From the NCBI GenBank assembly GCA_017651185.1, contig JAGCDJ010000043.1, forward strand, positions 6,555-70,554: a stretch of 64,000 bases of DNA, read 5' to 3'. Each line of letters starts with the position of its first letter. The first letter of the stretch is position 1. This document shows, in pieces, positions 1 to 64,000 of the stretch. A model generated the notes under the pieces. It made no database searches and was not told the origin of the DNA. It worked only from the letters and a program-made list of their open reading frames with translations. Source of the DNA: Bacteroidales bacterium (lineage in GTDB: Bacteria; Bacteroidota; Bacteroidia; Bacteroidales; ML635J-15). Both the position numbers and the translations under genes were made by a program.

Positions 1-1929
1 ACGGTTGGCGACGATGCCGCCGCAGCAAACTGGGGCAATGGCTGGCGTATGCCTACCAGTGAGCAGTTGCGCGAACTGTACGAGCATTGCATGGTGGTCT
101 GGACGGTGCATAATGGCGTGAACGGACAACTCTTCACAGCCGACAACGGCAAGTCCATATTCATCCCTGCCGCCGGTTTCCGCCACGAGGGTTCGCCAAC
201 CGATGTGGGTTCTGCCGGATTTGTGTGGTCGAGTTCGCTTTATGCTGAACATGCCAGCGAGGCGTGGATTCTCCAAATTACTGCCGACGATTGCGGTTTG
301 GTCGACGAAAGCAGATACGAAGGGCTTGCTGTCCGCCCTGTAATTGCCAGTGGCACTGATAACCCCGATAACCCTGATAACCCAGACGACCCCGATAATC
401 CAGACGACCCCGACAATCCTGCAACTACGGTTACCGTTACCTTCAATGCCAATGGCGGCAGTGGCACTATGTCTCCGCAGACGTTTACGGTTGGCGAGCC
501 GCAGCAACTGACTTCGAATAGTTTTGTTCGTGAAAATTATGTGTTTACGGGATGGAACACAACGGCAACAGGTACAGGCACTGCCTATTCCAACGAGCAG
601 GAGATAACAATTTCCGCGAACCTTACTTTGTATGCACAGTGGAGAGCAAATGGTGGCGATAACCCCGAGCCGCCAAGTACGGTTACTGTTACTTTCCACG
701 AAAATGGTGGCACTGGCACTATGTCTCCGCAGACCTTTACCGCCGGGGTAGCACAGGCGTTGGCGGCAAATAGTTTCACTCGCACCGACTATACTTTCGT
801 TGGATGGAATACCTCTGCAAACGGAAGCGGTACCGCGTATTCCGACATGCAGATGATAACTGTTACCTCAAACATGACTTTGTATGCGCAGTGGAGATAC
901 AACCTGGTTACAGTTTCATTTGATTCTAATGGCGGTAGCGGTTATATGTCGCCTCAGACATTTACAATTGGAGTAGTGCAAGCATTGTCAAGTAATAGTT
1001 TTACTCGTGAGGACTATGTTTTCTCAGGATGGAATACTTCGGCGAATGGCTCAGGCACAGCATATTCCGACGGACAGGTGATAATGGTTTCTGCGAATAT
1101 AACATTGTATGCACAGTGGACACTTACAACTGTTAGGGTAACATTCAATGCCAATGGCGGTAGCGGAAATATGTCTCCTCAGACGTTTACTGTTGGTGTG
1201 GCGCAACAATTGACGGCAAATAGTTTTACCCGCGATGATTATGTCTTCTTGGGATGGAACACCTCTGCAAACGGAAGTGGAACTTCGTATTCAGACAGAC
1301 AGTCGATAACAATTTCTGCTAATCTGATCTTGTATGCGCAGTGGAGAGGTACAACAGGCACATTGAACGGACATGTATGGGTTGACCTTGGTTTGCCTTC
1401 TGGCACAAAGTGGGCAACTTGCAATGTAGGAGCGACAAATCCAGAAGATTACGGGAATAAATATGCATGGGGAGAAACCAGTCCCAAAGAAACTTATACA
1501 GCCGCCAATTATACATATTCTGACAATCCGACAACGCTTCCAGCAAGTGCCGATGCTGCCACAGTCAACTGGGGTTCTGGTTGGAGAATGCCGACCTATG
1601 ATGAGATTCTAGAACTGTTTCAAAATTGTGTGTATTGGTGGACTACTGAAAATGGAGTCTACGGAATGTATTTTGTAGGTAATAATGGGAATTCAATTTT
1701 TCTCCCTGGTAATGGTTCTTTTGTGTCTTCAATTTCAATGCCTTTGGGTGGAACTTTTGCAGGTTCATTTTGGTCAAGTTCGTTTTATTCTATTGATGAT
1801 GCATGGGTGATTAGCATAATAGATGAGGCATCGGTTGGTTCTATTGGTTATAATACTGGTTTATGTAACGGAGTTTATAAGATACCTCGCATAAAAGGTC
1901 TGACCGTTCGTCCTGTTTGCAATCAGTAG
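1..1929 (+). CDS. 5'-truncated modular surface protein: DUF1566/Fib_succ_major-like domain, (DNP)n linker, 4 Listeria-Bacteroides (InlB B-type) repeats, C-terminal DUF1566-like domain
   Basis: Frame is open from base 1 (TVGDDAAAANWGNGWRMPT). Four repeats of VTFxxNGGxGxMSPQTF..GWNT..LYAQW. Terminal domain GHVWVDLGLPSGTKWATCNVGA...WSSS...VRPVCNQ. Confidence 0.85.
   Translation, partial: TVGDDAAAANWGNGWRMPTSEQLRELYEHCMVVWTVHNGVNGQLFTADNGKSIFIPAAGFRHEGSPTDVGSAGFVWSSSLYAEHASEAWILQITADDCGLVDESRYEGLAVRPVIASGTDNPDNPDNPDDPDNPDDPDNPATTVTVTFNANGGSGTMSPQTFTVGEPQQLTSNSFVRENYVFTGWNTTATGTGTAYSNEQEITISANLTLYAQWRANGGDNPEPPSTVTVTFHENGGTGTMSPQTFTAGVAQALAANSFTRTDYTFVGWNTSANGSGTAYSDMQMITVTSNMTLYAQWRYNLVTVSFDSNGGSGYMSPQTFTIGVVQALSSNSFTREDYVFSGWNTSANGSGTAYSDGQVIMVSANITLYAQWTLTTVRVTFNANGGSGNMSPQTFTVGVAQQLTANSFTRDDYVFLGWNTSANGSGTSYSDRQSITISANLILYAQWRGTTGTLNGHVWVDLGLPSGTKWATCNVGATNPEDYGNKYAWGETSPKETYTAANYTYSDNPTTLPASADAATVNWGSGWRMPTYDEILELFQNCVYWWTTENGVYGMYFVGNNGNSIFLPGNGSFVSSISMPLGGTFAGSFWSSSFYSIDDAWVISIIDEASVGSIGYNTGLCNGVYKIPRIKGLTVRPVCNQ
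358..420 (+). repeat. 7 x 9-bp in-frame tandem repeat encoding DNP/DDP linker
   Basis: gataacccc gataaccct gataaccca gacgacccc gataatcca gacgacccc gacaatcct. Confidence 0.9.
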
Positions 1930-1962
1930 CGAAATGTATAATAGCAATTTAAATAACTATAT

Positions 1963-4173
1963 ATGAACAGACTAAGATTTTTTGTGTTCGCTCTCGTATT
2001 AATGGCGGGAGCATTGGCAATGAGCGGTTGCGACAAGGACAAGCAACCCCAAGTAAATACTATTGCTGCAACCGACATATCAACAACCTCGGCAAAACTT
2101 AACGCCGAGATTATAGACGAGGGTAGCGAGAAGGTTACCAACATGGGTTTCTATTACAGTACCGACAAGGAAATGGGCAACAAGCAGACCGTTCGCTACA
2201 ACGGCTATGCTAACGGAGGAAAGTTTTCAACGTTCGCTTCCAATTTACAACCGGCAACAACCTATTATTTCCAAGCATTTGCCGAAAACGGAAATGGCAT
2301 CGGCGTGGGCGAAATTATGTCGTTTGCAACTACCAACGATGCACAGGGCGGCGGTTCGTCGGGCGGAGAACCCTCTGGCGGAGATACTCCGGCGCCTACG
2401 CAGGGACAACTGAACGGACATGCTTGGGTTGACTTGGGTTTGCCGTCGGGAACACGCTGGGCATCCTGCAACATGGGCGCAAACGCACCAGAACAGTACG
2501 GCGACTATTACGCTTGGGGCGAAACCGCAACCAAGGAAGTTTATGACGCCACTACATATACCTATTCCGACAATCCCGAAACCCTGCCCGCAAGCGCCGA
2601 TGCTGCATCGGTAGGTTGGGGTAGCGACTGGCGTATGCCTACACGCGAGGAGTTTCAGGAATTGCTCGATAATTGTACTCATACTTGGGCACTTAGGTAC
2701 GGAGTAAAGGGATGTATGTTTACCGGCACAAACGGAAATTTCATATTCTTGCCTGCGTCAGGTTCTCGCCTCGATGGTGACCTTAACTTCGACGGTACAA
2801 ATGGTTGGTACAGGTCAAGTTCTCTCTACGCCGACTATACTTATTGCGCTTGGAGTCTTTATTTCAGTTCTGAATCATGCGTAATGTCAAGTTCGGGTAG
2901 CCGTGCCGAAGGTCAGGCAATTCGTCCTGTATATCGTCCCGACATTCCCCCTGCAACGGTTACCGTTACCTTCAATGCAAACGGCGGTAGCGGAACTATG
3001 GAACCGCAGACGTTTACAGTTGGCGTGGCACAGCAATTGAATGCCAATGGTTTTACACGCAGCGGTTATTCGTTCTCGGGTTGGAACACCTCAGCCGATG
3101 GAACGGGAACTGCCTACTCCAACAGGCAGGAGATAACGGTTTCTGCAAATCTCACCTTGTATGCGCAGTGGACAGCCAATCCGGTTACGGTTACCTTCAA
3201 TGCAAATGGCGGTAGCGGAACAATGTCGCCGCAAACATTCACCGTTGGCGTGGCTCAGCAATTGACTGCCAATAGTTTTACGCGCAGCGGATATTCGTTC
3301 TCGGGTTGGAATACTTCTGCCAACGGAAGCGGAACTTCGTATTCCGACAGGCAGTCGATAACGATTTCCGCAGACATTACCTTGTATGCACAGTGGACAT
3401 CCAATACTGTTACGGTTACTTTCAATGCCAACGGCGGTAGCGGAACAATGTCGCCGCAAACATTTACCATCGGTGTCGCCCAAGCATTGACGGCAAATAG
3501 TTTTACACGTACCGACTATGTATTTTCGGGGTGGAACACCGCAGCTAATGGAAGCGGAACTTCGTATTCCGACAGGCAGTCGATAACAATTTCCTCTAAT
3601 CTTACCTTGTATGCGCAATGGCGAGGAACAACCGGCACGTTGGACGGACACGACTGGGTTGACCTTGGACTTCCAAGCGGAATGAGATGGGCGACCTGCA
3701 ACTTAGGCGCTGATAGTCCTACCGCATACGGCAACTATTACGCTTGGGGCGAAACCTCGCCGAAAACTACATACAACAGCAGTACCTATACATATAATGA
3801 CAATCCAACTACGCTTCCTTCGAGTGCCGATGCTGCCACTGCCAACTGGGGTTCTAACTGGCGTATGCCGACCAAAACCGAATTTGAAGAACTGAAGAAC
3901 AATTGCGCGGTGACATGGACTACGCAAAGCGGTGTGAGTGGATTGTTATTTACTGGTACTAACGGCAATTCTATTTTCCTTCCAGCTGTTGGCGATAGTG
4001 GTGATAGCGGCATCTACACTCCCGGTGCAAGCGGCAATTACTGGTCTAGTTCGAACTTTACGTCCATGCCTGAATATGTATGGAGTTTCGGTTTCTTGTC
4101 GGACGGAACATACGATGTGTATATGGGTTCCCGCTATAACGGTTTTGCTGTCCGTGCGGTTTGCAACCAGTAG
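1963..4173 (+). CDS. Lipoprotein: FN3-like domain, DUF1566-like domain, 3 Listeria-Bacteroides repeats, C-terminal DUF1566-like domain
   Basis: Lipobox AMSGC; FN3-like NLQPATTYYFQAFAEN; two WVDLGLPSG domains; ends VRAVCNQ like the upstream paralog. Confidence 0.85.
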   Translation: MNRLRFFVFALVLMAGALAMSGCDKDKQPQVNTIAATDISTTSAKLNAEIIDEGSEKVTNMGFYYSTDKEMGNKQTVRYNGYANGGKFSTFASNLQPATTYYFQAFAENGNGIGVGEIMSFATTNDAQGGGSSGGEPSGGDTPAPTQGQLNGHAWVDLGLPSGTRWASCNMGANAPEQYGDYYAWGETATKEVYDATTYTYSDNPETLPASADAASVGWGSDWRMPTREEFQELLDNCTHTWALRYGVKGCMFTGTNGNFIFLPASGSRLDGDLNFDGTNGWYRSSSLYADYTYCAWSLYFSSESCVMSSSGSRAEGQAIRPVYRPDIPPATVTVTFNANGGSGTMEPQTFTVGVAQQLNANGFTRSGYSFSGWNTSADGTGTAYSNRQEITVSANLTLYAQWTANPVTVTFNANGGSGTMSPQTFTVGVAQQLTANSFTRSGYSFSGWNTSANGSGTSYSDRQSITISADITLYAQWTSNTVTVTFNANGGSGTMSPQTFTIGVAQALTANSFTRTDYVFSGWNTAANGSGTSYSDRQSITISSNLTLYAQWRGTTGTLDGHDWVDLGLPSGMRWATCNLGADSPTAYGNYYAWGETSPKTTYNSSTYTYNDNPTTLPSSADAATANWGSNWRMPTKTEFEELKNNCAVTWTTQSGVSGLLFTGTNGNSIFLPAVGDSGDSGIYTPGASGNYWSSSNFTSMPEYVWSFGFLSDGTYDVYMGSRYNGFAVRAVCNQ

Positions 4174-4200
4174 CAGTTTTTTCGTATATCAATTATTATA

Positions 4201-4229
4201 TGTAGCGGTGCAATCTTTGTGCCGCTACA
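4201..4229. repeat. GTAG-type REP-like palindrome, possibly acting as terminator
   Basis: TGTAGCGGTGCAA-TCT-TTGTGCCGCTACA followed by a T-rich tract; near-identical copy at 61279-61305. Confidence 0.65.
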
Positions 4230-4355
4230 ATTTTTTATTACTTTTTTTCTTGCACATCAAAAAAATCATCGTACATTTGTCACCGAAATCTGCGGAAGGG
4301 ATTTATCGCTTCCAAAGAGTTCCGAAATATTATCTAATTCAAAAGTAATGTACTG

Positions 4356-4604
4356 ATGGAGAAGAAAATTGGCACAATAAACATACTTATTACAGACACT
4401 AATGTCGTTGACGATGTCAACGCGCTGCTTAGTTCGTACGGCAGCATAATATTGTCGCGCAACGGAATGCCACTGCGCGATGAGAATATTTCCATAATTA
4501 CACTTGTGGTAAAGAGCGATGGCGATACAATAAATTCACTAACGGGAAAACTCGGTCGCCTAAAAGGATTAAAAGCGAAATCAACTTTAATAACAACAGC
4601 ATAA
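4356..4604 (+). CDS. TM1266-family iron-only hydrogenase system regulator (ACT/NikR-C-like)
   Basis: 82 aa; VNALLSSYGSIILSRNGMP...INSLTGKLGRLKG; directly upstream of hydG. Confidence 0.8.
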   Translation: MEKKIGTINILITDTNVVDDVNALLSSYGSIILSRNGMPLRDENISIITLVVKSDGDTINSLTGKLGRLKGLKAKSTLITTA

Positions 4605-4617
4605 AAGAATAAATGAT

Positions 4618-6012
4618 ATGGACGAAAAATTTAAAAATTTCATTGATAGAGAAAAACTCTATAACTTGGTAAACGGTAGCATTCCTACCGAACAGGAACT
4701 CGATGCAGTGCTTGCAAAGGCTCGCAAACTGAAAGGCTTGTCGCTCGAAGATGTGGCATTGCTTCTTCGTGTTACCGACCATGACCAGATACATAAGATA
4801 ATGGAGACGGCTAAGTACGCCAAGGAAAGCATCTATGGCAAGCGTCTCGTTCTGTTTGCACCTATTTATACTGGTAATGTATGCGTGAACAACTGCGTAT
4901 ATTGCGCTTTCCGCCGCGATAACAAGGCCATCAAGCGTAAAGTCCTCACCATGGACGAAATCGAGCAGGAAACCAAGGTTCTGCTTCACGAAGGTCACAA
5001 GCGTGTACTGCTTATCTGCGGTGAGTCGCCACGCAACGACATCGACTACTACTGCGAAGCAATCCGCCGTACCTACGCTGCACGCGACAACGGCAACTAC
5101 ATCCGCCGTATCAATGTCGAACTTGCTCCGTTGACAATCGAAGAATTCAAGCGCTTGAAAGCAGAGAAAATTGGAACATACGTTTGCTTCCAGGAAACTT
5201 ACGACCCGGTTGCTTACAAGGAATTCCACCCGGCAGGCACACCAAAGGCCGACTACCTCAACCGTCTGACCGTTATGGACCGCGCTATGGAAGGCGGAAT
5301 CAACGATGTTGGTCTTGGAGTTCTCTTCGGTCTTGTTGACTATCGTTTCGAAATTTTGGCAATAATGGAACACGCCGCTCACTTGGAGAAAGTTTTCGGT
5401 TGCGGACCTCATACAGTAAGTTTCCCGCGTATCGAACCTGCCGACGGCGTAGAATTCACCAACCATATTCCAAATCCGGTTTCCGATTTCGACTTCAAGA
5501 AGATTATCGCAATTATCCGTATAGCAATGCCTTATACTGGTATTATCCTCAGCACACGCGAAAACGATGAGATGCGTAAGGAGCTTATCGAGTACGGTGT
5601 AAGCCAGATTTCGGCAGGTTCGCGTACCAACCCAGGCGCATATAGCGAAGAGGAAGAAGGTACTGGCAGCCAGTTCTCGCTTGGCGACCACAGAACTATG
5701 GACGATGTGATTTCCAATATGATTGACGGCGGATATATTCCTTCGTTCTGCACAGGTTGCTACCGTAAGGGTAGAGTAGGAGCCGACTTTATGGACTTGG
5801 CAAAGCCGGGACTTATCAAGCAGTTCTGCATGCCTAATGGAATTTTCACCTTCAACGAATACCTCAACGATTTTGCATCACCCGAAACAAAGGCAAAAGG
5901 CAAGGCTTTGATAAAGAAGCTTGTCGCTGAAGTTGAAAGCCAGAAACTGAAAGACACCATCAACGAAAACCTTGAAAAAATTGATGGCGGCGAAAGAGAC
6001 ATTTATCTGTAA
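4618..6012 (+). CDS. hydG: [FeFe]-hydrogenase H-cluster radical SAM maturase HydG
   Basis: CxxxCxxC (CVNNCVYC), FQETY, GPHTVS, and C-terminal CX2CX22C (CTGC...C), which separates HydG from ThiH. Confidence 0.9.
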   Translation: MDEKFKNFIDREKLYNLVNGSIPTEQELDAVLAKARKLKGLSLEDVALLLRVTDHDQIHKIMETAKYAKESIYGKRLVLFAPIYTGNVCVNNCVYCAFRRDNKAIKRKVLTMDEIEQETKVLLHEGHKRVLLICGESPRNDIDYYCEAIRRTYAARDNGNYIRRINVELAPLTIEEFKRLKAEKIGTYVCFQETYDPVAYKEFHPAGTPKADYLNRLTVMDRAMEGGINDVGLGVLFGLVDYRFEILAIMEHAAHLEKVFGCGPHTVSFPRIEPADGVEFTNHIPNPVSDFDFKKIIAIIRIAMPYTGIILSTRENDEMRKELIEYGVSQISAGSRTNPGAYSEEEEGTGSQFSLGDHRTMDDVISNMIDGGYIPSFCTGCYRKGRVGADFMDLAKPGLIKQFCMPNGIFTFNEYLNDFASPETKAKGKALIKKLVAEVESQKLKDTINENLEKIDGGERDIYL

Positions 6013-6037
6013 AAAAGTTTTTTGAAATATTTGTAAC

Positions 6038-6065
6038 AAAAAAGCGGCTTCGGTCGCTTTTTTTT
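6038..6065 (+). terminator. Intrinsic terminator after hydG
   Basis: AAAAAAGCGGC-TTCG-GTCGCTTTTTTTT. Confidence 0.8.
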
Positions 6066-6108
6066 ATTTTTGCAGTTACAAATTATGTATGAGAAATTTT
6101 CTATAACA

Positions 6109-7518
6109 ATGAAAAGGCGATTGGTTATCTTTATCTGTGGCATATTTTCCATATTGACTACTTTCTCGCAAACTCCTGTATCTGTTCAGTTTGATGAATG
6201 CGTTGATTTGATGTCTGCGGTATGGCGACTTTCTGGGTCGGGCGAATATAATATGTGCAAGATTCCACAATATGCGCACGACTTCGATTCTGTTTTTGTA
6301 CAGTTCAAGGAACACAAGGTTGTGCAAATGGCTAGGCAGTACAAACAGGAATCGGGAATTTCGTACGATGCTGTTGCCTCATACGGTTTGCACCTAGATG
6401 TGAATGCTGATGGAAAGGTCGTGTTGGATGACAATTTTAAGGAAGGTGGTGATGTCTCTTTCGACCGTTGGTCGGATCAGCAGAAAAAGGATTTCTTGGA
6501 ACCATTGAACGATTTTTATCACAGTGCCAAGTTCCACGATTGGTACATGTCGCAAAAGGATTTGTATGCACAGGTAGAGGATGCTTTCGATGCAATAAAC
6601 CAGAATGTTGACTACAACTGGTTTGGTGTTTACTTCGGTCCACAAGGCAACAGCCAGTTCCGTATTGTGCTTAGTTTGCTGGTTGGTCCGCAGAACTATG
6701 GATGCAGTGCCCAAATGAAAGACGGAAGCATTGTGTTGAGTCCAGTTATAGGATGTTGCCAGCTTGATGGAAACGGAAAGGTGTTTTTCGATGCTAAAAT
6801 GGTGTTGCCAATTGTTATTCACGAGTTCTGTCATCATTATTGCAACCCATTGAACAGCCAGTTCTGGTCGTTGATGGAACAGTCGTCAGAAAAGGTTTTC
6901 AAGGAAAAAAGAGATCAATTGAAGAAATCGGCTTACGGTTCGGCATTGACAATGATGAATGAAACTTTTGTGCGTTCATCTGTCATTCGATATATGAAAA
7001 CGCATTATCCACAAGTTGTTGAATCTGATCTTGTTAAGGAAGAGGAAAAGCAAGGGTTTATTCTTACGCAGACACTATGCGATGCACTTAAGCAATATGA
7101 ACAAAATCGTAGCGATTATGCTACAATGTCCGATTTTATGCCTGCTTTGGCAAAAGCCGTAAAAGACTTTGATTTAAAGCGATACAAAAAGGTGCAGGAA
7201 AAATTGGCGAAACTGAATGCAACCTATAAGGTGAACATTAAGAATGGAGCAACGAATGTTCCATCGGGCAATTTTACGGTAGTCATTAAGTTCTCCAAAC
7301 CGATGAGGGAAGGTATTGCTTTGTATTTGAGTTCTACCGGGGCTGATTTCCCAACTTTCAAGGGCTACAAATGGACAGATGACAAAACATTGACGGTCGA
7401 TTTCTTCTTGGAGCCAGCCCACAAATATGGATTTACTGTTTTTGGAGAATCGTTCTACACCAAAGATGGTCATACTGCTGGCGAAAACCAAGAAATCAAT
7501 TTTACTACGGCAGATTAA
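6109..7518 (+). CDS. Secreted DUF4932-like putative zinc metallopeptidase with C-terminal Ig-like domain
   Basis: Signal peptide MKRRLVIFICGIFSILTTFSQ; HEFCH motif with downstream E (NETFVR); C-terminal IKFSKPM Big_5-like segment. Confidence 0.65.
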   Translation: MKRRLVIFICGIFSILTTFSQTPVSVQFDECVDLMSAVWRLSGSGEYNMCKIPQYAHDFDSVFVQFKEHKVVQMARQYKQESGISYDAVASYGLHLDVNADGKVVLDDNFKEGGDVSFDRWSDQQKKDFLEPLNDFYHSAKFHDWYMSQKDLYAQVEDAFDAINQNVDYNWFGVYFGPQGNSQFRIVLSLLVGPQNYGCSAQMKDGSIVLSPVIGCCQLDGNGKVFFDAKMVLPIVIHEFCHHYCNPLNSQFWSLMEQSSEKVFKEKRDQLKKSAYGSALTMMNETFVRSSVIRYMKTHYPQVVESDLVKEEEKQGFILTQTLCDALKQYEQNRSDYATMSDFMPALAKAVKDFDLKRYKKVQEKLAKLNATYKVNIKNGATNVPSGNFTVVIKFSKPMREGIALYLSSTGADFPTFKGYKWTDDKTLTVDFFLEPAHKYGFTVFGESFYTKDGHTAGENQEINFTTAD

Positions 7519-7534
7519 TCGAAAAGCATACTAA

Positions 7535-8029
7535 TCAAAGTATCTTCAGCGCTATTGCTGCGCACGCTTCAGCATCTGCAAGGGCGTGATGGTGATTTTC
7601 GAGCACATATCCGCATGCTTCCGAAACGGTATGCAGTTGATGGTTTGGTAGCGTTTTCCCGAAATACTTGCGTGCAGCTCTGCAGGTACATTTGAATTCG
7701 TAGTCGGGGTAGGTCATGCGGTAGGTTTGGAATACTGCTTTCAGGCAACCTTCGTCAAAAGGACTGTTGTGGGCGACAAGCGTAAGTCCTTCAATTTTTG
7801 GTTCTATTTGTTTCCAGACATCGGGAAAAATTGGAGCATTGTCGGTGTCTTGGTGTCCGAGTCCATGGACGCGCTGACAAAACCAAGAGTAGTAGTTTGG
7901 CTCTGGTTTTATGAGACTGTAGAACGAATCGCAGATTTCTCCGTTGCGGACAATTACAATACCAACGCTGCATACGCTGCTGCAGTTTCCGTTGGCGGTC
8001 TCGAAATCTATGGCTGCAAAATCCTGCAT
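7535..8029 (-). CDS. DEDDh 3'-5' exonuclease (DNA polymerase III epsilon-like)
   Basis: AIDFETA, VAHNSPFD, HHALADAEAC motifs; start taken at MQDF. Confidence 0.85.
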   Translation of the reverse strand: MQDFAAIDFETANGNCSSVCSVGIVIVRNGEICDSFYSLIKPEPNYYSWFCQRVHGLGHQDTDNAPIFPDVWKQIEPKIEGLTLVAHNSPFDEGCLKAVFQTYRMTYPDYEFKCTCRAARKYFGKTLPNHQLHTVSEACGYVLENHHHALADAEACAAIALKIL

Positions 8030-8131
8030 AATTTTTTTCGCAAAGATATGATTAGTATGTGAAATATTATGTCGTATCTTTTTGTTTGGCGAAAAATTAA
8101 TACACATGGAAATAGGTTAAGAAAAAAACGT

Positions 8132-8139
8132 TAATTTTG
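8132..8139 (+). promoter_or_regulatory. Bacteroidota -7 promoter element for the 8227-17871 operon
   Basis: TAATTTTG matches TAnnTTTG, about 90 nt upstream of the ATG. Confidence 0.55.
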
Positions 8140-8226
8140 CACGACTTTTTGCAGATGTTACGGGGTTCTTCATTTGCACAAAGTCAGATTGATTTTAAAT
8201 AAATTAGCGAACCCAACATATTGTTT

Positions 8227-9489
8227 ATGAAAGACATATTTGAAAGAATTCACGAGTCTTCGGGCGGTCCGCTCGGACAGTACAGAGAAAAATTTGAGGG
8301 ATATTACACATTTCCGAAATTGGAAGGTGAAATTGGTCCTCACATGATGTTCAACGGCAGGGAAGTTTTGTGCTGGAGTTTGAACAATTATCTTGGTTTG
8401 GCAAATCATCCTGCAGTTCGCAAGGCCGATGCCGATGGCGCTGCTAAGTGGGGTTTGGCTTATCCTATGGGTAGCCGTATGCTTACAGGTCACACTGCTT
8501 TGCACGAAAAACTTGAACGCGAACTCGCTGACTTCGAAAAGAAGGAAGCTGCTTTCCAGATGAACTTTGGTTATCAGGGTATAGTTTCTGTAATCGACAG
8601 CCTTATGACTCGTCACGATGTCATAGTTTTCGATGCTGAGGCACACGCTTGTCTGCTCGATGGAAAACGCTTGCATATTGGTAAGTCGTTCTCGTACAAG
8701 CACAACGATATAGAGAGCTGCGAAAAGAAATTGCAGGTTGCTTGCAAAATTGCCGATGAACAGGGTGGCGGCGTATTGCTTATTACCGAAGGCGTTTACG
8801 GTATGACCGGCGCTCTTGGTATTCTCGACCAGATTGTTGCCTTGAAGAAGAAATACAATTTCCGTATCCTTATTGACGATGCTCACGGCTTTGGCGTTAT
8901 GGGCGAACACGGACGCGGTACTTCGGAGCACTTCAACGTAATGGACGACATCGACATTTACATTGGCGCTTACGCAAAATCAATGGCTTGTATCGGTGGT
9001 TTCGTTGCATCAAAGAAGTATATCATTGATTTCCTACGCTACAACATGCGTTCACAGATTTACGCAAAGGCACTTCCGATGCCAATAGTTGAAGGCTGCT
9101 TGAAGCGTCTCGAAATCATTCGCAGTGCCGAAGGTGATGAACTCCGCAAGAAATTGTGGACTGTAACCCGTCGTCTGCAGGAAGGTTTCCGCAACCTCGG
9201 ATTCACTATCGGTCCAGCAGAGGCATGTGTAACACCAGTTCATATTAAGGGTGGCGTAAATCAGGCAGTTAATATGGCATACGACCTGCGTGAAAACTAC
9301 AGAATTTTCTGTTCAATAGTAACTTATCCTGTAATTCCTGTCGGAATGATTATTTTCCGTATTATCCCGACCGCTGTTCACAGCATCGAGGATGTTGACT
9401 ATACTTTGAATGCATTCAAGGAAATAAAGGAAAAACTTGAAAGTGGTAAGTATGATGCACCTGCTCCAATGATTAATTTCTCAAAGTAG
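8227..9489 (+). CDS. PLP-dependent alpha-oxoamine synthase; probable cysteate-C-fatty acyltransferase (SulA/CapB type)
   Basis: NNYLGL, DDAHG, PLP lysine in YAKS (K251 from ATG 8227); YNMRSQIYAKALPMP places a lysine at 281, where serine palmitoyltransferases have FSAS. Confidence 0.8.
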   Translation: MKDIFERIHESSGGPLGQYREKFEGYYTFPKLEGEIGPHMMFNGREVLCWSLNNYLGLANHPAVRKADADGAAKWGLAYPMGSRMLTGHTALHEKLERELADFEKKEAAFQMNFGYQGIVSVIDSLMTRHDVIVFDAEAHACLLDGKRLHIGKSFSYKHNDIESCEKKLQVACKIADEQGGGVLLITEGVYGMTGALGILDQIVALKKKYNFRILIDDAHGFGVMGEHGRGTSEHFNVMDDIDIYIGAYAKSMACIGGFVASKKYIIDFLRYNMRSQIYAKALPMPIVEGCLKRLEIIRSAEGDELRKKLWTVTRRLQEGFRNLGFTIGPAEACVTPVHIKGGVNQAVNMAYDLRENYRIFCSIVTYPVIPVGMIIFRIIPTAVHSIEDVDYTLNAFKEIKEKLESGKYDAPAPMINFSK

Positions 9490-9577
9490 GGCAGATGTTA
9501 GAGTAATTGAAATAATAAAATACGGGGAAAAGTGTTCGGATTCCGAATGCTTTTCCTGCTTTAAAAGCATTAAGACT

Positions 9578-10798
9578 ATGAAATACAACCTGATTTGCAA
9601 AAAGTGTGGCGCTGTAATAAATAATTTCGCAGAATGGTTTGAAAATGACCAACTTTGCCCTAAGTGCGGAAGCAATCATGTGGAGGTAAAATACGATGCC
9701 GACTATTCGAAACTTCCCGCGTTGTACAATGGCAAGCCCGAAAGTTTCTGGCATTACTTCGATTTCTTGCCTCTCGAAGACAAGAAGAATATAGTAAGTT
9801 TTGGCGAAGGCGCTATTCCTGTCGAACACTGGGAGTTTCTCGACCGCGTTGCAAAGGAAAAGTACGGAATCGACTGCAAGGCATACGTTTACCGTAATGA
9901 CCTTAACGGAGGAACCAACACTTTCAAGGACGTTGCTGCTTCTTTGGCCGCTTCGCTTTTCAAGGAGAATGGTGTAAAGGAATATTGTCTTGCATCGAGC
10001 GGAAATACAGCTACTGCATACAGCAAGTATCTGGCTAAGGCAGGCGTTAAGTTCGATATTTTTGTTCCAGAATGCGTTTGCAAGGATACTGCCGACGAGA
10101 TTCGCTCTCTTGGACAGAACTTGGTAGTTTGCGAAGGCGACTACGGCGCAGCCAAGAAAGTTGCCGCTAACTTCCACAAGGAGCAGAAGGTTATGATTTC
10201 GGCAGGTAATATCGACCCGATACGTGTTGAAGCAAAGAAGACTATGGTGTTTGAGTTTATGCGTCAACTTGGCAAGATGCCCGATGTATATGTTCAGGCA
10301 GTTGCTGGAGGAACAGGACCTATTGCACTCGACAAGGGCGTACGTGAGATATGCGACAAGTATCCCGAAGTTAAGTTGCCGCGCATGATTTTGGTTCAGC
10401 AGGACACTTGCGATCCGATGGTTCAGGGTTGGGAGCGTGCCGTAAAGAGCAATTTTGCAGAAGGTTACGAAAAGGATTATCCTGTAATCGACAATCCGCA
10501 GACAAAGGTTTCGATACTTTCGGCTGGAAATCCGGGTATGTACCCGTTGGTGGCTCCGATAGTACGCAAGAGCGACGGTTATTTTGTTCGCGTTAAGGAG
10601 TCGGAACTTGTCGATTATGCAAGTATTGCAAAGGATGAGAAGAACGTTTACTTCGGTCCTGCAGGTGCAGTTTGCTTTGCCGGATTCTACAAGGCGCTCG
10701 AGGAAGGTCGTATCAGAAATGGTGAAACCGTTCTCATAAATACTGGCGAAGGTGCTGCTCGCGCAAAGGATTTCAAGGCCGCTGTTGACAAAAAATAA
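9578..10798 (+). CDS. Threonine-synthase-fold PLP enzyme with N-terminal Zn ribbon; candidate cysteate synthase
   Basis: CKKC...CPKC, TFKD PLP lysine, ASSGNT, AVAGGTG; gene context suggests the function. Confidence 0.65.
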   Translation: MKYNLICKKCGAVINNFAEWFENDQLCPKCGSNHVEVKYDADYSKLPALYNGKPESFWHYFDFLPLEDKKNIVSFGEGAIPVEHWEFLDRVAKEKYGIDCKAYVYRNDLNGGTNTFKDVAASLAASLFKENGVKEYCLASSGNTATAYSKYLAKAGVKFDIFVPECVCKDTADEIRSLGQNLVVCEGDYGAAKKVAANFHKEQKVMISAGNIDPIRVEAKKTMVFEFMRQLGKMPDVYVQAVAGGTGPIALDKGVREICDKYPEVKLPRMILVQQDTCDPMVQGWERAVKSNFAEGYEKDYPVIDNPQTKVSILSAGNPGMYPLVAPIVRKSDGYFVRVKESELVDYASIAKDEKNVYFGPAGAVCFAGFYKALEEGRIRNGETVLINTGEGAARAKDFKAAVDKK

Positions 10799-10828
10799 AA
10801 ACGAATCAAAATGTTACATTTAGGGACC

Positions 10829-10989
10829 GTCATTCCACAAGTCAGAACATACTCGCGATACGGAACGGGGAGCGTTGTAATGTTCGACTATGCGGAATCT
10901 CCTATGGAACCGTTTTCAGATGGAGATTCCGTACAGACAGGCTCACAAGGCTCGAACCTGCGCCTGTTCGCTTTGTCTTACGGAATGAC
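10829..10989. repeat. CGTC-type REP-like nested palindrome
   Basis: GTCATTCC (10829) pairs with GGAATGAC (10982-10989); inner TGCGGAATCTCC / GGAGATTCCGTA. Confidence 0.7.
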
Positions 10990-11003
10990 ACTATTGTAGT
11001 CGT

Positions 11004-11807
11004 ATGAAACCTCGTTTTGCTGGCAAAATAGTATGGATAACTGGTGCTTCGTCGGGAATAGGCGAGGCAACTGCCTACCGCATGTCTGCCGAAGGCGCAA
11101 GTCTTATTCTGACTTCGCGTAACGAATCGGCGCTTGCGTCGGTGCGTGAAAGGTGCATTGCCAGTGGCGCACCAAAGGCGGAGGTTTTACCAGCAGATTT
11201 GTCGCAACTTGAAAATCTGGAAAAACTGGCAGAATCGGCATGGTCGCTTTTCGGAAAGATTGACATTTTCTTCTGTAATGCTGGCATCAGTCAGCGGTCG
11301 AATACCATCGATTCGCAGATGGAGGTGATTGACAAGGTGATGGATGTCAACTATTTTGCTCCAGTTACAATCACAAAGGCGTTGCTTCCGAAGATGATTG
11401 CTGCTGGTGGTGGACAGATTGCCGTTACTACAAGCATTGCAGGAAAATTCGGTTTTCCGCTGCGTTGCGCCTATAGCTCGTCAAAGTTCGCTCTGTATGG
11501 CTTTTTCGAGACGGTGCAGGCCGAGTGCTATAAGGACGGCATACGTGTTACTTTTGTTTGTCCGGGTCGTGTTCAGACCAACATTTCGCTCTATGCACTC
11601 GAAAAGGACGGCACTCCGCACGGCAAGATGGACGCTGGTCAGGCTGGTGGAATAACATCGGAGATGGCGGCACGTAAGATTGCAAATGCCATTTATAGGA
11701 AAAAACGCGAAGTGCTTGTCGGTGGCAAGGAACTGCTTATGGTACATATCAAAAGGTGGTTCCCGGGTCTGGCGGCAAGGATTGCAAGGAATATAAAGGC
11801 GATGTAA
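11004..11807 (+). CDS. Short-chain dehydrogenase/reductase; candidate 3-ketocapnine reductase (CapC-like)
   Basis: TGASSGIG, CNAG, YSSSK; context next to the acyltransferase and cysteate synthase candidates. Confidence 0.75.
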   Translation: MKPRFAGKIVWITGASSGIGEATAYRMSAEGASLILTSRNESALASVRERCIASGAPKAEVLPADLSQLENLEKLAESAWSLFGKIDIFFCNAGISQRSNTIDSQMEVIDKVMDVNYFAPVTITKALLPKMIAAGGGQIAVTTSIAGKFGFPLRCAYSSSKFALYGFFETVQAECYKDGIRVTFVCPGRVQTNISLYALEKDGTPHGKMDAGQAGGITSEMAARKIANAIYRKKREVLVGGKELLMVHIKRWFPGLAARIARNIKAM

Positions 11808-11893
11808 AATTATAATTGACAATTAATAATGGAAAATTTTTTTTAATTTAATCATCAAATTTTCAAATTATCAAATTTTTGAATAATTAGCAA

Positions 11894-12964
11894 ATGGAAA
11901 ATTACTTTATATCTGGAATACAGCAGGTTGGCGTAGGAACAGAAAATTTCCACGAATCGTGGAAGTGGTATATCAAGATGTTTGGAATGGATGTCAAGAT
12001 TTTGGAGGACGACACAGTTGCCGAGCGAATGCTTCCTTATACAGGCAATCAGCCACAGAAGCGCCACGCCTGTATTGCAATAAATCTTCAAGGTGGTGGC
12101 GGATTCGAAATCTGGCAGTATTCGCAGCGTAAGCCAGAACCGATAGGCTTTGATGTGCAGGTTGCCGACCTCGGTATTTTTGCCGCCAAGATTAAGAGCC
12201 GCAATGTAAAGGCATACCACGATGAGTTGAAGGCTAAGTACGACAAGATTAGCGATGTTGCCAAGACTCCCGAAGGAAAGGACACTTTCATCGTTAAGGA
12301 TCCGTGGAACAACTATTTCCAAGTTGTTGAGGACGACTATGTTTTCATCGATGAAAAGCGTTTGTCGGGTGGTACGGTTGGTGCTATGATTGGCGTTACC
12401 GACGTAGAACGTGCATTGTCGGTTTACCGCGATGTGCTTGGTTACGATACGGTTGTTTACGATGAGACTGGCGTTTTCGATGACTTTGCATTTATGAATG
12501 GCGGAAACCAGAAGTACCGTCGTGTATTGCTTAGGTCGTCGCGTAAGCCAAAGGGTGCTTTTGCCGAACTTATGGGTAGTAGCAGCATTGAACTTGTCGT
12601 AGCATTGGAGCGCCAGCCGAGAAAGATTTTTGAAGGCCGCTATTGGGGTGACCCTGGTTTCATTCAGTTGTGCTTCGATATTACCAATATGCAGGAATTG
12701 AGGAAGTTCTGCGAATCAAAGGGGTTCCCGTTCACAGTTGACAGTTGTCCGAACAACGAGCGTTTCGATATGGGCGAGGCAAGCGGACATTTTACCTACA
12801 TCGAAGACCCCGATGGCACTTTGATAGAATTTGTTGAAACACATAAGATTCCCGTAATGAAGAAATTGGGCTGGAATATAAATATGCTCAAGCGCAACCG
12901 CGAAAAGCCGTTGCCAAGGTTCCTGTTCAAGGTTATGGGAATGTTTAAAGTAAAATTGGATTAA
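11894..12964 (+). CDS. Two-domain VOC (glyoxalase/epimerase-like) protein
   Basis: GIQQVGVG, FEIWQ, KDPWNNYFQVVE, GFIQLCF, EDPDGTLIEFVE. Confidence 0.8.
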   Translation: MENYFISGIQQVGVGTENFHESWKWYIKMFGMDVKILEDDTVAERMLPYTGNQPQKRHACIAINLQGGGGFEIWQYSQRKPEPIGFDVQVADLGIFAAKIKSRNVKAYHDELKAKYDKISDVAKTPEGKDTFIVKDPWNNYFQVVEDDYVFIDEKRLSGGTVGAMIGVTDVERALSVYRDVLGYDTVVYDETGVFDDFAFMNGGNQKYRRVLLRSSRKPKGAFAELMGSSSIELVVALERQPRKIFEGRYWGDPGFIQLCFDITNMQELRKFCESKGFPFTVDSCPNNERFDMGEASGHFTYIEDPDGTLIEFVETHKIPVMKKLGWNINMLKRNREKPLPRFLFKVMGMFKVKLD

Positions 12965-12965
12965 T

Positions 12966-13571
12966 ATGGGAAACTTATATGACCTATTGATGCAGGATGC
13001 GCGTTTTGAGGATGCACTCAAAGCATGCATGAACTGCGGAATATGCACGGCAATATGTCCCGCTGCCGAGTTTTTCCAGTACGACCCGCGCCGAATCTGC
13101 GATATTGTTCAGCGCAAGGACGAAAACGAGATTGAGGCATTGCTGCGTTCAGATATGATTTGGCATTGCGGTCAGTGCCTGTCGTGCAAGACACGCTGTC
13201 CGCGACAGAATGTCCCTGCCGAAGTGATACTTGTGCTTAGGCAAGTCGCCATTAAACTCGGCTATATGGACGAGCGTATTGCCGAGCAGGAAAAGCGTCT
13301 GGCAGAGACTGTTGGAAACAATATACTTGAAATAGGATATTGCGTACATCCCGACAAGGTAAAACCCGAACTTCATCAGGAGCAAGGACCTATTTGGGAG
13401 TGGTATATAAATAACATAGAGGCGGTAGCACCAAAACTTGGCGCCAATTATCATGGCGACGGTCCTGGCGCATTGCGCAAGATACGCGAGGAAAACCTTC
13501 AGGAAGTCAGAAAGATTTTCGAGGTTACCGGCGGTATGGACTTGTTGAAAACATTGAAGGAGGAAAAATGA
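12966..13571 (+). CDS. HdrC-like 2x[4Fe-4S] subunit (sHdrC1-like)
   Basis: CMNCGICTAICP and IWHCGQCLSCKTRCP. Confidence 0.8.
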   Translation: MGNLYDLLMQDARFEDALKACMNCGICTAICPAAEFFQYDPRRICDIVQRKDENEIEALLRSDMIWHCGQCLSCKTRCPRQNVPAEVILVLRQVAIKLGYMDERIAEQEKRLAETVGNNILEIGYCVHPDKVKPELHQEQGPIWEWYINNIEAVAPKLGANYHGDGPGALRKIREENLQEVRKIFEVTGGMDLLKTLKEEK

Positions 13572-13903
13572 GAAAGTTCGGTTTTTCAATATCGCAGACA
13601 AGGTCAATAGATTTGGACCAGATTGACTTTAGTTGCCTCGACGAACTGCGCGAAGCAGTTCCTACATTCATGGTATGCATCAATTGTGGTGCATGTACTG
13701 CAACATGTTCGGCTCAGCAGTTTTCAGATTTTAACATCCGCAAGATAAAGACTATGCTTATGCAAGGACAGTACGAAGGACTTGCAAAACAACTCGATAA
13801 ATGCATGCTTTGCGGAAAGTGCACATTGGTATGTCCGCGTGAAGTAAATCTTAGGAATTCGATTGTAAACATGCGGAGAATATTAACGAAAAAGAATAAG
13901 TGA
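13568..13903 (+). CDS. Small HdrC-like 2x[4Fe-4S] dicluster protein
   Basis: CINCGACTATCS and CMLCGKCTLVCP; overlaps both neighbours. Confidence 0.8.
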   Translation: MRKFGFSISQTRSIDLDQIDFSCLDELREAVPTFMVCINCGACTATCSAQQFSDFNIRKIKTMLMQGQYEGLAKQLDKCMLCGKCTLVCPREVNLRNSIVNMRRILTKKNK

Positions 13904-15687
13904 TGATGAAATATTTCAGTCCGTTTGTACTTCCGTTCGTTCTTGGTGCCTTTGTACTGCTTGGAATATGTGTTTTCAAGTACATCAGATGGTACAGGAG
14001 TTTCGATAGGGTACAACGTTCAAAGGTAAAGAAGAATATTCTTTCGTTGAAATTCCTTCCTGCAATATGGGAGGCGATTTTGGAATGTCTGTTCCATCGT
14101 AAGGTTTTCAGGCGCAACCTTGTTTTGGGTTACATGCATTGTAGTATTGCTTTCGGGTGGTTTTTGCTGATAGTTGTAGGTGCCATAGAAGCCGAGGTTT
14201 GTATTCATGGTTCAAAGCCATTTTGGGTGGCAATATTTTATAGGTTCTTTGTGCATCAGCACGATACGCAGACAAGCATAGTCTTTGCAAACATAATGGA
14301 TGCACTGCTTCTGGTTGTACTTTCGGGTGTAACGCTTGCTGTTATAAAGATGGTGTACTCGAAGATTGTGGGAATGCGCAGGGTGACCAAGCATGTACTG
14401 TTCGACCGTTTTGCAAAGTTCTCGCTGTGGTTCATTTTCCCGTTGCGACTTTTGGCTGAAAGTTATACGGCTGCATATTACGGCAACGGTGGATTTATGA
14501 CACAGGCATTAGGTAATTTGTTTGCTCCTATTTATCACGAATATGTTGAAATGGGATTGTGGACAATGTACTCCATCTGTCTGGCTGTGTTCTTTGTTTC
14601 GTTGCCATTTTCGCGTTACATGCACATTTTTACCGAAGTTTTCCTTATTTTCTTCCGCCGTATGGGTGTTACCGAAGGCGACGAAAAGACTGGCTATACG
14701 ATGTACGAACTTAGCGCTTGCTCGCGTTGCGGTATTTGTATCGACAACTGCCCGATGGACAAGCAACTTGGCGTACAAGGTGTGCAGTCGGTTTATTTAC
14801 TTCGCGATGTTCGTTACAAGCGTGGAACAGAGGAGGTTGCAAACCAGTGCCTTATGTGTCAGCGTTGTTCGTCAGATTGTCCTGTTGGTCTAGACCTTAT
14901 GACAATTCGCCGTCAGGTAAGAAATAAGGAAACTAACCTTGATGCTTCTGGATATTACAGTTATGCTGATAACATTCAGGCATTCAATTCGGTAGGACGA
15001 GTTTTGTATTTCGGCGGATGCATGTCGCATCTTACGCCTGGCATTACCGAAGCCATGATGAAGATTTTCGATGCTGTTGACCAGAAATACTGGTATATGG
15101 ACAAGGACAGGACTATTTGCTGTGGTCGTCCGTTGTTGCAGCAGGGATTTTTGAAGCAGGCAAAGGACTTGCGTCTTAAGAATCAGAGCATGATAATCAA
15201 GTCGAAGGCAAAACTGCTTGTAACATCGTGTCCGATATGCTACCAGTCGTTTACAAAGGAGTATAACCTGCCGATAAAGGTTATGCATCACACCGAATAC
15301 ATCGAAGGTCTGATAAGGTCGGGCAGGTTGAAGTTGCGCAAGGACGACCTTAAGGTTGTTTACCACGATCCGTGCGAACTTGGTCGCGGATGCGGAATAT
15401 ACAACGAGCCACGCGAGGTTTTGAAGTCTGTTTCAACCTTGGTTAAGGCGAAGTACGAAAAGGAAAAGAGCCTTTGCTGTGGTTTCAATCTTGGTAGTAC
15501 AGTGCTGACAATGGACCAGCAGACCAAGGTGCGCGATGCAGCGGTGGAAAGTCTTATGGATAAGAATCCTGACTTGATTGCAACAGCCTGCCCGATGTGC
15601 AAGAAGGCGTTTAATCACGCGACAACATTGCAGGTGAAGGATGTCGCTGAGATTGTAGCGGAAAACATTATAAAAGTTGAAAGTTGA
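13903..15687 (+). CDS. Membrane-anchored Fe-S oxidoreductase (NarI/HdrE-like TM region, 2x[4Fe-4S], two CCG domains; HdrD/GlpC-like)
   Basis: Hydrophobic N-terminal helices with His (GYMH, RYMH); CSRCGICIDNCP, CLMCQRCSSDCP; ICCG..CPIC and HDPC..LCCG..CPMC. Confidence 0.8.
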   Translation: MMKYFSPFVLPFVLGAFVLLGICVFKYIRWYRSFDRVQRSKVKKNILSLKFLPAIWEAILECLFHRKVFRRNLVLGYMHCSIAFGWFLLIVVGAIEAEVCIHGSKPFWVAIFYRFFVHQHDTQTSIVFANIMDALLLVVLSGVTLAVIKMVYSKIVGMRRVTKHVLFDRFAKFSLWFIFPLRLLAESYTAAYYGNGGFMTQALGNLFAPIYHEYVEMGLWTMYSICLAVFFVSLPFSRYMHIFTEVFLIFFRRMGVTEGDEKTGYTMYELSACSRCGICIDNCPMDKQLGVQGVQSVYLLRDVRYKRGTEEVANQCLMCQRCSSDCPVGLDLMTIRRQVRNKETNLDASGYYSYADNIQAFNSVGRVLYFGGCMSHLTPGITEAMMKIFDAVDQKYWYMDKDRTICCGRPLLQQGFLKQAKDLRLKNQSMIIKSKAKLLVTSCPICYQSFTKEYNLPIKVMHHTEYIEGLIRSGRLKLRKDDLKVVYHDPCELGRGCGIYNEPREVLKSVSTLVKAKYEKEKSLCCGFNLGSTVLTMDQQTKVRDAAVESLMDKNPDLIATACPMCKKAFNHATTLQVKDVAEIVAENIIKVES

Positions 15688-15780
15688 AAGTTGAAAATTG
15701 AAATGACGGTTGTAGTCGCGCAATGCTTTGCGCAGAATGGATAAAATAAATTAAGAAAGAATAATTTGAATTCAAATTAT

Positions 15781-16848
15781 ATGGACGAATCAAAAAATAG
15801 AAGATATTGGAACGAATACCAGAAGGAAATTGCCGATGACAAGTTCTTCTACGAGCGCAGTTGCATCAGACAGACTTTTTTCCCTGGGTCGGAAACGGCT
15901 TTCCTGAAAATTATGCGTGAGGAGTTAGGCAAGGACATTCGCGACGAGGCCAACCAGCATACTTGCACGGGTATTGGCTATCATTCCGATATAGTTCCTA
16001 TGGAAACAACAATGACGGTTGTAGCACGCTTGTTTTCGCTTATGACCGATGCGGGTTACGAAAACTATGTGCCTTCGTGCGTTACTTCGTTCGGTATTTT
16101 TACCGAAATGGTTGAAATGTGGAAGGAGCATCCCGAACTTCTCGAAAAGACACGCAAGTACCTGAAGGAAGCCACAGGTCGCGATTTTGAGGCACCTAAA
16201 AATATTGCTCACCCATCCGACATCATATACAAGTATCGTTTCGAGTTGAAGGAAAAGATGAAATATCAACTTGTGAACCGTTTTACGGGCAAGCCGTTGC
16301 GCGTAGTGGAGCATATAGGTTGCCATTATGCCAAGATTTTCCCTGAAAAGGGTATTGGAAAGGCAGAATTTCCATACGTTCTCGCAGGAATGATAGAAGC
16401 GTGGGGTGGCGAGGTTGTTGATTATCCTGAGCGCCGTCATTGCTGTGGATTTGGATTCCGTCACTATCTGTTGCAGGAAAACCGTGGCTATTCTGTGGCT
16501 AACACCAAGAAAAAGTTCGAGTCGATGGAACCGTTTGAGCCTGATTTCATTGTCGCTAACTGTCCCGGTTGCGCTATGTTTATGGACAAATGGCAATATA
16601 CGATAGCCGAGATGGAAAACAAGACTTACGACAAGGACGGATATGGTATTCCAGTGCTAACCTACGAGGAAATGGCGGGAATGTTGCTCGGCTACGACCC
16701 GTGGAAACTCGGAATGCAGTTGCATCAGGTACAGGTTGAAAATCTGCTCGACAAGATAGGCATTCCGTACAAGCCAAACGAAAAATATCGCGGTGCAAAT
16801 GGAGAAATCCTTCCTTCGCCCGAAAAACCAATGAATTTAAAAGTGTAA
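15781..16848 (+). CDS. HdrB-like CCG-domain subunit (sHdrB1-like)
   Basis: Degenerate first CCG domain (QHTCTG, SCVTSFG); intact second domain (HIGCHY, CCGFGFRH, NCPGC). Confidence 0.8.
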   Translation: MDESKNRRYWNEYQKEIADDKFFYERSCIRQTFFPGSETAFLKIMREELGKDIRDEANQHTCTGIGYHSDIVPMETTMTVVARLFSLMTDAGYENYVPSCVTSFGIFTEMVEMWKEHPELLEKTRKYLKEATGRDFEAPKNIAHPSDIIYKYRFELKEKMKYQLVNRFTGKPLRVVEHIGCHYAKIFPEKGIGKAEFPYVLAGMIEAWGGEVVDYPERRHCCGFGFRHYLLQENRGYSVANTKKKFESMEPFEPDFIVANCPGCAMFMDKWQYTIAEMENKTYDKDGYGIPVLTYEEMAGMLLGYDPWKLGMQLHQVQVENLLDKIGIPYKPNEKYRGANGEILPSPEKPMNLKV

Positions 16849-16863
16849 TGTAAAATATTAGAT

Positions 16864-17871
16864 ATGAGTAAGATTGCTATAATAGGAGCCGGACCTGCCG
16901 GTATTGAAAGTGCATCGATGCTTGCAAGAAACCATGAGGTGCTGTTATTCGAAAAGTCATCGACAGCATTATCCAACATACTCGACAAGGCATATCTGTT
17001 CCCCGATTTTTCAAGTGCTACCGATATTGCCGACAGTTTGAATTCGAAACTTATAAATGAGAATATAAAGTTGATGCTTAATACCGAAGTCGTTGATGTT
17101 GTAAGAAACGATTCGGAATGGAAGATAGTTGACGCGTCAGGAAAGAACTATTTTGTTGATGCAGTGCTTATCACAACTGGTTACCAGACCTTTGACGCTA
17201 CGCGCAAGGAAGAACTTGGATATGGCATATACAAGGGCGTAGTTACTTCCATAGATATGGAAAGAATGATAAGGTACAACCAGATTGTGAACTCGATAAA
17301 CGAAGCACCGAAGCGTATTGTTTTCCTGCAGTGTGTAGGTTCGCGTGACGAAAAGTCTGGCAACCGCTATTGCTCCAAGGTTTGCTGTGTGACGGCTGTA
17401 AAACAGGCAATAGAAGTGCGTAAGATGCTTCCCGAAGCCGAAATATACATTTTCTATATGGACTTGCGCATGTGGGGACAGCATTTCGAGGAACTTTACC
17501 GTGAATCTCAGGAAAAGTATGACATCCGCTATGTGCGTGGACGTATTTCTGAGGCATCATCCACTTTCGACCGTAAGATACAGATAAAGGCGGAAGACAC
17601 TTTGCTCGGTGTTCCTCTGAAGATGACCACCGACTTGCTTGTACTGATGGTTGGTATGGAAGCATCGTCTGGAACAAAGTCGCTTGGTTGCAAGTGCGGA
17701 ATAGGGGGCGAGTATGGTTTCGTCAAGACGGCAACTCCGCATCTTTGCGACAACGAAACCTCCGAGAAGGGACTGTTTGTTGCAGGTTCGTGCAAGCGAC
17801 CAATGACAATCAACGATGTCATTAACGATGCAAGGTCGGCGGCGTGTGTTATTGGCGAATACTTAAGGTAA
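16864..17871 (+). CDS. Short HdrA-like FAD/[4Fe-4S] subunit (sHdrA-like)
   Basis: GAGPAG, CVGSRDEKSGNRYCSKVCC, FYMDLR, GLFVAGSC; 335 aa with no ferredoxin insertions. Confidence 0.8.
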   Translation: MSKIAIIGAGPAGIESASMLARNHEVLLFEKSSTALSNILDKAYLFPDFSSATDIADSLNSKLINENIKLMLNTEVVDVVRNDSEWKIVDASGKNYFVDAVLITTGYQTFDATRKEELGYGIYKGVVTSIDMERMIRYNQIVNSINEAPKRIVFLQCVGSRDEKSGNRYCSKVCCVTAVKQAIEVRKMLPEAEIYIFYMDLRMWGQHFEELYRESQEKYDIRYVRGRISEASSTFDRKIQIKAEDTLLGVPLKMTTDLLVLMVGMEASSGTKSLGCKCGIGGEYGFVKTATPHLCDNETSEKGLFVAGSCKRPMTINDVINDARSAACVIGEYLR

Positions 17872-17897
17872 ATATATATTTAGACATAATGAAAAAA

Positions 17898-17931
17898 TAA
17901 GCGGGAATGATTTCATTCCCGCTTACTTTTT
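17898..17931. terminator. Bidirectional intrinsic terminator closing the operon
   Basis: TAAGCGGGAATGA-TT-TCATTCCCGCTTA between convergent genes. Confidence 0.75.
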
Positions 17932-17952
17932 ATATGTATTGTTGTGTCGTTT

Positions 17953-19164
17953 TTATTTTGCCAGCCAGTTGGCGGGGTTCAGTGTAGCACTGCCCTTCCA
18001 TATTTCCAGATGCAACACTGTCTTGTTCTCCGAATCGTCGGTGTAAATTTTTCCGATTGCTTGTTTTGCCTTTACCTTGTCGCCAACCGAAACATAAACC
18101 TTGTCGAGATGCGTGTAAACGCTTAGGTATTCGCCATGCCTGATTATCACAGCGTTCTGCGTTCCGGGAATAGAGAATACTTTTCTAACTTCACCATCGA
18201 ACACAGCGCGTGCATCGGAACCGGTTGTTGTGGAAATGTCTATACCTTTATTGTCGATTTCAACGCCAGAAATCACAGGATGCGGCTGTTTGCCGAATCT
18301 CGATACGATAACTCCACGCTGTACTGGCCACGGAAGTTTGCCTACATTGCTGCCAAAATTGTCGCTTACAATTTTTTCTTCAGGCGTCAGTTCGTATTTG
18401 CCCGTATTTGCCTTGCCCTTAGATGCCGACGACTTCTTTACTTCCTCGGCAATCAACTTTTCGATGGCTGCCTGCAACTGCTGTTTTTGCTTGTTCTTTT
18501 CGGCTAGTTGTTTCTTTAGGTCTGCTTCTTTGCCTTTCAGTTTGGCAAGAGCGTTTTCCTGCTGTTTTTTTGCGTTTTCAAGATTTTTTGCTTCAACTTT
18601 TTCCTCGTCGAGGAGTTTTTGATGTTCTGCCTTTTGTGCCAAAAGTTTTTCCTTCTGTCTTTCAAGGAATGCCTTTATTGCGTTTATTGCAATAAGTTGT
18701 CGTTTACGATAGTCGGCCATCTGCTGCATGTATTTCAGTCGCAGGTACGATTGGTTGAAATCTTTCGACGACAGCAAAAACATTATTTCGTTGTTCTTAT
18801 TCTGGTTTTTCCAAGCAACTTGTAGCATCTTAGCATACGATGATTTTAGATTGTCCAGATCCTCGGTCATCATCGCTATTATCGATTCGGTTTCCTTGAT
18901 TTTTTCCGATACAAGTTTAATTTCCATGTTTATGTCGGAAATAAGTTCCTTACGCGACGAAATCTGACTGCCAAGCAGGGCAAGGTTATTTTCCGATTCC
19001 TTTTGGTTCTTGCGTGTTTCCTCGAGTAGTTTGTTGGTATAGTTTATTTCGTTGATAGTCTTCTTCTTCTTCTTTTCAAGTTCTGCCTTGGTCTGTGCGA
19101 ATGAACCAAATGCAAGCGCAAGCATTACGGATGCTAGGAATAATATTCTAACGATTCTTTTCAT
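17953..19164 (-). CDS. EnvC-family murein hydrolase activator (coiled coil + M23-like domain)
   Basis: Signal peptide, long coiled coil, LPWPV, GIDI, IIRHGEYLSVYTHL, LHLEIW. Confidence 0.85.
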   Translation of the reverse strand: MKRIVRILFLASVMLALAFGSFAQTKAELEKKKKKTINEINYTNKLLEETRKNQKESENNLALLGSQISSRKELISDINMEIKLVSEKIKETESIIAMMTEDLDNLKSSYAKMLQVAWKNQNKNNEIMFLLSSKDFNQSYLRLKYMQQMADYRKRQLIAINAIKAFLERQKEKLLAQKAEHQKLLDEEKVEAKNLENAKKQQENALAKLKGKEADLKKQLAEKNKQKQQLQAAIEKLIAEEVKKSSASKGKANTGKYELTPEEKIVSDNFGSNVGKLPWPVQRGVIVSRFGKQPHPVISGVEIDNKGIDISTTTGSDARAVFDGEVRKVFSIPGTQNAVIIRHGEYLSVYTHLDKVYVSVGDKVKAKQAIGKIYTDDSENKTVLHLEIWKGSATLNPANWLAK

Positions 19165-19996
19165 TAAGTTCAATTTTAGTGTATTTGGTTGGAATCTTGA
19201 ACGGGAATGTCAGTTCATCGTCAATTGTAAAATCGCTTATTGTGAATTTCATTGTTGCGTTTACATTGCCATATTCAACATATATGTTCATGTTTTGCGG
19301 GAATAGCAGGTCAGCGTATTTGGTAAACTTGTCATATTCCACAAAGGCGTTTCGTCCGTCCTCCAAGTCTTCGAGATACAAGTTCTTAACCTTGAATGTC
19401 CCAGGTATAACTTTCATAGTCTGAATAACAGAGCCGCGTCTCTCAGCATAATTGCCGTTCGGTCGTTTTTGCTTTTTCTGAGAAACTCTCGAAACGCAAT
19501 AGTACACAGAATCGACGCAAGAATTATAATCATCCTCCTTGTCGACATCGTTGTCCGACTGATAGCGGAAAAATTCATTTAGCAGTATCGACTGCAGGTC
19601 GTTGTACGAAAGGTCAACATTTGCAAAGTTCACAAGTGCGGAAATATCTTCAAGGTAATATTCGTTTTTTAGACGGTTTAACACCTTTACCGAATCACTT
19701 GAAACAAGCACTCTGAAACCTTCGATATTGAACGAACGCAAACTTATCCACAGGAGGCTATCGCGGCAGACGCGCAGATTGCCGCTAAACGAGTCGGGCG
19801 ATCCTCCATTTAACGAATATTCGCACGAAAATTTGTATGTTGCCTTAGCGTATGTAGGGGCATTGGCGGTTACATTCTCTATAATTTTGGCAGAACGTAA
19901 ATTCTCTTTCTTTTCGTTAGTTCCAACATTAGCAGTCCTGCACGCCCACAAGCATACCGACAGCACCAACACCAATATCAAATTCCTTCTTGCCAA
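19148..19996 (-). CDS. DUF4292-family lipoprotein
   Basis: Lipobox LWAC; RDSLLWISLR...DSVKVLNR; C-terminal FPFKIPTKY; conserved position between TPR and EnvC genes. Confidence 0.75.
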   Translation of the reverse strand: MARRNLILVLVLSVCLWACRTANVGTNEKKENLRSAKIIENVTANAPTYAKATYKFSCEYSLNGGSPDSFSGNLRVCRDSLLWISLRSFNIEGFRVLVSSDSVKVLNRLKNEYYLEDISALVNFANVDLSYNDLQSILLNEFFRYQSDNDVDKEDDYNSCVDSVYYCVSRVSQKKQKRPNGNYAERRGSVIQTMKVIPGTFKVKNLYLEDLEDGRNAFVEYDKFTKYADLLFPQNMNIYVEYGNVNATMKFTISDFTIDDELTFPFKIPTKYTKIELNEKNR

Positions 19997-19997
19997 T

Positions 19998-21737
19998 TTA
20001 TTTCAACGATTTTTTCTTTACTTTTTCTTCTATTTCACTGTTCTCAGGGTCGAGTTCCAAAGCCTTTTCCCAGTCTGCCAAAGCCTCGTCCTTCTTGCCA
20101 AGACTAAACTTTATGTCGCCACGATGGTCGTAGTAAACAGCATTGGAAACATCCTTTGCTATGGCATCGTCCATAAACTTCAATGCCTCGTCCAACTTGC
20201 CGTTCTTGTAAAGCACCCACGCGTGAGTGTCTATAAAAGTGGGACTTGACGGGTTTATTTCAACGAGATGCGTACTCATTTCCAATGCCTTGTCGAGTTT
20301 TTCGCCACGCACGGCAAGGTTATAGCTGTAATTGTTGAGCACCGACTCGAAATCGGCATCCTTGAACAAAATATAATCGTAAACCGAATCGGCTTTGTGG
20401 TATTCCTTCAGTGCGTGGTAAGCATCGCCCTGCATGCTCAGCAAGTCAATCATTACCTGCTGGTTGTCAACGGATAGCATTGATGCATAGTCCACTGCTT
20501 TGACGACTTCGCGGAATTCCTTTTTCAGATAAGCCGCAACGACATAGAACTGGTAAACCGAAAGCACATTGGGGAACAGTTCCGATGCTTCCTTGCTGTG
20601 TTCGTAGAGTTTGTCGTAGTCCTGCAAATGATAGTCAATGTTCATCAGGTGTTCCCAAATCTCAAACGAAGACTTGTCCTCTGCCACTATGTCCGACAAA
20701 TTTTGCTGTACCGACTTGTAGTCGTTGTTCATCATTGCAATGTCGGCCTTGAGTGCGCTCAATGCAATGTCGCTTGGGTATTGCCTTTCGACTATCGATG
20801 CCAATCTTTTTATCTGTACTTTTATGTAATCATCGTTCCTAGCAATTGGAAGCAACTGGTTAAGTATCTGCATTTTGAGTTCGTATGTGAGACTTTCATC
20901 CTCGCAGTTGAACGCTTTTTCTAGCATTGCAAAATAGTTGTAGTACTGTGCATCGGTTGCTCTGTGGTATTCGGCAAGCGACAGATATACAAGACCTTCG
21001 TCTATGTTCATCTTTTCGAGTTCGGAAAACTCCACCTTTGCCAAGTCTAACTTCTTGTTTTGGAAGTATGCCTCGGCAAGCATGGCCTTGTAGCGAAGAT
21101 TTGTAGGATAGGCATCGCGCAATTTTTTCATCTCCTCGAACGATTTGTTCATGTTGCCCATCTTTTCGTACATCATTTCTTTCTGTACAGAAATAATGTC
21201 GGTGATTCCGAACTGCTTTTCGGCTTCATCGAGAACCTTTATGGCATCCTTTGGTTTGTTCAGGCTCTGGTAGACCTTTGCCAGTTCGTAGTAATTTTCG
21301 ATGTCGTTCGGGTTCGATGCTATGAGCTTGCGGTAGAGAGGAATGGTCTTTTCGTGCTGATTGCTGTACTCGTAGGTGTAAATCAGCATGTCGATGTAGG
21401 CAATGTTGTTGGTCTTGTCGTACTGCACTGCTTTTTCGGCGTAGGTCTGTGCTGCCTGATAGTCGCCGGTGGCGAACAGGATTGTTGCAATCTCGTAATA
21501 TGCAGCAGGTTGGGTGTTGTCAATTGTTAGTGCACGCGTGTAGTTGCGAATGGCGGCATCGTAGTCGCCAAGATTCTTATTCTTGTTGCCCTCAAGGAAG
21601 TAAAAGCTGAAATTGAAGTCGAAAGCCTTTTCGTTTGAGGCCTTTTTGTCCGATTTCTGGACTTTTTTCTGCGGATAGCACACCGATACCGACGATATCA
21701 GCGCCAAGAGAAGCAATATTTTGCGAAAATTCAACAT
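19998..21737 (-). CDS. Secreted tetratricopeptide repeat protein
   Basis: Signal peptide; multiple TPRs (LNNYSYNLA, DTHAWVLYK, DHRGDI). Confidence 0.85.
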   Translation of the reverse strand: MLNFRKILLLLALISSVSVCYPQKKVQKSDKKASNEKAFDFNFSFYFLEGNKNKNLGDYDAAIRNYTRALTIDNTQPAAYYEIATILFATGDYQAAQTYAEKAVQYDKTNNIAYIDMLIYTYEYSNQHEKTIPLYRKLIASNPNDIENYYELAKVYQSLNKPKDAIKVLDEAEKQFGITDIISVQKEMMYEKMGNMNKSFEEMKKLRDAYPTNLRYKAMLAEAYFQNKKLDLAKVEFSELEKMNIDEGLVYLSLAEYHRATDAQYYNYFAMLEKAFNCEDESLTYELKMQILNQLLPIARNDDYIKVQIKRLASIVERQYPSDIALSALKADIAMMNNDYKSVQQNLSDIVAEDKSSFEIWEHLMNIDYHLQDYDKLYEHSKEASELFPNVLSVYQFYVVAAYLKKEFREVVKAVDYASMLSVDNQQVMIDLLSMQGDAYHALKEYHKADSVYDYILFKDADFESVLNNYSYNLAVRGEKLDKALEMSTHLVEINPSSPTFIDTHAWVLYKNGKLDEALKFMDDAIAKDVSNAVYYDHRGDIKFSLGKKDEALADWEKALELDPENSEIEEKVKKKSLK

Positions 21738-21738
21738 T

Positions 21739-22746
21739 CTACTTGAGTTCTAAGGTGTTGTAGTCGCCAATGCTAAGGTCGTACGACTTGCCCGAAAGTT
21801 TTGTATGGCTGCCAACCATCGAGTCGTGGATGTTCATGTTTTCGATTGTTGTGGCTTCCTGAATCACCGAATTGCAGATTACACTTCCGCAAATTGCAGT
21901 GCCTTTTCCTACCGAAACGTATGGACCAATCACCGAATTAGCAATCTTTACATTGTCCTCTATGTGGCAAGGTGGAATAATTGTCGAATTTTCGACTACT
22001 GCCGACTTTGCAAGCAGTTCGGAACTCTTGTCGCGGGCAAGCACGCGCTGGTGGGTTGCCACGGTGATGTTCTTGTTTCCGCAGTCGAGCCACTCGTCAA
22101 CTTGTGCAGGAACGAATTTTAAACCTTTGGCACGCATGTTTTCCAATGCCGTTGTAAACTGGAATTCTCCACTCTTGCGAATGTCGTTGTCGATGAGGTA
22201 CTGGAGTTCCTTCTGCAATGTTTCGCCAGACTTGAAGTAGTAAATACCTATTATGGCGAGGTCGGAAACAAACTGCTTTGGTTTTTCCTCGAAACCGGAA
22301 ATAACACCGTTGGCATCGGTTGTTACCACTCCGTATGCTTCGGGATGTTCAACCTTCTGCACCCAGATGATGCTGTCGGCATCGGCAGAAATCTTAAAGT
22401 TGGCGAAGAACAATGTGTCGGCAAAAGCCACAACAACCTTGTCGTCGAGCGATTCTGATGCGCACCAAATTGCATGTGCGGTACCAAGAGCTTCTTTCTG
22501 GTAATATATCTTCGGAGCAGCACCAACACTGCGTGCGATATTGCAAAGTTCATCTTCTACCTTCTTGCCGAAATTTCCGATTACAAAAGCAATTTCATCA
22601 ATTGGTTCCTCGCAAATCTGTGCGATTCCTTCAACCAAACGCTGTACTATAGTTTTGCCAGCCAACACGATAAGTGGCTTTGGAACTGTGAGTGTATGCG
22701 GACGCATGCGCGTGCCCATACCTGCCATTGGGATTACAATCTTCAT
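21739..22746 (-). CDS. Sugar-phosphate nucleotidyltransferase (glucose-1-phosphate thymidylyltransferase-like)
   Basis: PMAGMGTRMRPHT..PKPL, EEKP, WLDCG, C-terminal hexapeptide-like region. Confidence 0.85.
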   Translation of the reverse strand: MKIVIPMAGMGTRMRPHTLTVPKPLIVLAGKTIVQRLVEGIAQICEEPIDEIAFVIGNFGKKVEDELCNIARSVGAAPKIYYQKEALGTAHAIWCASESLDDKVVVAFADTLFFANFKISADADSIIWVQKVEHPEAYGVVTTDANGVISGFEEKPKQFVSDLAIIGIYYFKSGETLQKELQYLIDNDIRKSGEFQFTTALENMRAKGLKFVPAQVDEWLDCGNKNITVATHQRVLARDKSSELLAKSAVVENSTIIPPCHIEDNVKIANSVIGPYVSVGKGTAICGSVICNSVIQEATTIENMNIHDSMVGSHTKLSGKSYDLSIGDYNTLELK

Positions 22747-22954
22747 AAGAATCCTAAAATTAAATAATTGACAAAGGTAATACTTATAATATATAAGTGC
22801 GTTAAGCTATTCTTATTTTTTACCAACAATGGAATGTTGTAAAAAAGGCTAATAGGCACGAAGGCTTTTTGTAAATCATCAAGTAGGATTTCGAAACATA
22901 TAAGTGTAATTGTTTGAATATATGTATTCCATTAGAAAATCCACATCTTTTTAT

Positions 22955-22985
22955 TTTGCCATTCCCAAAAAATGTTGTAATTTTG
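22955..22985 (+). promoter_or_regulatory. Bacteroidota sigma-A promoter for rplY-pth-psd
   Basis: TTTG (22955-22958), 19-nt spacer, TAATTTTG (22978-22985). Confidence 0.7.
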
Positions 22986-23003
22986 CGCCCGATTTTGTTT
23001 AAC

Positions 23004-23041
23004 TGTGCGATGGGACCGCGAGTGCGTGGCTGAGTAGTACA
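23004..23041 (+). promoter_or_regulatory. Candidate L25 leader: 5S rRNA loop E mimic in rplY 5' UTR
   Basis: UGUGC/GUACA stem, 7x7 internal loop GAUGGGA/CUGAGUA, CCGCG/CGUGG stem, AGUG loop. Confidence 0.6.
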
Positions 23042-23061
23042 TAAATAATTTTATAAAAGTA

Positions 23062-23667
23062 ATGAAACATTTTGAATTGAAAGGTACAGTACGTACCGAG
23101 TTCGGCAAGAAGGCCGCAAAGCAAATCAAGAGAAGCAACAACATTCCGTGCGTAGTTTACGGCATCGAAGAGACCGTTCACTTCACAGTTGCAAGTGCTG
23201 ATGTTCGCAACCTTATCTTCACTCCTGATGTAATGTTTGCAGACCTCGACCTCGACGGAAAGAAGAGAATCACTTTGCTCAAGGAAATCCAGTTTGACCC
23301 GATTTCAGACCAGGTTATCCACATCGACTTCTACGAAGTTGACCCTGCAAAGCCAGTAAAGGTCCGCATTCCTTTGAAGCTCGTTGGTAACTCAGCAGGT
23401 GTAAAGGCCGGTGGTAAGTTGAAACACAGTCTCAAGAAGATCGCTATCAAGGGTATGATGGAAGACATTCCTAACGTATACGAAGTCAACATCGAAGACT
23501 TGAAACTTGGCGAAACCATCAGAATTAAGGACCTTAAGTCAGACAAGCTCGAATTTACCGAAAATGGTAGCACTCTTATCGCATCTGTAATGATTGCTCG
23601 TGGTGCATCTAGCGACGAAGGTTCTGAAGAAGGTGGCGAAGCTCCTGCAGAAGGTGCTGCTGAATAA
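23062..23667 (+). CDS. rplY: 50S ribosomal protein L25/Ctc
   Basis: RTEFGKKAAKQIKRSNNIPCVVYG, EIQFDPISDQVIHIDF, GVKAGG. Confidence 0.95.
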   Translation: MKHFELKGTVRTEFGKKAAKQIKRSNNIPCVVYGIEETVHFTVASADVRNLIFTPDVMFADLDLDGKKRITLLKEIQFDPISDQVIHIDFYEVDPAKPVKVRIPLKLVGNSAGVKAGGKLKHSLKKIAIKGMMEDIPNVYEVNIEDLKLGETIRIKDLKSDKLEFTENGSTLIASVMIARGASSDEGSEEGGEAPAEGAAE

Positions 23668-23691
23668 GCCACAAATTTCAATATCTGAATT

Positions 23692-24255
23692 GTGAAGTAT
23701 CTCATCGTCGGGTTAGGAAATCCCGGAGCAGAATACAAGAATACAAGGCACAATATTGGATATACGGTGCTCGACGCTTTCGCAGAAAGCGCGGGCATCG
23801 CTTTTTTTGACAAGCGCTATGCCTATCGTGCCGAAACGAGCATAAAAGGACGTACGCTCATTCTCATAAAACCCACGACATATATGAACCTCAGTGGTAA
23901 TGCTGTAAGGTACTATATGAATCAGGAGAAAATCCCTGTCGAAAATGTATTTGTCATAGTTGATGACCTGGCTCTTCCATTCGGCACTATCCGAATAAAA
24001 CCCAAGGGAAGCAGCGGCGGACACAACGGATTGCAGAACATTCAGGACACTATCGGCACAAGTGAATATGCACGACTGAGGTTCGGCATCGGAAACGAAT
24101 TTTCGCGTGGCGGACAAATAGACTTTGTGCTAGGTGAATGGACAAAGGACGAAAGCGAAAACCTCAAGTCGCGTGTCGAAGTGGCAGTAAATGCCATAAA
24201 GGACTTTCCGTTAATTGGCATTGAGCGCACAATGAACACCTATAATAATAAATAG
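23692..24255 (+). CDS. pth: Peptidyl-tRNA hydrolase
   Basis: [31 protein letters not shown]. Confidence 0.95.
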
Positions 24256-24258
24256 ACC

Positions 24259-25065
24259 ATGCCAGCACCTAAACCACAAAAGCAGAACTACCGCAACTTT
24301 TTCTCGCGTATGGCAGGAAAACTATCCAATGCCAAAAAACCTAAGTGGTTTATCAAAGGTGTTATCAAACTATGGAAAAAGAGATACAAGATTGATCTTT
24401 TGGAATATGTAGTTCCGCCCAATGGGTTCAAGACCTTCAATTCTTTTTTTACACGCAACCTCAAGGAAGGTTCAAGGCCTGTAGGCGAAGGACTTGTCTC
24501 TCCTGTCGATGGCTTTATTTTTGACTTTGGAAAAATCTCTGGCGACAATAAGATATACGTTAAGTTTAAACATTACTATGTCGATGACCTCATTTGCGAC
24601 GAGTATGGCGACATTGCTTCGTATGCTGTATTGTACCTTTCGCCTGCAAACTACCATCGTGTACATGCTAGTTTCGACATGGAAATCACCGATATAAGTT
24701 ATTTGCCTGGCACATTGCGACCAGTAAAACCAAAAGTCGTTTACAAAAAGGACCGCGTCTATTGCCGTAACGAGCGAATAGTAATTCATGGTCAGTCGGA
24801 GTTTGGTAATTTCTATATGATTCTTGTCGGTGCGTTGTTCGTAGGCAAGACAAAATTGTCGTTCGACAGTGGTCTGCAGACCAACATTAAGAAAGGTGTT
24901 GCGTCCAAGCGAATATATGAAAATAGCATACATATAAATAAAGGTGAGGAAGTGGGTTATTTTGAAATGGGTTCAAGCGTAATTCTTTTTACAAGCGATG
25001 ACCGACTTGCTAATATAAAGTTGCCGCTCAATTCACCGGTTAGAGTAGGGAACCGTCTGGCCTAG
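24259..25065 (+). CDS. psd: Phosphatidylserine decarboxylase proenzyme
   Basis: FNSFFTRNLK, SPVDG, YLSPANYHRVH, NER, GYFEMGSS cleavage motif. Confidence 0.85.
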   Translation: MPAPKPQKQNYRNFFSRMAGKLSNAKKPKWFIKGVIKLWKKRYKIDLLEYVVPPNGFKTFNSFFTRNLKEGSRPVGEGLVSPVDGFIFDFGKISGDNKIYVKFKHYYVDDLICDEYGDIASYAVLYLSPANYHRVHASFDMEITDISYLPGTLRPVKPKVVYKKDRVYCRNERIVIHGQSEFGNFYMILVGALFVGKTKLSFDSGLQTNIKKGVASKRIYENSIHINKGEEVGYFEMGSSVILFTSDDRLANIKLPLNSPVRVGNRLA

Positions 25066-25217
25066 AAGGTATACAGAGGGTAAAATAGACAAATCCTATT
25101 ATTGATAAATTCTCGCCATTCCAAACAGGATGGTGTTAATAAATATTTTGGTTTCATGTTCGCAATAGGTAAGTATGTCTTTAATTTTGCATCGATTTTA
25201 ATTAAAATTTATTCACT

Positions 25218-26090
25218 ATGAGGAAATTTTCGATTTTGTTGGTGGCACTTGTGTTTACAGTAAACATGTTTGCCCAGGAAAATGACAAAAACGGAGAAGT
25301 CAACATGATGTCGAAGCGTGGAGAATATATCCTGCCGGTAGCAGGTGATTTTGCACTCGGAATCAATGCTCTCCCGATGGTCAACTATTTTGGAAACTTG
25401 TTCAATGGTCATGCTGGTAACAGCACGAACTTTGGAACATTCACACACACTCTCGTTCGTACTACTCCAATTCTTTTTGGAAAGTACTACCTTACAGACA
25501 AGACTGCCATCCGCGCAGGTTTGCTCATTGGCGTTTACAACGAAACCAATCGTGAAAATGTCATGATGAACCAGCAGATTCCAGATCCTAAGGTAACCGT
25601 TACCGATATTATGAAGAGCACTGAAACTGATTTAGGCATTGGTGCTGACTATCTCTTCTACAGAGGTAAGGGTCGCGTTCAGGGATTCTATGGTGGTGGA
25701 ATTGCTTTCAACTACACAAAAACCAAAGCTACCTACAACTATGGTAACCTTATCACAACCGAATTCTCAGCTCCTTTCTGGTATGACTTTGCTGCTGGAA
25801 CAACAACTTCTGGCGGTACACGAGTTCTTTCTCGCAGCGGTGACCGTTCATACGGTGTAATCCTCAGTGGCGTTGTTGGCGTTGAATATTTCATCGCACC
25901 TAAGATATCGATTGGTGGTGAATTCAGACTCGGTCTCTACACTGGATACGACACTTACGGAACAACAACTGTTGAACGTTGGACTGGTACAGAAAGAGAA
26001 GTTGAAACTATGCCTAAGGCAGCAAACGACGGTAGTATTGCATTTAGAAATGCTTCAACAGGTTCATTGTTTATGATGTTCCATTTTTAA
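25218..26090 (+). CDS. Outer-membrane beta-barrel protein
   Basis: Signal peptide, amphipathic strands (GVEYFIAPKISIGGEF), terminal Phe. Confidence 0.7.
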   Translation: MRKFSILLVALVFTVNMFAQENDKNGEVNMMSKRGEYILPVAGDFALGINALPMVNYFGNLFNGHAGNSTNFGTFTHTLVRTTPILFGKYYLTDKTAIRAGLLIGVYNETNRENVMMNQQIPDPKVTVTDIMKSTETDLGIGADYLFYRGKGRVQGFYGGGIAFNYTKTKATYNYGNLITTEFSAPFWYDFAAGTTTSGGTRVLSRSGDRSYGVILSGVVGVEYFIAPKISIGGEFRLGLYTGYDTYGTTTVERWTGTEREVETMPKAANDGSIAFRNASTGSLFMMFHF

Positions 26091-26124
26091 GAAAAATAAA
26101 GTTTAACTATAAAAAATAATAATT

Positions 26125-26595
26125 ATGAAGAAAATATTTTCAATTATCGCAATCGCTCTTATAGGAGCATTCGTTTTGTCATCATGCAACAAGAATGACT
26201 ATGAAACAGAACCTTTGAAGACCATCACAATATCTGGAACAGTTAAGGCAAACCTTGACCTTACAGCAGCAAATCCAGGTGATGCACCTAACGGCACAAA
26301 GATTATCTTCAGAATCGACGCTGAAGACCTTTGCCATCCGCAGACAACTGATCCTACTTATTCATATAGTACTCTTCAGTACGAAGCAGAAGTATCAGGC
26401 GGTAAGTATTCTATAGAATTGCCAGCAGTTAACTTCAATGCAGTAAGTGTTGACATCGTTCCTGTTGACTTCAAGGCAAACCAGATTCAGGATGCAACAG
26501 GAGCTGTTAAAGAAAAAGTTTTCTCATCTCCATCTTACTCGATTACAATCCAGGAAGGCGAAGTTTACTTTGAGGACATTACTTTCATAGGATAA
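26125..26595 (+). CDS. Hypothetical beta-rich lipoprotein
   Basis: Lipobox LSSC followed by NKND. Confidence 0.7.
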   Translation: MKKIFSIIAIALIGAFVLSSCNKNDYETEPLKTITISGTVKANLDLTAANPGDAPNGTKIIFRIDAEDLCHPQTTDPTYSYSTLQYEAEVSGGKYSIELPAVNFNAVSVDIVPVDFKANQIQDATGAVKEKVFSSPSYSITIQEGEVYFEDITFIG

Positions 26596-26613
26596 TTAAA
26601 AAAAGCATTTTAT

Positions 26614-26640
26614 AGAGCCGCCCTACGAGGCGGCTTTTTT
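26614..26640 (+). terminator. Intrinsic terminator
   Basis: AGAGCCGCC-CTACGA-GGCGGCTTTTTT. Confidence 0.8.
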
Positions 26641-26844
26641 GTTTTAGCACTATGATGTTCTGCACTGATTATATGCGGATGAATGTAAATTTTAAAGACT
26701 ATATAGATTGTTTGATATTCAAAACATAACCTATGTTGATTGTTGTTTGTCGGATATTATAACGACCATTGTGTAGGTCGCTTGTGTAGTCTAACATTTT
26801 TCTGCCCATATTGTAATGTTATTTTGGAACTAGACGTATGGTGC

Positions 26845-26877
26845 AAAAAAAAGACTGGCGAATGCCAGTCTTTTTTT
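26845..26877 (-). terminator. Intrinsic terminator (bidirectional shape)
   Basis: AAAAAAAAGACTGGC-GAAT-GCCAGTCTTTTTTT. Confidence 0.8.
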
Positions 26878-26896
26878 GTTTAATAATCCTAGACTA

Positions 26897-27370
26897 TTAG
26901 TTCTTCTTGCCAATTCCGAGCTTGTTAGCTGCGTCCTTGCCTGCGTTAACAGCATCCTTTGCGCCTTCAGCAGTTTTTTGAGCAAGTTTTACAGAAGCAT
27001 CTTCCATTCTCTTGTTCAAAGCTTTGAAGCGGTTCAACTGAGCATCGTTAAGATTGTCTTCTTTAATCTTGGCCTTAGCTGCTTCAGCATTGGTCTTTAC
27101 TTCCTTTGCCTTGTCGATACCACCATTGTCAACGAATTCTTCGTAGCTCTTTACGAACTTTTCGTATTCGTCGAGGTACTCGTCGAAGTTAACAACGTTG
27201 TTAGTTGCTGCTGGAGCTGCTGTTGCTTCTGCTGCTGGAGCTTCTTCAACTTCTTCTACAGTTGCTTCTGCGTTCTGATCTTCTTCTGCTTCTGCTGGTT
27301 TGTCGTTGCAGGAAACAGCCATAAGTGCTACGAATAAAGCACTTGCCATAAATACTAATGTCTTTTTCAT
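26897..27370 (-). CDS. Helical lipoprotein (DUF6591-like)
   Basis: Lipobox AVSC; Ala/Glu linker; YLDEYEKFV...LNDAQLNRF. Confidence 0.65.
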   Translation of the reverse strand: MKKTLVFMASALFVALMAVSCNDKPAEAEEDQNAEATVEEVEEAPAAEATAAPAATNNVVNFDEYLDEYEKFVKSYEEFVDNGGIDKAKEVKTNAEAAKAKIKEDNLNDAQLNRFKALNKRMEDASVKLAQKTAEGAKDAVNAGKDAANKLGIGKKN

Positions 27371-27475
27371 TTTAGTTGTTAAATTTAAAATTTTTACTTT
27401 CGCAAAGTTATTGCTTTTTTGAAAAGGACAAATAATTTTTTTTTTGTTTTTAATTTTTTTGTCTGCTATTGGCAC

Positions 27476-27506
27476 AAAAAAAGAAGACTTCCAAATAGAA
27501 GTCTTC
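27476..27506 (-). terminator. Intrinsic terminator after 27530-27958
   Basis: GAAGACTTC/GAAGTCTTC stem with a U-tract on the minus strand. Confidence 0.7.
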
Positions 27507-27529
27507 CTTGTAAATTTGTTTTATGCTTT

Positions 27530-27958
27530 TTATTCTGCCTGCCATTTGTATTCCATTGGAACACCTGCTTCGGTGATTGTGAGCTTGTTGCCCTTAATCG
27601 AAACATTAATTTCCTTCGACATGCTGAAATCGTCGCCCTTCTGTTCGAGCTTCATTGTTTCGCCATCGAGGGTGTAGTTCCACTTTATGGTATCTGTTCC
27701 TCCGTCAAAAACATCAGGTCTTATGACGGTGCAGATGCCATCTTCTGAGAACTGGTAGGTTGTCTTGCTACCCCAGTCGTCGTTTACCCATACGCCATCG
27801 GTTAGGGCCTTGTCTTCTGCTGATTCTTCTTCTACGACTGCTTCTTCGATTAATGAATCGATTGCGTCATCGGTTGTCTCTGTTGGCGTGTTGTTGCAGG
27901 AAACAGCCATAAGTGCTACGAATAATGCACTTGCCAAAAATGCTAATGTCTTTCTCAT
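27530..27958 (-). CDS. Lipoprotein with lipocalin-like domain
   Basis: Lipobox AVSC; LTDGVW..YQFSEDG..WNYTLDG..IKGNKLTI. Confidence 0.65.
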   Translation of the reverse strand: MRKTLAFLASALFVALMAVSCNNTPTETTDDAIDSLIEEAVVEEESAEDKALTDGVWVNDDWGSKTTYQFSEDGICTVIRPDVFDGGTDTIKWNYTLDGETMKLEQKGDDFSMSKEINVSIKGNKLTITEAGVPMEYKWQAE

Positions 27959-28043
27959 TTCTTTTATAAATTTTTAGTAGTGCAAAAGTAGTAATTTCTT
28001 TCTGTCGTTGTTACAATTGCGTTCTAATACAATCTGCTGATTG

Positions 28044-29729
28044 TTAGTACGATACTTCTTTGCTGAATCCTATGCCGTTGTTATATCGTCCAGAAACGAT
28101 AATTTTTTTATTGTTTTGCGATGGCAGAAATACAATTCTTGCCTGCTTTTTGTTGCTTTCAAGTATTATCCCGTTTTCGGCTTTCCAGTATATTTGTGCA
28201 ATGTTTCCACCTTTTATCCTGTAGCATAGTTTGTCGGACTTGTCTCGTTCTATGCTGATTGGTGCGGGAATAAGTTCCTCAACAAAAAAAGCTGTTACAG
28301 AATCCTGTATGAAATAGAAGTATGGTACGAGATTGTTGTTCTTGTCGACATGCAGACTATGTCCGCCACCGGGGTAGGTGAATAGTTTGCTTCTGTTTCC
28401 TTTTGCCTTTGCCATCTTGTCAACTAGCGACGAACCATACATTTTGTTTGTGAGAGCCTTATTGAGAGGCAGAGAGAAAATGCTTTTGACCGATTTTGCA
28501 TTTGCGCTGTTGTCGTTGCGGAGTGCTATCTTTATCGGGTCAAGTACATCGTTGAACGGGTAATCGTAGCCGTAGGGGACAATATTGTCGGCATCGCCGT
28601 GGAATGAAATAATGGAAGTTTTGGCGTTCGCAATCATATTGATGTCGTGAACAGCGCCCCACATATTCGCCACAGCCTTTATGCTGAATTTTTCGGTGTA
28701 TTGCGGTGATACCGATTCTATGTCGCCTAAGTCGCTTTTGAACAGGCTTCCTTTTGTTGATTGCGGTCGGCTATTGTTGCGCATAAAGGCGAGGTTGAGT
28801 GCTGTTATTGCGCCAGCGCTTGTTCCGCCTGCAAATATCCAGTCGGTGTTGATGCGGTATTTTGCGGCGTTGTGTACCAAATAACGCATTGCTGCGTGAG
28901 CATCTTGTGCTGCGCGATAGCCTGCGCAGTCTATCTGGTCGGCACTTGGCAGGAATCCCATGCGATAGTTTATGGAGGCAACCACGAATCCCATTGCGGC
29001 AAAATGTCTGCTCCATTTTATGTATGCTTCCGATGCCTTGTCGCCGTTGAAAAATGCTCCGCCGTGTATGAGCATTAATAATGGTCGCAGTTTGCTTGTG
29101 TCGTCCTGAGGCAGATATATGTCCATTTTCAGGTCGATGTCGCGAGGCGAAAGGTTGTATTTTAGCAAGTCGCCAAGTTTTTCGGTATAAGCTTCTGCGA
29201 AAGTGACATTCCTGTCGGGATTGTAGCTCCAGAAACCTTTGGCATTGCCGTAAACTATATCTTTTGTTACGGAGACTTTGTATTTTTCTGTTTGGAATTG
29301 AGCTTCAAATTGATTGAATTTCGGTGATTTGTACTTGTAGAATTGGAATTTCTTATGTTCTTTCCCGACAATGTATTCTCCAGTAATGCTGTCATTTACA
29401 ATCGTTTCAGGAATTACTTTTACTGGAATGTCGATGCCGTTTATGTTAATTGTGCACTTTTTCCTGCCTGATGTAATCGAAAGGTTTTCTTCCTTTGCGA
29501 TGGGTGAGTTCTCTACTTTGTAGCGCAAACCGGTTACTTTGTCTTTACTTACATTCTCGAACTTTAATATTAAGGTGCTGTCATCGCATTCGCCTATGTA
29601 GTAGCATTGTGTGTCGATGTTCGACAGGTCAATTTTTTCACAACCGCAATGTGCAAATATGAGAACAGCAACAACGATGGCGGTTATTATAAATCGTATT
29701 ATATGTCGTGATTGTCTTGTGTATGCCAT
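28044..29729 (-). CDS. Alpha/beta hydrolase (carboxylesterase/lipase-like), probably exported
   Basis: IHGGAF, INYRMG, GTSAG nucleophile, FHGDAD, GGGH. Confidence 0.8.
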   Translation of the reverse strand: MAYTRQSRHIIRFIITAIVVAVLIFAHCGCEKIDLSNIDTQCYYIGECDDSTLILKFENVSKDKVTGLRYKVENSPIAKEENLSITSGRKKCTININGIDIPVKVIPETIVNDSITGEYIVGKEHKKFQFYKYKSPKFNQFEAQFQTEKYKVSVTKDIVYGNAKGFWSYNPDRNVTFAEAYTEKLGDLLKYNLSPRDIDLKMDIYLPQDDTSKLRPLLMLIHGGAFFNGDKASEAYIKWSRHFAAMGFVVASINYRMGFLPSADQIDCAGYRAAQDAHAAMRYLVHNAAKYRINTDWIFAGGTSAGAITALNLAFMRNNSRPQSTKGSLFKSDLGDIESVSPQYTEKFSIKAVANMWGAVHDINMIANAKTSIISFHGDADNIVPYGYDYPFNDVLDPIKIALRNDNSANAKSVKSIFSLPLNKALTNKMYGSSLVDKMAKAKGNRSKLFTYPGGGHSLHVDKNNNLVPYFYFIQDSVTAFFVEELIPAPISIERDKSDKLCYRIKGGNIAQIYWKAENGIILESNKKQARIVFLPSQNNKKIIVSGRYNNGIGFSKEVSY

Positions 29730-29864
29730 CTAACTAAAAGTTGTTATGATTTGAAAGCAAAGTTAGTTCTTTTTACAAAACTTACCAATAACTTTTTATT
29801 GTCGGCAAAAGCATTTTGTTTGGTGATAAAATAGTAATTTTGCACCCTCAAAAAAGTATCGGAA

Positions 29865-31238
29865 TTGGAACAGATAGACAAGACTAAAGAATTAGAAACC
29901 AGAGATATCCGTCAGTTGTTGTGGATATATGCTCTTCCCGCAGTAATAAGTCAGGTGATTGCATCGCTGTACAACATTGCCGACAGGATATTCATAGGAC
30001 AGGGTGTTGGACCTCTGGCGATTGCAGGTTTGGCGATAACAATGCCTATAATGAACCTTATTCATGCTTTTGGCGCGCTGGTAGGCGTGGGTTCATCAGC
30101 ACGAATGTCCATTGTGCTTGGAAAGAAGGACGTAAACTGGGCGGAGAAGATTCTTGGTAACAGTACGATATTCACTTTTGTGCTGGGTGCTTTTTTCTTG
30201 TCGTTTAATTACATTTTCATGGACGACATCCTGATGTTGTTTGGCGCAACTGACGACACAATTTCGTATGCGCGTGAATATCTGTACATTGTTCTTCCCG
30301 GTATGTTTTTCACTACTCTTACTTTTAATCTTACTGGTTTGATTCGTGCATCAGGCTATCCAATGAAGTCGATGTTCATCCTTGCTGGAGGCGCTATTCT
30401 CAATGTTATTCTAGATCCGATATTCATTTTTGTGTTCAAATGGGGGATAGCCGGTGCTGCATGGGCTACAACAATCTCAATGGCAACTACTGGCATAATT
30501 TCGGTATTGCACTTTGTGAATCCACGCTCGTTCATACGCTTTAAGTCGCATTGTTGGGCAGTAAAGGGCTACATAATAAGGAACATTACCATGATTGGCT
30601 TGAGTCCTTTCCTTATGAACCTAACAGCTGCTGGTGTTGTCGCTTTGCTTAATGCTCAACTTTTGCGTTATGGTGGCGATTTCGCAGTTGGTGCATACGG
30701 TATTGTGAATACCTTTGGAATGCTGATGGTCATGCTGATTCTGGGCGTTTGTCAGGGTATGCAGCCGATTGCTGGCTACAATTATGGCGCAGGTCATCCC
30801 GACCGGCTGAAGGCTGTTTACAAGCTAACAATGAAGGTTTGTGTGTTTATTGGTTTGGTGGGAAGTGTTTTGGGTTGTTTGATTCCAAGGTATATGGTGC
30901 GTGCGTTTACCGATGATCCCAGTTTGATAGAAATCGCCATTCCGGCAATGTGCTACATTATGGTGATGTTTCCGCTAATTGGCTTCACAATCGTAAATTC
31001 AAACTTTTTTCAGTCAATAGACAAACCATGGATTGCAATAGTTACAAGTCTATCGCGACAGCTTATATTCCTTCTCCCAATGTGCTATCTTATGCCGTAT
31101 GTGTATGAGTATTTTGGAGGAGAAGGCCTTTCGGGAATTTGGGCTTCTTGTACGGTCTCCGATGTAATGGGAGCTGCACTTGCTGCTATATTCCTATATT
31201 CGCAGCGAAAGGTTTTCCGTGAGGCACAGCAGGTTTGA
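29865..31238 (+). CDS. MATE family efflux transporter (MepA-like)
   Basis: LYNIADRIFIG, NVILDPIFI, GMQPIAGYNYGA; many TM segments. Confidence 0.9.
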   Translation: MEQIDKTKELETRDIRQLLWIYALPAVISQVIASLYNIADRIFIGQGVGPLAIAGLAITMPIMNLIHAFGALVGVGSSARMSIVLGKKDVNWAEKILGNSTIFTFVLGAFFLSFNYIFMDDILMLFGATDDTISYAREYLYIVLPGMFFTTLTFNLTGLIRASGYPMKSMFILAGGAILNVILDPIFIFVFKWGIAGAAWATTISMATTGIISVLHFVNPRSFIRFKSHCWAVKGYIIRNITMIGLSPFLMNLTAAGVVALLNAQLLRYGGDFAVGAYGIVNTFGMLMVMLILGVCQGMQPIAGYNYGAGHPDRLKAVYKLTMKVCVFIGLVGSVLGCLIPRYMVRAFTDDPSLIEIAIPAMCYIMVMFPLIGFTIVNSNFFQSIDKPWIAIVTSLSRQLIFLLPMCYLMPYVYEYFGGEGLSGIWASCTVSDVMGAALAAIFLYSQRKVFREAQQV

Positions 31239-31348
31239 TTATACTTTTATTCTTGACAATTGTAATTCTGAACTTGTTTCAGTACATTCATCTCAACGAA
31301 GTTAATCTGCTTGTGATTAATATTATTTGATTGTATATGTCATAAAAC

Positions 31349-31377
31349 AAAAAATGCCAGAGAAATCTGGCATTTTT
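31349..31377. terminator. Bidirectional intrinsic terminator
   Basis: AAAAAATGCCAGA-GAAA-TCTGGCATTTTT. Confidence 0.75.
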
Positions 31378-31396
31378 CTTCTTATTATGGTATTGA

Positions 31397-33532
31397 TTAG
31401 TACTTAGGTTCTATTCCCAAGTTGTAGAAAATGAACGAGTAGATGTCAACCACCTCGTCGATAGCCTTGTCAAGTGGCTTGCCACTTCCGTGACCTGCAT
31501 TGCTTTCGATGCGGATGAGGTGCGGTTTGTTGCCGATGTTGCTGTTCTGCAAGGTTGCTGCATACTTGAACGAATGTGCGGGAACAACTCTGTCGTCGTG
31601 GTCTGCTGTAGTGACAAGGATTGCAGGGTAATCTACACCATCCTTTACAGAGTGCAATGGTGAATATTTATATAGGTATTCGAACATTTCCTTGTTGTCT
31701 TCGCTTGTGCCGTAGTCTATTGCCCAGTATCTGCCGATGGTGAACTTATGGTAGCGAAGCATATCCATTACGCCAACCTGCGGAATTGCAACAGCAAATA
31801 GGTCGGGACGCTGGTTTACAACTGCTCCTACAAGCAGACCGCCGTTCGAACCGCCTTGGATTGCAAGTCTTTCCTTGCTAGTGTATTTCTCGTTGATAAG
31901 GAATTCAGCTGCAGCGATGAAGTCATCGAATACATTCTGCTTCTGCAGCTTGGTTCCTGCTTCGTGCCATTCCTTGCCGTATTCGCCACCGCCACGGATG
32001 TTAGCAACTGCGTAAACTCCGCCTTGTTCGAGCCATGCTATGCGTGTGGCGCTGAAACTTGGAGTGAGCGAAATATTGAATCCTCCGTAACCGTAGAGTA
32101 GGGTTGGGTTGGAACCGTCAAGTACAATGTCTTTCTTGTGAGTGAGAAAAATAGGAATCTTTGTTCCGTCCTTCGAGTTGTAGAACTTTTGCTCGGTAAC
32201 ATATTCATCCGAATTGAAACTGATTTCCGATTTCTTATAGAGTTCAGATTTGTTATTGGTAATGTCGTATTTGTAGATGAGCGACGGAGTTGTGTAAGAT
32301 GTTACAGTGTAGAAGGTTTCTGTATCTTCTGGGTCACCGCTAAATCCACCGATTGTTCCAATAATGTCGTTGTCGAGGTTGCTGATGAAATGCCCCTCCT
32401 CGTCGAAGATACGGATTACGGTGTGAGCATCCTTGGTGTAGTTGGCAATCAACTTCTTGCCGATGTGGCTTACGCCTGCGAGAACGCCTGCATCAGACTT
32501 TGGAATAAGGTCGAGCCACTTGGCCTGTGTCGGGTTGTCAAGGAAAATCTTGATAACCTTGTATTCCGGTGCGAAATAGTTGGTCATAACGATGAAGTTG
32601 CCATCGATTTCGTCAATTACGCCGTAGTCGTTTTCGAAGTTGTCAACCAACTTTACAAAATCTGAATTTGCCTTGTCAAGATCCTTGTAGTATAGGCAGT
32701 TGCCCGATGTTGATTCGCTTCCGTAGATGACAAGGTAGCGCTTGTTGATTACTTCGGCGGTAAAGCTGACATCTGGATTTGTCTTGTCTTCGTATGCAAG
32801 TTGGTCGTCTTTTTGTTCTGTTCCTACTTTGTGGTAGTAAAGCTGACCGTTTTCGTTTACGCCTGAAAGTTCGTTCTTGGGTTCCGGGAAACGGCTGTAG
32901 AAGAATCCGTCATCCTTCCAAGCTATGCTGGTGAACTTAACCCACATAAGGTGGTCGTTGAGGGTTTCACCGGTTTCGATGTTCTTTACAAAAATCTCTT
33001 CCCAGTCGCTACCGTTGCGCGAAATTGCGTAACCGAGGTAGTTGCCGTCATCGGAAATGCCGAGATTCGAGAGTGCTACAGTGCCGTCATCCGACAGTTT
33101 GTTGGGGTCGAGGAGTTCTACAGCTTCACCATCAAGAGAGTTTTTGTAGTACAGAACGCTCTGGTTCTGAAGTCCGTCGTTGCGGTAGAAGAAATAGCGG
33201 TCGCCTTTTTTCGATGGCGCGCTTTCCTTAGGGTAGTTCATAATGTCCTTCAGGCGGTTCTTCATGTTTTCGCGATACGGAATCTTCGACAAGTAGTTGT
33301 TTGTGACTTCGTTCTGCGCTTTTACCCAGTTGGCGGTTTCTTCTGAGAAATCGTCTTCGAGCCATCTGTACGGGTCGGATACTGCCGTTCCGAAATAATT
33401 GTCGATGGTATCGCACTTCTTTGTTTCGGGGTATTTCAGAGGTTCGTCCCCGTTTGTTTTTGTCTCATTGTTGCACGATGATAACATAATCAAAACATTT
33501 AAGGCCAAAATGCCGATACAATATTTCTTCAT
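31397..33532 (-). CDS. Prolyl oligopeptidase (S9A), lipoprotein
   Basis: Lipobox LSSC; DPYRWLED, YGYGGF, GGSNGGLL, DDRV, AGHG. Confidence 0.92.
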   Translation of the reverse strand: MKKYCIGILALNVLIMLSSCNNETKTNGDEPLKYPETKKCDTIDNYFGTAVSDPYRWLEDDFSEETANWVKAQNEVTNNYLSKIPYRENMKNRLKDIMNYPKESAPSKKGDRYFFYRNDGLQNQSVLYYKNSLDGEAVELLDPNKLSDDGTVALSNLGISDDGNYLGYAISRNGSDWEEIFVKNIETGETLNDHLMWVKFTSIAWKDDGFFYSRFPEPKNELSGVNENGQLYYHKVGTEQKDDQLAYEDKTNPDVSFTAEVINKRYLVIYGSESTSGNCLYYKDLDKANSDFVKLVDNFENDYGVIDEIDGNFIVMTNYFAPEYKVIKIFLDNPTQAKWLDLIPKSDAGVLAGVSHIGKKLIANYTKDAHTVIRIFDEEGHFISNLDNDIIGTIGGFSGDPEDTETFYTVTSYTTPSLIYKYDITNNKSELYKKSEISFNSDEYVTEQKFYNSKDGTKIPIFLTHKKDIVLDGSNPTLLYGYGGFNISLTPSFSATRIAWLEQGGVYAVANIRGGGEYGKEWHEAGTKLQKQNVFDDFIAAAEFLINEKYTSKERLAIQGGSNGGLLVGAVVNQRPDLFAVAIPQVGVMDMLRYHKFTIGRYWAIDYGTSEDNKEMFEYLYKYSPLHSVKDGVDYPAILVTTADHDDRVVPAHSFKYAATLQNSNIGNKPHLIRIESNAGHGSGKPLDKAIDEVVDIYSFIFYNLGIEPKY

Positions 33533-33685
33533 TAGTGTACGAATTTTAAATTTTCCGCAAAATTACTCAATGCTATAATTGTATAGATTGCTAATTCCTA
33601 AAAGAATGGTTAAAATTTGAGGGATGAAAAACTATCCATAAAATTCTTGCATAATAAAAATTAATTGTATTTTTGTTGCTGATTT

Positions 33686-33717
33686 GGTGGTAATGTTACC
33701 ACCGAAAATAGTGGTAA
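33686..33717. promoter_or_regulatory. Palindromic operator candidate upstream of the Fic gene
   Basis: GGTGGTAA-TG-TTACCACC plus an extra GTGGTAA half-site, just downstream of TATTTTTG (33668-33675). Confidence 0.5.
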
Positions 33718-33727
33718 ATGTATAACT

Positions 33728-34798
33728 ATGGAAGATAAGAAATTGCAAGAGGCATTTGAAAAATGGCAAAAAATACAGCCATTATCAGAAAACGACTTGA
33801 ATAGATTGAGACGGAGGTTTACTATTGATTTCAATTACAACTCGAATCATATTGAAGGCAATACGCTCACTTACGGACAGACTGAAATCCTTTTGCTTTT
33901 TGGCAAAGTCATTGGCGAAGCCGATGTGAAGGATGTTCAGGATATGACAGCGAGCAATGTTACGCTCAAGATGATGGAAGAAGAGTCGACTATTAAGAAT
34001 GTGCCACTTACGCAGAACTTTATTCGTACATTGCATCGTACTTTGCTTCGCGAAGACTATACGGTTTATCGTAATCTTCCAGGAGGCGAGCAAACTAGTT
34101 ATACCATACACGCAGGACAATATAAAACGCGCCCCAATAGTGTAATTACCCGTTATGGCGATAGGTTTGAATATGCTTCACCTGAGGAAACCCCAGTTTT
34201 GATGGCCGATCTTGTCGATTGGTACAACAACGCAGAATTGGAAGGCAAATTGTCTCCAGTGGAATTGGCGATTTTGTTTCACTATCGCTACATACGCATT
34301 CACCCGTTTGAAGATGGCAACGGTCGTATCGCTCGGTTGTTGTTCAATTATATTTTGTCTCGTCATGGTTATCCGATGGTAGTTGTGCGTAGTAGGTTGA
34401 AGCAAGATTATTTGGAAGCATTGCATCAGGCGGATTTGATTGTAGGCAAAGCGCCGTATGATGGTGCGCACGCATCGTTAAAATCCATCCGTCCATTTTA
34501 TAAGTATATGGTAAATTTGATTGTGCGAGAATTTGAAAATGATGTGTTGTTTGTTACCGAGAAGAATGAAAATATTTGGTGGTACGATGGCGAGCGCATA
34601 GTATTTCGTACACCTAGTTATGCAAAAATACTTCGTGAGTTGCAAATTGAACCGCAAGCTACATTCGCTTATTTGCAAGAAGAAATAGGAATAAATCGTT
34701 CTGCAATCCAGAAAATGTTACAATCATTGCAAAACAAGGGATATGTCGAGAAGGATGGCAAGGGTTCGTGGCGAGTGTTCATTACCCCGTCTGTGTGA
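33728..34798 (+). CDS. Fic family protein with N-terminal inhibitory motif and C-terminal winged HTH
   Basis: HPFEDGNGRIAR; SNHIEGN; C-terminal LQEEIGINRSAIQKMLQSLQNKGY. Confidence 0.88.
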   Translation: MEDKKLQEAFEKWQKIQPLSENDLNRLRRRFTIDFNYNSNHIEGNTLTYGQTEILLLFGKVIGEADVKDVQDMTASNVTLKMMEEESTIKNVPLTQNFIRTLHRTLLREDYTVYRNLPGGEQTSYTIHAGQYKTRPNSVITRYGDRFEYASPEETPVLMADLVDWYNNAELEGKLSPVELAILFHYRYIRIHPFEDGNGRIARLLFNYILSRHGYPMVVVRSRLKQDYLEALHQADLIVGKAPYDGAHASLKSIRPFYKYMVNLIVREFENDVLFVTEKNENIWWYDGERIVFRTPSYAKILRELQIEPQATFAYLQEEIGINRSAIQKMLQSLQNKGYVEKDGKGSWRVFITPSV

Positions 34799-34811
34799 CC
34801 GAATAGTGCTT

Positions 34812-36005
34812 TTAGTACATCATCCCAAACAGCCATAAAGGAATCTTATTGTCTATGCCGATTTCGATTCCGTCTGCCACCACAAAACTGCCCTTAACTC
34901 CGCTTATCTGCTTGTATCCCTTTCCGTGTCCGCCAACCTCGAATACATAGTCGGAATTTACAAGAAAGTCGCCTTTTTGTGGCATGGCAATGCGATTTTC
35001 GAGGGAAAGTTGGTTGGCAAAGAAAGTTTCCCGTACCGTGCCTGTCTCAACATTTTCCGATAGGGCATCCATTATGTTTGTGTTGCCGAACACAATCTTT
35101 TCGGGTTTCACAAGTTGTTTAAGACCTTTGTCTTCCGAGTATATCATGCGTATTACGCCTGCCCGGTCGAGAAGGTCGAACAGCCGCATAAGTTGGTTTC
35201 TGCCAATTTGCATCATTGTGCATAGCGACTGGATGTTGAGCGTATATGGAACCGTTTCTGCCAGAATCACAAGCAGTTGCTTGGCTTTTTTCAGTGAGGC
35301 GTACTCTATTTCGGTGACTGCGGGAATGTCGTTGTCTATAATGGTATTTACAACCTGCTGAACTTTTGTGAGGTATGTTATTTCCGAACTTCCCCTGTAG
35401 TACGGATAGTAGCCCCGCTTCAAGTACTTCTCGAATTTAGGAAGCACTTTGCTTTTGGCTGTAATCTGCGCTGCGATGTCGTAGTGCGACTTTATGATTT
35501 CTGACAGCGAATACACCTTGTCGAAATGCTCGCCTTCAAAGTTCAGGAACTCTCTGAACGACAGTCCGTGCATTTCGTAGATTACGCATCTCCGCGACAG
35601 GTCGGCTATGGAATTGTCGATTTCGAGCAGCGACGAGCCAGTGAACACAATGTGCATATCAGGATACGAGTCGTATATGTTTTTCACTTCTATCGACCAG
35701 TTGGGATACCGATGCACCTCGTCAAGGAAAAGGTGTTCGCCACCATGTGCATTATGGTAGTCGGCAAGTTCGACCAATGTGTGCGCAGTAAACCAGATGT
35801 TGTCAAGCGACACATATAGGGCTTTGCGTCTGTCGGCGATTTTCAGTTTGATGTATTGGAGCATTATCGTGGTTTTTCCGACACCCCGCGCACCCTTTAT
35901 GCCAATCAGTCTGTCTTCCCATTGTATCCTATCGAACATATATCTGATAATGTCTGTAGATGTTTTTTCGATAAGTTGAGCCGATATTCTATATACATTT
36001 TCCAT
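34812..36005 (-). CDS. AAA_14 ATPase with DUF4143-like / PD-(D/E)XK-like C-terminus
   Basis: GARGVGKTT, LFLDEVH, FTGSS, GLSFREF, RETFFANQL, GDFLV..FEVGG, IPLWLFG. Confidence 0.85.
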   Translation of the reverse strand: MENVYRISAQLIEKTSTDIIRYMFDRIQWEDRLIGIKGARGVGKTTIMLQYIKLKIADRRKALYVSLDNIWFTAHTLVELADYHNAHGGEHLFLDEVHRYPNWSIEVKNIYDSYPDMHIVFTGSSLLEIDNSIADLSRRCVIYEMHGLSFREFLNFEGEHFDKVYSLSEIIKSHYDIAAQITAKSKVLPKFEKYLKRGYYPYYRGSSEITYLTKVQQVVNTIIDNDIPAVTEIEYASLKKAKQLLVILAETVPYTLNIQSLCTMMQIGRNQLMRLFDLLDRAGVIRMIYSEDKGLKQLVKPEKIVFGNTNIMDALSENVETGTVRETFFANQLSLENRIAMPQKGDFLVNSDYVFEVGGHGKGYKQISGVKGSFVVADGIEIGIDNKIPLWLFGMMY

Positions 36006-36054
36006 AAAATCAGTCGTTTAGTGAATTGTATTTGTACGATGCAAAGGTATAAAA

Positions 36055-36140
36055 TTTTCTTTACATAGAAAAAATATTGCTATTTTTTTTCTCTGCACAG
36101 ACGATTTTTATTAAATAATTTTCTCTACATAGACGATTTT
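36055..36140. repeat. Three imperfect 22-bp direct repeats with 32-bp period upstream of the AAA ATPase
   Basis: TTTTCTTTACATAGAAAAAATA (36055), TTTTCTCTGCACAGACGATTTT (36087), TTTTCTCTACATAGACGATTTT (36119). Confidence 0.7.
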
Positions 36141-36202
36141 GTTTGCATTCGAGGACTGGTGGCAAGTGCTTTTTATGCAAGTGTAATAAGCAATCGTCAA
36201 AA

Positions 36203-36883
36203 TTATTTCAGTTCCAATTTTCCAATTCTTTCAATTACAGCAGCCTGCCTCATTTGACTTTCTAGACGGTCAAAGTATTCTCGCTCAACTACTTCCGTAA
36301 AATCACCATTCCGCAGAATATGGATTTCATCGCAGGTGTCACTCAAAGTGGAAAAAATGTGTGACGACAAAATTACTATCTTGTTTGACTGCTTTAGTCT
36401 CAATAATATTTCGGTCAACATAATGCTGCCGTTAATGTCGATGCCATTAAAAGGCTCATCAAGAATGAAACATTCGTTTCCTTGCACAAGAATTGCCATA
36501 AGAGCCAGTTTCTTTTTCATTCCTGTGGAATAAGTTGAAACATATTGGTTTAATGGTAAATCAAAAATATTTGAGGCATCAATGTCCGGCACTTCCTTTC
36601 CTCGTGCATTGCACAGCAGCCTTACATATTCGCGTCCTGTAATTTTGGGGAAAAAGAACGGGTCGGAAAAGAGCAATCCCAAATGATCTTTCAAAGGTTT
36701 TAAATCTGAATAAATTTCGCCCCGATAATTTTCCAAACCAGCAATGCAACGGAATAATGTTGTTTTCCCTGCACCATTTTCACCTATAATTCCATATATT
36801 TTTCCACTGGAGAACTCTATGTTTATGTTTTTAAGGACTTCCTTGGACCCGTAACTCTTATATAATCCTGCAATTCTAATCAT
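36203..36883 (-). CDS. ABC transporter ATP-binding protein
   Basis: GENGAGKTT, YSTGMKKK, ILDEPFNGID, SSH. Confidence 0.9.
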   Translation of the reverse strand: MIRIAGLYKSYGSKEVLKNINIEFSSGKIYGIIGENGAGKTTLFRCIAGLENYRGEIYSDLKPLKDHLGLLFSDPFFFPKITGREYVRLLCNARGKEVPDIDASNIFDLPLNQYVSTYSTGMKKKLALMAILVQGNECFILDEPFNGIDINGSIMLTEILLRLKQSNKIVILSSHIFSTLSDTCDEIHILRNGDFTEVVEREYFDRLESQMRQAAVIERIGKLELK

Positions 36884-37820
36884 TTAAAAATCTTTTTAGG
36901 CTGTCAATTGAACGAAAATAGAAAAATGGTACAACACCCAATGCTATAGGAGGGAAGAGTAAAACTAATACAGTTGCTATTCCTTCTGGAATACCTATTT
37001 CATCAGGGTATGTGGAATATTTGGCAAGTATGACCGTCGTAAGGAAAGTAATGCCAACCAAGAACGACAACAATATCAGTAAAAAGTCGGCATAAAAGAA
37101 AGCAAGCATTAAGATTATGACGGGAAGTGTCATGCAGGTTGCGTTTTTCACAGCATTAAAAACTTTTCGCCTTATAAATGTCTTTGGTGTTTCAGCAAAA
37201 ATCCATACATAATATTCGTTTTCTGGTTTTATATAATAACTTGACATAAAGGCAAATAGCAAAACCATCGAAATCAATCCAAGATTCAAATTGCTGACAC
37301 ATATTGCAATAACAACCAGCGCATATAGCAATGGGAAAATCCAAAAAGTCTTTCTGAACCCAACGGCAAATTCAAACGGTCTTTTTGAGAAAGGAGTGGG
37401 TATGGTAAAATTCATCCTGGATTTTAACGAAACGAATGCCAATATAATGGAAATTGCCAGCAAGGCGGACAATACAACAAATTGAAGTTTTACAGCAAGT
37501 ATTATTGCAAAAGGGATATAGACTAGCAAATTTTCAACAATCCTTATTTTTCTTTTTGTCTTATTGTTAAACACAATATGCAGGAAATCAAGTCTATCCG
37601 AGCGCGATAATTCCAGTTGCATAATGGCACAAACAAAAACGATAATGTATGGAGCCCAAAACTCTGATTTATAGAACAGAAGTTCCGATAGCAGAACAAA
37701 TATTGCCAGAAGCAAAATGTATCCAACGACAGGATTTATTCCGAAATCCTTAATCCTTCTGTTTGTCATTTTGAACAGAAGCGAAAAGTAGTATTTGATT
37801 CCGTTTGTGCTTGCTGTCAT
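36876..37820 (-). CDS. Putative ABC transporter permease
   Basis: Many hydrophobic segments; overlaps the ATPase gene; AT-rich. Confidence 0.7.
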   Translation of the reverse strand: MTASTNGIKYYFSLLFKMTNRRIKDFGINPVVGYILLLAIFVLLSELLFYKSEFWAPYIIVFVCAIMQLELSRSDRLDFLHIVFNNKTKRKIRIVENLLVYIPFAIILAVKLQFVVLSALLAISIILAFVSLKSRMNFTIPTPFSKRPFEFAVGFRKTFWIFPLLYALVVIAICVSNLNLGLISMVLLFAFMSSYYIKPENEYYVWIFAETPKTFIRRKVFNAVKNATCMTLPVIILMLAFFYADFLLILLSFLVGITFLTTVILAKYSTYPDEIGIPEGIATVLVLLFPPIALGVVPFFYFRSIDSLKRFLND

Positions 37821-37949
37821 AAATAATCTTGTTCTTATATTTTTGGAGCAAAGTTATTTGTTGAAATAAATAGTCAAGTTGCAAATTACTAAAAGAATGG
37901 TTAAGAAATATAAAATGCTTTTCCCTATCTTTGCATAAAATTTTCATCT

Positions 37950-39239
37950 ATGGCAAAAGTCAATATTGTAACGATGGGCTGTTCGAAGAATCTTGTCGAT
38001 TCGGAGAAACTTGCCGCCCAACTTGTGGCAAACGGCTACGAGGTTGTGTTTGATGCAGAATGCAGAGATGCGGAAATTGCGTTTGTGAATACCTGCGGTT
38101 TTATAAACGATGCCAAGGAGGAGTCGATAAATGCAATTCTGAAACTTGCTGGCGACAAGGGTAGCACAAAACTGAAAAAGATTGTCGTGTTTGGATGCCT
38201 CTCGGCTCGCTACTACGATGACTTAAAGGCCGAACTGCACGAGGTTGACTTTATGTGCGGCAACTACAAGATTGACGAACTTCTTGCTTTCCTCGGCAAG
38301 AAACCCGATGAGGACAAGGCAAATTCGCGCGTGTCGAGTTCGGCAGGACATTATGCCTATTTGAAGATTTCGGAAGGTTGCGTGCGCAACTGCGCTTTCT
38401 GTGCTATTCCGCTGTTCAAGGGCAAGTATGTGTCGCGTAGCATGGACGACATTATTGCCGAAACCGAAAATCTTGCAAAAAGCGGTGTCAAGGAGTTGAT
38501 TCTCATTGCGCAGGACTTGTGCTACTATGGCTACGATGTGGAACATCGTTTTATGTTGCCCGATCTTGTGGAGCGTCTGTCAAAGATAGATGGGGTGGAG
38601 TGGATTCGTCTTCATTACCTTTACCCGTTCCTGTTCCCGGAACGTTTGCTCGATGTCATCCGCGACAATCCAAAGGTTTGTAAGTACATTGACATTCCTT
38701 TGCAGCATATTTCCGACAAGGTTCTTGCAGGTATGCACCGCGGTGGAGACAAAAAACAGACAATCGCACTGCTTGATAAGATTCGCAAGACTATTCCAAA
38801 TGCTGTAATCCGCACCACAATGCTTGTCGGTTTTCCAAACGAGGGCGATGCCGAGTTCGAGGAATTGCTTGAGTTTGTGAAGGAGCAGAAATTCGACCGA
38901 CTTGGCGTGTTTACATATTCGGAAGAGGACGGTACTGCTGCCGCAAGTGAATTTGAGGATGTTGTCCCGCCGGAAGTCAAGGACGAACGCGCCAATAGGA
39001 TTATGGAATTGCAGCAGGAAATTTCTCTGCAGTCAAATATGGCTAAGGTCGGAAAGACTTTCCGCGTGCTAATAGACTATATTGAAGACGATATGTTTGT
39101 CGGTCGTACCGAGTTCGACTCGGTGGAAGTTGACAACGAGGTGCTTTTCCCGTATTCCGACAAATATAAGGTCGGCGATTTCGTGTATGTGAAGATTGAC
39201 GATGCTTCGGAATATGAGTTGTATGGTACGGTAATATAA
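37950..39239 (+). CDS. rimO: Ribosomal protein S12 methylthiotransferase
   Basis: MGCSKNLVDSE, VNTCGFI, KISEGCVRNCAFCAIP, C-terminal TRAM (GRTEFDSVEVD). Confidence 0.92.
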   Translation: MAKVNIVTMGCSKNLVDSEKLAAQLVANGYEVVFDAECRDAEIAFVNTCGFINDAKEESINAILKLAGDKGSTKLKKIVVFGCLSARYYDDLKAELHEVDFMCGNYKIDELLAFLGKKPDEDKANSRVSSSAGHYAYLKISEGCVRNCAFCAIPLFKGKYVSRSMDDIIAETENLAKSGVKELILIAQDLCYYGYDVEHRFMLPDLVERLSKIDGVEWIRLHYLYPFLFPERLLDVIRDNPKVCKYIDIPLQHISDKVLAGMHRGGDKKQTIALLDKIRKTIPNAVIRTTMLVGFPNEGDAEFEELLEFVKEQKFDRLGVFTYSEEDGTAAASEFEDVVPPEVKDERANRIMELQQEISLQSNMAKVGKTFRVLIDYIEDDMFVGRTEFDSVEVDNEVLFPYSDKYKVGDFVYVKIDDASEYELYGTVI

Positions 39240-39242
39240 AAC

Positions 39243-39271
39243 AAAAAAGCACCAATTATGGTGCTTTTTTT
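39243..39271. terminator. Bidirectional intrinsic terminator
   Basis: AAAAAAGCACCA-ATTA-TGGTGCTTTTTTT. Confidence 0.8.
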
Positions 39272-39293
39272 ATTTAATGCTTTAAAAATTCAT

Positions 39294-40400
39294 TTATTCC
39301 AAGCCGAACAATCTGTAGAACTTGTCGAGTTTGTAGTCCTTTGTTACGCCAATCATTTCTTCCCAAAGTGAATCCGGAATAGGAACTCCGTTTTCGCGGC
39401 GTTTGAGGAAGTTTTCGTATTCTTTTTCGCCTGCAGTATAGATTCTGTCGTGTCCTGGCATCTTCTGTGAATTGCGGAGGTCGCGGAGCAAGTTTCCTGC
39501 ATTTTTCTTGAAAACGTCCAAATCCTGGAATGTTTCAACGTTTATTGCAATGAAGAAATGTCCAAGGCGGTATGGCTTCTTGTTGCCGTTCTCGTCAAGT
39601 CCGGTAAGTGCCTTCATGTAGCCACCGCATTGCAATGCCGACGACAAAATTTCCACAACTGTTGCATATCCGTAGCCCTTGTATCCTGCGGTTTCTTCTC
39701 CTATACCACCGAGCGGAGCAAGAGCGGCACGACCTTTTACAAGATCTTCGAGGACTTCAACCGAATTGGTCTTGGAATTGCCTTCGCGGTCGATGCACCA
39801 GCCTTTTGGCAGGTCTTTGCCGACTTTTGCGTAGTATTCGAATTTTCCGCGCTGGCTTACCGATGTTGCGCAGTCGAGGAAGAACGGAAATTCTTCATCG
39901 GTTGGGATTACGAATGTCAGAGGGTTTGTGCCGAGCATGTTTTCAACACCGAAAGTAGGAGCGATGGATGGACGGGCGTTTGTGCCGGTGAGACCAATCA
40001 TGCCTTCTCGTGCTGCCATAAGTCCGTAGTAACCAGCGATTCCATAGTGCGAACTATTGCGAACGGCCACCATACCCATGCCGAATTTCTTTGCCTTGTC
40101 GATAGCCATCTGCATTGCCTGTTTCGAAACCACATGTCCCATACCGTTATTGGCATCGAGTAGGGCGGTTGTTGGACTTTCGCGCAGAATGTCAACCTTG
40201 GTAACTGGATTTACGATTCCAGCCTTGATTCTATCTAGGTATATGGGTTTCAATCTGTTGATTCCGTGCGAATCGATTCCGAACTTGTCGGCTTCGAGAA
40301 GCACATCCGCTATTATTTCTGCATCTTTTTCTGGCACTCCAGCTTTTTTCAACGAATCCACGCTGAACAGATGCAATGTGTCAAAATCTAAATGTCTCAT
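39294..40400 (-). CDS. Ldh_2 family malate/L-lactate-type dehydrogenase
   Basis: GIDSHG, NSSHYG, LGTNPL, GYKGYG, GHFFIAI, GEKE. Confidence 0.85.
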   Translation of the reverse strand: MRHLDFDTLHLFSVDSLKKAGVPEKDAEIIADVLLEADKFGIDSHGINRLKPIYLDRIKAGIVNPVTKVDILRESPTTALLDANNGMGHVVSKQAMQMAIDKAKKFGMGMVAVRNSSHYGIAGYYGLMAAREGMIGLTGTNARPSIAPTFGVENMLGTNPLTFVIPTDEEFPFFLDCATSVSQRGKFEYYAKVGKDLPKGWCIDREGNSKTNSVEVLEDLVKGRAALAPLGGIGEETAGYKGYGYATVVEILSSALQCGGYMKALTGLDENGNKKPYRLGHFFIAINVETFQDLDVFKKNAGNLLRDLRNSQKMPGHDRIYTAGEKEYENFLKRRENGVPIPDSLWEEMIGVTKDYKLDKFYRLFGLE

Positions 40401-40572
40401 TTCTAATAAAATATTTTTTTGACAAAGATACCTATATATTATTTGTTAGTAGGCGGTCTAACTTTTTTTTGTCAACAGCACAATGTTTGGTATTGAACTC
40501 TGAGAGGCAAAATGTCAGTTAGCATTATGTTTTTTTCATTATGTTTCTTAACTTTGCCTAAAAATTTGGGTG

Positions 40573-41631
40573 ATGAAGCGTTTCTCGTTTATATTGTTTA
40601 TGTCGCTTTTGCTGTGTAATGCAATGGCGCAGGAGGGGATTCCCATGGGACTGGTAATTATTGATTCTCTTCATGTAAGGTTTAATGGCGTCAGGTATGC
40701 GTTCGAAGAAGATTTAAAGTCGCTGTACGTCGATGTAAACTATAATGACGAAACGCCAACTAAGATTGATATTGTCAACAAAATACAGATTGAGGGCAAA
40801 GTTTATCCTGTAAAAAGGGTTGGTGCAAGGGCTTTCTATGGATGCCGCAACATAACAAGCGTAATGATTCCGTCTGGCATTGAGTTTATTGACAGCAGTG
40901 CCTTTCGCTGGTGTGTAAACCTTTCAAATTTAAGTATTTCTAGCGATATTAAACGAATTGGTCCAGATTGTTTCCGTAATTGTAGCAATCTGCGCAATTT
41001 TCATTTCCCGTCAAAGGTTCAAGTAATTAGCAATGGTTGTTTCAGGGCAAGCGGACTGATGTCGGCGGTAATTCCCGAAGGTGTGGTGGAGATTGGTTCG
41101 TATGCTTTCGAAGGATGCAAGTCGTTGGCGGGAGTCAGACTTCCGAACTCGTTGAAGAAGATTGGTAAGGAGGCGTTTGCTAATTGTTGGGCACTGAAAA
41201 ATATATTCATACATGACCAGGTACGTAGTGTAGGCGAGGGCGCTTTCATGGCTTGCCGTAGTCTCGAAGGTGCAATATTCGTTAAGGTTATGGATTCGAG
41301 AATAAAGACAATCGTTGCAGCCAATGCGTTTGCCGAGTGCAAGGCACTGAAGGATGTCATTTGCAGGACGGGACGAGTAGGAAATGTCAAGGATGTAATA
41401 TTTCACGAAGATTCTTTTGCGGGTTGCAATTTTGTGGTTGACAATATTAAATACGAGACACCAGAGGGCGTAAATCCGAATGCAAGCAAGCGCAAGAAAG
41501 GCGATTCTGAATTTGATGAGGATGAAGCAACTGTTGATGTGGACAATGCCGAACGACTGCGCACAAGCAAAACTGTTGAGCGTGCGCGTAAGGATATCGG
41601 TGTTCGTAAGAATGCAAAGAAGAAAAAGTAG
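40573..41631 (+). CDS. Secreted BspA-type leucine-rich repeat (LRR_5) protein
   Basis: Signal peptide; repeats like IPEGVVEIGSYAFEGCKSL. Confidence 0.85.
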   Translation: MKRFSFILFMSLLLCNAMAQEGIPMGLVIIDSLHVRFNGVRYAFEEDLKSLYVDVNYNDETPTKIDIVNKIQIEGKVYPVKRVGARAFYGCRNITSVMIPSGIEFIDSSAFRWCVNLSNLSISSDIKRIGPDCFRNCSNLRNFHFPSKVQVISNGCFRASGLMSAVIPEGVVEIGSYAFEGCKSLAGVRLPNSLKKIGKEAFANCWALKNIFIHDQVRSVGEGAFMACRSLEGAIFVKVMDSRIKTIVAANAFAECKALKDVICRTGRVGNVKDVIFHEDSFAGCNFVVDNIKYETPEGVNPNASKRKKGDSEFDEDEATVDVDNAERLRTSKTVERARKDIGVRKNAKKKK

Positions 41632-41634
41632 GCT

Positions 41635-42375
41635 TTACACCATATTTCTTTCCTTCTTGATTCGTTCGTATGCCTCGTTAATTGCCTGGAATTTCTCTGT
41701 TGCCTTGCGTGTGACTTCTTCGCCCATGCCTGCAACCTTGTCGGGATGGTGCTTCATAGCCATCTTCTTGTATGCCTTCTTAACTTCTTCGTTTGTAGCA
41801 TCCTTTGTGATACCAAGGATTTCGTAGTCAGAATCTCTGCCTACAACAATGAACATCGACTTTATGGAGTTGTAATCGTATTCGCTGATGCCGATTCCTG
41901 TTGCTATTCGCTTTATGACGTCAAGTTCTTCCTTTACAATTTCGTTGTCGGCATTTGCTATTCCGAAAAGATAGTGCAGAAGTTGTAGTTTCAGCGAGTT
42001 GTTCATGTTGTACCTTATCTGTCGGCAGACATCATCAAGCGGAATTTCTGCATTCAGCATTGGTTTTAGCAATTGCAATGCCTTTAGCGTCTTTTCCTTG
42101 CCAAAATTCTGGACAAGGAATGCCTTTACATATTCCAGTTCGCTCTTTTTTACAATGTTGTCGGCTTTCATTACTGCTGCCGAGAGTGTAAGCAGTACCA
42201 CCATGAAGTCGCCCTTTTCTGTGTGCCTTGTTCTATTGCTAGGTCTTGCCTGTCCGTTATCCGAAGAGTCACTTAGTCCATCAATTGCCGAACCGATGAA
42301 GAAACCAATCAGTCCACCAATAGGACCTGTTAGAACCCATGTCAAGCCACCAAGTATCCATTTCCATTTTCCCAT
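41635..42375 (-). CDS. djlA: DjlA-like co-chaperone (TerB domain + J domain)
   Basis: GPIGGLIG membrane anchor, AAVMKAD, YEILG...KHHPDK. Confidence 0.85.
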   Translation of the reverse strand: MGKWKWILGGLTWVLTGPIGGLIGFFIGSAIDGLSDSSDNGQARPSNRTRHTEKGDFMVVLLTLSAAVMKADNIVKKSELEYVKAFLVQNFGKEKTLKALQLLKPMLNAEIPLDDVCRQIRYNMNNSLKLQLLHYLFGIANADNEIVKEELDVIKRIATGIGISEYDYNSIKSMFIVVGRDSDYEILGITKDATNEEVKKAYKKMAMKHHPDKVAGMGEEVTRKATEKFQAINEAYERIKKERNMV

Positions 42376-42380
42376 AGTTG

Positions 42381-42956
42381 TCAGTATTTTAGATTGTTAA
42401 TAAAAGTTTCAGTTTGTTCTATCAATGAATGGTTCCTGTCATTTATGAAAATTGCGTTGCACTTTTCGCGACCTGAATTCTTCCTTTGCATTCTTATTTT
42501 TTGTAGTGCAGTTTCTTCCGAAACTTTGTCTCGCAGGCAAATTCTCTTTACGAGGATTTCTTCAGGTGCTTCCACAAAAAGTATCTTGTCGAGAATGTCT
42601 TCAAGTTTTGCTTCGAATATTATTGCTGATTCAATTGCTACTATGTTGGAATTCTGTGCATTTCTCCATTCAATGAAATCTTGCTTTACAGCAGGATGCA
42701 CTATTGAGTTTACAGTTTTTCTGTTTTCTTCGTTTCCGAAAACTATTTCCCTGAGATAATCCTTGTTGATTGTTCCGTTTGCGTATGTTTTTTTTCCGAA
42801 GCATCTAACTAGCGATTCTTTTATCTGCAAGTTAGTGTTCATTAGAAGTTTGGCTTGGGTGTCAGCATCATATACTGGTATGTCCATTGAGCGGAAAACC
42901 TGACTTAGCATGGATTTTCCCGAACCTATGATTCCTGTTATGCCGATGCTAATCAT
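42381..42956 (-). CDS. coaE: Dephospho-CoA kinase
   Basis: GITGIIGSGKS, VYDAD, NSIVHPAV, ESAIIFE. Confidence 0.9.
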   Translation of the reverse strand: MISIGITGIIGSGKSMLSQVFRSMDIPVYDADTQAKLLMNTNLQIKESLVRCFGKKTYANGTINKDYLREIVFGNEENRKTVNSIVHPAVKQDFIEWRNAQNSNIVAIESAIIFEAKLEDILDKILFVEAPEEILVKRICLRDKVSEETALQKIRMQRKNSGREKCNAIFINDRNHSLIEQTETFINNLKY

Positions 42957-43954
42957 TTTTTTTCGAGTATAAAGCTGCAGGTTTCGGGTGAGTTTCTTTG
43001 TATTTGTATTTTACCGTCGTTGGACTGAACTTTGATTTCTATAATGTTGTCCTTGGCGTTTTGGTAGTCGGCAGTGGCTGTGAAATTGTATTCCTGCACA
43101 TCGTTGTAGTGCGAAATTTGTACAAGGTAGTTTACGTCAACATATTGTGGCAGAATTGTGTAAGAGTATTCTGGTGGAAAGTTGACTGGCTTTATCTTTA
43201 TGCGTTTGCTTGCCCGAGTGAACATTCCTATTTCGTACGAAATGCTTGCGATTGATTGTGAGGAACTTATGCCGTCGGGTATGTCAAGGACAAGATTGTA
43301 TTGCTTTTTTGCTTTCAACAAACCAAGGTTTTCGTCCTCGACACCGATTGAAAATATGCTGTCGATGCTTGAGGTTTTGCCTATGATTGTTACTGAATCG
43401 GGGACAATCATAGTTTTTGTAATTTTTTGTCCGTCAATAAGGTTATATGAAATGTTTGAGATGTCAACAGGAACTTTTTTCTCCTTTACATTTATTATGT
43501 CGAAGAAGATTGTGTCTGGTTTTATGTCGCCGAGATTTATTTTTTCACCTACTTTTTTCCTGATGAGCGGTCTGAGGTCGTTGGTTATGACGTAGGCCTT
43601 GCCCTTGCTGCTTGCATATTTCAGCAATGGACGATTGTCTTGTGCTTTTGTTTCGAGGTCAATGTTCAGCGGAATGTTCCTTGTCTTGAAACTTTCCTGG
43701 AAAAGGTTGTATCCTTGTCCCGATGCTGTCACAAAAAGTTCTCCGCTGTGAGAACTCTCGTTGCTTATTGTCTTGGGAATGTTTTTGAACTTGTACTTTA
43801 TGGTTATATCGCTGGTGAGGTTCTTGTTGAGATAATTGAGGAACCAAAGGAAGAATGACAGGACAACAAAAACAAGGAATACCAGAAAATTTCTGTTATT
43901 GACCACCTTTACAACGGGATTCCCTTTCTTATTTGGTTCCTGCTGTTCTGTCAT
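42953..43954 (-). CDS. YbbR/CdaR-like membrane protein
   Basis: N-terminal TM (FLVFLVFVVLSFFLWFL), KKVPV, PDSVTIIG; conserved yajC-ybbR-coaE order. Confidence 0.7.
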   Translation of the reverse strand: MTEQQEPNKKGNPVVKVVNNRNFLVFLVFVVLSFFLWFLNYLNKNLTSDITIKYKFKNIPKTISNESSHSGELFVTASGQGYNLFQESFKTRNIPLNIDLETKAQDNRPLLKYASSKGKAYVITNDLRPLIRKKVGEKINLGDIKPDTIFFDIINVKEKKVPVDISNISYNLIDGQKITKTMIVPDSVTIIGKTSSIDSIFSIGVEDENLGLLKAKKQYNLVLDIPDGISSSQSIASISYEIGMFTRASKRIKIKPVNFPPEYSYTILPQYVDVNYLVQISHYNDVQEYNFTATADYQNAKDNIIEIKVQSNDGKIQIQRNSPETCSFILEKK

Positions 43955-43974
43955 TCGATGTAATTATGAAAGAA

Positions 43975-44322
43975 TTACTTTTTCTCTGCAGTATCGTTGT
44001 TCTGGTTTTCTGCTTCGGTGAAACTTACGATTGAGTTTTTGTCAATCTTTATTTTCACACCGTTGGCAATTTCGAGAAGTACGTATGTGTCGCTAATTTC
44101 ATCGATGATTCCGTAAACACCGCCTGCGGTTATTACCTTGCTGCCTTTTTTCAAGCTTTCTTTGAACTTTTGTGCTTCCTTGTTGCGCTTCGATGCTGGT
44201 CTAATCATGAAGAAATAGATTACTGCGATTAGCAATACCCAGAAGATTACATTCATCCAGATGTTCGACTTTGGAGCTGCCTGAGCTGCGTCCTGTAATA
44301 AAATTAATAAGATGTTTTGCAT
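43975..44322 (-). CDS. yajC: Preprotein translocase subunit YajC
   Basis: YFFMIRP, LKKGSKVITAGGVYG. Confidence 0.92.
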   Translation of the reverse strand: MQNILLILLQDAAQAAPKSNIWMNVIFWVLLIAVIYFFMIRPASKRNKEAQKFKESLKKGSKVITAGGVYGIIDEISDTYVLLEIANGVKIKIDKNSIVSFTEAENQNNDTAEKK

Positions 44323-44345
44323 ATAAATGATATTAAGTTAGTTAA

Positions 44346-44816
44346 CTATTTTGTTACGACATCGCACCTGATATATAGCACATGTTCGTTGGGGTCGGTA
44401 TTGGCAGAGATGCGCACATTCTTGTTTTGTATTCCAGTTTTGTTGGAACTGTCGAAAGTTAGTTCCACATATCCCTCTTCGCCTGGTTTTACTGGCTCAC
44501 GCGTCCATTTTGGCGAGGTGCATCCGCACGATGGCTTTACACTTGAAATTACAAGATTGCCTTCACCTGTATTTGTGAATTTGAACTTATGAGTCACTTT
44601 TTCACCTTGGATAACTGTGCCAAAGTTGTATTCGGTTTCGGAGAATACCATCTTGGGCATCCCGTCGCTATTCTTTGTGCTATCGTCCACATTGTCGGCA
44701 GAAATTGGGTTGTCGATTCCGTATTCGCCACCGCCCGTCTTCGGGGTTTCCTTGCACGATATTGTGGCAAGTGCCATTATGACGATTAGTATTATTGATA
44801 TTTTTCTTGTTTTCAT
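44346..44816 (-). CDS. DUF1573 lipoprotein
   Basis: Lipobox TISC; FTNTGEGNLVISSVKPSCGCT. Confidence 0.85.
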   Translation of the reverse strand: MKTRKISIILIVIMALATISCKETPKTGGGEYGIDNPISADNVDDSTKNSDGMPKMVFSETEYNFGTVIQGEKVTHKFKFTNTGEGNLVISSVKPSCGCTSPKWTREPVKPGEEGYVELTFDSSNKTGIQNKNVRISANTDPNEHVLYIRCDVVTK

Positions 44817-44871
44817 TGTTTCTTTCTTTATGAGTCGTGCCATGGCGCGACTTTTCATTTTTTTTATGTGT

Positions 44872-45816
44872 TTATAGAAGTCCCATGCCTATTTTGTTAA
44901 GCGTGTTGTCATCCTTGCTCTGGTTGTATATTCTGTCGAGGATGCCATTAATGAATGTGCCGCTCTTTTCGGTGCTGTATCCCTTGGCGATTTCAATGTA
45001 TTCGTTTATTGTAACTCTAAACGGAAGTTCTGGGAATTGTGTCATTTCGCAGAGTGCAAGATGTAGAATCACCCTGTCCATGAATGCGATACGCTGAAGT
45101 TCCCATTTTTGCAGGTTCTTTTCGATTAGTTCATCGAATTTCTGACGGTACAGGCAGGTACTTTTTATGAGTGTGTACGCAAATTCACGGTCTTCATCGT
45201 TTTTGAATGTTGGTGGTAGACGGAACTTGTCGATGTTGTCGTCGTTAAGTTTCTTTATTGTCTGTATAAGGTTGCTTAAAGCAAATTCGATGTCGTCGTT
45301 CCAGTAGATGCTTTCGGTTTCGAGTATTTCATCGAGGTCTTCGTTGTCTACGAGATATTTGTTTATAATCTTGCAAATCAAGTCGGTATCCTGCTTTAAA
45401 CTGCGATTTTCGTCTTCCATGTAGTTCTTGTAGAACTCTGAATTTGCCATCTTGTTGAAGATGTTGCGTACGAATTCGTAGTGTTCCGACCAGTTGGTGC
45501 TGGCATTCTCCATGTATTTCTTTATGGTTGGTTCGGTACGGAACGCCTGTATAATTCGGTTGTCTACGAATTTGCGGTTGGGGTTCAGGTCTTCTTCTGT
45601 AGGAAGCAACTTGTTGCGGTTGAATTCAATCTTATATTCGGCGTGGTCGGCAATTGCCACCATAAGGCAGAATGTTTCCACAAAAAGTTCGTATGACTTT
45701 TCAATGCTCATTTCTAGAGCTTCCCAGACTTTCTCTAGCGAACCGTCGTAATTCCCTTGAACAAAAGCGTAATAGGTCTGAACCGCCTTTATTCTAACCA
45801 ATCTCCTGCTAATCAT
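44872..45816 (-). CDS. nusB: Transcription antitermination factor NusB (long Bacteroidota form)
   Basis: MISRRLVRIKAVQ, WELQRIAFMDR, VTINEYIEIAKGYST, FINGILD. Confidence 0.92.
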   Translation of the reverse strand: MISRRLVRIKAVQTYYAFVQGNYDGSLEKVWEALEMSIEKSYELFVETFCLMVAIADHAEYKIEFNRNKLLPTEEDLNPNRKFVDNRIIQAFRTEPTIKKYMENASTNWSEHYEFVRNIFNKMANSEFYKNYMEDENRSLKQDTDLICKIINKYLVDNEDLDEILETESIYWNDDIEFALSNLIQTIKKLNDDNIDKFRLPPTFKNDEDREFAYTLIKSTCLYRQKFDELIEKNLQKWELQRIAFMDRVILHLALCEMTQFPELPFRVTINEYIEIAKGYSTEKSGTFINGILDRIYNQSKDDNTLNKIGMGLL

Positions 45817-45970
45817 CGTTTATGCAAAATTATTTGCGCAAATTTAGTTATTTTATTAAAGTGTGCATAATCTTTTTTGAGTATTAATTTCACTTTTTCT
45901 TGTTAATTTTTAATATTAAATTTGCATTATCAAGTTATTTGTCTAAATTTGTCCCGACAAAATTTTAATT

Positions 45971-46261
45971 ATGGATTCAATCGAGAAAGATAGAAGGATT
46001 GTTAATTCCACTTCGGTAAAGATTGGAAAGAGGACGTATTTCTTTGATGTAAAGGCAACTGCAAATGGTGACTACTATCTTGTGATGACTGAAAGCAGGC
46101 GTATTCAGGACGGCAGTTTCGAGAAGCATAAGATTTTCCTGTACAAGGAAGATTTCTATAAGTTTGCGCAGGCCTACGACGAAGTTATGTCCTTCATGAA
46201 GGCCGAAAAGCCAGACTACTTTGTTGAACCGGAGTTTCCAGAAGTGGAAGAGGAACAATAG
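45971..46261 (+). CDS. PUR-family (DUF3276) nucleic-acid-binding protein
   Basis: GKRTYFFDVK, YLVMTES, EKHKIFLYKEDF. Confidence 0.88.
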   Translation: MDSIEKDRRIVNSTSVKIGKRTYFFDVKATANGDYYLVMTESRRIQDGSFEKHKIFLYKEDFYKFAQAYDEVMSFMKAEKPDYFVEPEFPEVEEEQ

Positions 46262-46287
46262 TTAGCGTTCCTTATTTTGGTTGGTTT

Positions 46288-46313
46288 CGGCAGTGAAACT
46301 GCTGCCGTTTTTT
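46288..46313 (+). terminator. Intrinsic terminator
   Basis: CGGCAGT-GAAACT-GCTGCCG-TTTTTT. Confidence 0.65.
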
Positions 46314-46419
46314 ATTGCCGTGTAATAGCGGCTTTTTTTGTGACTTCTATCAATACGCGCTTTGGCACGTCTTTGCAGGGGGGGCTGTTGAGAGGAAGGT
46401 CTTGCTTCTCAATACCTAT

Positions 46420-46452
46420 AAAAAAATAGGGACAGTAACCTGTCCCTATTTT
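46420..46452 (-). terminator. Intrinsic terminator of ppdK
   Basis: AAAATAGGGACAG-TAAC-CTGTCCCTATTTT. Confidence 0.8.
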
Positions 46453-46472
46453 CAATTATTCTTGTAATTCAA

Positions 46473-49202
46473 TTACTTGCAAGAGCATTTGCAGTTCTTG
46501 ATTGCAGCTTGTGCAGCAGCAAGACGAGCAACTGGAACTCTGAATGGTGAGCATGATACATAGGTCATACCTGCCTTGTAGAAGAATTCAACAGATGCTG
46601 GGTCACCACCGTGTTCGCCGCAAACACCAACTTTCAGTTTTTCGCGAGTTGAACGACCGCGTTCAACGCCGAGCTTTACAAGCTGACCAACGCCTTCCTG
46701 ATCCAAAGTGTTGAATGGGTCGGCTGGTATAATCTTGTTGTCAACGTAGTTGTGAACGATTTCGTTAACGTCGTCACGCGAGAAGCCTAAAGTCATCTGG
46801 GTGAGGTCGTTGGTTCCGAATGAGAAGAATTCTGCAACTTCTGCAATCTGGTCAGCAACCAAGGTAGCACGTGGGATTTCAATCATTGTACCATACATAT
46901 AATTGATTGTAACACCCATCTTCTTTTCTACTTCTGCCTTAACTCTGTTGGCGATTTCCTTCTGGTGCTTCAATTCCTTAACATTGATTGTCAATGGAAC
47001 CATGATTTCCAGATGTGGATCGAAACCTTCCTTCATAAGTTCTGCAGTTGCTTCGAACAAAGCGCGGAACTGTGTTTCGGTGATTTCCGGGTAAACGATA
47101 CCAAGACGAACACCACGCAGACCCATCATCGGATTAACTTCGTGCAATGCTTCGATGCGTTCCTTGAGTTCTGCCAAGTCCATACCGCGTTCCTTTGCAA
47201 CTTCACGCTGCTTTTCTTCGGTATGAGGTACAAATTCGTGCAGAGGCGGGTCCATAAGTCTGAATGTCAACGGTTTGCCGTTCATAACCTTCAGTGTGCC
47301 CTTTGCGGCTTCCTTAATGTAAGGTTCGAGTTCGTTGAGAGCAGCAACGCGTTCTGCGGTTGTGTTCGAAAGAATCATGTTGCGGAGCTTTTCCAACGGC
47401 TTTTCGCTGTTCTTTCCGTAGAACATGTGCTCGATACGGAACAGACCGATACCTTCAGCGCCGAAGTTGATAGCGTTCTGTGCATCTTCTGGATTGTCGG
47501 CATTGGTGCGAACACCCATAGTTCTGTATTTGTCAACGAGCTTCATGAATTCCTGGAAGAGAGGATTTTCGGTAGCGTCGATCATCTTTATTTCTTCGGC
47601 GTAAACCCAACCCTTCGAACCGTTTAAGCTGAGGAGGTCACCTTCCTTGAAGGACTTGTCGCCAATGTGAACTTCGTTCTTCTTGAAGTCGATCTTAACA
47701 TCTTCGCAACCTACGATGCAGCACTTACCCCATCCACGAGCAACAAGAGCAGCGTGTGAAGTCATACCACCGCGAGCGGTAAGGATACCGTCAGCAGCAC
47801 GCATACCTTCAACGTCTTCAGGGTTGGTTTCTTCTCTTACGAGGATGCATTTAATCTTTGCATTGTTGTATTCCATTGCCTTTTCGCTTGTGAGGGCAAT
47901 CTTTCCAACTGCACCACCAGGACCAGCAGGAAGACCCTTTGCGATTACGGTGTGCTTCTTTTCGTCTTCAGCATCGAGAATCGGGTGGAGAAGTTCGTCA
48001 AGCTGAGCAGGAGTGAGGCGCATTACAACTTCCTTCTCGTCGATAAGACCTTCGTGGAGCATATCGAGAGCCATTGTAAGAGCTGCAACACCTGTTCTCT
48101 TGCCAACACGGCACTGGAGCATATAGAGTTTTCCGTCCTGAATTGTGAATTCAATGTCAAGCATATCGTGGAAGCTCTTTTCGAGGATGTCGCGGATGTC
48201 GCAGAGTTCCTTGTAAGTCTGAGGCATAAGTTCCTGCATCGACTTCATGTGCTTGTTCTGTTCGTTCTTTGTGTCATCGTTCAGTGGGTTCGGGGTGCGG
48301 ATACCTGCAACAACGTCTTCGCCCTGAGCGTTGATAAGCCATTCGCCGTAGAACTGGTTGTCGCCGGTAGCTGGGTTACGTGTGAAAGCAACACCTGTTG
48401 CAGAATTGTCGCCCATGTTGCCGAATACCATTGCCTGAACGTTTACTGCTGTACCCCAGTCATCTGGAATACCTTCGATACGACGGTAAGAGATAGCCTT
48501 CTTTCCGTTCCATGACTTGAAAACGGCCTTGATACCGCCTTCCATCTGTGCGCGAGCGTCATCCGGGAATTCGGTTCCGAGAACTTCTTTAACCTTTGCC
48601 TTGAATTCTTCAGCAAGTTGCTTGAGTTCGTCAGCGGTGATTTCTGTATCTGACTTGTATCCCTTGTTGTGCTTGAATTCGTCGAGCATATCGTCGAGGA
48701 TCTTGCGGATGCCCTTGCCGTCAGCAGGTTCAATGCCTTCGGCCTTTTCCATAACGACATCAGCGTACATCATAATGAGACGACGGTATGAGTCGTATAC
48801 GAAACGCGGGTTGTTGGTCTTCTTAATGAGGCCAGGGATAGTCTTTGAGCACAGACCAATATTCAATACTGTGTCCATCATACCAGGCATTGAGCTGCGA
48901 GCGCCCGAACGGCACGATACCAAAAGAGGATTTTCGGTGTCGCCATATTTCATGCCCATGATGTTTTCAACATTCTTCATTCCTTCCCATACATCTTCCA
49001 TCAATGTGTCGGGGAGCTTGCAATTGTTTGCGTAGTAAGCTGTACAACATTCGGTTGTGATTGTCAAACCAGCGGGAACAGGAAGTCCCAGCAAACACAT
49101 TTCGGCAAGGTTGGCACCTTTGCCGCCCAACAAGTTTTTCATGTCGGCTTTACCTTCGGCTGTCTTTCCACCAAAGGTGTAAACATACTTTACTTTACTC
49201 AT
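46473..49202 (-). CDS. ppdK: Pyruvate, phosphate dikinase
   Basis: LLGGKGANLAEM, GGMTSHAALVARG phospho-His motif, SFGTNDLTQ, GVCGEHGG. Confidence 0.96.
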   Translation of the reverse strand: MSKVKYVYTFGGKTAEGKADMKNLLGGKGANLAEMCLLGLPVPAGLTITTECCTAYYANNCKLPDTLMEDVWEGMKNVENIMGMKYGDTENPLLVSCRSGARSSMPGMMDTVLNIGLCSKTIPGLIKKTNNPRFVYDSYRRLIMMYADVVMEKAEGIEPADGKGIRKILDDMLDEFKHNKGYKSDTEITADELKQLAEEFKAKVKEVLGTEFPDDARAQMEGGIKAVFKSWNGKKAISYRRIEGIPDDWGTAVNVQAMVFGNMGDNSATGVAFTRNPATGDNQFYGEWLINAQGEDVVAGIRTPNPLNDDTKNEQNKHMKSMQELMPQTYKELCDIRDILEKSFHDMLDIEFTIQDGKLYMLQCRVGKRTGVAALTMALDMLHEGLIDEKEVVMRLTPAQLDELLHPILDAEDEKKHTVIAKGLPAGPGGAVGKIALTSEKAMEYNNAKIKCILVREETNPEDVEGMRAADGILTARGGMTSHAALVARGWGKCCIVGCEDVKIDFKKNEVHIGDKSFKEGDLLSLNGSKGWVYAEEIKMIDATENPLFQEFMKLVDKYRTMGVRTNADNPEDAQNAINFGAEGIGLFRIEHMFYGKNSEKPLEKLRNMILSNTTAERVAALNELEPYIKEAAKGTLKVMNGKPLTFRLMDPPLHEFVPHTEEKQREVAKERGMDLAELKERIEALHEVNPMMGLRGVRLGIVYPEITETQFRALFEATAELMKEGFDPHLEIMVPLTINVKELKHQKEIANRVKAEVEKKMGVTINYMYGTMIEIPRATLVADQIAEVAEFFSFGTNDLTQMTLGFSRDDVNEIVHNYVDNKIIPADPFNTLDQEGVGQLVKLGVERGRSTREKLKVGVCGEHGGDPASVEFFYKAGMTYVSCSPFRVPVARLAAAQAAIKNCKCSCK

Positions 49203-49479
49203 CTAACAGTAAATTTAAATTTATAATTCCTTTAAAACGGGTGCAAAATTAATATTTTTTTTTGTATGCTGTATTATGTATTTGCATTTTGTTGATAAAT
49301 TGAATTTCGAATAGTTTTTGCTCTCAAAATCATAGTTGTCAATGCTGTTTGTGATTGTTTGTCAATCAGGGATTTTGCATTGTAATTTTACAGTTTTTAT
49401 GGAAAATTTCAAATTATTAGGGTGGTTATTTAGAAATTCAATTATTCTTTGTATTTTTGCGTACCGAAATTTTGAACAG

Positions 49480-50208
49480 ATGCGGCTTTTTACGGAACAG
49501 TTGGTCAAGCAGTACGGAAAGCGAACCGTAGTAAAGGGGGTTGATGTGGAAGTCAACCAGGGCGAAATAGTTGGTTTGCTTGGCCCTAATGGCGCAGGAA
49601 AAACTACCACTTTTTATATGATAGTCGGACTGATAAAGCCGAATAGCGGTCGCATTTTCCTTGATGATAAAGAAATAACAAAACTTCCTATTTATAAGCG
49701 TGCTCGTTTGGGAATAGGTTATCTTGCGCAGGAAGAGTCTGTTTTCCAAAAATTGTCGGTCGAGGACAATATAAAGTCTATTTTGGAATTCCGTCGAGAC
49801 CTTAATCGCAAGGCACGAAATGAAATGACCGAGCAGTTGCTTGATGAGTTCAGCTTGAAGCATATTCGTAAGAGTAAGGGTTTCCAGTTGTCGGGCGGAG
49901 AGCGCAGGCGTACCGAAATAGCGCGGGCATTGGCAATAGACCCTAAATTTATTCTGCTGGATGAACCATTTGCTGGCGTTGATCCGATTGCTGTCGATGA
50001 TATTCAGACCATAGTCATGCACTTGAAAAACAGGAATATAGGTGTGCTTATCACTGACCATAATGTTCATGAGACATTGGCAATTACCGACCGTGCGTAT
50101 CTGCTTTTCGAGGGCGGAATATTAAAGAGCGGAACAGCAGAAGATTTAAGTAACGACCCGCAGGTAAGGAAAGTTTATCTAGGTGCTAATTTTGAATTGA
50201 GAAGGTAA
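49480..50208 (+). CDS. lptB: LPS export ABC transporter ATP-binding protein
   Basis: [43 protein letters not shown]. Confidence 0.92.
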
Positions 50209-50212
50209 GATG

Positions 50213-50330
50213 GATTTCCGATTTACGAAGTACGGTTTACGATTTTTTGAATCATCAAATCTTCAAATCTTCAAATCATCAAATCTTCGAATTTTCAAAT
50301 TAGAAACCAGAAATATAGAAACAAGAAACT
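50213..50330. repeat. Three adjacent blocks of 7-8 bp tandem repeats
   Basis: GATTTAC-like x5, AATCWTCA-like x6, AGAAACN-like x4, between lptB and the next gene. Confidence 0.75.
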
Positions 50331-50343
50331 AAAAATAAGGTAT

Positions 50344-52620
50344 ATGTATAAAATTTTAAGAAAAGTTGATATTACAGACGACATGGTGTTGTTTGATGTG
50401 CTGGCACCAAGAATTGCAGAATCGGCATTGCCCGGTCAGTTCCTGATTGTTAAGATGGACGAAAAGGGAGAACGAATACCTTTGACAGTCAGCGATAACG
50501 ATGCGAAGGCAGGAACCGTTACAATAGTATTCAAGGTGGTTGGCAAATCAACAAAGCAAATGGCGACATACAATGTTGGTGATTGCTTCTGCGATGTGGT
50601 AGGTCCGCTCGGTCGTCCGTCGGAACTTGTGCATATACCGAAGGATAAACTTAAGGACTACAAGGTTGCATTCATTGGCGGTGGCGTAGGTATTGCGCCG
50701 ATTTTCCCGCAGGTTAAGTGGATGCACGAGCAAGGCGTTGATTGCGATGTGATTATTGGCGCAAAGACAGAGTCGTTGCTTATTTATGTTGACGAATTGA
50801 AGTCTATGGCTGGCAACCTGTATTGTGTTACCGAGGACGGAACAACAGAACATAAGGGACTTGTAACCGATATGCTCAGAAAATTGGTAGAATCTGGTCG
50901 CAAGTACGATGAGGTTGTTTCGATTGGTCCTATGATAATGATGAAGTTTGTGTCGAAACTTTGCACCGAACTTGGCATAAAGTGTACTGTCAGCCTCAAT
51001 TCGCTTATGGTCGATGGTACGGGAATGTGCGGTGCCTGCCGTGTTTCGGTTGGCGGAAAGACCAAGTTCACCTGCGTTGATGGTCCGGAATTCGATGCAT
51101 CATTGGTTGACTTCGAGGAGGCAATGAAGCGCCAGGCGATGTACAATAATGTAGAAGGACACAAACAACTCGAAGCAGAGGAAAAAGCAGAAGGTCATGT
51201 TTGCCATATTGGTGGCGTTATAGATGAACCGCGCGATGCCAGCAAGCGAGTTCCTGTACGCGAACAGGATGCAAAGGTTCGTGCAACCAATTTCGATGAG
51301 GTTTGCCTTGGCTACAATGCTGAGGAGGCAATGCAGGAGGCACAGCGTTGCCGTAGGTGCAAGAAACCGATGTGCGTTTCGGGATGCCCTGTGTCAATCA
51401 AGATTCCAGATTTCATAGGAAAGGTTGCTGAAGGCGATTTCGCGGCAGCAGCAAAGATTATCAACGAGGATTCGGCATTGCCCGCTGTCTGCGGTCGTGT
51501 ATGTCCGCAGGAAACTCAGTGCGAAGGCAAGTGTATTCTCGGAATAAAGGGCGAACCTATTGCAATCGGCAAACTGGAAAGGTTTGTTGGTGACTGGGCA
51601 CGCGAAAATAACTTTGATTTTGGCGTAAAGGTAGAAAAGAATGGTCACAAGGTGGCTATTATCGGTAGCGGACCTTCGGGACTTACCTGTGCAAAGGAAC
51701 TCCTGACTATGGGTTATGATGTTACTATTTTCGAGGCATTGCACGAATATGGTGGCGTACTTGTTTATGGTATTCCTTCTTTCCGTTTGCCAAAGAACAC
51801 AGTTGTAAAGCACGAAGTTGACAATCTGCTGAAACTCGGTGCCAAGTTCGAGAAGAATGTTATTATAGGTCGCTCCGTTTCGATTGATGATCTTATGGAT
51901 AAGGAACATTTCGATGCTGTTTTCATTGGTTCTGGTGCAGGATTGCCAAACTTTATGAAGATTCCGGGCGAAAATCTTTGCGGCGTTGTGTCTGCAAATG
52001 AATTTTTGACTCGTAATAATCTGCTTTTCGCATACAAGGAAGGATACGAGACGCCAAATTATGTAGGACGGAAAGTTACTGTTGTAGGTGGTGGAAATGT
52101 AGCAATGGATGCTGCGCGTACAGCGTTGCGACTTGGTGCTGAAGTACATGTCGTTTATCGTCGTTCCGAGGAGGAATTGCCGGCAAGGGCAGAAGAGGTG
52201 CACCACGCAAAGGAAGAAGGCGTTATTTTCGACCTGCTTTGCAATCCTGTCGAGATTCTCGGTGACGAAAATTCGTGGGTAAAGGCGATAAAGTGCGTGC
52301 GTATGCAACTCGGTGAACCCGATGATTCGGGCAGACGCCGTCCTGTTGTAATTCCTGATTCAGAATTCATTATTGATTCCGATATGGTTATTATGTCAAT
52401 TGGAACATCGCCAAATCCGCTGATTTCGTCAACCACACCGGGACTTGATACAAATCGCTGGGATTGCATTGTTGCCGATGACAATGGCGCAACCTCGCGC
52501 AAGGGCGTTTTTGCAGGCGGAGATGCAGTAAGCGGTGCTGCTACGGTTATCCTTGCAATGGGTGCAGGCAAGACTGCTGCCAAGGCGATAGATGAATACG
52601 TAAAAGGAATTAACAATTAA
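50344..52620 (+). CDS. Fused NfnAB-type (SudB/SudA, GltD-like) electron-bifurcating transhydrogenase
   Basis: PGQF..GERIPLT, MVDGTGMCGACRV, CVDGPEF; then CRRCKKPMCVSGCP, VCGRVCPQETQCE, GSGPSG, GGGNVAMD. Confidence 0.88.
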   Translation: MYKILRKVDITDDMVLFDVLAPRIAESALPGQFLIVKMDEKGERIPLTVSDNDAKAGTVTIVFKVVGKSTKQMATYNVGDCFCDVVGPLGRPSELVHIPKDKLKDYKVAFIGGGVGIAPIFPQVKWMHEQGVDCDVIIGAKTESLLIYVDELKSMAGNLYCVTEDGTTEHKGLVTDMLRKLVESGRKYDEVVSIGPMIMMKFVSKLCTELGIKCTVSLNSLMVDGTGMCGACRVSVGGKTKFTCVDGPEFDASLVDFEEAMKRQAMYNNVEGHKQLEAEEKAEGHVCHIGGVIDEPRDASKRVPVREQDAKVRATNFDEVCLGYNAEEAMQEAQRCRRCKKPMCVSGCPVSIKIPDFIGKVAEGDFAAAAKIINEDSALPAVCGRVCPQETQCEGKCILGIKGEPIAIGKLERFVGDWARENNFDFGVKVEKNGHKVAIIGSGPSGLTCAKELLTMGYDVTIFEALHEYGGVLVYGIPSFRLPKNTVVKHEVDNLLKLGAKFEKNVIIGRSVSIDDLMDKEHFDAVFIGSGAGLPNFMKIPGENLCGVVSANEFLTRNNLLFAYKEGYETPNYVGRKVTVVGGGNVAMDAARTALRLGAEVHVVYRRSEEELPARAEEVHHAKEEGVIFDLLCNPVEILGDENSWVKAIKCVRMQLGEPDDSGRRRPVVIPDSEFIIDSDMVIMSIGTSPNPLISSTTPGLDTNRWDCIVADDNGATSRKGVFAGGDAVSGAATVILAMGAGKTAAKAIDEYVKGINN

Positions 52621-52640
52621 TAATTGATAATTGACAATCT

Positions 52641-52763
52641 GTAGGTTCGCAATGCATTGCGAACCTACATTAAAATAAAAATATGTAAAGACGCAAAATA
52701 TTGCGTCTCAAATCCCAACCAAAAACATAGAAACGGGCGTACTTCGGCGAGCTCAGCACAAGT
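52641..52763. repeat. Cluster of REP-like palindromes
   Basis: GTAGGTTCGCAATGCATTGCGAACCTAC (perfect, 52641-52668); GTAAAGACGCAAAATATTGCGTCTC (52685-52709); ACTTCGGCGAGCTCAGCACAAGT (52741-52763). Confidence 0.65.
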
Positions 52764-52791
52764 AGCCCATAGAAATTAGAAACTATTATAC

Positions 52792-54768
52792 ATGCCTTCT
52801 CCAATCTTCAAACCGGAATTACTTTTGCCATCGGGGACGATTGAATCGTTCTTCGCTGCTATGGAAGGCGGTGCCGATGCGGTTTATCTTGGGTTGAAAA
52901 AATTCAATGCCCGCAATCGTGCTCGCAATTTTTCGTATGCCGACTTGCAGAATGTAGTTGCCGAGGCGCATTCGCGTGGGCGCAAGGTGTATGTTACGGT
53001 TAATACGCTGATAAAGAATGTCGAGTTGGCGGAACTTATTGAAACCTTGTCGGCTTTGTCGCAGTGCCGTCCCGATGCGCTGATAGTTCAGGATTTGGCA
53101 GTTGCTAACATTGTGGGTCGGTTCTTCCCAGATTTGCAGTTGCACGCCAGTACGCAGATGTCGGTACATAATTCCGAATCGTGCAACTATATGAAATACT
53201 GTGGTTTCACACGCGTAGTGCTCGCTCGTGAACTTACTATGCACGAATTGTCGCAACTTATGCAGTCGGTGGATGTCGAAACCGAGGTTTTTGTGCATGG
53301 CGCTTTGTGCTATTCGGTTTCGGGACAATGCCTTTTCAGTAGTTATCTCGGTGGAAATTCGGCCAATAGAGGACTTTGTACGCAGGTTTGCCGTAGGAAT
53401 TTCAAGACTGACAACGGAAACATTCCGCTTTTCAGCATGAAGGATTTTCAACTTATTGACCTTATTCCGGAATTTGCTAGAATGCACGTTTCATCCCTCA
53501 AGGTTGAGGGCAGGATGAAGACTCCCGACTATGTTTACAATGTTGCGAGGGCGTACAGGATGGCAATCGATGACCATTCGAGGATAGATGAGGCGAAGGA
53601 ACTGCTGGCATCAGACTTTGCTCGGGAGAAAACCTTGTGGTTTATGGGACACGATGTGGTTCATTCAATTTCAGGTAGGTCGGAAACAGGAGTTTATGTC
53701 GGTAAAATTCAAAGCATTGACAGTGAGTGTATTATTGTTGAATCAGATGTAAAAATCACCGAAAAGGCAAAGTTGAGATGCCGAAATGCATCTGATACCG
53801 ATGCGGAATTCATTAAAATAGGTAAGATTGATCATGAAAATGGACGGTATCGCATATTCTGCAATACCCAGGGCTATTCGGTTGGACAGGACATTTATCT
53901 GGTGGGTTTTTCGAATTTACCTTTCTCCTCGAAATTCAAGAGACCAGTATCGAAGCGCATTAGTTTTCCGTCACCACAGCGGATAGAAAATATGAGGCGT
54001 TCGTTTGCTATTGTTGGATCTAAGGGCGGAGATTTGCATCTTTTCCTGCGAGTATCTGATATTGGCATTTTAAAGAAGATTAATCCGAACTCCTACGATG
54101 CCATTTTTGCAAAGTTGAAGTTGTCGGACTTGGAAACTTTGCTTTCATCCTCAGTACCAAAGGAGACCAAGCAGAAGGTTTTTGTTGAATTGCCAAAGTT
54201 TATTTCGGAACTTTCGCTTGGCGAATGGCGCAAAATGTTGAATCGGCTTCACGCATCTGGATTTGCAAGGTTTGTGATTTCAAATATTTCGCAGTTGCCG
54301 TTAATTCCAGAGGATAGCATTGTCGCAGCAAACGAGAATGTGTATCTGATGAACGACATTGCCGTTAACTTTGTAAAGTCGGAGAAGGTGCGCTATTACT
54401 GTTATCCTGCCGAAAGCGATTACCCAAATTTGATTTCTGGCAGGGATAGGGGAGGCATTGTGCCAATTTACTTCCATCCCGATTTGTTCTATTCGCGTCA
54501 GCCGATTGCGGCAAAGCATTTTTCGGATGATAGTCAGTCGGTCTACGATTGTTCTGTCGAATCAGGTATCACGGTCGTTTCCGACAGGAAAGCAGTATCG
54601 TGGACGCATAATGTGTCGAAGTTGAGAAGCAAAGGTTTCTGCCGTTTCTTGATTGACATATCTCATGAAAACAACCTGTTGAAACTTGGTGAAATATTGC
54701 AGGCAGTAAAGTCATCGGTGAAATTGCCGAAAACAGTTGACTTTAATATGAAAAAGGGTTTGAAATAA
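52792..54768 (+). CDS. U32 family protein (RlhA/TrhP-like Fe-S hydroxylase)
   Basis: PELLLP, GADAVYLG, HASTQ, EVFVHGALCYSVSGQC, NRGLCTQVCR, SLKVEGRMK. Confidence 0.85.
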   Translation: MPSPIFKPELLLPSGTIESFFAAMEGGADAVYLGLKKFNARNRARNFSYADLQNVVAEAHSRGRKVYVTVNTLIKNVELAELIETLSALSQCRPDALIVQDLAVANIVGRFFPDLQLHASTQMSVHNSESCNYMKYCGFTRVVLARELTMHELSQLMQSVDVETEVFVHGALCYSVSGQCLFSSYLGGNSANRGLCTQVCRRNFKTDNGNIPLFSMKDFQLIDLIPEFARMHVSSLKVEGRMKTPDYVYNVARAYRMAIDDHSRIDEAKELLASDFAREKTLWFMGHDVVHSISGRSETGVYVGKIQSIDSECIIVESDVKITEKAKLRCRNASDTDAEFIKIGKIDHENGRYRIFCNTQGYSVGQDIYLVGFSNLPFSSKFKRPVSKRISFPSPQRIENMRRSFAIVGSKGGDLHLFLRVSDIGILKKINPNSYDAIFAKLKLSDLETLLSSSVPKETKQKVFVELPKFISELSLGEWRKMLNRLHASGFARFVISNISQLPLIPEDSIVAANENVYLMNDIAVNFVKSEKVRYYCYPAESDYPNLISGRDRGGIVPIYFHPDLFYSRQPIAAKHFSDDSQSVYDCSVESGITVVSDRKAVSWTHNVSKLRSKGFCRFLIDISHENNLLKLGEILQAVKSSVKLPKTVDFNMKKGLK

Positions 54769-54775
54769 AGAACCT

Positions 54776-55921
54776 TTACAAGCAGTTTCTTAGGTCTTCG
54801 TCGTATTGCTTGACGATGTTTTTCCAGTCGAATTGCTCTGCAATGCTATTGAAATGTTCGGCGGGGACTATGTAGTTTTGCAGGAATTTGTTGCCGTGGA
54901 AGTCGATAATCTTGTCGGCAAGCGTCTTGTAGTCCTTTTTTTCGATGAAATCGCCGTTTATGCCGGCTGTAATCAGTTTTTCGTTGTTGCTTACCTTTGT
55001 GGCGATTATGTACTGCCCGCATGCAAGTGCTTCTAGCATTGCCATGCTCATGCCTTCGGCAAGCGATGGCATAACCGTGAGCGATGCCGACTGGTATTCG
55101 GCAATGATTTCGGGTTTCGTAAGCCAGTTCTTGAAAACCACAATGCCTCCAAGTCCGTTTTGCCTTACAAAATCTTCCATCTTCTTGCGCATTTTTCCGT
55201 CACCAACTATATGAACTTCAAAGTCGGGAATACTTTTTTTTGCAATGCTGATTGCCTTGAGGAAGGTCATTGGATCTTTTTGCAATACTAACCTGCCGGC
55301 AAACAGTATTGTGAACTTTTTGGCGCGTTTGCTTTCGTCGGGGAAGAACTTGTCGCGGTTCCATCCGTTGAATATCAGTTTGTTCTTGGCGGTAGTTCCA
55401 CCGAGGAATGCATTTATGTTGCTTAACATTTCGTCAGACTGCACATAGTTGCGCTTCGATTGCATGCAAATCTTGCGAATCCAATGATAGCAGGCGGCAT
55501 GATACCACATCATCTGTTCGGGGAAGAACCACGGAATGTCGTGCCCGTGCGAAACTATTACATAAGGCAGATGAAACATTTCCTTCATGCTGTACGCCAC
55601 TTCTCCGCATGGCAGGGCAAAGTTTGCAAAGCAGAGGTCGTATTTGCCGACTTGCAGGTGTTTTTTTAGAAAACGCTTGGCACAAATCATCCACGACAGC
55701 ATTTCGCGTATGTTGGACTGAAAAACATCTTTTCGCTTAGATTTTAGTCGTAGCACACGAACTCCATTTTCAGTGCTATCCTCCTCTGTACCTTCGTAGT
55801 AGGTTGTTAGTACCGTTACTTCGTGACCAAGTGTAGCAAGACCTTCGGCAATATTCTTCGAGATTATGCCAGCACCGCCGCCAAGAGGAGGGTATTCGTA
55901 ATTTAGCACAAGGAGTTTCAT
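54776..55921 (-). CDS. GT4 family glycosyltransferase
   Basis: NYEYPPLGGGAG, FAGRLVLQK, PSLAEGMSMAMLEALACG. Confidence 0.88.
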   Translation of the reverse strand: MKLLVLNYEYPPLGGGAGIISKNIAEGLATLGHEVTVLTTYYEGTEEDSTENGVRVLRLKSKRKDVFQSNIREMLSWMICAKRFLKKHLQVGKYDLCFANFALPCGEVAYSMKEMFHLPYVIVSHGHDIPWFFPEQMMWYHAACYHWIRKICMQSKRNYVQSDEMLSNINAFLGGTTAKNKLIFNGWNRDKFFPDESKRAKKFTILFAGRLVLQKDPMTFLKAISIAKKSIPDFEVHIVGDGKMRKKMEDFVRQNGLGGIVVFKNWLTKPEIIAEYQSASLTVMPSLAEGMSMAMLEALACGQYIIATKVSNNEKLITAGINGDFIEKKDYKTLADKIIDFHGNKFLQNYIVPAEHFNSIAEQFDWKNIVKQYDEDLRNCL

Positions 55922-56023
55922 GTCGCAAAGATAACTTCTTTATGGTATCGTTTGAAAAGTTTTAACTAAATATTATGCATGAGATTTGCATAAGTTAGTT
56001 AAATTTGTTCTTGTTTTTTAGAC

Positions 56024-56869
56024 ATGATGAGTATGAAAAAGTTGTGTTTATATTGTATTGTGGTGCTGGCATCATTAGTTTCGTTGGCAAATGTTTATGC
56101 ATCGCCAGTTTCTTCGATTAAGTGTGATTATGTCGCTGTGGAAGATGGCGGAGATGTTGACCTTTATTTGGATTGCTTTGAAAATGCCGTGAAAACCAAG
56201 GATATGGAACTTGCGGCAAAAATCGCAAATGTTTTGTATGGAATGTACATGAATGATGCGCAGCAGAAGCGGTTCACGAAGATAGAAGATATGATTTCTA
56301 AGAAGGATTACCGTGTGTATCGCGACAATTTGAGATATTTTGCATCAAAGTCATCCCCAGTTCAGGATGGTTACTATGATTTTTATGTAGAGCCATACGA
56401 GGATTTGAATGACAATGATTATGATGACGGCAGTTCGTTTGTTGATGATATTGTGGATTCTTTTTCTGCCTTTTTCAACGAATTGGGTGCGGCAGATTCT
56501 TCATATAACTGGCATTACGAACGTCACGATACCATTGATGGTGGCGGGATGCTCGATGTGTTTGTAGATGCATTCAATAGATTCCTGTTTGATGATGGTG
56601 GTGCGGAAATTAGCGACAAGTCGATGTCGGCGGATGAAGCAGAAATTGATGCATTGCTTGATGAATACGAAAAGTTTGTGAATTTATCTGTCGGTGCTTT
56701 GCGTGATGTAATGTCGGGCAATAGTGATTCTATGGATGAATTTGAGAAGTATAGTCAGGAAGCATCTAGGTTGTCTGATGAAATAGGAAAGACAGGTAAC
56801 GGAATGAATTCAAGGCAGTTTAAGAGATACATGCATATCCTGGGCAACATGGTTACTGGTTTGTTCTGA
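56024..56869 (+). CDS. Secreted hypothetical protein with DUF6591-like helical domain(s)
   Basis: Signal peptide; LLDEYEKFV...MNSRQFKRY resembles 26897-27370. Confidence 0.6.
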   Translation: MMSMKKLCLYCIVVLASLVSLANVYASPVSSIKCDYVAVEDGGDVDLYLDCFENAVKTKDMELAAKIANVLYGMYMNDAQQKRFTKIEDMISKKDYRVYRDNLRYFASKSSPVQDGYYDFYVEPYEDLNDNDYDDGSSFVDDIVDSFSAFFNELGAADSSYNWHYERHDTIDGGGMLDVFVDAFNRFLFDDGGAEISDKSMSADEAEIDALLDEYEKFVNLSVGALRDVMSGNSDSMDEFEKYSQEASRLSDEIGKTGNGMNSRQFKRYMHILGNMVTGLF

Positions 56870-56966
56870 AAATTTAGCGACAAACTTTAAATATGTAAAC
56901 ATCCTTTTTTGTTGCAAGTCCGAATGTTTTTTTGTATTTTTGCAACTCATCAAATATAAAGTGTTT

Positions 56967-59084
56967 ATGAACCTTTTGCGTAAATTAATATTGACAGTCA
57001 CGGCATTGTTTGCCCTGACAATGGCTTTCGCGCAGATGGCCGAACCTGTAAAGTGGAAATTCTCTACAGAAAAGATTTCCGATAAGGAGTACAATCTTGT
57101 AATGACGGCTACAATAGAGGACAAATGGCACCTCTATTCGCAGCATTTCGATGCTGGCGGACCTATGCCTCTTGTGATTAGTTTCACGAAGTCGGACAAG
57201 TACAAAACAGTAGGTCAAACAACCGAATCGCCAGCGCCGACATCGGAATATGATGATGTCTTCATGGTTAATGTCAAGTATTTCACCCAAAAGGCGACAT
57301 TCAAGCAGAAAATTGAGGTTTTGACAGATGCTTCGTTCTCCGTTAAGGCAGAACTTAGTGGTCAGGCATGCTTCGAGGACGGACAGTGCCTTCCTGTAAA
57401 TGCCGATGCAAACTTTAAAATAGACTTGCCAAAGAAAGAAACAGTCGAACCAGAAAAAACTTCAGCAGAACCAGCGACTACTGAAGAAAAAACAACAGAA
57501 GTAGCAGAGGTTGAGCCGGGAGAGGAGACTGCAACCGATTCTGCACAAGCGGAAGTCGTTGAGCAAAAATCCGACAAGGGCGGAACTCCACGCATTATTT
57601 CACAGAATGAATTTGTTGAGGAACAATCCGAAGACAGTTCCATGTGGGCGTTCTTCTTCCTTTCTCTGCTTTTTGGTATACTTGGAATTTTGACACCTTG
57701 CGTGTTCCCGATGATTCCAATGACAATCAGTTTCTTCATGCAGGGAGATTCCAGCAAGTTCAATTCAATCCTCAAGGCATTGATTTTCGGAATATCAATA
57801 ACAGTACTATATACTATTATAGGTGTGATAGTTTCCCTCACAAACGCTGGCGCAGGACTGACAACCGTACTTAGCACGCATTGGATTCCAAATTTGATTT
57901 TCTTTGTGCTGTTTGTAGCATTTGCAGCATCTTTGTTTGGCCTGTTCGAAATCATTCTCCCAACATCGCTTGCAAACAAGAGTGACAAGCAGGTTGACAA
58001 GGGAGGAATTTTTGCATCGTTCTTCCTTGCGCTTACTACTGTAATCGTAAGTTTCAGTTGTACAGGTCCTATAGTTGGTGCTTTGTTGGTAAAGGCGGCA
58101 AGCGGTAATGTGCTCGAACCTACAATCGGTATGTTGGGCTTCGGTCTTGGTTTTGCTTTACCGTTCACAATATTGGCAATCGCTCCAAACTGGCTCAAGA
58201 AGTTGCCGAAGTCGGGCGGATGGATGAACTCGGTGAAGGTTGTCATGGGTTTCTGCCTCTTGGCATTCTCGCTCAAGTATTTCTCCAACATCGACCAGAA
58301 CTATCACCTCGACATAATGAGCCGCGAACTCTACATCGCAATATGGATTGTAATAAGCGTTTTGTGCGGTCTTTACCTTCTTGGTAAGATTCGTTTCAAA
58401 ATGGACAGCGAGGTTAAGACTGTAGGTTTCTTCCGTATGATTTTGGCTTCGGCATTCTTTGTTTTCGCACTTTACTTGTTCCCAGGAATGTTTGGTGCTA
58501 ACTTGTCGTCGGTATCTGGACTTCTTCCGCCAATGACCACGCAGAATTTCAATCTTGCTGACAATGGTGGGGCTGCTTCAGAAGGTGCATTGTGCGGAAC
58601 GCCAAAGTATTCTGAATCAATGCATACAGCCTACGGTGTGAACGCATATTTCGACTACAAGCAGGCATTCGATTGTGCTAAGTCGCAAGGTAAGCCGGTA
58701 ATACTTTATTTCACAGGCCATTCGTGCGCAAACTGCAAGAAGATGCAGGCAGAGATTTGGGCAAACAAGACTATTGCCGAAAAGTTCAACAACGAGTTTG
58801 TAATGACTGCCTTGTATGTAGATGAAAAATCGGTTGAAGTGCCTGTTGAGGAACAGTTTACGTCTTCAAACGATGGTAAGTTGAAAAAGACGCTCGGTGA
58901 AGTGAATGCTGACTTGCAGATTGTTAATTTCCAGTGCAATACGCAACCGTACTATGTTGTTGTAAGTCCTGAAGGACAGGTACTTACAAAACCGATGTCG
59001 TATAACACTAACGCAGAGGAATTTATTACCTTCTTGAACGAAGGATTGGAGAATTATAACAAGAAATGTTCAAAATGTAATTAG
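56967..59084 (+). CDS. DsbD-family thiol:disulfide interchange protein
   Basis: WHLYSQ, QAC..C, LTPCVFPMIP, FSCTGP, LPKSGGWMN, thioredoxin-like FTGHSCANCKKM. Confidence 0.88.
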   Translation: MNLLRKLILTVTALFALTMAFAQMAEPVKWKFSTEKISDKEYNLVMTATIEDKWHLYSQHFDAGGPMPLVISFTKSDKYKTVGQTTESPAPTSEYDDVFMVNVKYFTQKATFKQKIEVLTDASFSVKAELSGQACFEDGQCLPVNADANFKIDLPKKETVEPEKTSAEPATTEEKTTEVAEVEPGEETATDSAQAEVVEQKSDKGGTPRIISQNEFVEEQSEDSSMWAFFFLSLLFGILGILTPCVFPMIPMTISFFMQGDSSKFNSILKALIFGISITVLYTIIGVIVSLTNAGAGLTTVLSTHWIPNLIFFVLFVAFAASLFGLFEIILPTSLANKSDKQVDKGGIFASFFLALTTVIVSFSCTGPIVGALLVKAASGNVLEPTIGMLGFGLGFALPFTILAIAPNWLKKLPKSGGWMNSVKVVMGFCLLAFSLKYFSNIDQNYHLDIMSRELYIAIWIVISVLCGLYLLGKIRFKMDSEVKTVGFFRMILASAFFVFALYLFPGMFGANLSSVSGLLPPMTTQNFNLADNGGAASEGALCGTPKYSESMHTAYGVNAYFDYKQAFDCAKSQGKPVILYFTGHSCANCKKMQAEIWANKTIAEKFNNEFVMTALYVDEKSVEVPVEEQFTSSNDGKLKKTLGEVNADLQIVNFQCNTQPYYVVVSPEGQVLTKPMSYNTNAEEFITFLNEGLENYNKKCSKCN

Positions 59085-59087
59085 TAT

Positions 59088-61253
59088 ATGTTTATGAGAA
59101 GATTTACAGCAATTTTATTTGTATTTGTTCTTGCTTTTGGAATGACAGCAAGGGCAGATGAAGGAATGTGGCTTTTGTCGATGATTGGCAAGAACTACGA
59201 CGATATGAAGAAGCAGGGTTTCAAGTTGACACCTGAAGATATTTATAGTGTAAATCAAGGTTGCATCAAGGATGCTGTCGTAGGTTTGGGAAGAGAAGGT
59301 TCTCCGTTCTGGCACTTCTGCACTGGCGAAATTGTTTCGGGCGAAGGACTTATGTTTACAAATCACCACTGCGGATATTCTATGATACAGACTCATTCGA
59401 CTGTTGAGCACGACTACCTGAAGGATGGTTTCTGGGCTTATTCGAAGGAAGAAGAATTGTCGAATCCAGGCATTACTGCATCAATACTCGTTAGAATAGA
59501 AGATGTTACTGCCGAAGTAGAAAAGTCGTTCACTAAGGACATGACAGAACGCGACCGCAGTATTGCATTGAAGAAGGCGTCAAAGGCAATAACTGACAAG
59601 GCCGTAGAGGGAACAAACTACAAGGCACAGGTAAAAGATATGTTTGGTGGAAACCAATATTTCCTGTTGGTATATGTTACTTATCAGGATGTTCGTCTTG
59701 TAGGTGCACCTCCTTCATCGATGGGTAAGTTTGGTGGTGATACCGACAACTGGATGTGGCCTCGCCATACTGCAGACTTCTCAATGTTCAGGATTTACAC
59801 TGCACCCGATGGTACTCCGGCACAATATTCCAAGAAAAATGTTCCGCTGAAACCGAAACATTTCTTGCCTGTAAGTGCAAAGGGAATCGAGGATGGCGAC
59901 TTCGCAATGGTTATGGGTTTCCCAGGAACAACAAACCGCTATGTAACATCATACGGACTTGAGGAAGTTATGCAGGTTACAAACAAATTGCGTTACGAAA
60001 TCAGGGATGTGAAAGTAAATGTATTGCGTGAAAAGATGAATGCTGATCCGAAGGTAAAGATTCAGTATGCATCTAAATATGCTTCATGCTCCAACTACTG
60101 GAAGTATTCAAACGAACAGAACAAGGCGCTTGCACATCTTAACACCATGGGAATCAAGAAGGACATTGAAGCAGACCTTTGCAAATGGACTGATAAGAAG
60201 GGCGAATCAAAGTACCGCGATGCTTTGAATGCTCTCCAAAAGATTTACCAGTCGAGAAGAGGTCAGGCAGAAGCAAGAATGTATATTACCGAAGGACTTC
60301 TTGGTTCTGAATTGCCATATTATGCGTTCGGTTGCAGGTCGTTGACTTCGGCATTGGCATCAAAGGACTTGGCAGAAATAAATTCGCAGGTTAGCGATTT
60401 CAGGGAACCGGCAAAGGCATTCTACAAAGATTATGATCCCGAAACTGAATGCGCATTGATGAAGGCATTGTTCCGCAAGGTATACGATGAAATGGATGCA
60501 AAGTACTATCCTGAATTCTTCAAGACGATACAGAACAAGTACAAAGGTGATGTCGAAAAGTATGTAGGTGATGCATTTGCAAAATCAATATTCTCGACGG
60601 AAGCCAAGTTCAATGCTTTCCTTGACAAACCGTCAGAATCAGCATTCACAAAGGACCCGATATTGCAGATGGGTAACGACATAATTGACGTATATAGAAA
60701 AGTTTACAATGAGTACAACGACCTTTCTGTTGACCTTGAACGCAATAATCGTGTTTTCATCGAAGGTGTGCTCGCCATGAATCCTGACAAGAATTTTGCA
60801 CCAGATGCTAATTCGACCATAAGGATGACCTACGGCAATGTAAAGAGTTACGAACCGCGTGATGGTGTTTTCTACGATTACTATACAACCTTGAAGGGTG
60901 TAATGGAAAAGGAAAATCCTAATAGTTACGAATTTATTGTTCCCGAAAAGTTGAAACAACTTTACAAAGACAAGAATTTTGGCAACTATGTAAACAAGAA
61001 CGGCGAAGTTCCAACATGTTTCATTACCAACAACGATATTACTGGTGGTAATTCTGGTAGTCCTGTAATCAACGGTAATGGCGAACTCATCGGTCTTGCT
61101 TTTGATGGCAACAGCGAGGCAATGTCGGGTGACATCGACTTCGAGGAGAATCTGCAAAGATGCATCTGCTTGGATGTAAGGTATGCATTGTTCATCATCG
61201 ACAAGTACGCTAATGCTCAGAACCTGATAAGGGAAATGGACATAAAGCGTTAA
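59088..61253 (+). CDS. S46 dipeptidyl peptidase, DPP7-like
   Basis: ADEGMW, TNHHCG, DNWMWPRHT, TGGNSGSP; GLAFDGN has Gly where DPP11 has Arg. Confidence 0.88.
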   Translation: MFMRRFTAILFVFVLAFGMTARADEGMWLLSMIGKNYDDMKKQGFKLTPEDIYSVNQGCIKDAVVGLGREGSPFWHFCTGEIVSGEGLMFTNHHCGYSMIQTHSTVEHDYLKDGFWAYSKEEELSNPGITASILVRIEDVTAEVEKSFTKDMTERDRSIALKKASKAITDKAVEGTNYKAQVKDMFGGNQYFLLVYVTYQDVRLVGAPPSSMGKFGGDTDNWMWPRHTADFSMFRIYTAPDGTPAQYSKKNVPLKPKHFLPVSAKGIEDGDFAMVMGFPGTTNRYVTSYGLEEVMQVTNKLRYEIRDVKVNVLREKMNADPKVKIQYASKYASCSNYWKYSNEQNKALAHLNTMGIKKDIEADLCKWTDKKGESKYRDALNALQKIYQSRRGQAEARMYITEGLLGSELPYYAFGCRSLTSALASKDLAEINSQVSDFREPAKAFYKDYDPETECALMKALFRKVYDEMDAKYYPEFFKTIQNKYKGDVEKYVGDAFAKSIFSTEAKFNAFLDKPSESAFTKDPILQMGNDIIDVYRKVYNEYNDLSVDLERNNRVFIEGVLAMNPDKNFAPDANSTIRMTYGNVKSYEPRDGVFYDYYTTLKGVMEKENPNSYEFIVPEKLKQLYKDKNFGNYVNKNGEVPTCFITNNDITGGNSGSPVINGNGELIGLAFDGNSEAMSGDIDFEENLQRCICLDVRYALFIIDKYANAQNLIREMDIKR

Positions 61254-61278
61254 TTGATAATTTGACATTGATTAATAC

Positions 61279-61305
61279 GTAGCGGCGCAATAATTGCGCC
61301 GCTAC
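61279..61305. repeat. GTAG-type REP-like palindrome
   Basis: GTAGCGGCGCAA-TAA-TTGCGCCGCTAC. Confidence 0.65.
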
Positions 61306-61501
61306 TTTAAATTTGAGGGAATACTGGGATTTGGCGGGACTGCTTGTGAGGGCTATTTGATATCCAATTAATTGACGGTTGGTATACGTAAGATAGAATA
61401 TGGTCATAAATACTTAAAACTTTCCTAATAAAAATAGAAAACCAATAGAAATTTTCTATCGGCTTACTTTTTTTACTATTTTTGCTTGGTTTGAAATTGA
61501 A

Positions 61502-64000
61502 ATGGAAAATGGCTATAACATATTGATTACCAAACTTGATAAGTTTATCAGGAAGTACTATCTGAACAAGATGGTAAAGGGTGTTATACTTGCACTTGCC
61601 ATTTCTGGATTGTGGTATCTTATAGTCATTATTGCCGAATATTACGGCAGGTTTTCTTCTGCTTTCCGTACGGCATTGTTTATCAGTTCGATAACTTTGT
61701 ATGCCATCGTATTCTTCACAATGATATTGTGGCCCTTGCTGAAGTTGATGAAAATTGGCAAGCGCATTTCGTATGCCGAGGCAAGCCGTATTCTTGGAAA
61801 ACATTTCCCAGAAGTGTCGGATAAGTTGCAGAATACGTTGGAACTCAAATCTTTGCTGGACGAAAACACAGAGACTCGTGACCTTATTTATGCAAGTATC
61901 TCGCAGAGAATTGAGAAACTTTCGCCAATACCATTCCTATCGGCAATCAAGATAAAGAAGAATGTCAAGTATCTGGTGTATTTGGCACCAGTTGTTCTTG
62001 TGTTCGTGCTGATAATTTCGTTCAAGCCGGCTATTGTCACCGAGGGAACGGAACGAATTGTGAAATATGATGAGCATTTCGAGATGCCGGCACCATTTTC
62101 GTTCATTCTCGAAAACGACACCTTGCAGGTAAGGCAAGGCGACGATTTCACAGTGAATCTGCGTGTCGAAGGTCAGTATGTGCCCGAGCATGTGATGATA
62201 AATTTCGGTGGTAACTCGTTCTACATGGAAAAGCAGTCGGCTGCGACATTCAAGTACGACTTCAAGACGCTGAACAATTCGTTCAAGTTCTATTTCACGG
62301 CTCAGGATGTGGAATCAAAGGATTATGAGGTCAGTGTAATGCCTGCACCGATAATTCTCGATTTCAAGGTAAATGTTGTGCCAATGTCATATACAGGCCT
62401 TGATGCTGTGGAAATAAAAAATTCGGGTGACATAGAAGTGCCGATTGGTTCAAGCGTAAAGTGGACATTTGGTACGGCAAACCTCGATTCGCTTGCAATA
62501 GTCATGGACAGCATTGTCCTGAGTTCCGAAAAGGAAGGCAACGAATACACCTTTAAAAAAAGAATTACCACAAGCAGCGAATATTCGCTTTTTGTTGCAA
62601 ACGAATATTTCAGCGAAGTTGTTGACATAAAGTATAAAATTCGCGTCGTTCCTGACTTGTATCCGTCAATTTCGGTGGTGGAGAGCAAGGACAGTACAAA
62701 TCCAGCAATTGTTTATTTCAAGGGGGCGATTGACGACGACTATGGTTTTTCGCGCCTGACTTTCCATTGTTTCGATGGCGAAACCGAAATTTTAAAGTCG
62801 CCGGTGCAGTTCTCGCAGCGTCTTAGTTCACAGGATTTCTATCATGCGGTTGATTTTTCGACTCTCGAACATACGGGCAATAGGATTACCTATTATTTCG
62901 AAGTTGCCGACAATGATGGCTATAGTGGTCCAAAGACTGCAAAGTCGAAGGTGATGGAGTATAATATCCCGTCGGCACAGGACTTGCAGGACATGAGCGA
63001 AGAGACCAACAACGATACAGAAAACAAGATTGACGAGGCAAAGAAAATCAGCGAGGACATTAAGAAAAGCATCGATGAACTGAAGCGCAAACTTGTCAAC
63101 GAAAACCTTTCGCCATACGACCGTTCGCAGATTATGCAGGACATTCTTGACAAGGAGGACCAGCTCGAAAGTTTGATGGAGCAGATAAAGGAAGAGCAGA
63201 ACCAGCTTCAGCAGTACAAGGAACAATTCTCCAAGAGCGAGGAGCTTCTGAAGAAGCAGGCCGAAATAAACAGCTTAATGGAAAGTCTCATGACCGACGA
63301 GATGCGTCAGATGATTGAGGAGATGAAGAAACTTATGGAGAATTTCGACAAGAACGAATTTTTCAAAAAGTCCGAAGAATTTAAGATGTCGGTCGAGGAG
63401 ATGGAGCAGAATATGGACAATACTCTCGAACTGCTTAAGCGGTCGGAAGTCGAGGAGCGCGTAAAGAGCATTGCCGACCAGATGGAAAGTCTTGCCGAAA
63501 AGGAGAAGAAACTCGCCGAGGAGACCAAGGAAAAGAGCAAGTCGCAGGACGAACTGAAAAAGGAACAGTCGGAATTGAACGAGCAGTTCGACAAGTTGAA
63601 GGAGGAATATGAAAAGACGTTGGATAAAAATTCCGACCTGAAGGAACCTATGCCGTTGCAGGATTTCAAGAACGATATGGATGAAATATCAAACGAAATG
63701 CGGCAGGCGGGCGAAGATTTGGAGGACAACAAGAACAACAAGGCATCGGACAAGCAGAAGAGCAGTTCGCAGAAGATGCAGCAGTTGTCGCAGAAGATGA
63801 ACTCGATGATGGCGCAGATGGAGATGGAGGAGAACGAGGAGAACATGGACGACATAAAGCAGTTGCTTGAAAATGTGTTGACGTTCTCGTTTGACCAGGA
63901 AGATATTATGACTGGTATGAAACCATTGTCGTACAAATCGCCTCAGTACAAGGAATATGTTGTGCGCCAGAAGAATATAACCGACAATTTCAATATAATA
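61502..64000 (+). CDS. DUF4175-like large membrane-anchored coiled-coil protein, 3'-truncated by the window edge
   Basis: Not in the ORF track, consistent with no stop before the window edge. Partial manual translation: MENGYNILITKLDKFIRKYYLN...HFPEVSDKLQN...DDDYGF...YYFEVADNDG, then Glu/Lys/Gln-rich coiled coil. Confidence 0.8.
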   Translation, partial: MENGYNILITKLDKFIRKYYLNKMVKGVILALAISGLWYLIVIIAEYYGRFSSAFRTALFISSITLYAIVFFTMILWPLLKLMKIGKRISYAEASRILGKHFPEVSDKLQNTLELKSLLDENTETRDLIYASISQRIEKLSPIPFLSAIKIKKNVKYLVYLAPVVLVFVLIISFKPAIVTEGTERIVKYDEHFEMPAPFSFILENDTLQVRQGDDFTVNLRVEGQYVPEHVMINFGGNSFYMEKQSAATFKYDFKTLNNSFKFYFTAQDVESKDYEVSVMPAPIILDFKVNVVPMSYTGLDAVEIKNSGDIEVPIGSSVKWTFGTANLDSLAIVMDSIVLSSEKEGNEYTFKKRITTSSEYSLFVANEYFSEVVDIKYKIRVVPDLYPSISVVESKDSTNPAIVYFKGAIDDDYGFSRLTFHCFDGETEILKSPVQFSQRLSSQDFYHAVDFSTLEHTGNRITYYFEVADNDGYSGPKTAKSKVMEYNIPSAQDLQDMSEETNNDTENKIDEAKKISEDIKKSIDELKRKLVNENLSPYDRSQIMQDILDKEDQLESLMEQIKEEQNQLQQYKEQFSKSEELLKKQAEINSLMESLMTDEMRQMIEEMKKLMENFDKNEFFKKSEEFKMSVEEMEQNMDNTLELLKRSEVEERVKSIADQMESLAEKEKKLAEETKEKSKSQDELKKEQSELNEQFDKLKEEYEKTLDKNSDLKEPMPLQDFKNDMDEISNEMRQAGEDLEDNKNNKASDKQKSSSQKMQQLSQKMNSMMAQMEMEENEENMDDIKQLLENVLTFSFDQEDIMTGMKPLSYKSPQYKEYVVRQKNITDNFNII

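What the first reader, a model, noticed from the sequence alone, without database searches (positions are those of the whole stretch)
8227..17931. Sulfonolipid pathway co-operonic with an sHdr-like complex: candidate anaerobic sulfite-supply system for capnine synthesis
Seen: nine co-directional genes between one TAnnTTTG promoter and one strong terminator, several overlapping or nearly abutting (12964/12966, 13568, 13903, 16848/16864). Order: alpha-oxoamine synthase, threonine-synthase-fold PLP enzyme, SDR, VOC, HdrC-like, small HdrC-like, membrane Fe-S/CCG protein, HdrB-like, short HdrA-like. Established: capnine synthesis needs cysteate synthase (phosphoserine + sulfite), cysteate fatty-acyltransferase and a ketocapnine-reducing SDR; sHdr complexes of sulfur oxidisers convert protein-bound sulfane sulfur to sulfite. 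Inference: the Hdr-like module makes sulfite from reduced sulfur without O2, passing electrons to the membrane, and feeds the cysteate synthase. No sulfate activation genes (cysDNH) lie in this window. I know of no description of this coupling.
Basis: partly seen in the sequence, partly recalled or inferred. Interest (0 to 1): 0.92.

Follow-up and report, generated by a model that had tools for sequence, protein, structure and literature searches.

The report
Sulfonolipid genes fused to Hdr-like complex
A rumen Bacteroidales genome joins the known genes for sulfonolipid (capnine) synthesis to an uncharacterised, membrane-linked heterodisulfide-reductase-like complex that may make the needed sulfite from reduced sulfur without oxygen or sulfate activation.

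Summary
In detail: nine co-directional genes (8227-17871) lie between one intergenic TAnnTTTG motif and a strong terminator. Genes 1-3 are the known capnine set. Gene 1 scores 580 and 554 bits to solved cysteate acyltransferases, against 209 to serine palmitoyltransferase. Genes 5-9 form a five-subunit Hdr-like module: HdrC1, HdrC2, an EtfD-like membrane subunit, HdrB-like, and a short HdrA that matches sHdrA over its full length.

New here:
- The module is widespread, found in 147 of 401 sampled genomes of the order. Elsewhere it usually stands alone, in the sHdr-like order C1-B-A-C2-membrane.
- It is nested in genomes with the cysteate acyltransferase: 145 of 147, against 83 of 127 without the module.
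- It is not tied to the CapA-type cysteate synthase; 120 of 147 lack it.
- Among CapA-bearing genomes, 15 of 18 without a PAPS-reductase-family gene carry the module, against 12 of 51 with one.
- The window's genome shows no PF01507, PF01747 or PF01077 match.
- At least five gene orders link Cap genes to the module.

Against a true sHdr: no TusA or DsrE, only a canonical GcvH, and an altered HdrB site. Sulfite supply is the best reading (about 0.45) but is untested. The coupling appears undescribed.

The parts
8132..8139 (+). TAATTTTG, a Bacteroidota-type -7 promoter motif candidate upstream of g1
   Evidence: It is the only + strand TAnnTTTG lying between genes in the unit. The motif is only mildly enriched in the window (74 against 58.5 expected).
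8227..9489 (+). g1: cysteate fatty-acyltransferase (SulA/CapB/CFAT)
   Evidence: 580 bits to 7u7h and 554 bits to 28eh 'Cysteate-C-fatty acyltransferase', against 209 bits to serine palmitoyltransferase. The residue aligned to SulA Lys281 is Lys (alignment counted against the numbering given in PMC9304779).
9578..10798 (+). g2: CapA-type cysteate synthase candidate (threonine-synthase fold, N-terminal zinc ribbon)
   Evidence: PALP 2.6e-43; TIGR03844 cysteate_syn 2.4e-35, which at 122 bits is below its 324.9 cut-off. Only 23% identical to a relative's ThrC-like protein (L003, unverified). Public names are generic. The assignment rests on context.
11004..11807 (+). g3: SDR, candidate 3-ketocapnine reductase (CapC/KCR)
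   Evidence: adh_short 4.8e-50. It travels with CapA in related loci. Substrate not tested.
11894..12964 (+). g4: two-domain VOC/glyoxalase-fold protein of unknown reaction
   Evidence: Model pLDDT 90. Foldseek gives generic two-domain VOC hits. Found in 54 of 69 CapA+ genomes against 77 of 332 CapA- genomes.
12966..13571 (+). g5: HdrC1-like dicluster ferredoxin
   Evidence: hetero_SS_HdrC 4.2e-30, below cut-off.
13568..13903 (+). g6: small HdrC2-like dicluster ferredoxin
13900..15687 (+). g7: EtfD/EMO-like membrane subunit (N-terminal helical membrane domain, 2x[4Fe-4S] motifs, two complete CCG domains)
   Evidence: two CCG stretches. (hydrophobic segments). (invariant H66, H80, H242 and all CCG cysteines in 33 sequences). 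Model pLDDT 89.5. Foldseek top hit is M. smegmatis EtfD 9ojn, E 2.1e-21, TM 0.73. phmmer to 9ojn gives 2.3e-16.
15766..16848 (+). g8: HdrB-like subunit with a canonical C-terminal CCG site and an altered N-terminal site
   Evidence: C186, C226, C227, C266 and C269 are invariant. The N-terminal site keeps C33, C67 and C105, with invariant T66 and S108 where methanogen HdrB has Cys.
16864..17871 (+). g9: short HdrA-like Fe-S flavoprotein (sHdrA architecture)
   Evidence: residues 2-328 align to 2-334 of 6tjr (349 aa), E 5.4e-52. Methanogen HdrA matches only over residues 95-330.
17892..17931 (.). Bidirectional intrinsic-terminator-like hairpin closing the unit
   Evidence: 18-pair stem with T runs on both strands.

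Best explanation
The nine genes are one unit that joins two parts.

The first part is the known capnine pathway. A CapA-type synthase joins O-phosphoserine and sulfite to give cysteate. The SulA/CapB-type acyltransferase condenses cysteate with an acyl thioester. An SDR reduces the 3-keto product. A VOC-fold protein of unknown step travels with these genes.

The second part is a five-subunit, menaquinone-linked Hdr-like complex. I propose that it oxidises reduced sulfur in the cytoplasm to sulfite. The sulfur would be a persulfide derived from cysteine or sulfide. Electrons would pass through the short HdrA flavoprotein and the HdrC ferredoxins to the EtfD-like membrane subunit, and from there to menaquinone. 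CapA would capture the sulfite. This would let an anaerobe without sulfate activation make sulfonolipids.

Shown here: gene identities, gene order, the fold of the membrane subunit, distribution and co-occurrence.

Inferred: co-transcription, complex formation, the direction of electron flow, the substrate and the product.
For: 1. Identity of the capnine genes.

2. The module has the sHdr-like set and, outside the window's clade, the sHdr-like order C1-B-A-C2-(B2-like membrane protein). PMC11094781 defines type I as shdrC1B1AHC2B2. HdrA is the short form, full-length to sHdrA 6tjr.

3. g7 models as EtfD. [quoted passage not shown]

4. The own genome (99.4% complete) has no match to PF01507, PF01077 or PF01747.

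5. Linkage is kept through at least five gene orders:
- CFAT-CapA-SDR-VOC-C1-C2-M-B-A
- VOC-C1-C2-M-B-A, followed by SDR, CapA and CFAT on the opposite strand
- VOC-C1-C2-M-B-A-CFAT-CapA
- CFAT-CapA-C1-B-A-C2-M
- C1-B-A-C2-M-CFAT-CapA-SDR-VOC
Among 90 loci, the only non-module families present in more than 15 loci are VOC (25), SDR (22), CFAT (21) and CapA (19); TatC (15) comes next.

6. In the genus, 19 of 24 relatives have both HdrB-like and CapA. G007 (99% complete) and G010 (100% complete) lack both. G010 also lacks VOC and CFAT.

7. Order sample of 401 genomes. CFAT is present in 145 of 147 module-bearing genomes, against 83 of 127 tested module-free genomes; odds ratio 38.

8. Among 69 CapA+ genomes, 15 of the 18 without a strong PF01507 match carry the module, against 12 of 51 with one; odds ratio 16. 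By family the figures are 8 of 10 against 7 of 25. Among CapA- genomes there is no such trend: 28 of 89 against 92 of 243. Among CFAT+ genomes the odds ratio is about 4.

9. All 5 of 5 genomes with VOC-Hdr but no Cap gene in the flank encode CapA elsewhere.
Against: - No TusA and no DsrE match in the genome. The one GcvH-family protein meets the glycine-cleavage GcvH equivalog cut-offs and lies beside pgk and coaX-type genes. According to PMC11094781, sHdr systems are always accompanied by such sulfur transferases and LbpA.
- The N-terminal noncubane-cluster site of the HdrB-like subunit has Thr and Ser in place of two Cys, invariant in 11 sequences.
- 120 of 147 module-bearing genomes lack a CapA-type synthase. 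This includes 5 of 5 MAGs titled Alistipes, Odoribacter, Butyricimonas or Rikenellaceae that do carry CFAT. Sulfite would need another acceptor there.
- 64 of 83 CFAT+ module-free genomes also lack CapA. The cysteate source is therefore unknown for many genomes, and neither gene is required.
- 102 of 145 CFAT+ module-bearing genomes do have a strong PF01507 match.
- Neighbours of stand-alone modules are unrelated housekeeping genes.
- PF01507 covers CysD, CysH and other members, so it is a coarse marker. My cut at E 1e-20 is arbitrary. The PF01507 tallies were counted by hand from the table.
- Related genomes are not independent, and many are MAGs.
- There are no expression or biochemical data.
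Confidence: 0.45

Rival explanations
1. The module is a general menaquinone-linked thiol/disulfide or electron-input complex of anaerobic Bacteroidales. It would reduce or oxidise a low-molecular-weight disulfide or persulfide, or feed NADH or ferredoxin electrons to the quinone pool. It would have no specific role in sulfonolipid synthesis. Its position next to the Cap genes in one clade would reflect local gene shuffling or shared regulation.
For: - It stands alone with unrelated neighbours in most families.
- It is found in 147 of 401 genomes, and 120 of those lack CapA.
- There is no overall association with CapA: 27 observed against 25.3 expected, p 0.68.
- No sulfur-carrier genes were found.
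- CCG/HdrB-like and EtfD-like proteins also serve non-sulfur redox enzymes, for example EtfD and LutA among the fold hits.
Against: - Near-complete nesting in CFAT+ genomes: 145 of 147 against 83 of 127.
- Linkage to the Cap genes is kept through at least five rearrangements.
- Co-loss within the genus.
- PF01507 complementarity appears only in CapA+ or CFAT+ genomes.
Confidence: 0.25
2. The complex makes the sulfonate directly. It would oxidise the thiol of cysteine, or of a cysteine-derived intermediate, to cysteate without free sulfite. This would explain why most carriers have CFAT but no CapA.
For: - CFAT is present and CapA absent in 118 or more module-bearing genomes.
- 5 of 5 Alistipes, Odoribacter, Butyricimonas or Rikenellaceae MAGs have CFAT and the module but no CapA.
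- No cysteate-forming candidate lies beside CFAT there.
- The altered but invariant N-terminal site of the HdrB-like subunit suggests a substrate other than a classical heterodisulfide.
Against: - In the window and its clade the module is wired to CapA, which consumes sulfite according to the literature passage.
- I know of no precedent for a six-electron thiol-to-sulfonate oxidation by an Hdr-type enzyme (recalled, not searched).
- 64 of 83 CFAT+ genomes lack both CapA and the module, so another cysteate source must exist in any case.
Confidence: 0.1
3. The complex acts on the lipid rather than on sulfur. It would be an oxygen-independent dehydrogenase of the long-chain base or acyl chain of sulfonolipids, passing electrons to menaquinone as EtfD does for acyl-CoA dehydrogenases.
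For: - The membrane subunit is EtfD-like.
- Nesting in CFAT+ genomes.
- The adjacent VOC protein has a basic, amphipathic C-terminal tail (sequence; my reading).
Against: - It does not explain the complementarity with the PAPS-reductase family.
- The HdrA/B/C triad is typical of sulfur chemistry.
- No acyl-CoA dehydrogenase or ETF genes were seen among the recurrent neighbours.
Confidence: 0.08
4. Sulfite comes from thiosulfate cleaved by rhodaneses, and the Hdr-like complex works reductively. It would regenerate the thiol acceptor by reducing the persulfide or disulfide with menaquinol-derived electrons.
For: Two single-domain rhodaneses with sub-threshold GlpE/PspE-type similarity lie beside serC on G000:C3. 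serC makes the CapA co-substrate O-phosphoserine.
Against: - The rhodaneses are unlinked to the operon.
- No thiosulfate transporter was looked for.
- No comparative test was done.
- Rhodaneses are common; the family matched 13 of 14 control genomes.
Confidence: 0.05

Closest known systems
Capnine / sulfobacin biosynthesis (CapA cysteate synthase, CapB = SulA = CFAT, CapC/KCR reductase)
   Same: g1 is a close relative of two solved cysteate acyltransferases and keeps the SulA-specific Lys. g2 has the ThrC/cysteate-synthase fold, and g3 is an SDR. The pathway is as stated in PMC13692747 and PMC11211663 (passages).
   Different: No paper I found mentions a VOC protein or Hdr-like genes with this pathway. 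One search returned 0 papers holding both 'sulfonolipid' and 'heterodisulfide reductase', and there was no relevant passage. Supplements could not be read.
Sulfur-oxidising heterodisulfide-reductase-like system, sHdr type I (shdrC1B1AHC2B2) and type II (shdrC1B1AH-B3-etfAB-emo)
   Same: It has two HdrC, an HdrB-like subunit, a short HdrA (full-length to 6tjr) and a second double-CCG subunit. The common gene order is C1-B-A-C2-(B2-like). A menaquinone-type membrane oxidoreductase sits in the cluster, as in type II.
   Different: - There is no sHdrH, LbpA, TusA, DsrE or EtfAB.
- The B2-like part is fused to a membrane domain.
- The N-terminal cluster site of the HdrB-like subunit is altered.
- The host is a fermentative gut or rumen anaerobe.
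- 'Bacteroid' does not occur in the main text of PMC11094781.
- Over residues 95-330, HdrA scores at least as well to methanogen HdrA.
EtfD (Mycobacterium) / EMO, membrane ETF:menaquinone oxidoreductase
   Same: The whole-chain fold matches: membrane helices, dicluster domain and two CCG domains (sequence match).
   Different: The alignment shows 16% identity. The mycobacterial chain is longer. No EtfAB was seen beside it. Here it always follows HdrC2 within an Hdr-like module.
Methanogenic HdrABC
   Same: HdrB, HdrC and the flavin/Fe-S core of HdrA are homologous.
   Different: HdrA lacks the N-terminal and ferredoxin domains (335 aa against about 650). All NCBIfam Hdr models score far below their cut-offs. 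There is a membrane subunit and no hydrogenase or formate dehydrogenase partner.
QmoABC / DsrMK-type quinone-interacting complexes of sulfate reducers
   Same: An HdrA-like flavoprotein and HdrC-like ferredoxins are linked to a membrane quinone-type subunit. There are weak NCBIfam hits to QmoC and DsrK.
   Different: Scores are far below the cut-offs. No AprAB or DsrAB context exists; PF01077 gave no match.

Membership tests
Cysteate fatty-acyltransferase (SulA/CapB/CFAT) | Closer to characterised cysteate acyltransferases than to serine palmitoyltransferases | tested here: met
   580 and 554 bits against 209 bits. NCBIfam CFB-type SPT model scores 280 bits against a cut-off of 640.
Cysteate fatty-acyltransferase (SulA/CapB/CFAT) | Lys at the SulA Lys281 position (Ala in bacterial Spt) | tested here: met
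   Alignment counted against the tag offset (PLP Lys251 = chain 271; Lys281 = chain 301). The feature is described in PMC9304779.
Cysteate fatty-acyltransferase (SulA/CapB/CFAT) | Cysteate-dependent 3-ketocapnine formation | not testable with these tools
   Needs an enzyme assay.
CapA-type cysteate synthase | Threonine-synthase-fold PLP enzyme, distinct from the housekeeping ThrC, encoded with CFAT | tested here: met
   Relatives carry both this protein and a paralogue about 25% identical to it, taken to be ThrC.
CapA-type cysteate synthase | Meets the curated cysteate synthase model (TIGR03844) | tested here: not met
   122 bits against a cut-off of 324.9. I recall the model as built on archaeal sequences, so this is a weak test.
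sHdr system (type I or II) | Core genes C1, B1, A in one cluster, with a short HdrA | tested here: met
sHdr system (type I or II) | sHdrH gene within the cluster (required by the definition in PMC11094781) | tested here: not met
   There is no extra ORF between HdrA and HdrC2 in the module loci.
sHdr system (type I or II) | C2 + B2 (type I), or B3 + EtfAB + EMO (type II) | tested here: inconclusive
   C2 is present. The B2-like double-CCG part is fused to an EMO/EtfD-like membrane domain. No EtfAB was found among the recurrent neighbours.
sHdr system (type I or II) | Accompanying sulfur transferases (TusA, DsrE-type) | tested here: not met
   No PF01206 or PF02635 match in a 99.4%-complete genome. 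Only two unlinked rhodaneses were found.
sHdr system (type I or II) | Dedicated lipoate-binding protein LbpA | tested here: not met
   There is one GcvH-family gene. It scores above the GcvH equivalog cut-offs and lies in a housekeeping context.
sHdr system (type I or II) | B1 subunit able to bind two noncubane clusters | tested here: not met
   The N-terminal site has 3 of 5 Cys; T66 and S108 are invariant.
sHdr system (type I or II) | Oxidises sulfane sulfur to sulfite | not testable with these tools
   Needs biochemistry or genetics.
EtfD/EMO membrane oxidoreductase | Membrane domain + dicluster + two CCG domains in one chain, with a fold match to EtfD | tested here: met
EtfD/EMO membrane oxidoreductase | Works with EtfAB | not tested
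   EtfAB was not searched for in the genome. None was seen in the module loci.
Methanogenic HdrABC | Long HdrA with ferredoxin domains; meets the curated Hdr models | tested here: not met
   all scores are far below the cut-offs; only residues 95-330 align.

The most novel reading that the evidence does not exclude
About a third of Bacteroidales species carry a lipoate-independent, TusA/DsrE-independent, menaquinone-linked Hdr-type enzyme whose job is biosynthetic. It would oxidise reduced sulfur anaerobically to the sulfite (or directly to the sulfonate) that becomes the head group of sulfonolipids. That would be an assimilatory use of sHdr-like chemistry that replaces sulfate activation.
Probability: 0.4. 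Interest if true: 0.9.

Novelty: new variant of a known kind. Interest (0 to 1): 0.78.

Why it matters
Sulfonolipids of gut Bacteroidota act on host immunity, for example through TLR4 as stated in the title and abstract of PMC11525784. Yet the papers I could search give no source for the sulfite or cysteate in strict anaerobes that lack sulfate reduction.

If the reading is right, the Hdr-like module is that missing step. It would also be the first biosynthetic role for sHdr-type chemistry, and it would link sulfide in the gut or rumen to a signalling lipid.

Even if the sulfite idea fails, three things stand. A conserved five-gene Hdr/EtfD-like complex in about a third of the sampled genomes of the order is uncharacterised. 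Its near-complete nesting in cysteate-acyltransferase genomes needs an explanation. And the hypothesis is directly testable in cultivable relatives.

Tried and rejected
- Expression: the look-up of sequencing runs for RNA holders of 8200-17950 listed none.
- Rfam scan of the whole window: 0 matches at gathering score, so no riboswitch was seen.
- The 62-aa ORF in the 205-nt g2/g3 gap (10811-10999) is not conserved beyond the nearest relative. I dropped it.
- Neighbours of stand-alone modules gave no functional clue: peptidase S46, PdxA, MscS, a tRNA methyltransferase, DUF3108, T9SS-tail proteins, TatC, a carboxylase subunit and an ECF sigma factor.
- Neighbours of CFAT in Alistipes, Odoribacter, Butyricimonas and Rikenellaceae MAGs gave no cysteate route: BamD-like, RpoZ, CoaBC, PyrBI and an SDF transporter.
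- The VOC protein stays unassigned. The Atlas search and the fold search gave only generic VOC relatives.
- The ThrC-like gene next to the module in L003 is 24% identical to CapA. I took it for ordinary threonine synthase without verifying this.
- Public names of g2 relatives are generic: 'pyridoxal-phosphate dependent enzyme' and 'threonine synthase'.
- I considered and did not run complex prediction. No binding claim in this report depends on it.
- I could not place HdrA or HdrB in a labelled tree with bona fide sHdr sequences, because no labelled sHdr sequences other than PDB 6tjr were within reach.
- Literature: (0 papers with both terms). Searches showed no description of the Bacteroidales module in the papers I opened. 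Searches were also run.

Full report
**What is there**

A TAATTTTG motif lies at 8132-8139, and an 18-pair bidirectional hairpin at 17892-17931. No TAnnTTTG lies in the four larger gaps (88, 205, 86 and 78 nt). Four lie inside genes. The motif is only mildly enriched in the window, so a single promoter is a reasonable inference, not a result. VOC and HdrC1 are 1 nt apart, and HdrC1/HdrC2/g7 overlap, which fits translational coupling. No RNA run was listed.

**The capnine half**

- g1 scores 580 bits to 7u7h and 554 bits to 28eh, named 'Cysteate-C-fatty acyltransferase'. It scores 209 bits to serine palmitoyltransferase. 7u7h occurs in the SulA paper PMC9304779.
- g1 has Lys at the SulA-specific Lys281 position.
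- g2 has the threonine-synthase fold with a zinc ribbon. It hits the cysteate synthase model TIGR03844 below its cut-off and is only 23% identical to a relative's ThrC-like protein (L003; not verified as ThrC).
- g3 is a classical SDR.
- The pathway (O-phosphoserine + sulfite to cysteate, acyl condensation, keto reduction) is taken from passages of PMC13692747 and PMC11211663.

**The Hdr half**

- g5 and g6 are HdrC-like dicluster ferredoxins.
- g8 is HdrB-like. Its C-terminal CCG site is complete. Its N-terminal site keeps three Cys, with invariant Thr66 and Ser108 where methanogen HdrB has Cys.
- g9 is a 335-aa HdrA that aligns end to end with the 349-aa sHdrA structure 6tjr. Methanogen HdrA matches only over residues 95-330.
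- g7 has an N-terminal membrane domain with invariant His66, His80 and His242, two [4Fe-4S] motifs and two complete CCG domains. Its model (pLDDT 89.5) matches M. smegmatis EtfD over the whole chain, with E 2.1e-21 and TM 0.73.

PMC11094781 defines sHdr type I as shdrC1B1AHC2B2 and type II as shdrC1B1AH-B3-etfAB-emo, with EMO proposed to pass electrons to menaquinone. The module here looks like a hybrid of the two.

**Who else has it**

The nearest records are uncultured rumen and gut Bacteroidales MAGs. In a sample of 401 genomes of the order (at least 90% complete), 147 have the HdrB-like gene at E <= 1e-40, with 60-99% identity among the matches listed (21 were not listed).

In most families the five genes stand alone in the order C1-B-A-C2-M, with unrelated neighbours.

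In the window's clade the order is C1-C2-M-B-A, preceded by VOC. At least five arrangements join the module to Cap genes.

Among the 90 loci searched, the only recurrent non-module families are VOC (25), SDR (22), CFAT (21) and CapA (19), then TatC (15). These loci are biased towards the window's relatives.

**Co-occurrence**

Module against CapA-type synthase (E <= 1e-60) in the 401-genome sample:

| | CapA+ | CapA- |
|---|---|---|
| Module+ | 27 | 120 |
| Module- | 42 | 212 |

About 25.3 genomes with both would be expected by chance (p 0.68). So the module is not tied to CapA.

It is tied to the committed enzyme. CFAT (E <= 1e-100) is present in 144 of 146 module-bearing genomes tested, plus the window's own. 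The misses are G195 and G363. CFAT is present in 83 of 127 module-free genomes, a set made of every other one of the 254. The odds ratio is 38.

Most CFAT-free genomes belong to families with no module at all, so the number of independent events is smaller than the genome count. Within mixed families, G010 (f1), G275 (f7) and G290 (f34) lack both, G377 (f45) lacks both, and G195 (f45) has the module without CFAT.

Five MAGs titled Alistipes (two), Odoribacter, Butyricimonas and Rikenellaceae have the module and CFAT but no CapA.

The window's genome (99.4% complete) has no match to PF01507 (CysD/CysH family), PF01747 (ATP sulfurylase) or PF01077 (sulfite reductase).

Share of genomes carrying the module, by PF01507 status:

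| Set | No strong PF01507 match | Strong PF01507 match | Odds ratio |
|---|---|---|---|
| CapA+ genomes (69) | 15 of 18 | 12 of 51 | 16 |
| CapA+ genomes, by family | 8 of 10 | 7 of 25 | 10 |
| CapA- genomes (332) | 28 of 89 | 92 of 243 | 0.75 |

All weak matches in the CapA+ set have E > 1e-5, so the cut-off does not matter there.

Among CFAT+ genomes, 43 of 145 module-bearing genomes lack a strong match, against 8 of 83 module-free genomes. The odds ratio is about 4.

These tallies were counted by hand, and PF01507 is a coarse marker.

**What argues against a true sHdr**

- No TusA or DsrE match.
- One GcvH, of the glycine-cleavage type, in a housekeeping context.
- No sHdrH and no EtfAB in the loci.
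- The altered HdrB site.
- Many CFAT+ genomes have neither CapA nor the module (64 of 83 tested), so the source of cysteate is not understood in general.

**Verdict**

The coupling of sulfonolipid genes to an Hdr-like module is real. It is conserved in a clade, and it is backed by two phyletic patterns that a generic redox role does not predict.

Sulfite (or oxidised sulfur) supply is the best-supported mechanism at about 0.45. A generic menaquinone-linked thiol/disulfide complex is the main rival at about 0.25.

I found no description of this coupling (and the papers opened).

Noticed in passing
window 11894-12964; related loci L009, L012, L020, L045, L055: The two-domain VOC protein tracks the CapA-type synthase: 54 of 69 CapA+ genomes against 77 of 332 CapA- genomes. 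In several module-free genomes it lies within about 7 kb of CapA (coordinates). It looks like an unrecognised member of the sulfonolipid locus. Its reaction is unknown.
   Followed up: partly
window 15766-16848 (residues 33-108 of g8): The N-terminal CCG site of the HdrB-like subunit has invariant Thr66 and Ser108 in place of two cluster cysteines in all 11 sequences aligned. It looks like a conserved altered site, not decay.
   Followed up: partly
G000 whole genome: tblastn with a relative's ThrC-like protein (L003; not verified as ThrC) finds only g2, at 23% identity. One search also found one match only. The organism may lack a housekeeping threonine synthase.
   Followed up: partly
G000:C3:247315-249762 (L103:6316-8763): Two single-domain rhodaneses sit divergently beside serC. 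serC encodes phosphoserine transaminase and scores 440 bits, above its cut-off. It makes the co-substrate of CapA.
   Followed up: partly
L021, L023, L029, L038, L044, L059, L022, L017, L004: Reduced or duplicated forms of the module occur:
- HdrB-like alone
- HdrB-HdrA pairs
- C1-B pairs
- C1-C2-M-B without A
- a tandem C1-B duplication (L017)
- a second C1-B pair followed by a metallo-beta-lactamase-fold protein (L004)
   Followed up: partly
L031, L035, L057: Records titled Oscillospiraceae or Clostridia carry a module 78-79% identical to the Bacteroidales one. This is probably mis-binned or mislabelled contigs.
   Followed up: no
L098:6919-8112: In an Alistipes MAG, a sodium:dicarboxylate symporter family gene lies directly upstream of CFAT. 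It could be a route for amino-acid or cysteate uptake. This is untested.
   Followed up: no
window 49-4173: Two large proteins (626 and 736 aa) carry Listeria-Bacteroides repeats and Lcl C-terminal domains.
   Followed up: no
window 4618-6012: A radical SAM protein with a BATS domain (464 aa; HydG, ThiH or BioB type) lies upstream of the operon on the same strand.
   Followed up: no

Follow-up and report, generated by a model that had tools for sequence, protein, structure and literature searches.

In a rumen Bacteroidales genome, five Hdr-type genes lie in one row with genes for sulfonolipid synthesis, and because of this shared row the complex that they would form may be the unknown source of sulfite for cysteate in these anaerobes. 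Our preferred reading, held with somewhat less than even confidence, is a quinone-coupled, LbpA-independent variant of sHdr that supplies this sulfite, its direction and substrate being putative. The ORF map of the window (the whole stretch of 64,000 nucleotides that was analysed) shows nine co-directional genes on the plus strand with short gaps or overlaps; the row opens with SulA, a cysteate synthase candidate and a short-chain dehydrogenase (SDR), and the Hdr-type genes are downstream. A terminator-like hairpin at 17892..17931, readable on both strands (18-pair and 12-pair stems, then T runs), separates the row from a convergent M23 peptidase gene, and no comparable hairpin was seen within 8221-17871, both results coming from a consensus scan only. 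The five Hdr-type ORFs are all on the plus strand where the original prediction had placed them. The many relatives of the HdrB-like protein (2737 at E<=1e-5, with a relative encoded in at least 567 candidate stretches of a species-representative genome collection) argue that these are real genes and not chance ORFs.

The earlier observation that the subunits carry sHdr rather than methanogen signatures was confirmed, and each motif, length and absence that it named is borne out by the sequence: in trees, the HdrB-like and HdrA-like proteins are sister to sHdrB1 and sHdrA, neither of them grouping instead with canonical HdrABC-Flx, GlpC or LutA proteins, and the alignment of the HdrC-like protein with sHdrC1 runs from end to end. 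The HdrB-like protein (15766..16848, plus strand, 360 aa), marked by its cysteine pattern and tree position as an sHdrB1-like and presumably catalytic subunit, contains all three motifs first noticed in it (NQHTCTGIGY, SCVTSFG and HCCGFGFRHY). Alignment with 13 canonical HdrB-type proteins, each with all 10 cluster cysteines, bore out the degeneration of its first CCG domain, in which three of five cysteines are left (C33, C67 and C105) and positions 2 and 5 are Thr and Ser; the C-terminal domain keeps five of five, giving the pattern C-T-C-C-S / C-C-C-C-C plus CCGFGFRH. N-domain cysteine 5 is replaced by Ser in 14/14 Bacteroidales and 10/10 sHdrB1 rows and cysteine 2 by Thr or Ser in 13/14 and 10/10 (mod_L084 retains Cys), and CCGFGFR is present in 13/14 and 10/10. 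The HdrB tree (47 rows) places the Bacteroidales clade as sister to the sHdrB1 clade with a support of 100/99, with canonical two-CCG HdrB-type proteins outside this grouping, and the window's protein scores 118 bits to sHdrB1 versus 57 bits to sHdrB2. Translation may in fact begin at the ATG five codons further in, because the alignment with most orthologues starts only near residue 11. The sHdrB1 label itself rests on source names (Hyphomicrobiaceae, Rhizobiaceae, Burkholderiales, Chloroflexi and Thermoplasmata), on metagenome loci laid out C1-B1-A-H-C2-B2 (all six genes in three of the six loci examined, the other three being without a B2 match) and on the neighbours in three Pfam-scanned metagenome loci: an LplA-type ligase in L101 and L139, GCV_H in L101, and a radical SAM protein and a sulfur transporter in L136. 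The labelled loci agree with the published shdr cluster description as far as the excerpted text of PMC11094781 goes.

The sHdrA-like FAD/[4Fe-4S] flavoprotein (16864..17871, plus strand) is short, at 335 aa, and has the single cluster motif C-x12-C-x3-CC (CVGSRDEKSGNRYCSKVCC) that had been noted in it; residues 2-328 align end to end with residues 2-334 of the sHdrA chain in PDB 6tjr (E 5.4e-52). Methanogen HdrA chains cover mainly its residues 95-330. The one alignment printed, to 9sfi_A, has a weak N-terminal piece about 95 chain residues upstream of the main match, and this offset indicates an inserted domain that is missing from the HdrA-like protein. Both the inserted and the terminal ferredoxin domains are absent, in agreement with the predicted lack of a ferredoxin insert. 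The HdrA tree (27 rows) again has the Bacteroidales proteins as sister to sHdrA (support 100/99), with long HdrA-type proteins outside. HdrB-HdrA fusions occur naturally (P0392, P0394 and P0415). The sHdrC1-like 2x[4Fe-4S] subunit (12966..13571, plus strand, 201 aa), which has the expected motif HPDKVKPELHQEQGP, is, across its residues 13-199, 31% identical to the sHdrC1 encoded in a bona fide shdr locus (BLASTP, 94 bits), and its match to methanogen HdrC is restricted to residues 16-103. A small 2x[4Fe-4S] ferredoxin (13568..13903, plus strand, 111 aa; Pfam Fer4_8/Fer4_9) occupies the sHdrC2 position, scores 50 bits against sHdrC1 and 40 against sHdrC2, and in the module loci examined always stands directly ahead of the membrane protein.

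This EMO/EtfD/HdrDE-like membrane protein (13900..15687, plus strand, 595 aa) has about five TM helices, a two-cubane domain and a non-cubane-cluster domain (2x CCG). Its AF2 model (pLDDT 89.1, pTM 0.84) has M. smegmatis EtfD (9ojn) as the closest PDB fold (E 1.9e-20, TMq 0.75 over the whole chain). Invariant among 31 orthologues are the membrane-domain histidines H66, H80 and H242, the cubane-domain cysteines C274/277/280/284 and C317/320/323/327, and the CCG cysteines C374, C407, C408, C444 and C447 and C492, C526, C527, C564 and C567. The EtfD-like fold of the model and the three histidines thus support the description of the system as membrane-coupled. According to the available portion of a preprint (10.64898/2026.08.18.745454), EMO and EtfD hand electrons to (methyl)menaquinone, and the distal cluster varies among characterised EMOs. 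That fold, together with two EtfAB pairs elsewhere in the genome and the fact that the top NCBIfam names for the Hdr-type genes are the HdrA, HdrB and HdrC models, is what could be cited for an ordinary methanogen- or Flx-type bifurcating HdrABC or an ordinary Etf:menaquinone oxidoreductase serving EtfAB pairs. We disfavour this explanation as highly improbable: none of the five proteins reaches a methanogen Hdr model at the curated NCBIfam (equivalog) cut-off, the two ferredoxin domains are missing from HdrA, the row is without an MvhD or Flx gene, HdrB and HdrA group with sHdr, and the membrane gene is fixed in 31/31 five-gene module loci and does not adjoin etfAB.

Both non-cubane motifs of the membrane protein are complete with five cysteines, as in catalytic HdrD, and fit a disulfide-reducing direction equally well. 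Electrons from menaquinol, or from another donor via HdrA, might then cleave the S-S bond of thiosulfate, S-sulfocysteine or a similar thiosulfonate, releasing a thiol or sulfide along with the sulfite that cysteate synthase would use. Such reductive sulfite release would suit the HdrDE architecture, and its genomic ties to cysteate synthase and SulA fit as well as they do the oxidative reading; moreover, the window's genome has menA, but no quinol sink turned up there, neither a FrdA paralogue nor cytochrome bd; this counts against the oxidative reading, and on the reductive one the complex could itself be that sink. However, the subunit presumed to be catalytic groups as sister to sHdrB1 of a sulfane-sulfur-oxidising system and has the same depleted N-terminal site, and the standard potentials make the reduction of thiosulfate by menaquinol strongly uphill, so we judge a reductive role to be clearly unlikely.

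The genes at the head of the row point to the use of the sulfite in the preferred, oxidative reading. The first (8221..9489, plus strand) encodes an orthologue of SulA, the cysteate-C-fatty acyltransferase of the first committed sulfonolipid step, which in a phmmer search of the PDB matched 7u7h over residues 3-415 (E 1.9e-173) and 28eh, "Cysteate-C-fatty acyltransferase" (E 1.4e-165), and serine palmitoyltransferases only at E 7e-61. The second (9578..10798, plus strand; Pfam PALP, E 2.6e-43) is a PLP enzyme of the threonine-synthase fold that carries a zinc ribbon at its N-terminus; it stays under the cut-offs of TIGR03844 (122 bits, cut-off 324.9) and threonine synthase PRK08197 (176 bits, cut-off 303). 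It adjoins SulA in many related loci; among 301 sampled genomes of the order, its type occurs in 53 and TIGR03844 in 77, both together in one only, and SulA is present in 124 of the 129 genomes with either type. We infer that it is a candidate cysteate synthase of a second type; as the sole threonine-synthase-fold gene found in the window's genome, it might also be, or double as, ThrC. The SDR (11004..11807, plus strand; Pfam adh_short, E 4.8e-50; NCBIfam NF004825, 232 bits, cut-off 215) is a candidate 3-ketocapnine reductase, judged from the pathway as outlined in part of PMC11211663. The sulfonolipid (capnine/sulfobacin) pathway is summarised in the portions available of PMC13692747, PMC11211663 and PMC9304779 as cysteate synthase (CapA/Cys), then CapB/CFAT/SulA, then 3-ketocapnine reductase (CapC/KCR). 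The fourth gene (11894..12964, plus strand) encodes a two-domain VOC/glyoxalase-fold protein (Pfam Glyoxalase, E 1.1e-12), and its stop codon ends 1 nt ahead of the hdrC-like start. Related loci that have the VOC gene usually have it directly upstream of the HdrC-like gene; in 31 more distant loci it did not adjoin the module, and the protein atlas returned Bacteroidota VOC clusters only. In the window's genome, which is 99.4% complete, PAPS_reduct matched nothing above cut-off, and neither NIR_SIR (sulfite reductase) nor TIGR03844 was found.

The linkage recurs elsewhere. Among 80 related loci, SulA is found in 31, the synthase candidate and the SDR in 34 each and the VOC gene in 38, with the sulfonolipid and Hdr genes linked in at least four differing gene orders. 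The order HdrC-HdrB-HdrA-Fd-Mem is seen in 11/15 fetched loci, the remaining 4 being an HdrC-HdrB-only copy, and in 20/20 further loci from distinct genomes. Two genomes of another family have a TIGR03844 cysteate synthase directly 3' of the module (474 and 443 bits; cut-off 325) that is only 25% identical to the window's PLP enzyme. Further neighbours of the module include a PAPS reductase and a CysN-like gene in L187 and SerC/SerA-like genes in L198. The module is present in 109 of the 301 genomes, and SulA in 108 of these 109, in 120 of the 192 module-less genomes and in 228 overall, so that the module occurs in 1 of the 73 genomes lacking SulA; because of the kinship among the genomes, all of these co-occurrence counts overstate the case. 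Where SulA and a synthase are both encoded, the module is found in 21/27 genomes without PAPS_reduct vs 32/97 with it (Fisher p 5e-5, uncorrected for kinship), and 221/228 SulA genomes have an HdrB-like or a PAPS_reduct gene. Two findings count against the preferred reading: a PAPS_reduct-family gene is also present in 81/109 module genomes, so that the module does not merely stand in for that route, and the module is not associated with the synthases in themselves, one or other of which was found in 53/109 genomes with it and 76/192 without it. Among a further 178 genomes in the class sample, 5 of them from the same order and about 173 from other orders, the HdrB-like protein had no match.

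These counts also bear on the idea that the module does general quinone-linked redox work on thiols and disulfides or detoxifies sulfide, and that its link to SulA stems from common ancestry and habitat. Of the 31 more distant loci, 25 have flanking genes without any evident sulfur or lipid connection, a LuxR-type two-component system beside the module in 5 suggests regulated stress or respiratory use, SulA is common anyway, and a "heterodisulfide reductase system" in anaerobic sulfidic Black Sea isolates, including Bacteroidota, was suggested to relieve sulfide toxicity in the part of PMC11129491 available. We nevertheless hold it to be rather unlikely in view of the distribution of SulA between genomes with and without the module, the recurrence of the SulA/synthase linkage across differing gene orders and with either of two unrelated kinds of synthase, and the enrichment of the module where PAPS_reduct is missing. 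A different step of the sulfonolipid pathway, in which the complex, with the VOC protein as a possible partner, would turn cysteine or a bound cysteine persulfide directly into cysteate by oxidation, or carry out another redox step on the lipid, appears quite improbable. In its favour, neither synthase type was found in 56/109 module genomes, nearly all of which have SulA, and in the window there is translational coupling between the VOC gene and hdrC. However, 49 SulA genomes have neither synthase nor module and already require a further cysteate source, linked loci usually hold a cysteate synthase too and the step would be redundant, and we know of no precedent for direct oxidation of cysteine to cysteate by such a complex.

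The original prediction had also proposed a distinct, membrane-coupled sHdr variant without a lipoate-binding protein or sulfur carriers nearby, in a fermentative heterotroph; on this last point the analysis covered FrdA and cytochrome bd, neither of which was found. When the 10 ORFs of 8221-19173 were scanned, Pfam found no GCV_H, TusA, DsrE, FlpD/MvhD or Flx-type gene, and the absence of TusA and DsrE extends to the whole genome, as it does for homologues of sHdrH, LipS, LipT and SoxT; outside the row, the proposed search of the rest of the genome did turn up a GcvH-like gene (adjoining pgk), one LplA-like gene and two rhodaneses. The excerpted text of PMC11094781 describes sHdr systems as always having LbpA, lipoate-assembly genes and TusA/DsrE/rhodanese, which tells against the preferred reading, and it includes emo in Type II shdr clusters, with electron flow to menaquinone proposed. 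The window's row, being without sHdrH, B2/B3 and EtfAB, falls outside the published synteny definition of sHdr. Sequence comparison supports a probable variant of this kind, and since the row begins with sulfonolipid genes, its likely role shifts from a dissimilatory to a biosynthetic one.

Homology and gene order suggest that the five gene products would form one iron-sulfur flavoprotein complex, a branch of the sHdr line of sulfur oxidisers that is coupled to membrane quinones in place of a lipoate-binding protein. The sulfur substrate would react at the HdrB1-like subunit, of whose two non-cubane cluster sites one is complete and the other depleted of cysteines, and electrons would pass through the two cubanes of HdrC1-like, the FAD and one cubane of the short HdrA and the small ferredoxin to the EMO/HdrDE-like membrane protein (non-cubane clusters, cubanes and putative heme b) and then to menaquinone. 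Synteny and co-occurrence point to a biosynthetic job, in which sulfane sulfur or sulfide would be converted to sulfite in an anaerobe unable to make it from sulfate; the neighbouring cysteate synthase candidate could join sulfite and O-phosphoserine to cysteate, which SulA and the SDR would take on to sulfonolipid. A further cysteate source must exist in the 49 SulA genomes with neither synthase nor module.

Compared with the known sulfonolipid pathway, the row has a SulA orthologue, behind which come a beta-replacement PLP enzyme and an SDR, the PLP enzyme differing in not being of the TIGR03844 type. Coupling of this pathway to Hdr-like genes was not found in the literature searched, where a single paper names both capnine and heterodisulfide, as separate matters. 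The membrane protein shares with EMO/EtfD of Syntrophus aciditrophicus and Mycobacterium smegmatis (9ojn) the NarI-like 5-TM, two-cubane and non-cubane-cluster domains, as far as described in the excerpted preprint (10.64898/2026.08.18.745454), but sequence identity is 18%, both of its non-cubane sites have five cysteines whereas the distal site is variable in EMOs, and it has three invariant histidines and an Hdr-like gene set as partner instead of EtfAB. HdrDE of Methanosarcina, to which the likeness is one of architecture and not of a tree, similarly combines a cytochrome-b membrane part, two cubanes and two complete CCG motifs, here in one chain; the window's system differs in being bacterial and menaquinone-based, with extra A, B and C subunits and without CoM/CoB metabolism. 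Type II sHdr (shdrC1B1AHB3-etfAB-emo), as partly described in PMC11094781, has the sHdr core and an EMO-type membrane protein in common with our row, which lacks sHdrH, the B3 fusion and EtfAB and in module order has a 111-aa ferredoxin between HdrA and the membrane protein. With Type I sHdr (shdrC1B1AHC2B2 plus LbpA; for example in Hyphomicrobium denitrificans and Aquifex aeolicus), the row shares the C1-, B1- and short A-type subunits, the depleted N-terminal CCG site and CCGFGFR of B1, and a module order, C-B-A-(x)-C2-like-B2-like, that parallels shdrC1-B1-A-(H)-C2-B2. In contrast to Type I, the row is without genes for sHdrH, soluble sHdrB2, LbpA, lipoate assembly, TusA and DsrE, the genome is without TusA, DsrE, LipS and LipT, and C-domain position 4 is Cys in the window's B1-like protein but Asp in sHdrB1. 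Nor is the window's host a sulfur lithotroph; it is an anaerobic gut Bacteroidales in which these genes stand in a context of lipid biosynthesis.

The Hdr-like genes belong to a row of nine plus-strand open reading frames (ORFs) at 8221-17871 that overlap or are separated by short gaps, and the sole strong terminator-like hairpin (17892-17931) lies after the last gene, facing a convergent M23 peptidase gene. The row opens with an orthologue of the cysteate fatty acyltransferase SulA (CFAT; 8221-9489), and downstream of it come a PLP enzyme with the threonine-synthase fold (9578-10798), an SDR and a two-domain VOC/glyoxalase-fold protein of 356 aa (11894-12964). The VOC gene ends with a stop codon 1 nt upstream of the hdrC-like gene, to which it is translationally coupled, and at each of the two junctions that follow, the genes share 4 nt. 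The last five ORFs, referred to here as the module, encode an HdrC-like protein (201 aa), a small ferredoxin (111 aa), a membrane protein with Fer4 and two CCG domains (595 aa), an HdrB-like protein (360 aa) and an HdrA-like protein (335 aa). All motif strings and lengths quoted in the original prediction were found in the sequence, and its claim that the cluster lacks sulfur-carrier and lipoate genes agrees with the Pfam search, in which GCV_H, TusA, DsrE and MvhD domains were absent from all ten ORFs searched. None of the five proteins reached the curated cut-off of the methanogen Hdr models in NCBIfam: HdrA-like scored 219, 181 and 177 bits against cut-offs of 1100-1400, HdrB-like 150 and 128 bits against 450 and 345, and HdrC-like 105, 94 and 71 bits against 350, 270 and 160. 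An identity as methanogen HdrABC was rejected on these missed equivalog cut-offs, on the presence of only 8 of the 10 HdrB cluster cysteines and on the absence of the HdrA ferredoxin insert.

Relatives of HdrB-like were sought among 1.84 billion representative proteins, and 24 full-length references, fragments being excluded, were chosen by eye from the best 150 of the 741 matches at E<=1e-3. One of these references, P0165, has the pattern that the original prediction gives for sHdrB1, a subunit of the sulfur-oxidising heterodisulfide-reductase-like complex (sHdr). The named relatives of P0165 that were used (9 rows among 120 listed) come from Hyphomicrobiaceae, Rhizobiaceae, Thalassospiraceae, Burkholderiales, Chloroflexi and Thermoplasmata. 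The Hyphomicrobiaceae protein was the seed for 80 metagenome loci, and the six inspected have the layout C1-B1-A-H-C2-B2, sHdrB2 being matched in only three of them (L104, L136 and L139); Pfam domains in the flanks of three include an LplA-type ligase (L101 and L139), GCV_H (L101), and a radical SAM protein and a sulfur transporter (L136). The sHdr labels are based on these source names, layouts and flanking genes, with no named reference sequence in the set, and the description of the type I shdr cluster in PMC11094781 agrees with the metagenome loci.

The HdrB tree (LG+G4) has 47 rows, five canonical ones that we picked serving as the root. It pairs the sHdrB1 clade with a sister group of 14 Bacteroidales proteins and two unnamed relatives at 100/99 support, a value that each of the two sides also reaches, and 13 canonical proteins keeping all ten cysteines fall outside both clades. 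Cysteine 5 of the N-terminal CCG domain is replaced by Ser in 14/14 Bacteroidales and 10/10 sHdrB1 rows, and cysteine 2 by Thr or Ser in 13/14 Bacteroidales rows (mod_L084 retains Cys) and 10/10 sHdrB1 rows, giving both groups the N-domain pattern C-[T/S]-C-C-S. The motif CCGFGFR is found in 13 of the 14 Bacteroidales rows (CCGYGFR in that from L098) and in all ten sHdrB1 rows, and position 4 of the C-domain is Asp in 9/10 sHdrB1 rows and Cys in 14/14 Bacteroidales rows. Judged from the alignment, the cysteine losses are a derived state common to Bacteroidales HdrB-like and sHdrB1, and tree and motifs together place HdrB-like in the sHdrB1 lineage.

The two other Hdr-like subunits show the same kinship. 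The solved sHdrA structure from Hyphomicrobium denitrificans (6tjr) is matched by HdrA-like from end to end (E 5.4e-52), and with its 335 aa the window's protein conforms to the short HdrA type (about 340 aa, FAD and one [4Fe-4S] cluster, no ferredoxin insert). Methanogen HdrA chains align mainly with its C-terminal two thirds; in the single alignment printed, that of 9sfi_A, an N-terminal segment also matches, weakly and about 95 residues further upstream in the chain, an offset that corresponds to the inserted ferredoxin domain missing from the window's protein. In a tree of 27 rows, the Bacteroidales HdrA proteins are sister to sHdrA (100/99), the sHdrA side consisting of only five rows, all from proteobacterial-type loci, and the outsiders being eight long HdrA-type proteins and an MvhD-linked HdrA-like protein. 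HdrC-like aligned over residues 13-199 with sHdrC1 but only over residues 16-103 with methanogen HdrC. The original prediction named branching with canonical Hdr rather than sHdr as the outcome that would contradict it, and the trees put both HdrB and HdrA sister to sHdr. Three natural HdrB-HdrA fusions (P0392, P0394 and P0415; 630-697 aa) have an N-terminal HdrB-like CCG part and a C-terminal short HdrA, and their HdrA parts nest within the Bacteroidales HdrA clade, which argues that the B and A subunits touch. From homology and these fusions, we infer that the subunits bind one another within a complex.

The membrane protein (Mem) has about five hydrophobic helices and invariant H66, H80 and H242 across 31 orthologues, all of which have two CxxCxxCxxxC motifs and two complete five-cysteine CCG motifs. 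Its AF2 model (pLDDT 89.1) fits EtfD of Mycobacterium smegmatis (9ojn) along the entire chain, with E 1.9e-20 and a TM of 0.75, and in the fold search HdrB and LutA structures match the C-terminal domain only. The model predicts the build of EMO/EtfD, with a NarI-like heme domain of five transmembrane helices, a two-cubane domain and a non-cubane-cluster domain in one chain, and heme binding is likewise predicted. Together with the sHdr kinship of B, A and C, this fold supports the proposal of the original prediction that the module is a distinct, membrane-coupled sHdr variant. The idea that Mem is a fused sHdrB2 was ruled out, as no BLASTP match to sHdrB2 was found at E<=0.01. An etfAB pair adjoins Mem in 0/31 module loci, and two EtfAB pairs are present elsewhere in the window's genome. 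Three orthologues carry one in-frame stop each (G200:C8:105085-106863, TAG; G246:C8:418196-419974, TAA; G163:C63:288-2027, TAA), and these could be sequencing errors, pseudogenes or cases of recoding.

The genes upstream of the module point to sulfonolipid synthesis, in which O-phosphoserine and sulfite are converted to cysteate and further through 3-ketocapnine and capnine to sulfonolipid, as outlined in the pathway accounts of PMC13692747 and PMC11211663; the first reaction is likewise found in methanogens (PMC12713407). The product of 8221-9489 matches 7u7h (E 1.9e-173, 580 bits) and 28eh (E 1.4e-165, 554 bits), with serine palmitoyltransferases (SPT) at E 7e-61 and SPT and KBL at <=209 bits, and this full-length similarity well above that to SPT, KBL and BioF assigns it to SulA/CFAT. 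The PLP enzyme scores 122 bits against TIGR03844, the curated cysteate synthase model, which has a cut-off of 324.9. It is a candidate cysteate-synthase analogue because the two types, which look unrelated, nearly exclude each other, occurring together in 1 of 129 genomes, and both occur with SulA. A tblastn search of the window's genome for another threonine-synthase-fold gene returned the PLP enzyme alone, and Thr_synth_N domains were absent from that genome and matched in the Bacteroides thetaiotaomicron control, so either the organism does not synthesise threonine or the PLP enzyme is, or doubles as, ThrC. For the VOC protein, an atlas search gave Bacteroidota VOC clusters only and no functional lead; the gene is kept in 38 of 80 related loci and is absent beside the module in more distant genomes.

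Those 80 loci, the best matches, all stem from uncultured rumen or gut Bacteroidales, and many end at contig edges. Counted by tblastn at E<=1e-10 with at least half of the query covered, HdrB-like was found in 80, HdrA-like in 70, HdrC-like and Mem in 50 each, the small ferredoxin in 48, and SulA in 31, with the PLP enzyme and the SDR in 34 each; about 25 loci have HdrB and HdrA only, in unrelated surroundings. At least four arrangements occur: the window order, SulA-PLP-HdrC-B-A-Fd-Mem-SDR-VOC, a form with the sulfonolipid genes downstream on the opposite strand and a form with an insertion of several kb. A cysteate synthase of the TIGR03844 type, sharing only 25% identity with the PLP enzyme of the window, comes immediately after the module in two genomes from a different family, with scores of 474 and 443 bits against the cut-off of 325; other neighbours include a PAPS reductase with a CysN-like gene and SerC/SerA-like genes. 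Most flanks of the 31 more distant module loci are unrelated, and a cysteate synthase adjoins the module in only four of them. A rule that the module always accompanies a cysteate synthase was rejected on this count and on the presence of any synthase in only 53 of 109 module genomes.

Two further features of the distant loci were noted. A LuxR-type response regulator lies beside the module in 5/31 (L087, L091, L094, L184 and L194), with a histidine kinase directly beside it in L087, L091 and L194 (HisKA_3) and in L094 (HATPase_c only), which hints at regulated expression at those loci. A second HdrC-HdrB pair, without HdrA, ferredoxin or Mem, is present in L086 (G067), L088 (G164), L093 (G269) and L096 (G051), with genes for DUF134, NifX-like (Nitro_FeMo-Co), Cys/Met-metabolism PLP enzyme, 4HBT thioesterase and OsmC proteins as neighbours; in L088 it is additionally beside DsrE, DrsE_2, MvhD (FlpD) and a 436-aa HdrA-like gene. 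The HdrB copies of these pairs cluster with the window's HdrB-like on short branches (96/92), and the pair looks like a separate sulfur-trafficking system.

As a genomic pattern, the link between the module and sulfonolipid synthesis has good support. Among 301 genomes drawn evenly from the order, each >=90% complete, HdrB-like was found in 111, Mem in 110 and both, counted as the module, in 109; SulA (E<=1e-120) was found in 228, the PAPS_reduct family in 233, the window-type PLP enzyme (E<=1e-70) in 53 and TIGR03844 in 77. SulA is present in 108 of the 109 module genomes, and the module in 1 of the 73 genomes lacking SulA. SulA also occurs in 124 of the 129 genomes with either synthase type, and the 104 SulA genomes with neither type make a third source of cysteate likely. 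No association was found in the 301 genomes between the module and cysteate synthases as such, a recognised one being absent from 56/109 module genomes. Where SulA and a synthase are both present, the module occurs in 21/27 genomes without PAPS_reduct versus 32/97 with it (Fisher p 5e-5, kinship ignored), and an HdrB-like gene or PAPS_reduct is found in 221 of the 228 SulA genomes. A rule that the module stands in for PAPS reductase was rejected because 81/109 module genomes have both, so that only the enrichment stands. Relatives among the sampled genomes are not independent data points, so the numbers amount to a pattern and not to proof. In a sample of 179 genomes from the class, HdrB-like was found in the window's own genome and in 0/178 others, about 173 of which belong to other orders (an estimate from 21 rows listed). 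Within the window's genus, the 100% complete genome G292 has none of HdrB-like, Mem, SulA, the PLP enzyme and PAPS_reduct, and its three congeners carry the complete row; within the genus, the locus seems to come as a whole or not at all.

The window's own genome (3.37 Mb) is 99.4% complete and gave no TusA or DsrE matches, while control genomes did. It also gave no match to NIR_SIR, to TIGR03844 or, above the cut-off, to PAPS_reduct, and homologues of sHdrH (tblastn), LipS, LipT and SoxT were not found. It has menA (C51:18674-19297). Sulfite is the one input of the sulfonolipid pathway without a known source in this genome, and we infer sulfite delivery by the module; we consider the chances that the module is the sulfite source to be about even. 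Menaquinone would accept the electrons as the complex oxidised sulfide or sulfane sulfur, and the oxidative direction is favoured by the homology of the presumed catalytic subunit to sHdrB1. The standard potentials of sulfite/sulfide (about -116 mV) and menaquinone (about -74 mV) make such an oxidation feasible, and the consumption of sulfite would drive it forward. A reductive, S-S-cleaving action of the complex is still a live alternative, which draws on the complete HdrD-type motifs of Mem, on the absence of the lipoate-binding protein LbpA and of sulfur carriers, and on a missing quinol sink, as neither a fumarate reductase paralogue of FrdA nor cytochrome bd was found in the genome, whose sole FrdA/NadB-type flavoprotein (521 aa) is encoded at C27:19777-21339. 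The same three points keep a general redox or sulfide-detoxifying role in contention, and such a role is suggested for the "heterodisulfide reductase system" of anaerobic Black Sea isolates in PMC11129491, where the sections concerned treat the capnine lipids of Ancylomarina and Labilibaculum apart from that system. The more specific form of the sulfite reading, a dedicated biosynthetic generator in anaerobic Bacteroidales, in which an LbpA-independent, menaquinone-coupled sHdr offshoot turns sulfide-derived sulfane sulfur into sulfite for cysteate synthase, is tentative, and we rate it somewhat below an even chance.

Our literature search found no published link between sulfonolipids and heterodisulfide reductase, and no treatment joining sulfonolipid, cysteate synthase and sulfite. 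The part of PMC13692747 that gives O-phosphoserine and sulfite as the start leaves the origin of sulfite in a sulfide-living anaerobe unstated, and the SulA paper (PMC9304779) does not mention heterodisulfide, sulfite or an operon. Sulfonolipids made by Alistipes, Odoribacter and related gut Bacteroidota are under study for their immune activity, and a module that supplies sulfite would close their pathway by providing the missing first step in organisms that do not reduce sulfate, with a gene marker that 109 of the 301 sampled Bacteroidales genomes, roughly one in three, carry. It could also serve as a model for sulfite supply to sulfonate cofactors in other strict anaerobes, and, having five subunits and neither LbpA nor sulfur-relay proteins, as a simpler system for studying the unusual HdrB1 site. 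The sHdr machinery of dissimilatory sulfur oxidisers would then have been adapted to biosynthesis, its coupling moved from lipoate to quinone. Should the sulfite reading be wrong, the module still encodes a quinone-linked, Hdr-like complex that is widespread among gut and rumen anaerobes and has yet to be characterised.

Compared with known systems, the module resembles sHdr in its core and departs from it in what surrounds that core. The order HdrC-HdrB-HdrA-Fd-Mem, found in 31/31 module loci sampled elsewhere in the order and rearranged to C-Fd-Mem-B-A in the window's genus, parallels C1-B1-A-(H)-C2-B2 of sHdr. Section 5.8 of PMC11094781 defines sHdr by shdrC1B1AHC2B2 (type I) or shdrC1B1AHB3 with etfAB (type II); the row has C1-, B1- and A-like genes but lacks sHdrH, a soluble B2 or B3 and etfAB. 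LbpA and dedicated lipoate-assembly genes are likewise absent from the row; outside it, the genome has one GcvH-like gene, which adjoins pgk, and a single LplA-like gene, and in place of accompanying TusA, DsrE-type or rhodanese transferases there are only two single-domain rhodaneses on another contig. By synteny and accessory genes, the module therefore falls outside the published definition of sHdr. Mem shares the three-domain build of the Syntrophus EMO, which, as described in preprint 10.64898/2026.08.18.745454, combines NarI-like heme-b, HdrC-like two-cubane and HdrB-like non-cubane-cluster domains, resembles HdrDE and passes electrons to (methyl)menaquinone, and an emo gene of this type is carried by the type II shdr clusters described in PMC11094781.

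Follow-up and report, generated by a model that had tools for sequence, protein, structure and literature searches.

The hairpin that lies ahead of rplY, the gene for ribosomal protein L25, in the Bacteroidales genome studied here is probably a translational operator through which L25 represses its own synthesis. It is a candidate, and we infer both the binding by L25 and the repression from the comparison of sequences. The reading is suggested by an invariant internal loop, covarying helices, the identity of the loop to the core of 5S rRNA loop E, and a fixed short distance to a start codon without a Shine-Dalgarno sequence, a combination that fits a protein-binding translational operator. 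All positions below refer to the window, i.e. the whole stretch of 64,000 nucleotides that was analysed.

The hairpin and the gene behind it

The hairpin covers positions 23004-23041 of the + strand and lies 21 nt upstream of the ATG of rplY (L25) at 23062. Its layout agrees with the one given in the initial annotation, namely the outer stem UGUGC/GUACA, the facing strands GAUGGGA (23009-23015) and CUGAGUA (23030-23036), the stem CCGCG (23016-23020)/CGUGG (23025-23029) and the loop AGUG. The accompanying description of the facing strands as a 7x7 internal loop was not borne out, since 23014/23031 and 23015/23030 are pairs of the inner helix in the relatives and the conserved core is 5x5.

Redrawn in this way, the structure has an outer helix formed by the 5' arm GUGC (23005-23008, consensus GUGY) and the 3' arm GUAC (23037-23040, consensus RYAC). 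The window genome has a fifth outer pair, U23004-A23041, and its complete outer stem, as read in the sequence, is U23004-G-U-G-C23008 against G23037-U-A-C-A23041. The internal loop consists of the strands GAUGG (23009-23013, consensus RAUGG) and GAGUA (23032-23036, consensus DAGUA), which correspond to the 5' and the 3' strand of 5S loop E, respectively. The inner helix pairs GACCGCG (23014-23020) with CGUGGCU (23025-23031) and carries the apical loop AGUG (23021-23024), and the region distal to this helix is variable among the relatives in both sequence and length. All these parts are on the + strand. Within the inner helix A23015 and C23030 are mismatched in the window genome, and six close relatives (L003-L008) have G-C at this place.

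The folding energy alone is no better than chance, as the minimum free energy of the single sequence is -18 kcal/mol with z = -1.32 and 20 of 200 shuffled sequences fold equally well. Unlike the folding energy, the comparative evidence laid out in the next section is in our judgement decisive for a conserved RNA element.

The product of rplY (23062-23667, + strand) is a two-domain bL25 of the CTC type with 201 aa, covered by PF01386 (3.5e-21) and PF14693 (1.2e-19). Its best solved relatives are the bL25 chains of ribosomes (9i5t_Y with 3.5e-44 and 7jil_V with 1.4e-34). The gene is followed on the same strand by pth, encoding peptidyl-tRNA hydrolase (23692-24255, PF01195 with 1.4e-63), and by psd, encoding phosphatidylserine decarboxylase (24259-25065, PF02666), which starts 3 nt past the stop of pth (24255-24259). 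The upstream neighbour of rplY in the window is a nucleotidyl transferase gene on the opposite strand. An operon of rplY with pth and psd had been suggested. Its first part stands, as 91 of the 93 leader loci with an L25 match have a co-directional pth downstream, while psd follows pth only within the genus (17 of 19 same-genus loci against 0 of 11 loci of other families).

Conservation and covariation

The motif recurs ahead of the L25 genes of related genomes. In a first draw L25 loci were taken from 30 of 31 related genomes, and the outer stem enclosing RATGG and AGTA is found 14-22 nt before the ATG in 24 of these 30 loci. All 19 loci of the genus have it, as do 5 of the 11 from other families, so that the conservation anticipated at the outset could be confirmed. 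The insert between the two loop strands is paired from both ends inwards through long complementary runs, the sequences of which are quite different among the relatives.

We aligned 12 of these leaders with MAFFT (alignment A2), found the alignment to be structurally consistent and used it as the source of model R1. RNAalifold on this MAFFT-only alignment predicts the same two helices. When the genome of the window is searched, R1 gives a single match at E<=10, and it is the leader (4.2e-11). With the same model the leader of the window scores 59.1 bits and those of the close relatives L003-L008 score 62-64 bits. Across the order, under stricter filters, R1 matched 45 of 151 genomes, always exactly once; some motif-bearing loci (e.g. 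in G019, G024 and G025) were missed in this search, and the true share of genomes is therefore above 45/151. The start of an L25 gene lies just downstream in 29 of 30 R1-matched loci, and the thirtieth (L035) is at a contig end. R1 applied to 58 loci gave 52 matches and none in the six loci where rplY is close behind its upstream gene. A second model, R2, matched 42 of 80 named L25 loci, with all matches on the gene strand and ending 5-25 nt before the L25 start.

Both helices are kept by pairing. We used two alignments for the covariation statistics, A3 with 47 distinct rows and A5 with 41 distinct rows, the latter being an independent set of named records. The paired cells amount to 97.8% in A3 and 96.8% in A5, and controls with slid partners reach 22-55% and 22-62%, respectively. 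The covariation scores are 0.629 versus a shuffled mean of 0.223 for A3 and 0.595 versus 0.230 for A5, with 0 of 500 shuffles reaching the score in either set. Six of the seven inner pairs in A3 and all seven in A5 are changed on both sides. The outer helix is nearly invariant (98.9% paired in A3, 100% in A5) and has one both-side pair change per set, plus one-sided variation of the U.G/C-G/U-A kind. A3 and A5 were fitted to the model and are thus biased toward the structure, a bias from which the inward pairing of the insert and the RNAalifold prediction on A2 are free. The leader has the conserved secondary structure with covariation support by which a ribosomal protein leader is recognized. 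In A3, 44 of the 47 distinct sequences open the inner helix with G.U, which fits an RNA of the + strand and not a DNA palindrome.

Resemblance to loop E of 5S rRNA

The letters of the internal loop are held while the sequences of the helices vary. We observed this in 79 parsed unique sequences, out of 84 unique ones among 94 in total, the other five falling outside the parsing pattern. The 5' strand reads R-A-U-G-G, with G at the first position in 57 and A in 22 of the 79 sequences, the positions 2-4 (A, U and G) invariant, and a single GAUGA. The 3' strand reads D-A-G-U-A, where AGUA is invariant and the leading letter is split into 50 G, 19 U, 10 A and no C among the 79. A Watson-Crick pair is avoided at this place, since C is never found opposite the last G of the 5' strand (0/79). 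The first pair inward of the loop is G.U in 65 and the second is G-C or A-U in 68 of the 79 sequences, and the conserved internal loop is for this reason taken to be 5x5. Between the two loop strands, the insert measures anywhere from 13 to 63 nt.

Five of the seven opposed positions of loop E are found in the leader. Loop E is a symmetric 7x7 loop, GAUGGUA/GAGAGUA, made of seven non-Watson-Crick pairs (PMC1976436; PMC1920249, Table 1), of which G75-A101 is described as the symmetry centre (PMC1976436). The 5S rRNA of the window genome (L001, its only assembled 5S gene, cut at the contig end) has GAUGGUA...GAGAGUA, and the E. coli fragment in Table 1 of PMC1920249 has the same loop E strands. 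The consecutive opposed positions G.A, A.U, U.G, G.A and G.G are the same in the leader and in the loop E of its own 5S rRNA, and they make up the half of loop E adjoining helix V together with the central G.A pair. The initial annotation had named these five pairs as identical, and exactly these five turned out to be conserved among the 79 unique sequences. The leader is accordingly a partial loop E, in which five and not all seven positions are kept across these sequences.

The leader resembles the arm of 5S rRNA formed by loop E, helix IV and loop D in its strand polarity, its hairpin topology and the five consecutive opposed positions. It differs from this arm in that the U.A and A.G pairs next to helix IV in 5S rRNA are G.U and a Watson-Crick pair in the leader, and it contains no other part of 5S rRNA, the 5S family RF00001 having no match to it at E<=10. 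The choice of a purine at the first position, and of G, U or A but never C opposite the last G, would be compatible with the non-canonical geometry of loop E (sheared, reverse Hoogsteen and bifurcated pairs).

Six 5S genes of the order have GAUGGUA/GAGAGUA in five cases and AAUGGUA in one, so the choice between G and A at the first loop position also exists in the true site. The loop E of the 5S gene L265 (genome G025) begins with A (AAUGGUA), and the leader of the same genome also has AAUGG. As for the first letter of the leader and of the genome's own 5S rRNA, we found AAUGG in both in one genome and an AAUGG leader with a GAUGG 5S in two genomes; 5S genes were found in 5 of 10 further genomes, a sample too small for a conclusion on co-variation.

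Promoter and initiation region

The hairpin is predicted to lie within the transcript of rplY. We predict a -33 promoter element, TTTG, at 22955-22958, 19 nt upstream of a predicted -7 box TAATTTTG of the form TAnnTTTG at 22978-22985, both on the + strand. The arrangement TTTG / TAnnTTTG of 22955-22985 is what we take to be the Bacteroidetes -33/-7 consensus. Transcription is predicted to start near 22990-22992 (~22991). Of 87 distinct leader loci, 84 have a strict TAnnTTTG box that ends 11-50 nt ahead of the hairpin, which puts the predicted start upstream of the hairpin.

Bacteroidota do not use Shine-Dalgarno pairing, and the A/U-rich spacer between the hairpin and the ATG (23041-23061, + strand) has no Shine-Dalgarno sequence. 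In 83 unique leaders the hairpin-to-ATG spacer has a median length of 16 nt, is 13-21 nt long in 68 of them, and is composed of 54% A and 33% U (87% A+U).

Distribution among genomes

The leader had been put forward as one of Bacteroidota, and it can be upheld for the order of the window but not for the phylum as a whole. In a phylum-wide draw R2 matched four of the five genomes from the order and none of the 146 others; because the filters were strict and part of the candidates was scored, weak variants outside the order could be missed. Within the order, 106 of 151 genomes have no R1 match under strict filters, and its absence from many of these genomes suggests that the regulation of L25 by the leader is dispensable.

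The 42 named loci matched by R2 include Bacteroides stercoris, Phocaeicola coprophilus, Bacteroidaceae, Rikenellaceae, Paludibacteraceae, Dysgonomonas, Porphyromonas and Symbiothrix. The 38 named loci without an R2 match include Flavobacteriales, Crocinitomix, Anseongella, Draconibacterium and several Bacteroidales MAGs. A prs-like gene is located 2-202 nt upstream in all 38 of the latter. We considered whether the leader is linked to the loss of this upstream gene and rejected the idea, because prs is also upstream in 23 of the 42 leader loci, with a spacer of ~100 nt. The leader in these loci sits in a widened prs-rplY spacer, and it is not a marker of a relocated gene.

We also scanned the genomes of 185,579 species with an exact pattern consisting of the commonest variant plus ATGAAA and obtained at least 120 matches. 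Among the matches listed, the ATG of the pattern is the L25 start in 76 of 80. The scan adds, again among the matches listed, Marinilabiliaceae, Marinifilaceae, Carboxylicivirga, Saccharicrinis, Odoribacter and one Draconibacterium MAG, together with a few MAGs labelled Chitinophaga or Chlorobiota. The match in L162 was discarded as a chance occurrence of the pattern without a hairpin.

Some loci have other features in this region. In L072, labelled as a Prolixibacteraceae MAG, a TAnnTTTG-type box of its own is accompanied by a GC-rich hairpin between GUGUAUGCGG and GCUGAGUACCAC, ~70 nt before the L25 ATG. This hairpin looks like a diverged relative of the leader, to which R2 gave no score at E<=1. 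L081, L089, L097 (Crocinitomix) and L126 have a different short hairpin in the prs-rplY spacer, 10-15 nt before the L25 ATG, whose stems differ by record and which is followed by a ACACAAAC-like sequence, without letters resembling loop E. This hairpin may belong to a separate class of rplY leaders, or may signal processing or termination. The prs-rplY spacer of L116 is 202 nt long and occupied by short AACTTTA(T/C)A-type repeats in tandem.

Proposed function and alternative explanations

We suggest the following mechanism for the putative operator. The gene rplY would be transcribed from its own Bacteroidetes-type promoter, with the predicted start near 22991, and the 5' UTR would then present a hairpin whose 5x5 loop RAUGG/DAGUA may reproduce the five consecutive non-Watson-Crick pairs of 5S loop E. 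L25 in excess over free 5S rRNA would bind this mimic, and the leader would compete with 5S rRNA for the free L25. The hairpin ends at a fixed ~16 nt before the AUG of an initiation region that is A/U-rich, free of a Shine-Dalgarno sequence and presumably unstructured, and at this distance the bound L25 (22 kDa) could block the loading of the 30S subunit. Less L25 would be made as a result, and possibly less of the product of pth downstream. Among the points against the operator are the unexceptional folding energy, the A.C mismatch in the inner helix of the window genome, the absence of the element from many genomes of the order and the replacement of the two loop E pairs adjoining helix IV, by G.U and by G-C/A-U. 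The structures of L25 bound to RNA have L25 also touching the junction of loop E and helix IV.

The same mimicry and conservation would be expected equally if L25 binds the leader and the control is exerted by cleavage or decay of the mRNA, e.g. through a cut in the 5' strand of the loop, an explanation that we regard as unlikely. It draws on contigs of RNA libraries (shares of words 0.10-0.22), four of which were compared. The contigs cover rplY from 23007 (X7) or from 23011 (X4 and X6) onwards, i.e. from within or just before GAUGG, and those of X4 and X6 carry adapter letters directly before 23011, but contigs cannot show where an RNA starts or ends. Libraries often lack the first few nucleotides of a transcript owing to the way they are made. 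Among the contig pieces listed 22771-22998 is uncovered, and such missing cover proves nothing on the transcript start. If the RNA truly began at 23007-23011, which falls within the 5' half of the hairpin, the outer helix would be lost. An effect on initiation accounts for the narrowly held distance from hairpin to ATG more readily than decay does. We speculate, and hold it to be improbable, that the leader is a natural minimal recognition element for L25 (five loop E pairs and a helix closed by G.U) serving as a sensor of 5S rRNA in bacteria without Shine-Dalgarno pairing, where a site-specific cut that depends on protein or metal (ends at 23007-23011) would couple an excess of L25 to the destruction of the rplY-pth mRNA. 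We know of no ribosomal protein leader for which a cleavage control of this kind, coupled to L25 excess, has been described.

It is likewise improbable, in our estimate, that the hairpin is a structured element of the 5' UTR to which L25 does not bind, such as a stabilising stem-loop, a metal-binding motif or the site of another protein, with the likeness to loop E arising by coincidence. Such a coincidence would be consistent with only five of the seven pairs being kept and with the leader escaping RF00001. The ten loop letters, however, match the sole rRNA site bound by the product of the very next gene, and the element is found nowhere else in the genomes searched. A plain stabiliser, moreover, needs no invariant internal loop.

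A signal at the DNA level, i.e. an operator palindrome or an element of the initiation region of the rplY promoter, seems very improbable. The 5' arm GUGY-RAUGG does lie 11-50 nt past the -7 box, and the contigs of the RNA libraries begin inside this arm, but the distance from the box varies by 39 nt and the insert length is also variable (13-63 nt). It is pairing and not sequence that is kept, and the G.U pairs would be C/A mismatches on the other strand. Finally, a transcription attenuator, i.e. an intrinsic terminator in the leader, for which a hairpin in the predicted 5' UTR with A/U-rich sequence behind it would speak, is very improbable, given that the terminator search found no intrinsic terminator-like site on the + strand and that the spacer is richer in A than in U, with no conserved U tract.

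Relation to known leaders

We found no description of the Bacteroidales element in the databases and literature searched. Run against Rfam 15, as the initial annotation had envisaged, positions 22700-23300 of the window gave no match at E<=10. Twelve diverse relatives gave no leader match in Rfam 15 at E<=1, only one tRNA match and two sub-threshold sRNA matches elsewhere. A full-text literature search returned no publication on this element and only the work on E. coli, a 2024 review and Eckert & Weinberg 2020. The remark in the initial annotation that an L25 leader had been described for Gammaproteobacteria but not for Bacteroidota is in agreement with the literature found (PMC4408793, PMC7247131, PMC10931766).

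The closest system in function is the gammaproteobacterial rplY leader. L25 of E. coli represses the translation of rplY via a 5' UTR hairpin beside a weak Shine-Dalgarno sequence (Aseev, Bylinkina & Boni 2015, PMC4408793). The operator is the hairpin HII with a GUCG loop, in which the authors, in the passages concerned with it, see no resemblance to loop E (PMC4408793). The leader was extended in Gammaproteobacteria by Eckert & Weinberg 2020 (PMC7247131), and its features are confined to species with a short one-domain L25 according to the 2024 review (PMC10931766). The Bacteroidales leader is likewise predicted to lie in the 5' UTR of rplY. Both leaders place a hairpin before an initiation region without a canonical Shine-Dalgarno sequence, and both would serve autogenous translational repression by L25, which is demonstrated in E. 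coli and proposed here for Bacteroidales. They are unrelated in sequence and structure, and the L25 of the window genome has two domains. The reading of the sequence found no GAGA element in the spacer of the window. Homology to the HI/HII leader, with its GUCG loop and GAGA element resembling a Shine-Dalgarno sequence, is not indicated, as there is also no Rfam 15 match, a result that counts here provided that Rfam 15 includes that family.

Leaders that mimic rRNA are known for the ribosomal proteins L1, S8, L20, S15, L10 and others. The principle, by which the mRNA of a ribosomal protein carries a copy of the rRNA site for the free protein to bind, is cited in the E. coli study (PMC4408793). 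The Bacteroidales leader would share this logic of mimicry and differs in both the protein and the RNA. From the same lineage, Table 1 of Eckert & Weinberg 2020 gives L13 and S4 for Bacteroidia and mentions L25 for Enterobacteria only, and the supplement of that paper could hold more (PMC7247131). The L13 and S4 candidates, as presented there, are like the leader in being short, of the hairpin type, located before ribosomal protein genes and derived by comparative genomics, and unlike it in their genes and structures (PMC7247131).

Implications

Autogenous control of L25 is documented, as far as the cited texts go, only for E. coli and relatives with a short L25, and the operator there is unlike 5S rRNA (PMC4408793, PMC10931766). 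With the leader reported here, the widespread two-domain L25/CTC protein would gain its first candidate operator, and L25 its first case where the mimicry of loop E is plain from the sequence itself. It may mark the part of loop E that is under selection for recognition, i.e. five pairs within any flanking helix. The leader is present in cultured gut genera (Bacteroides, Phocaeicola, Dysgonomonas and Porphyromonas) and is thus directly testable there. How a bound protein blocks initiation in Bacteroidota, where translation starts without Shine-Dalgarno pairing, could be studied with it in a simple setting.
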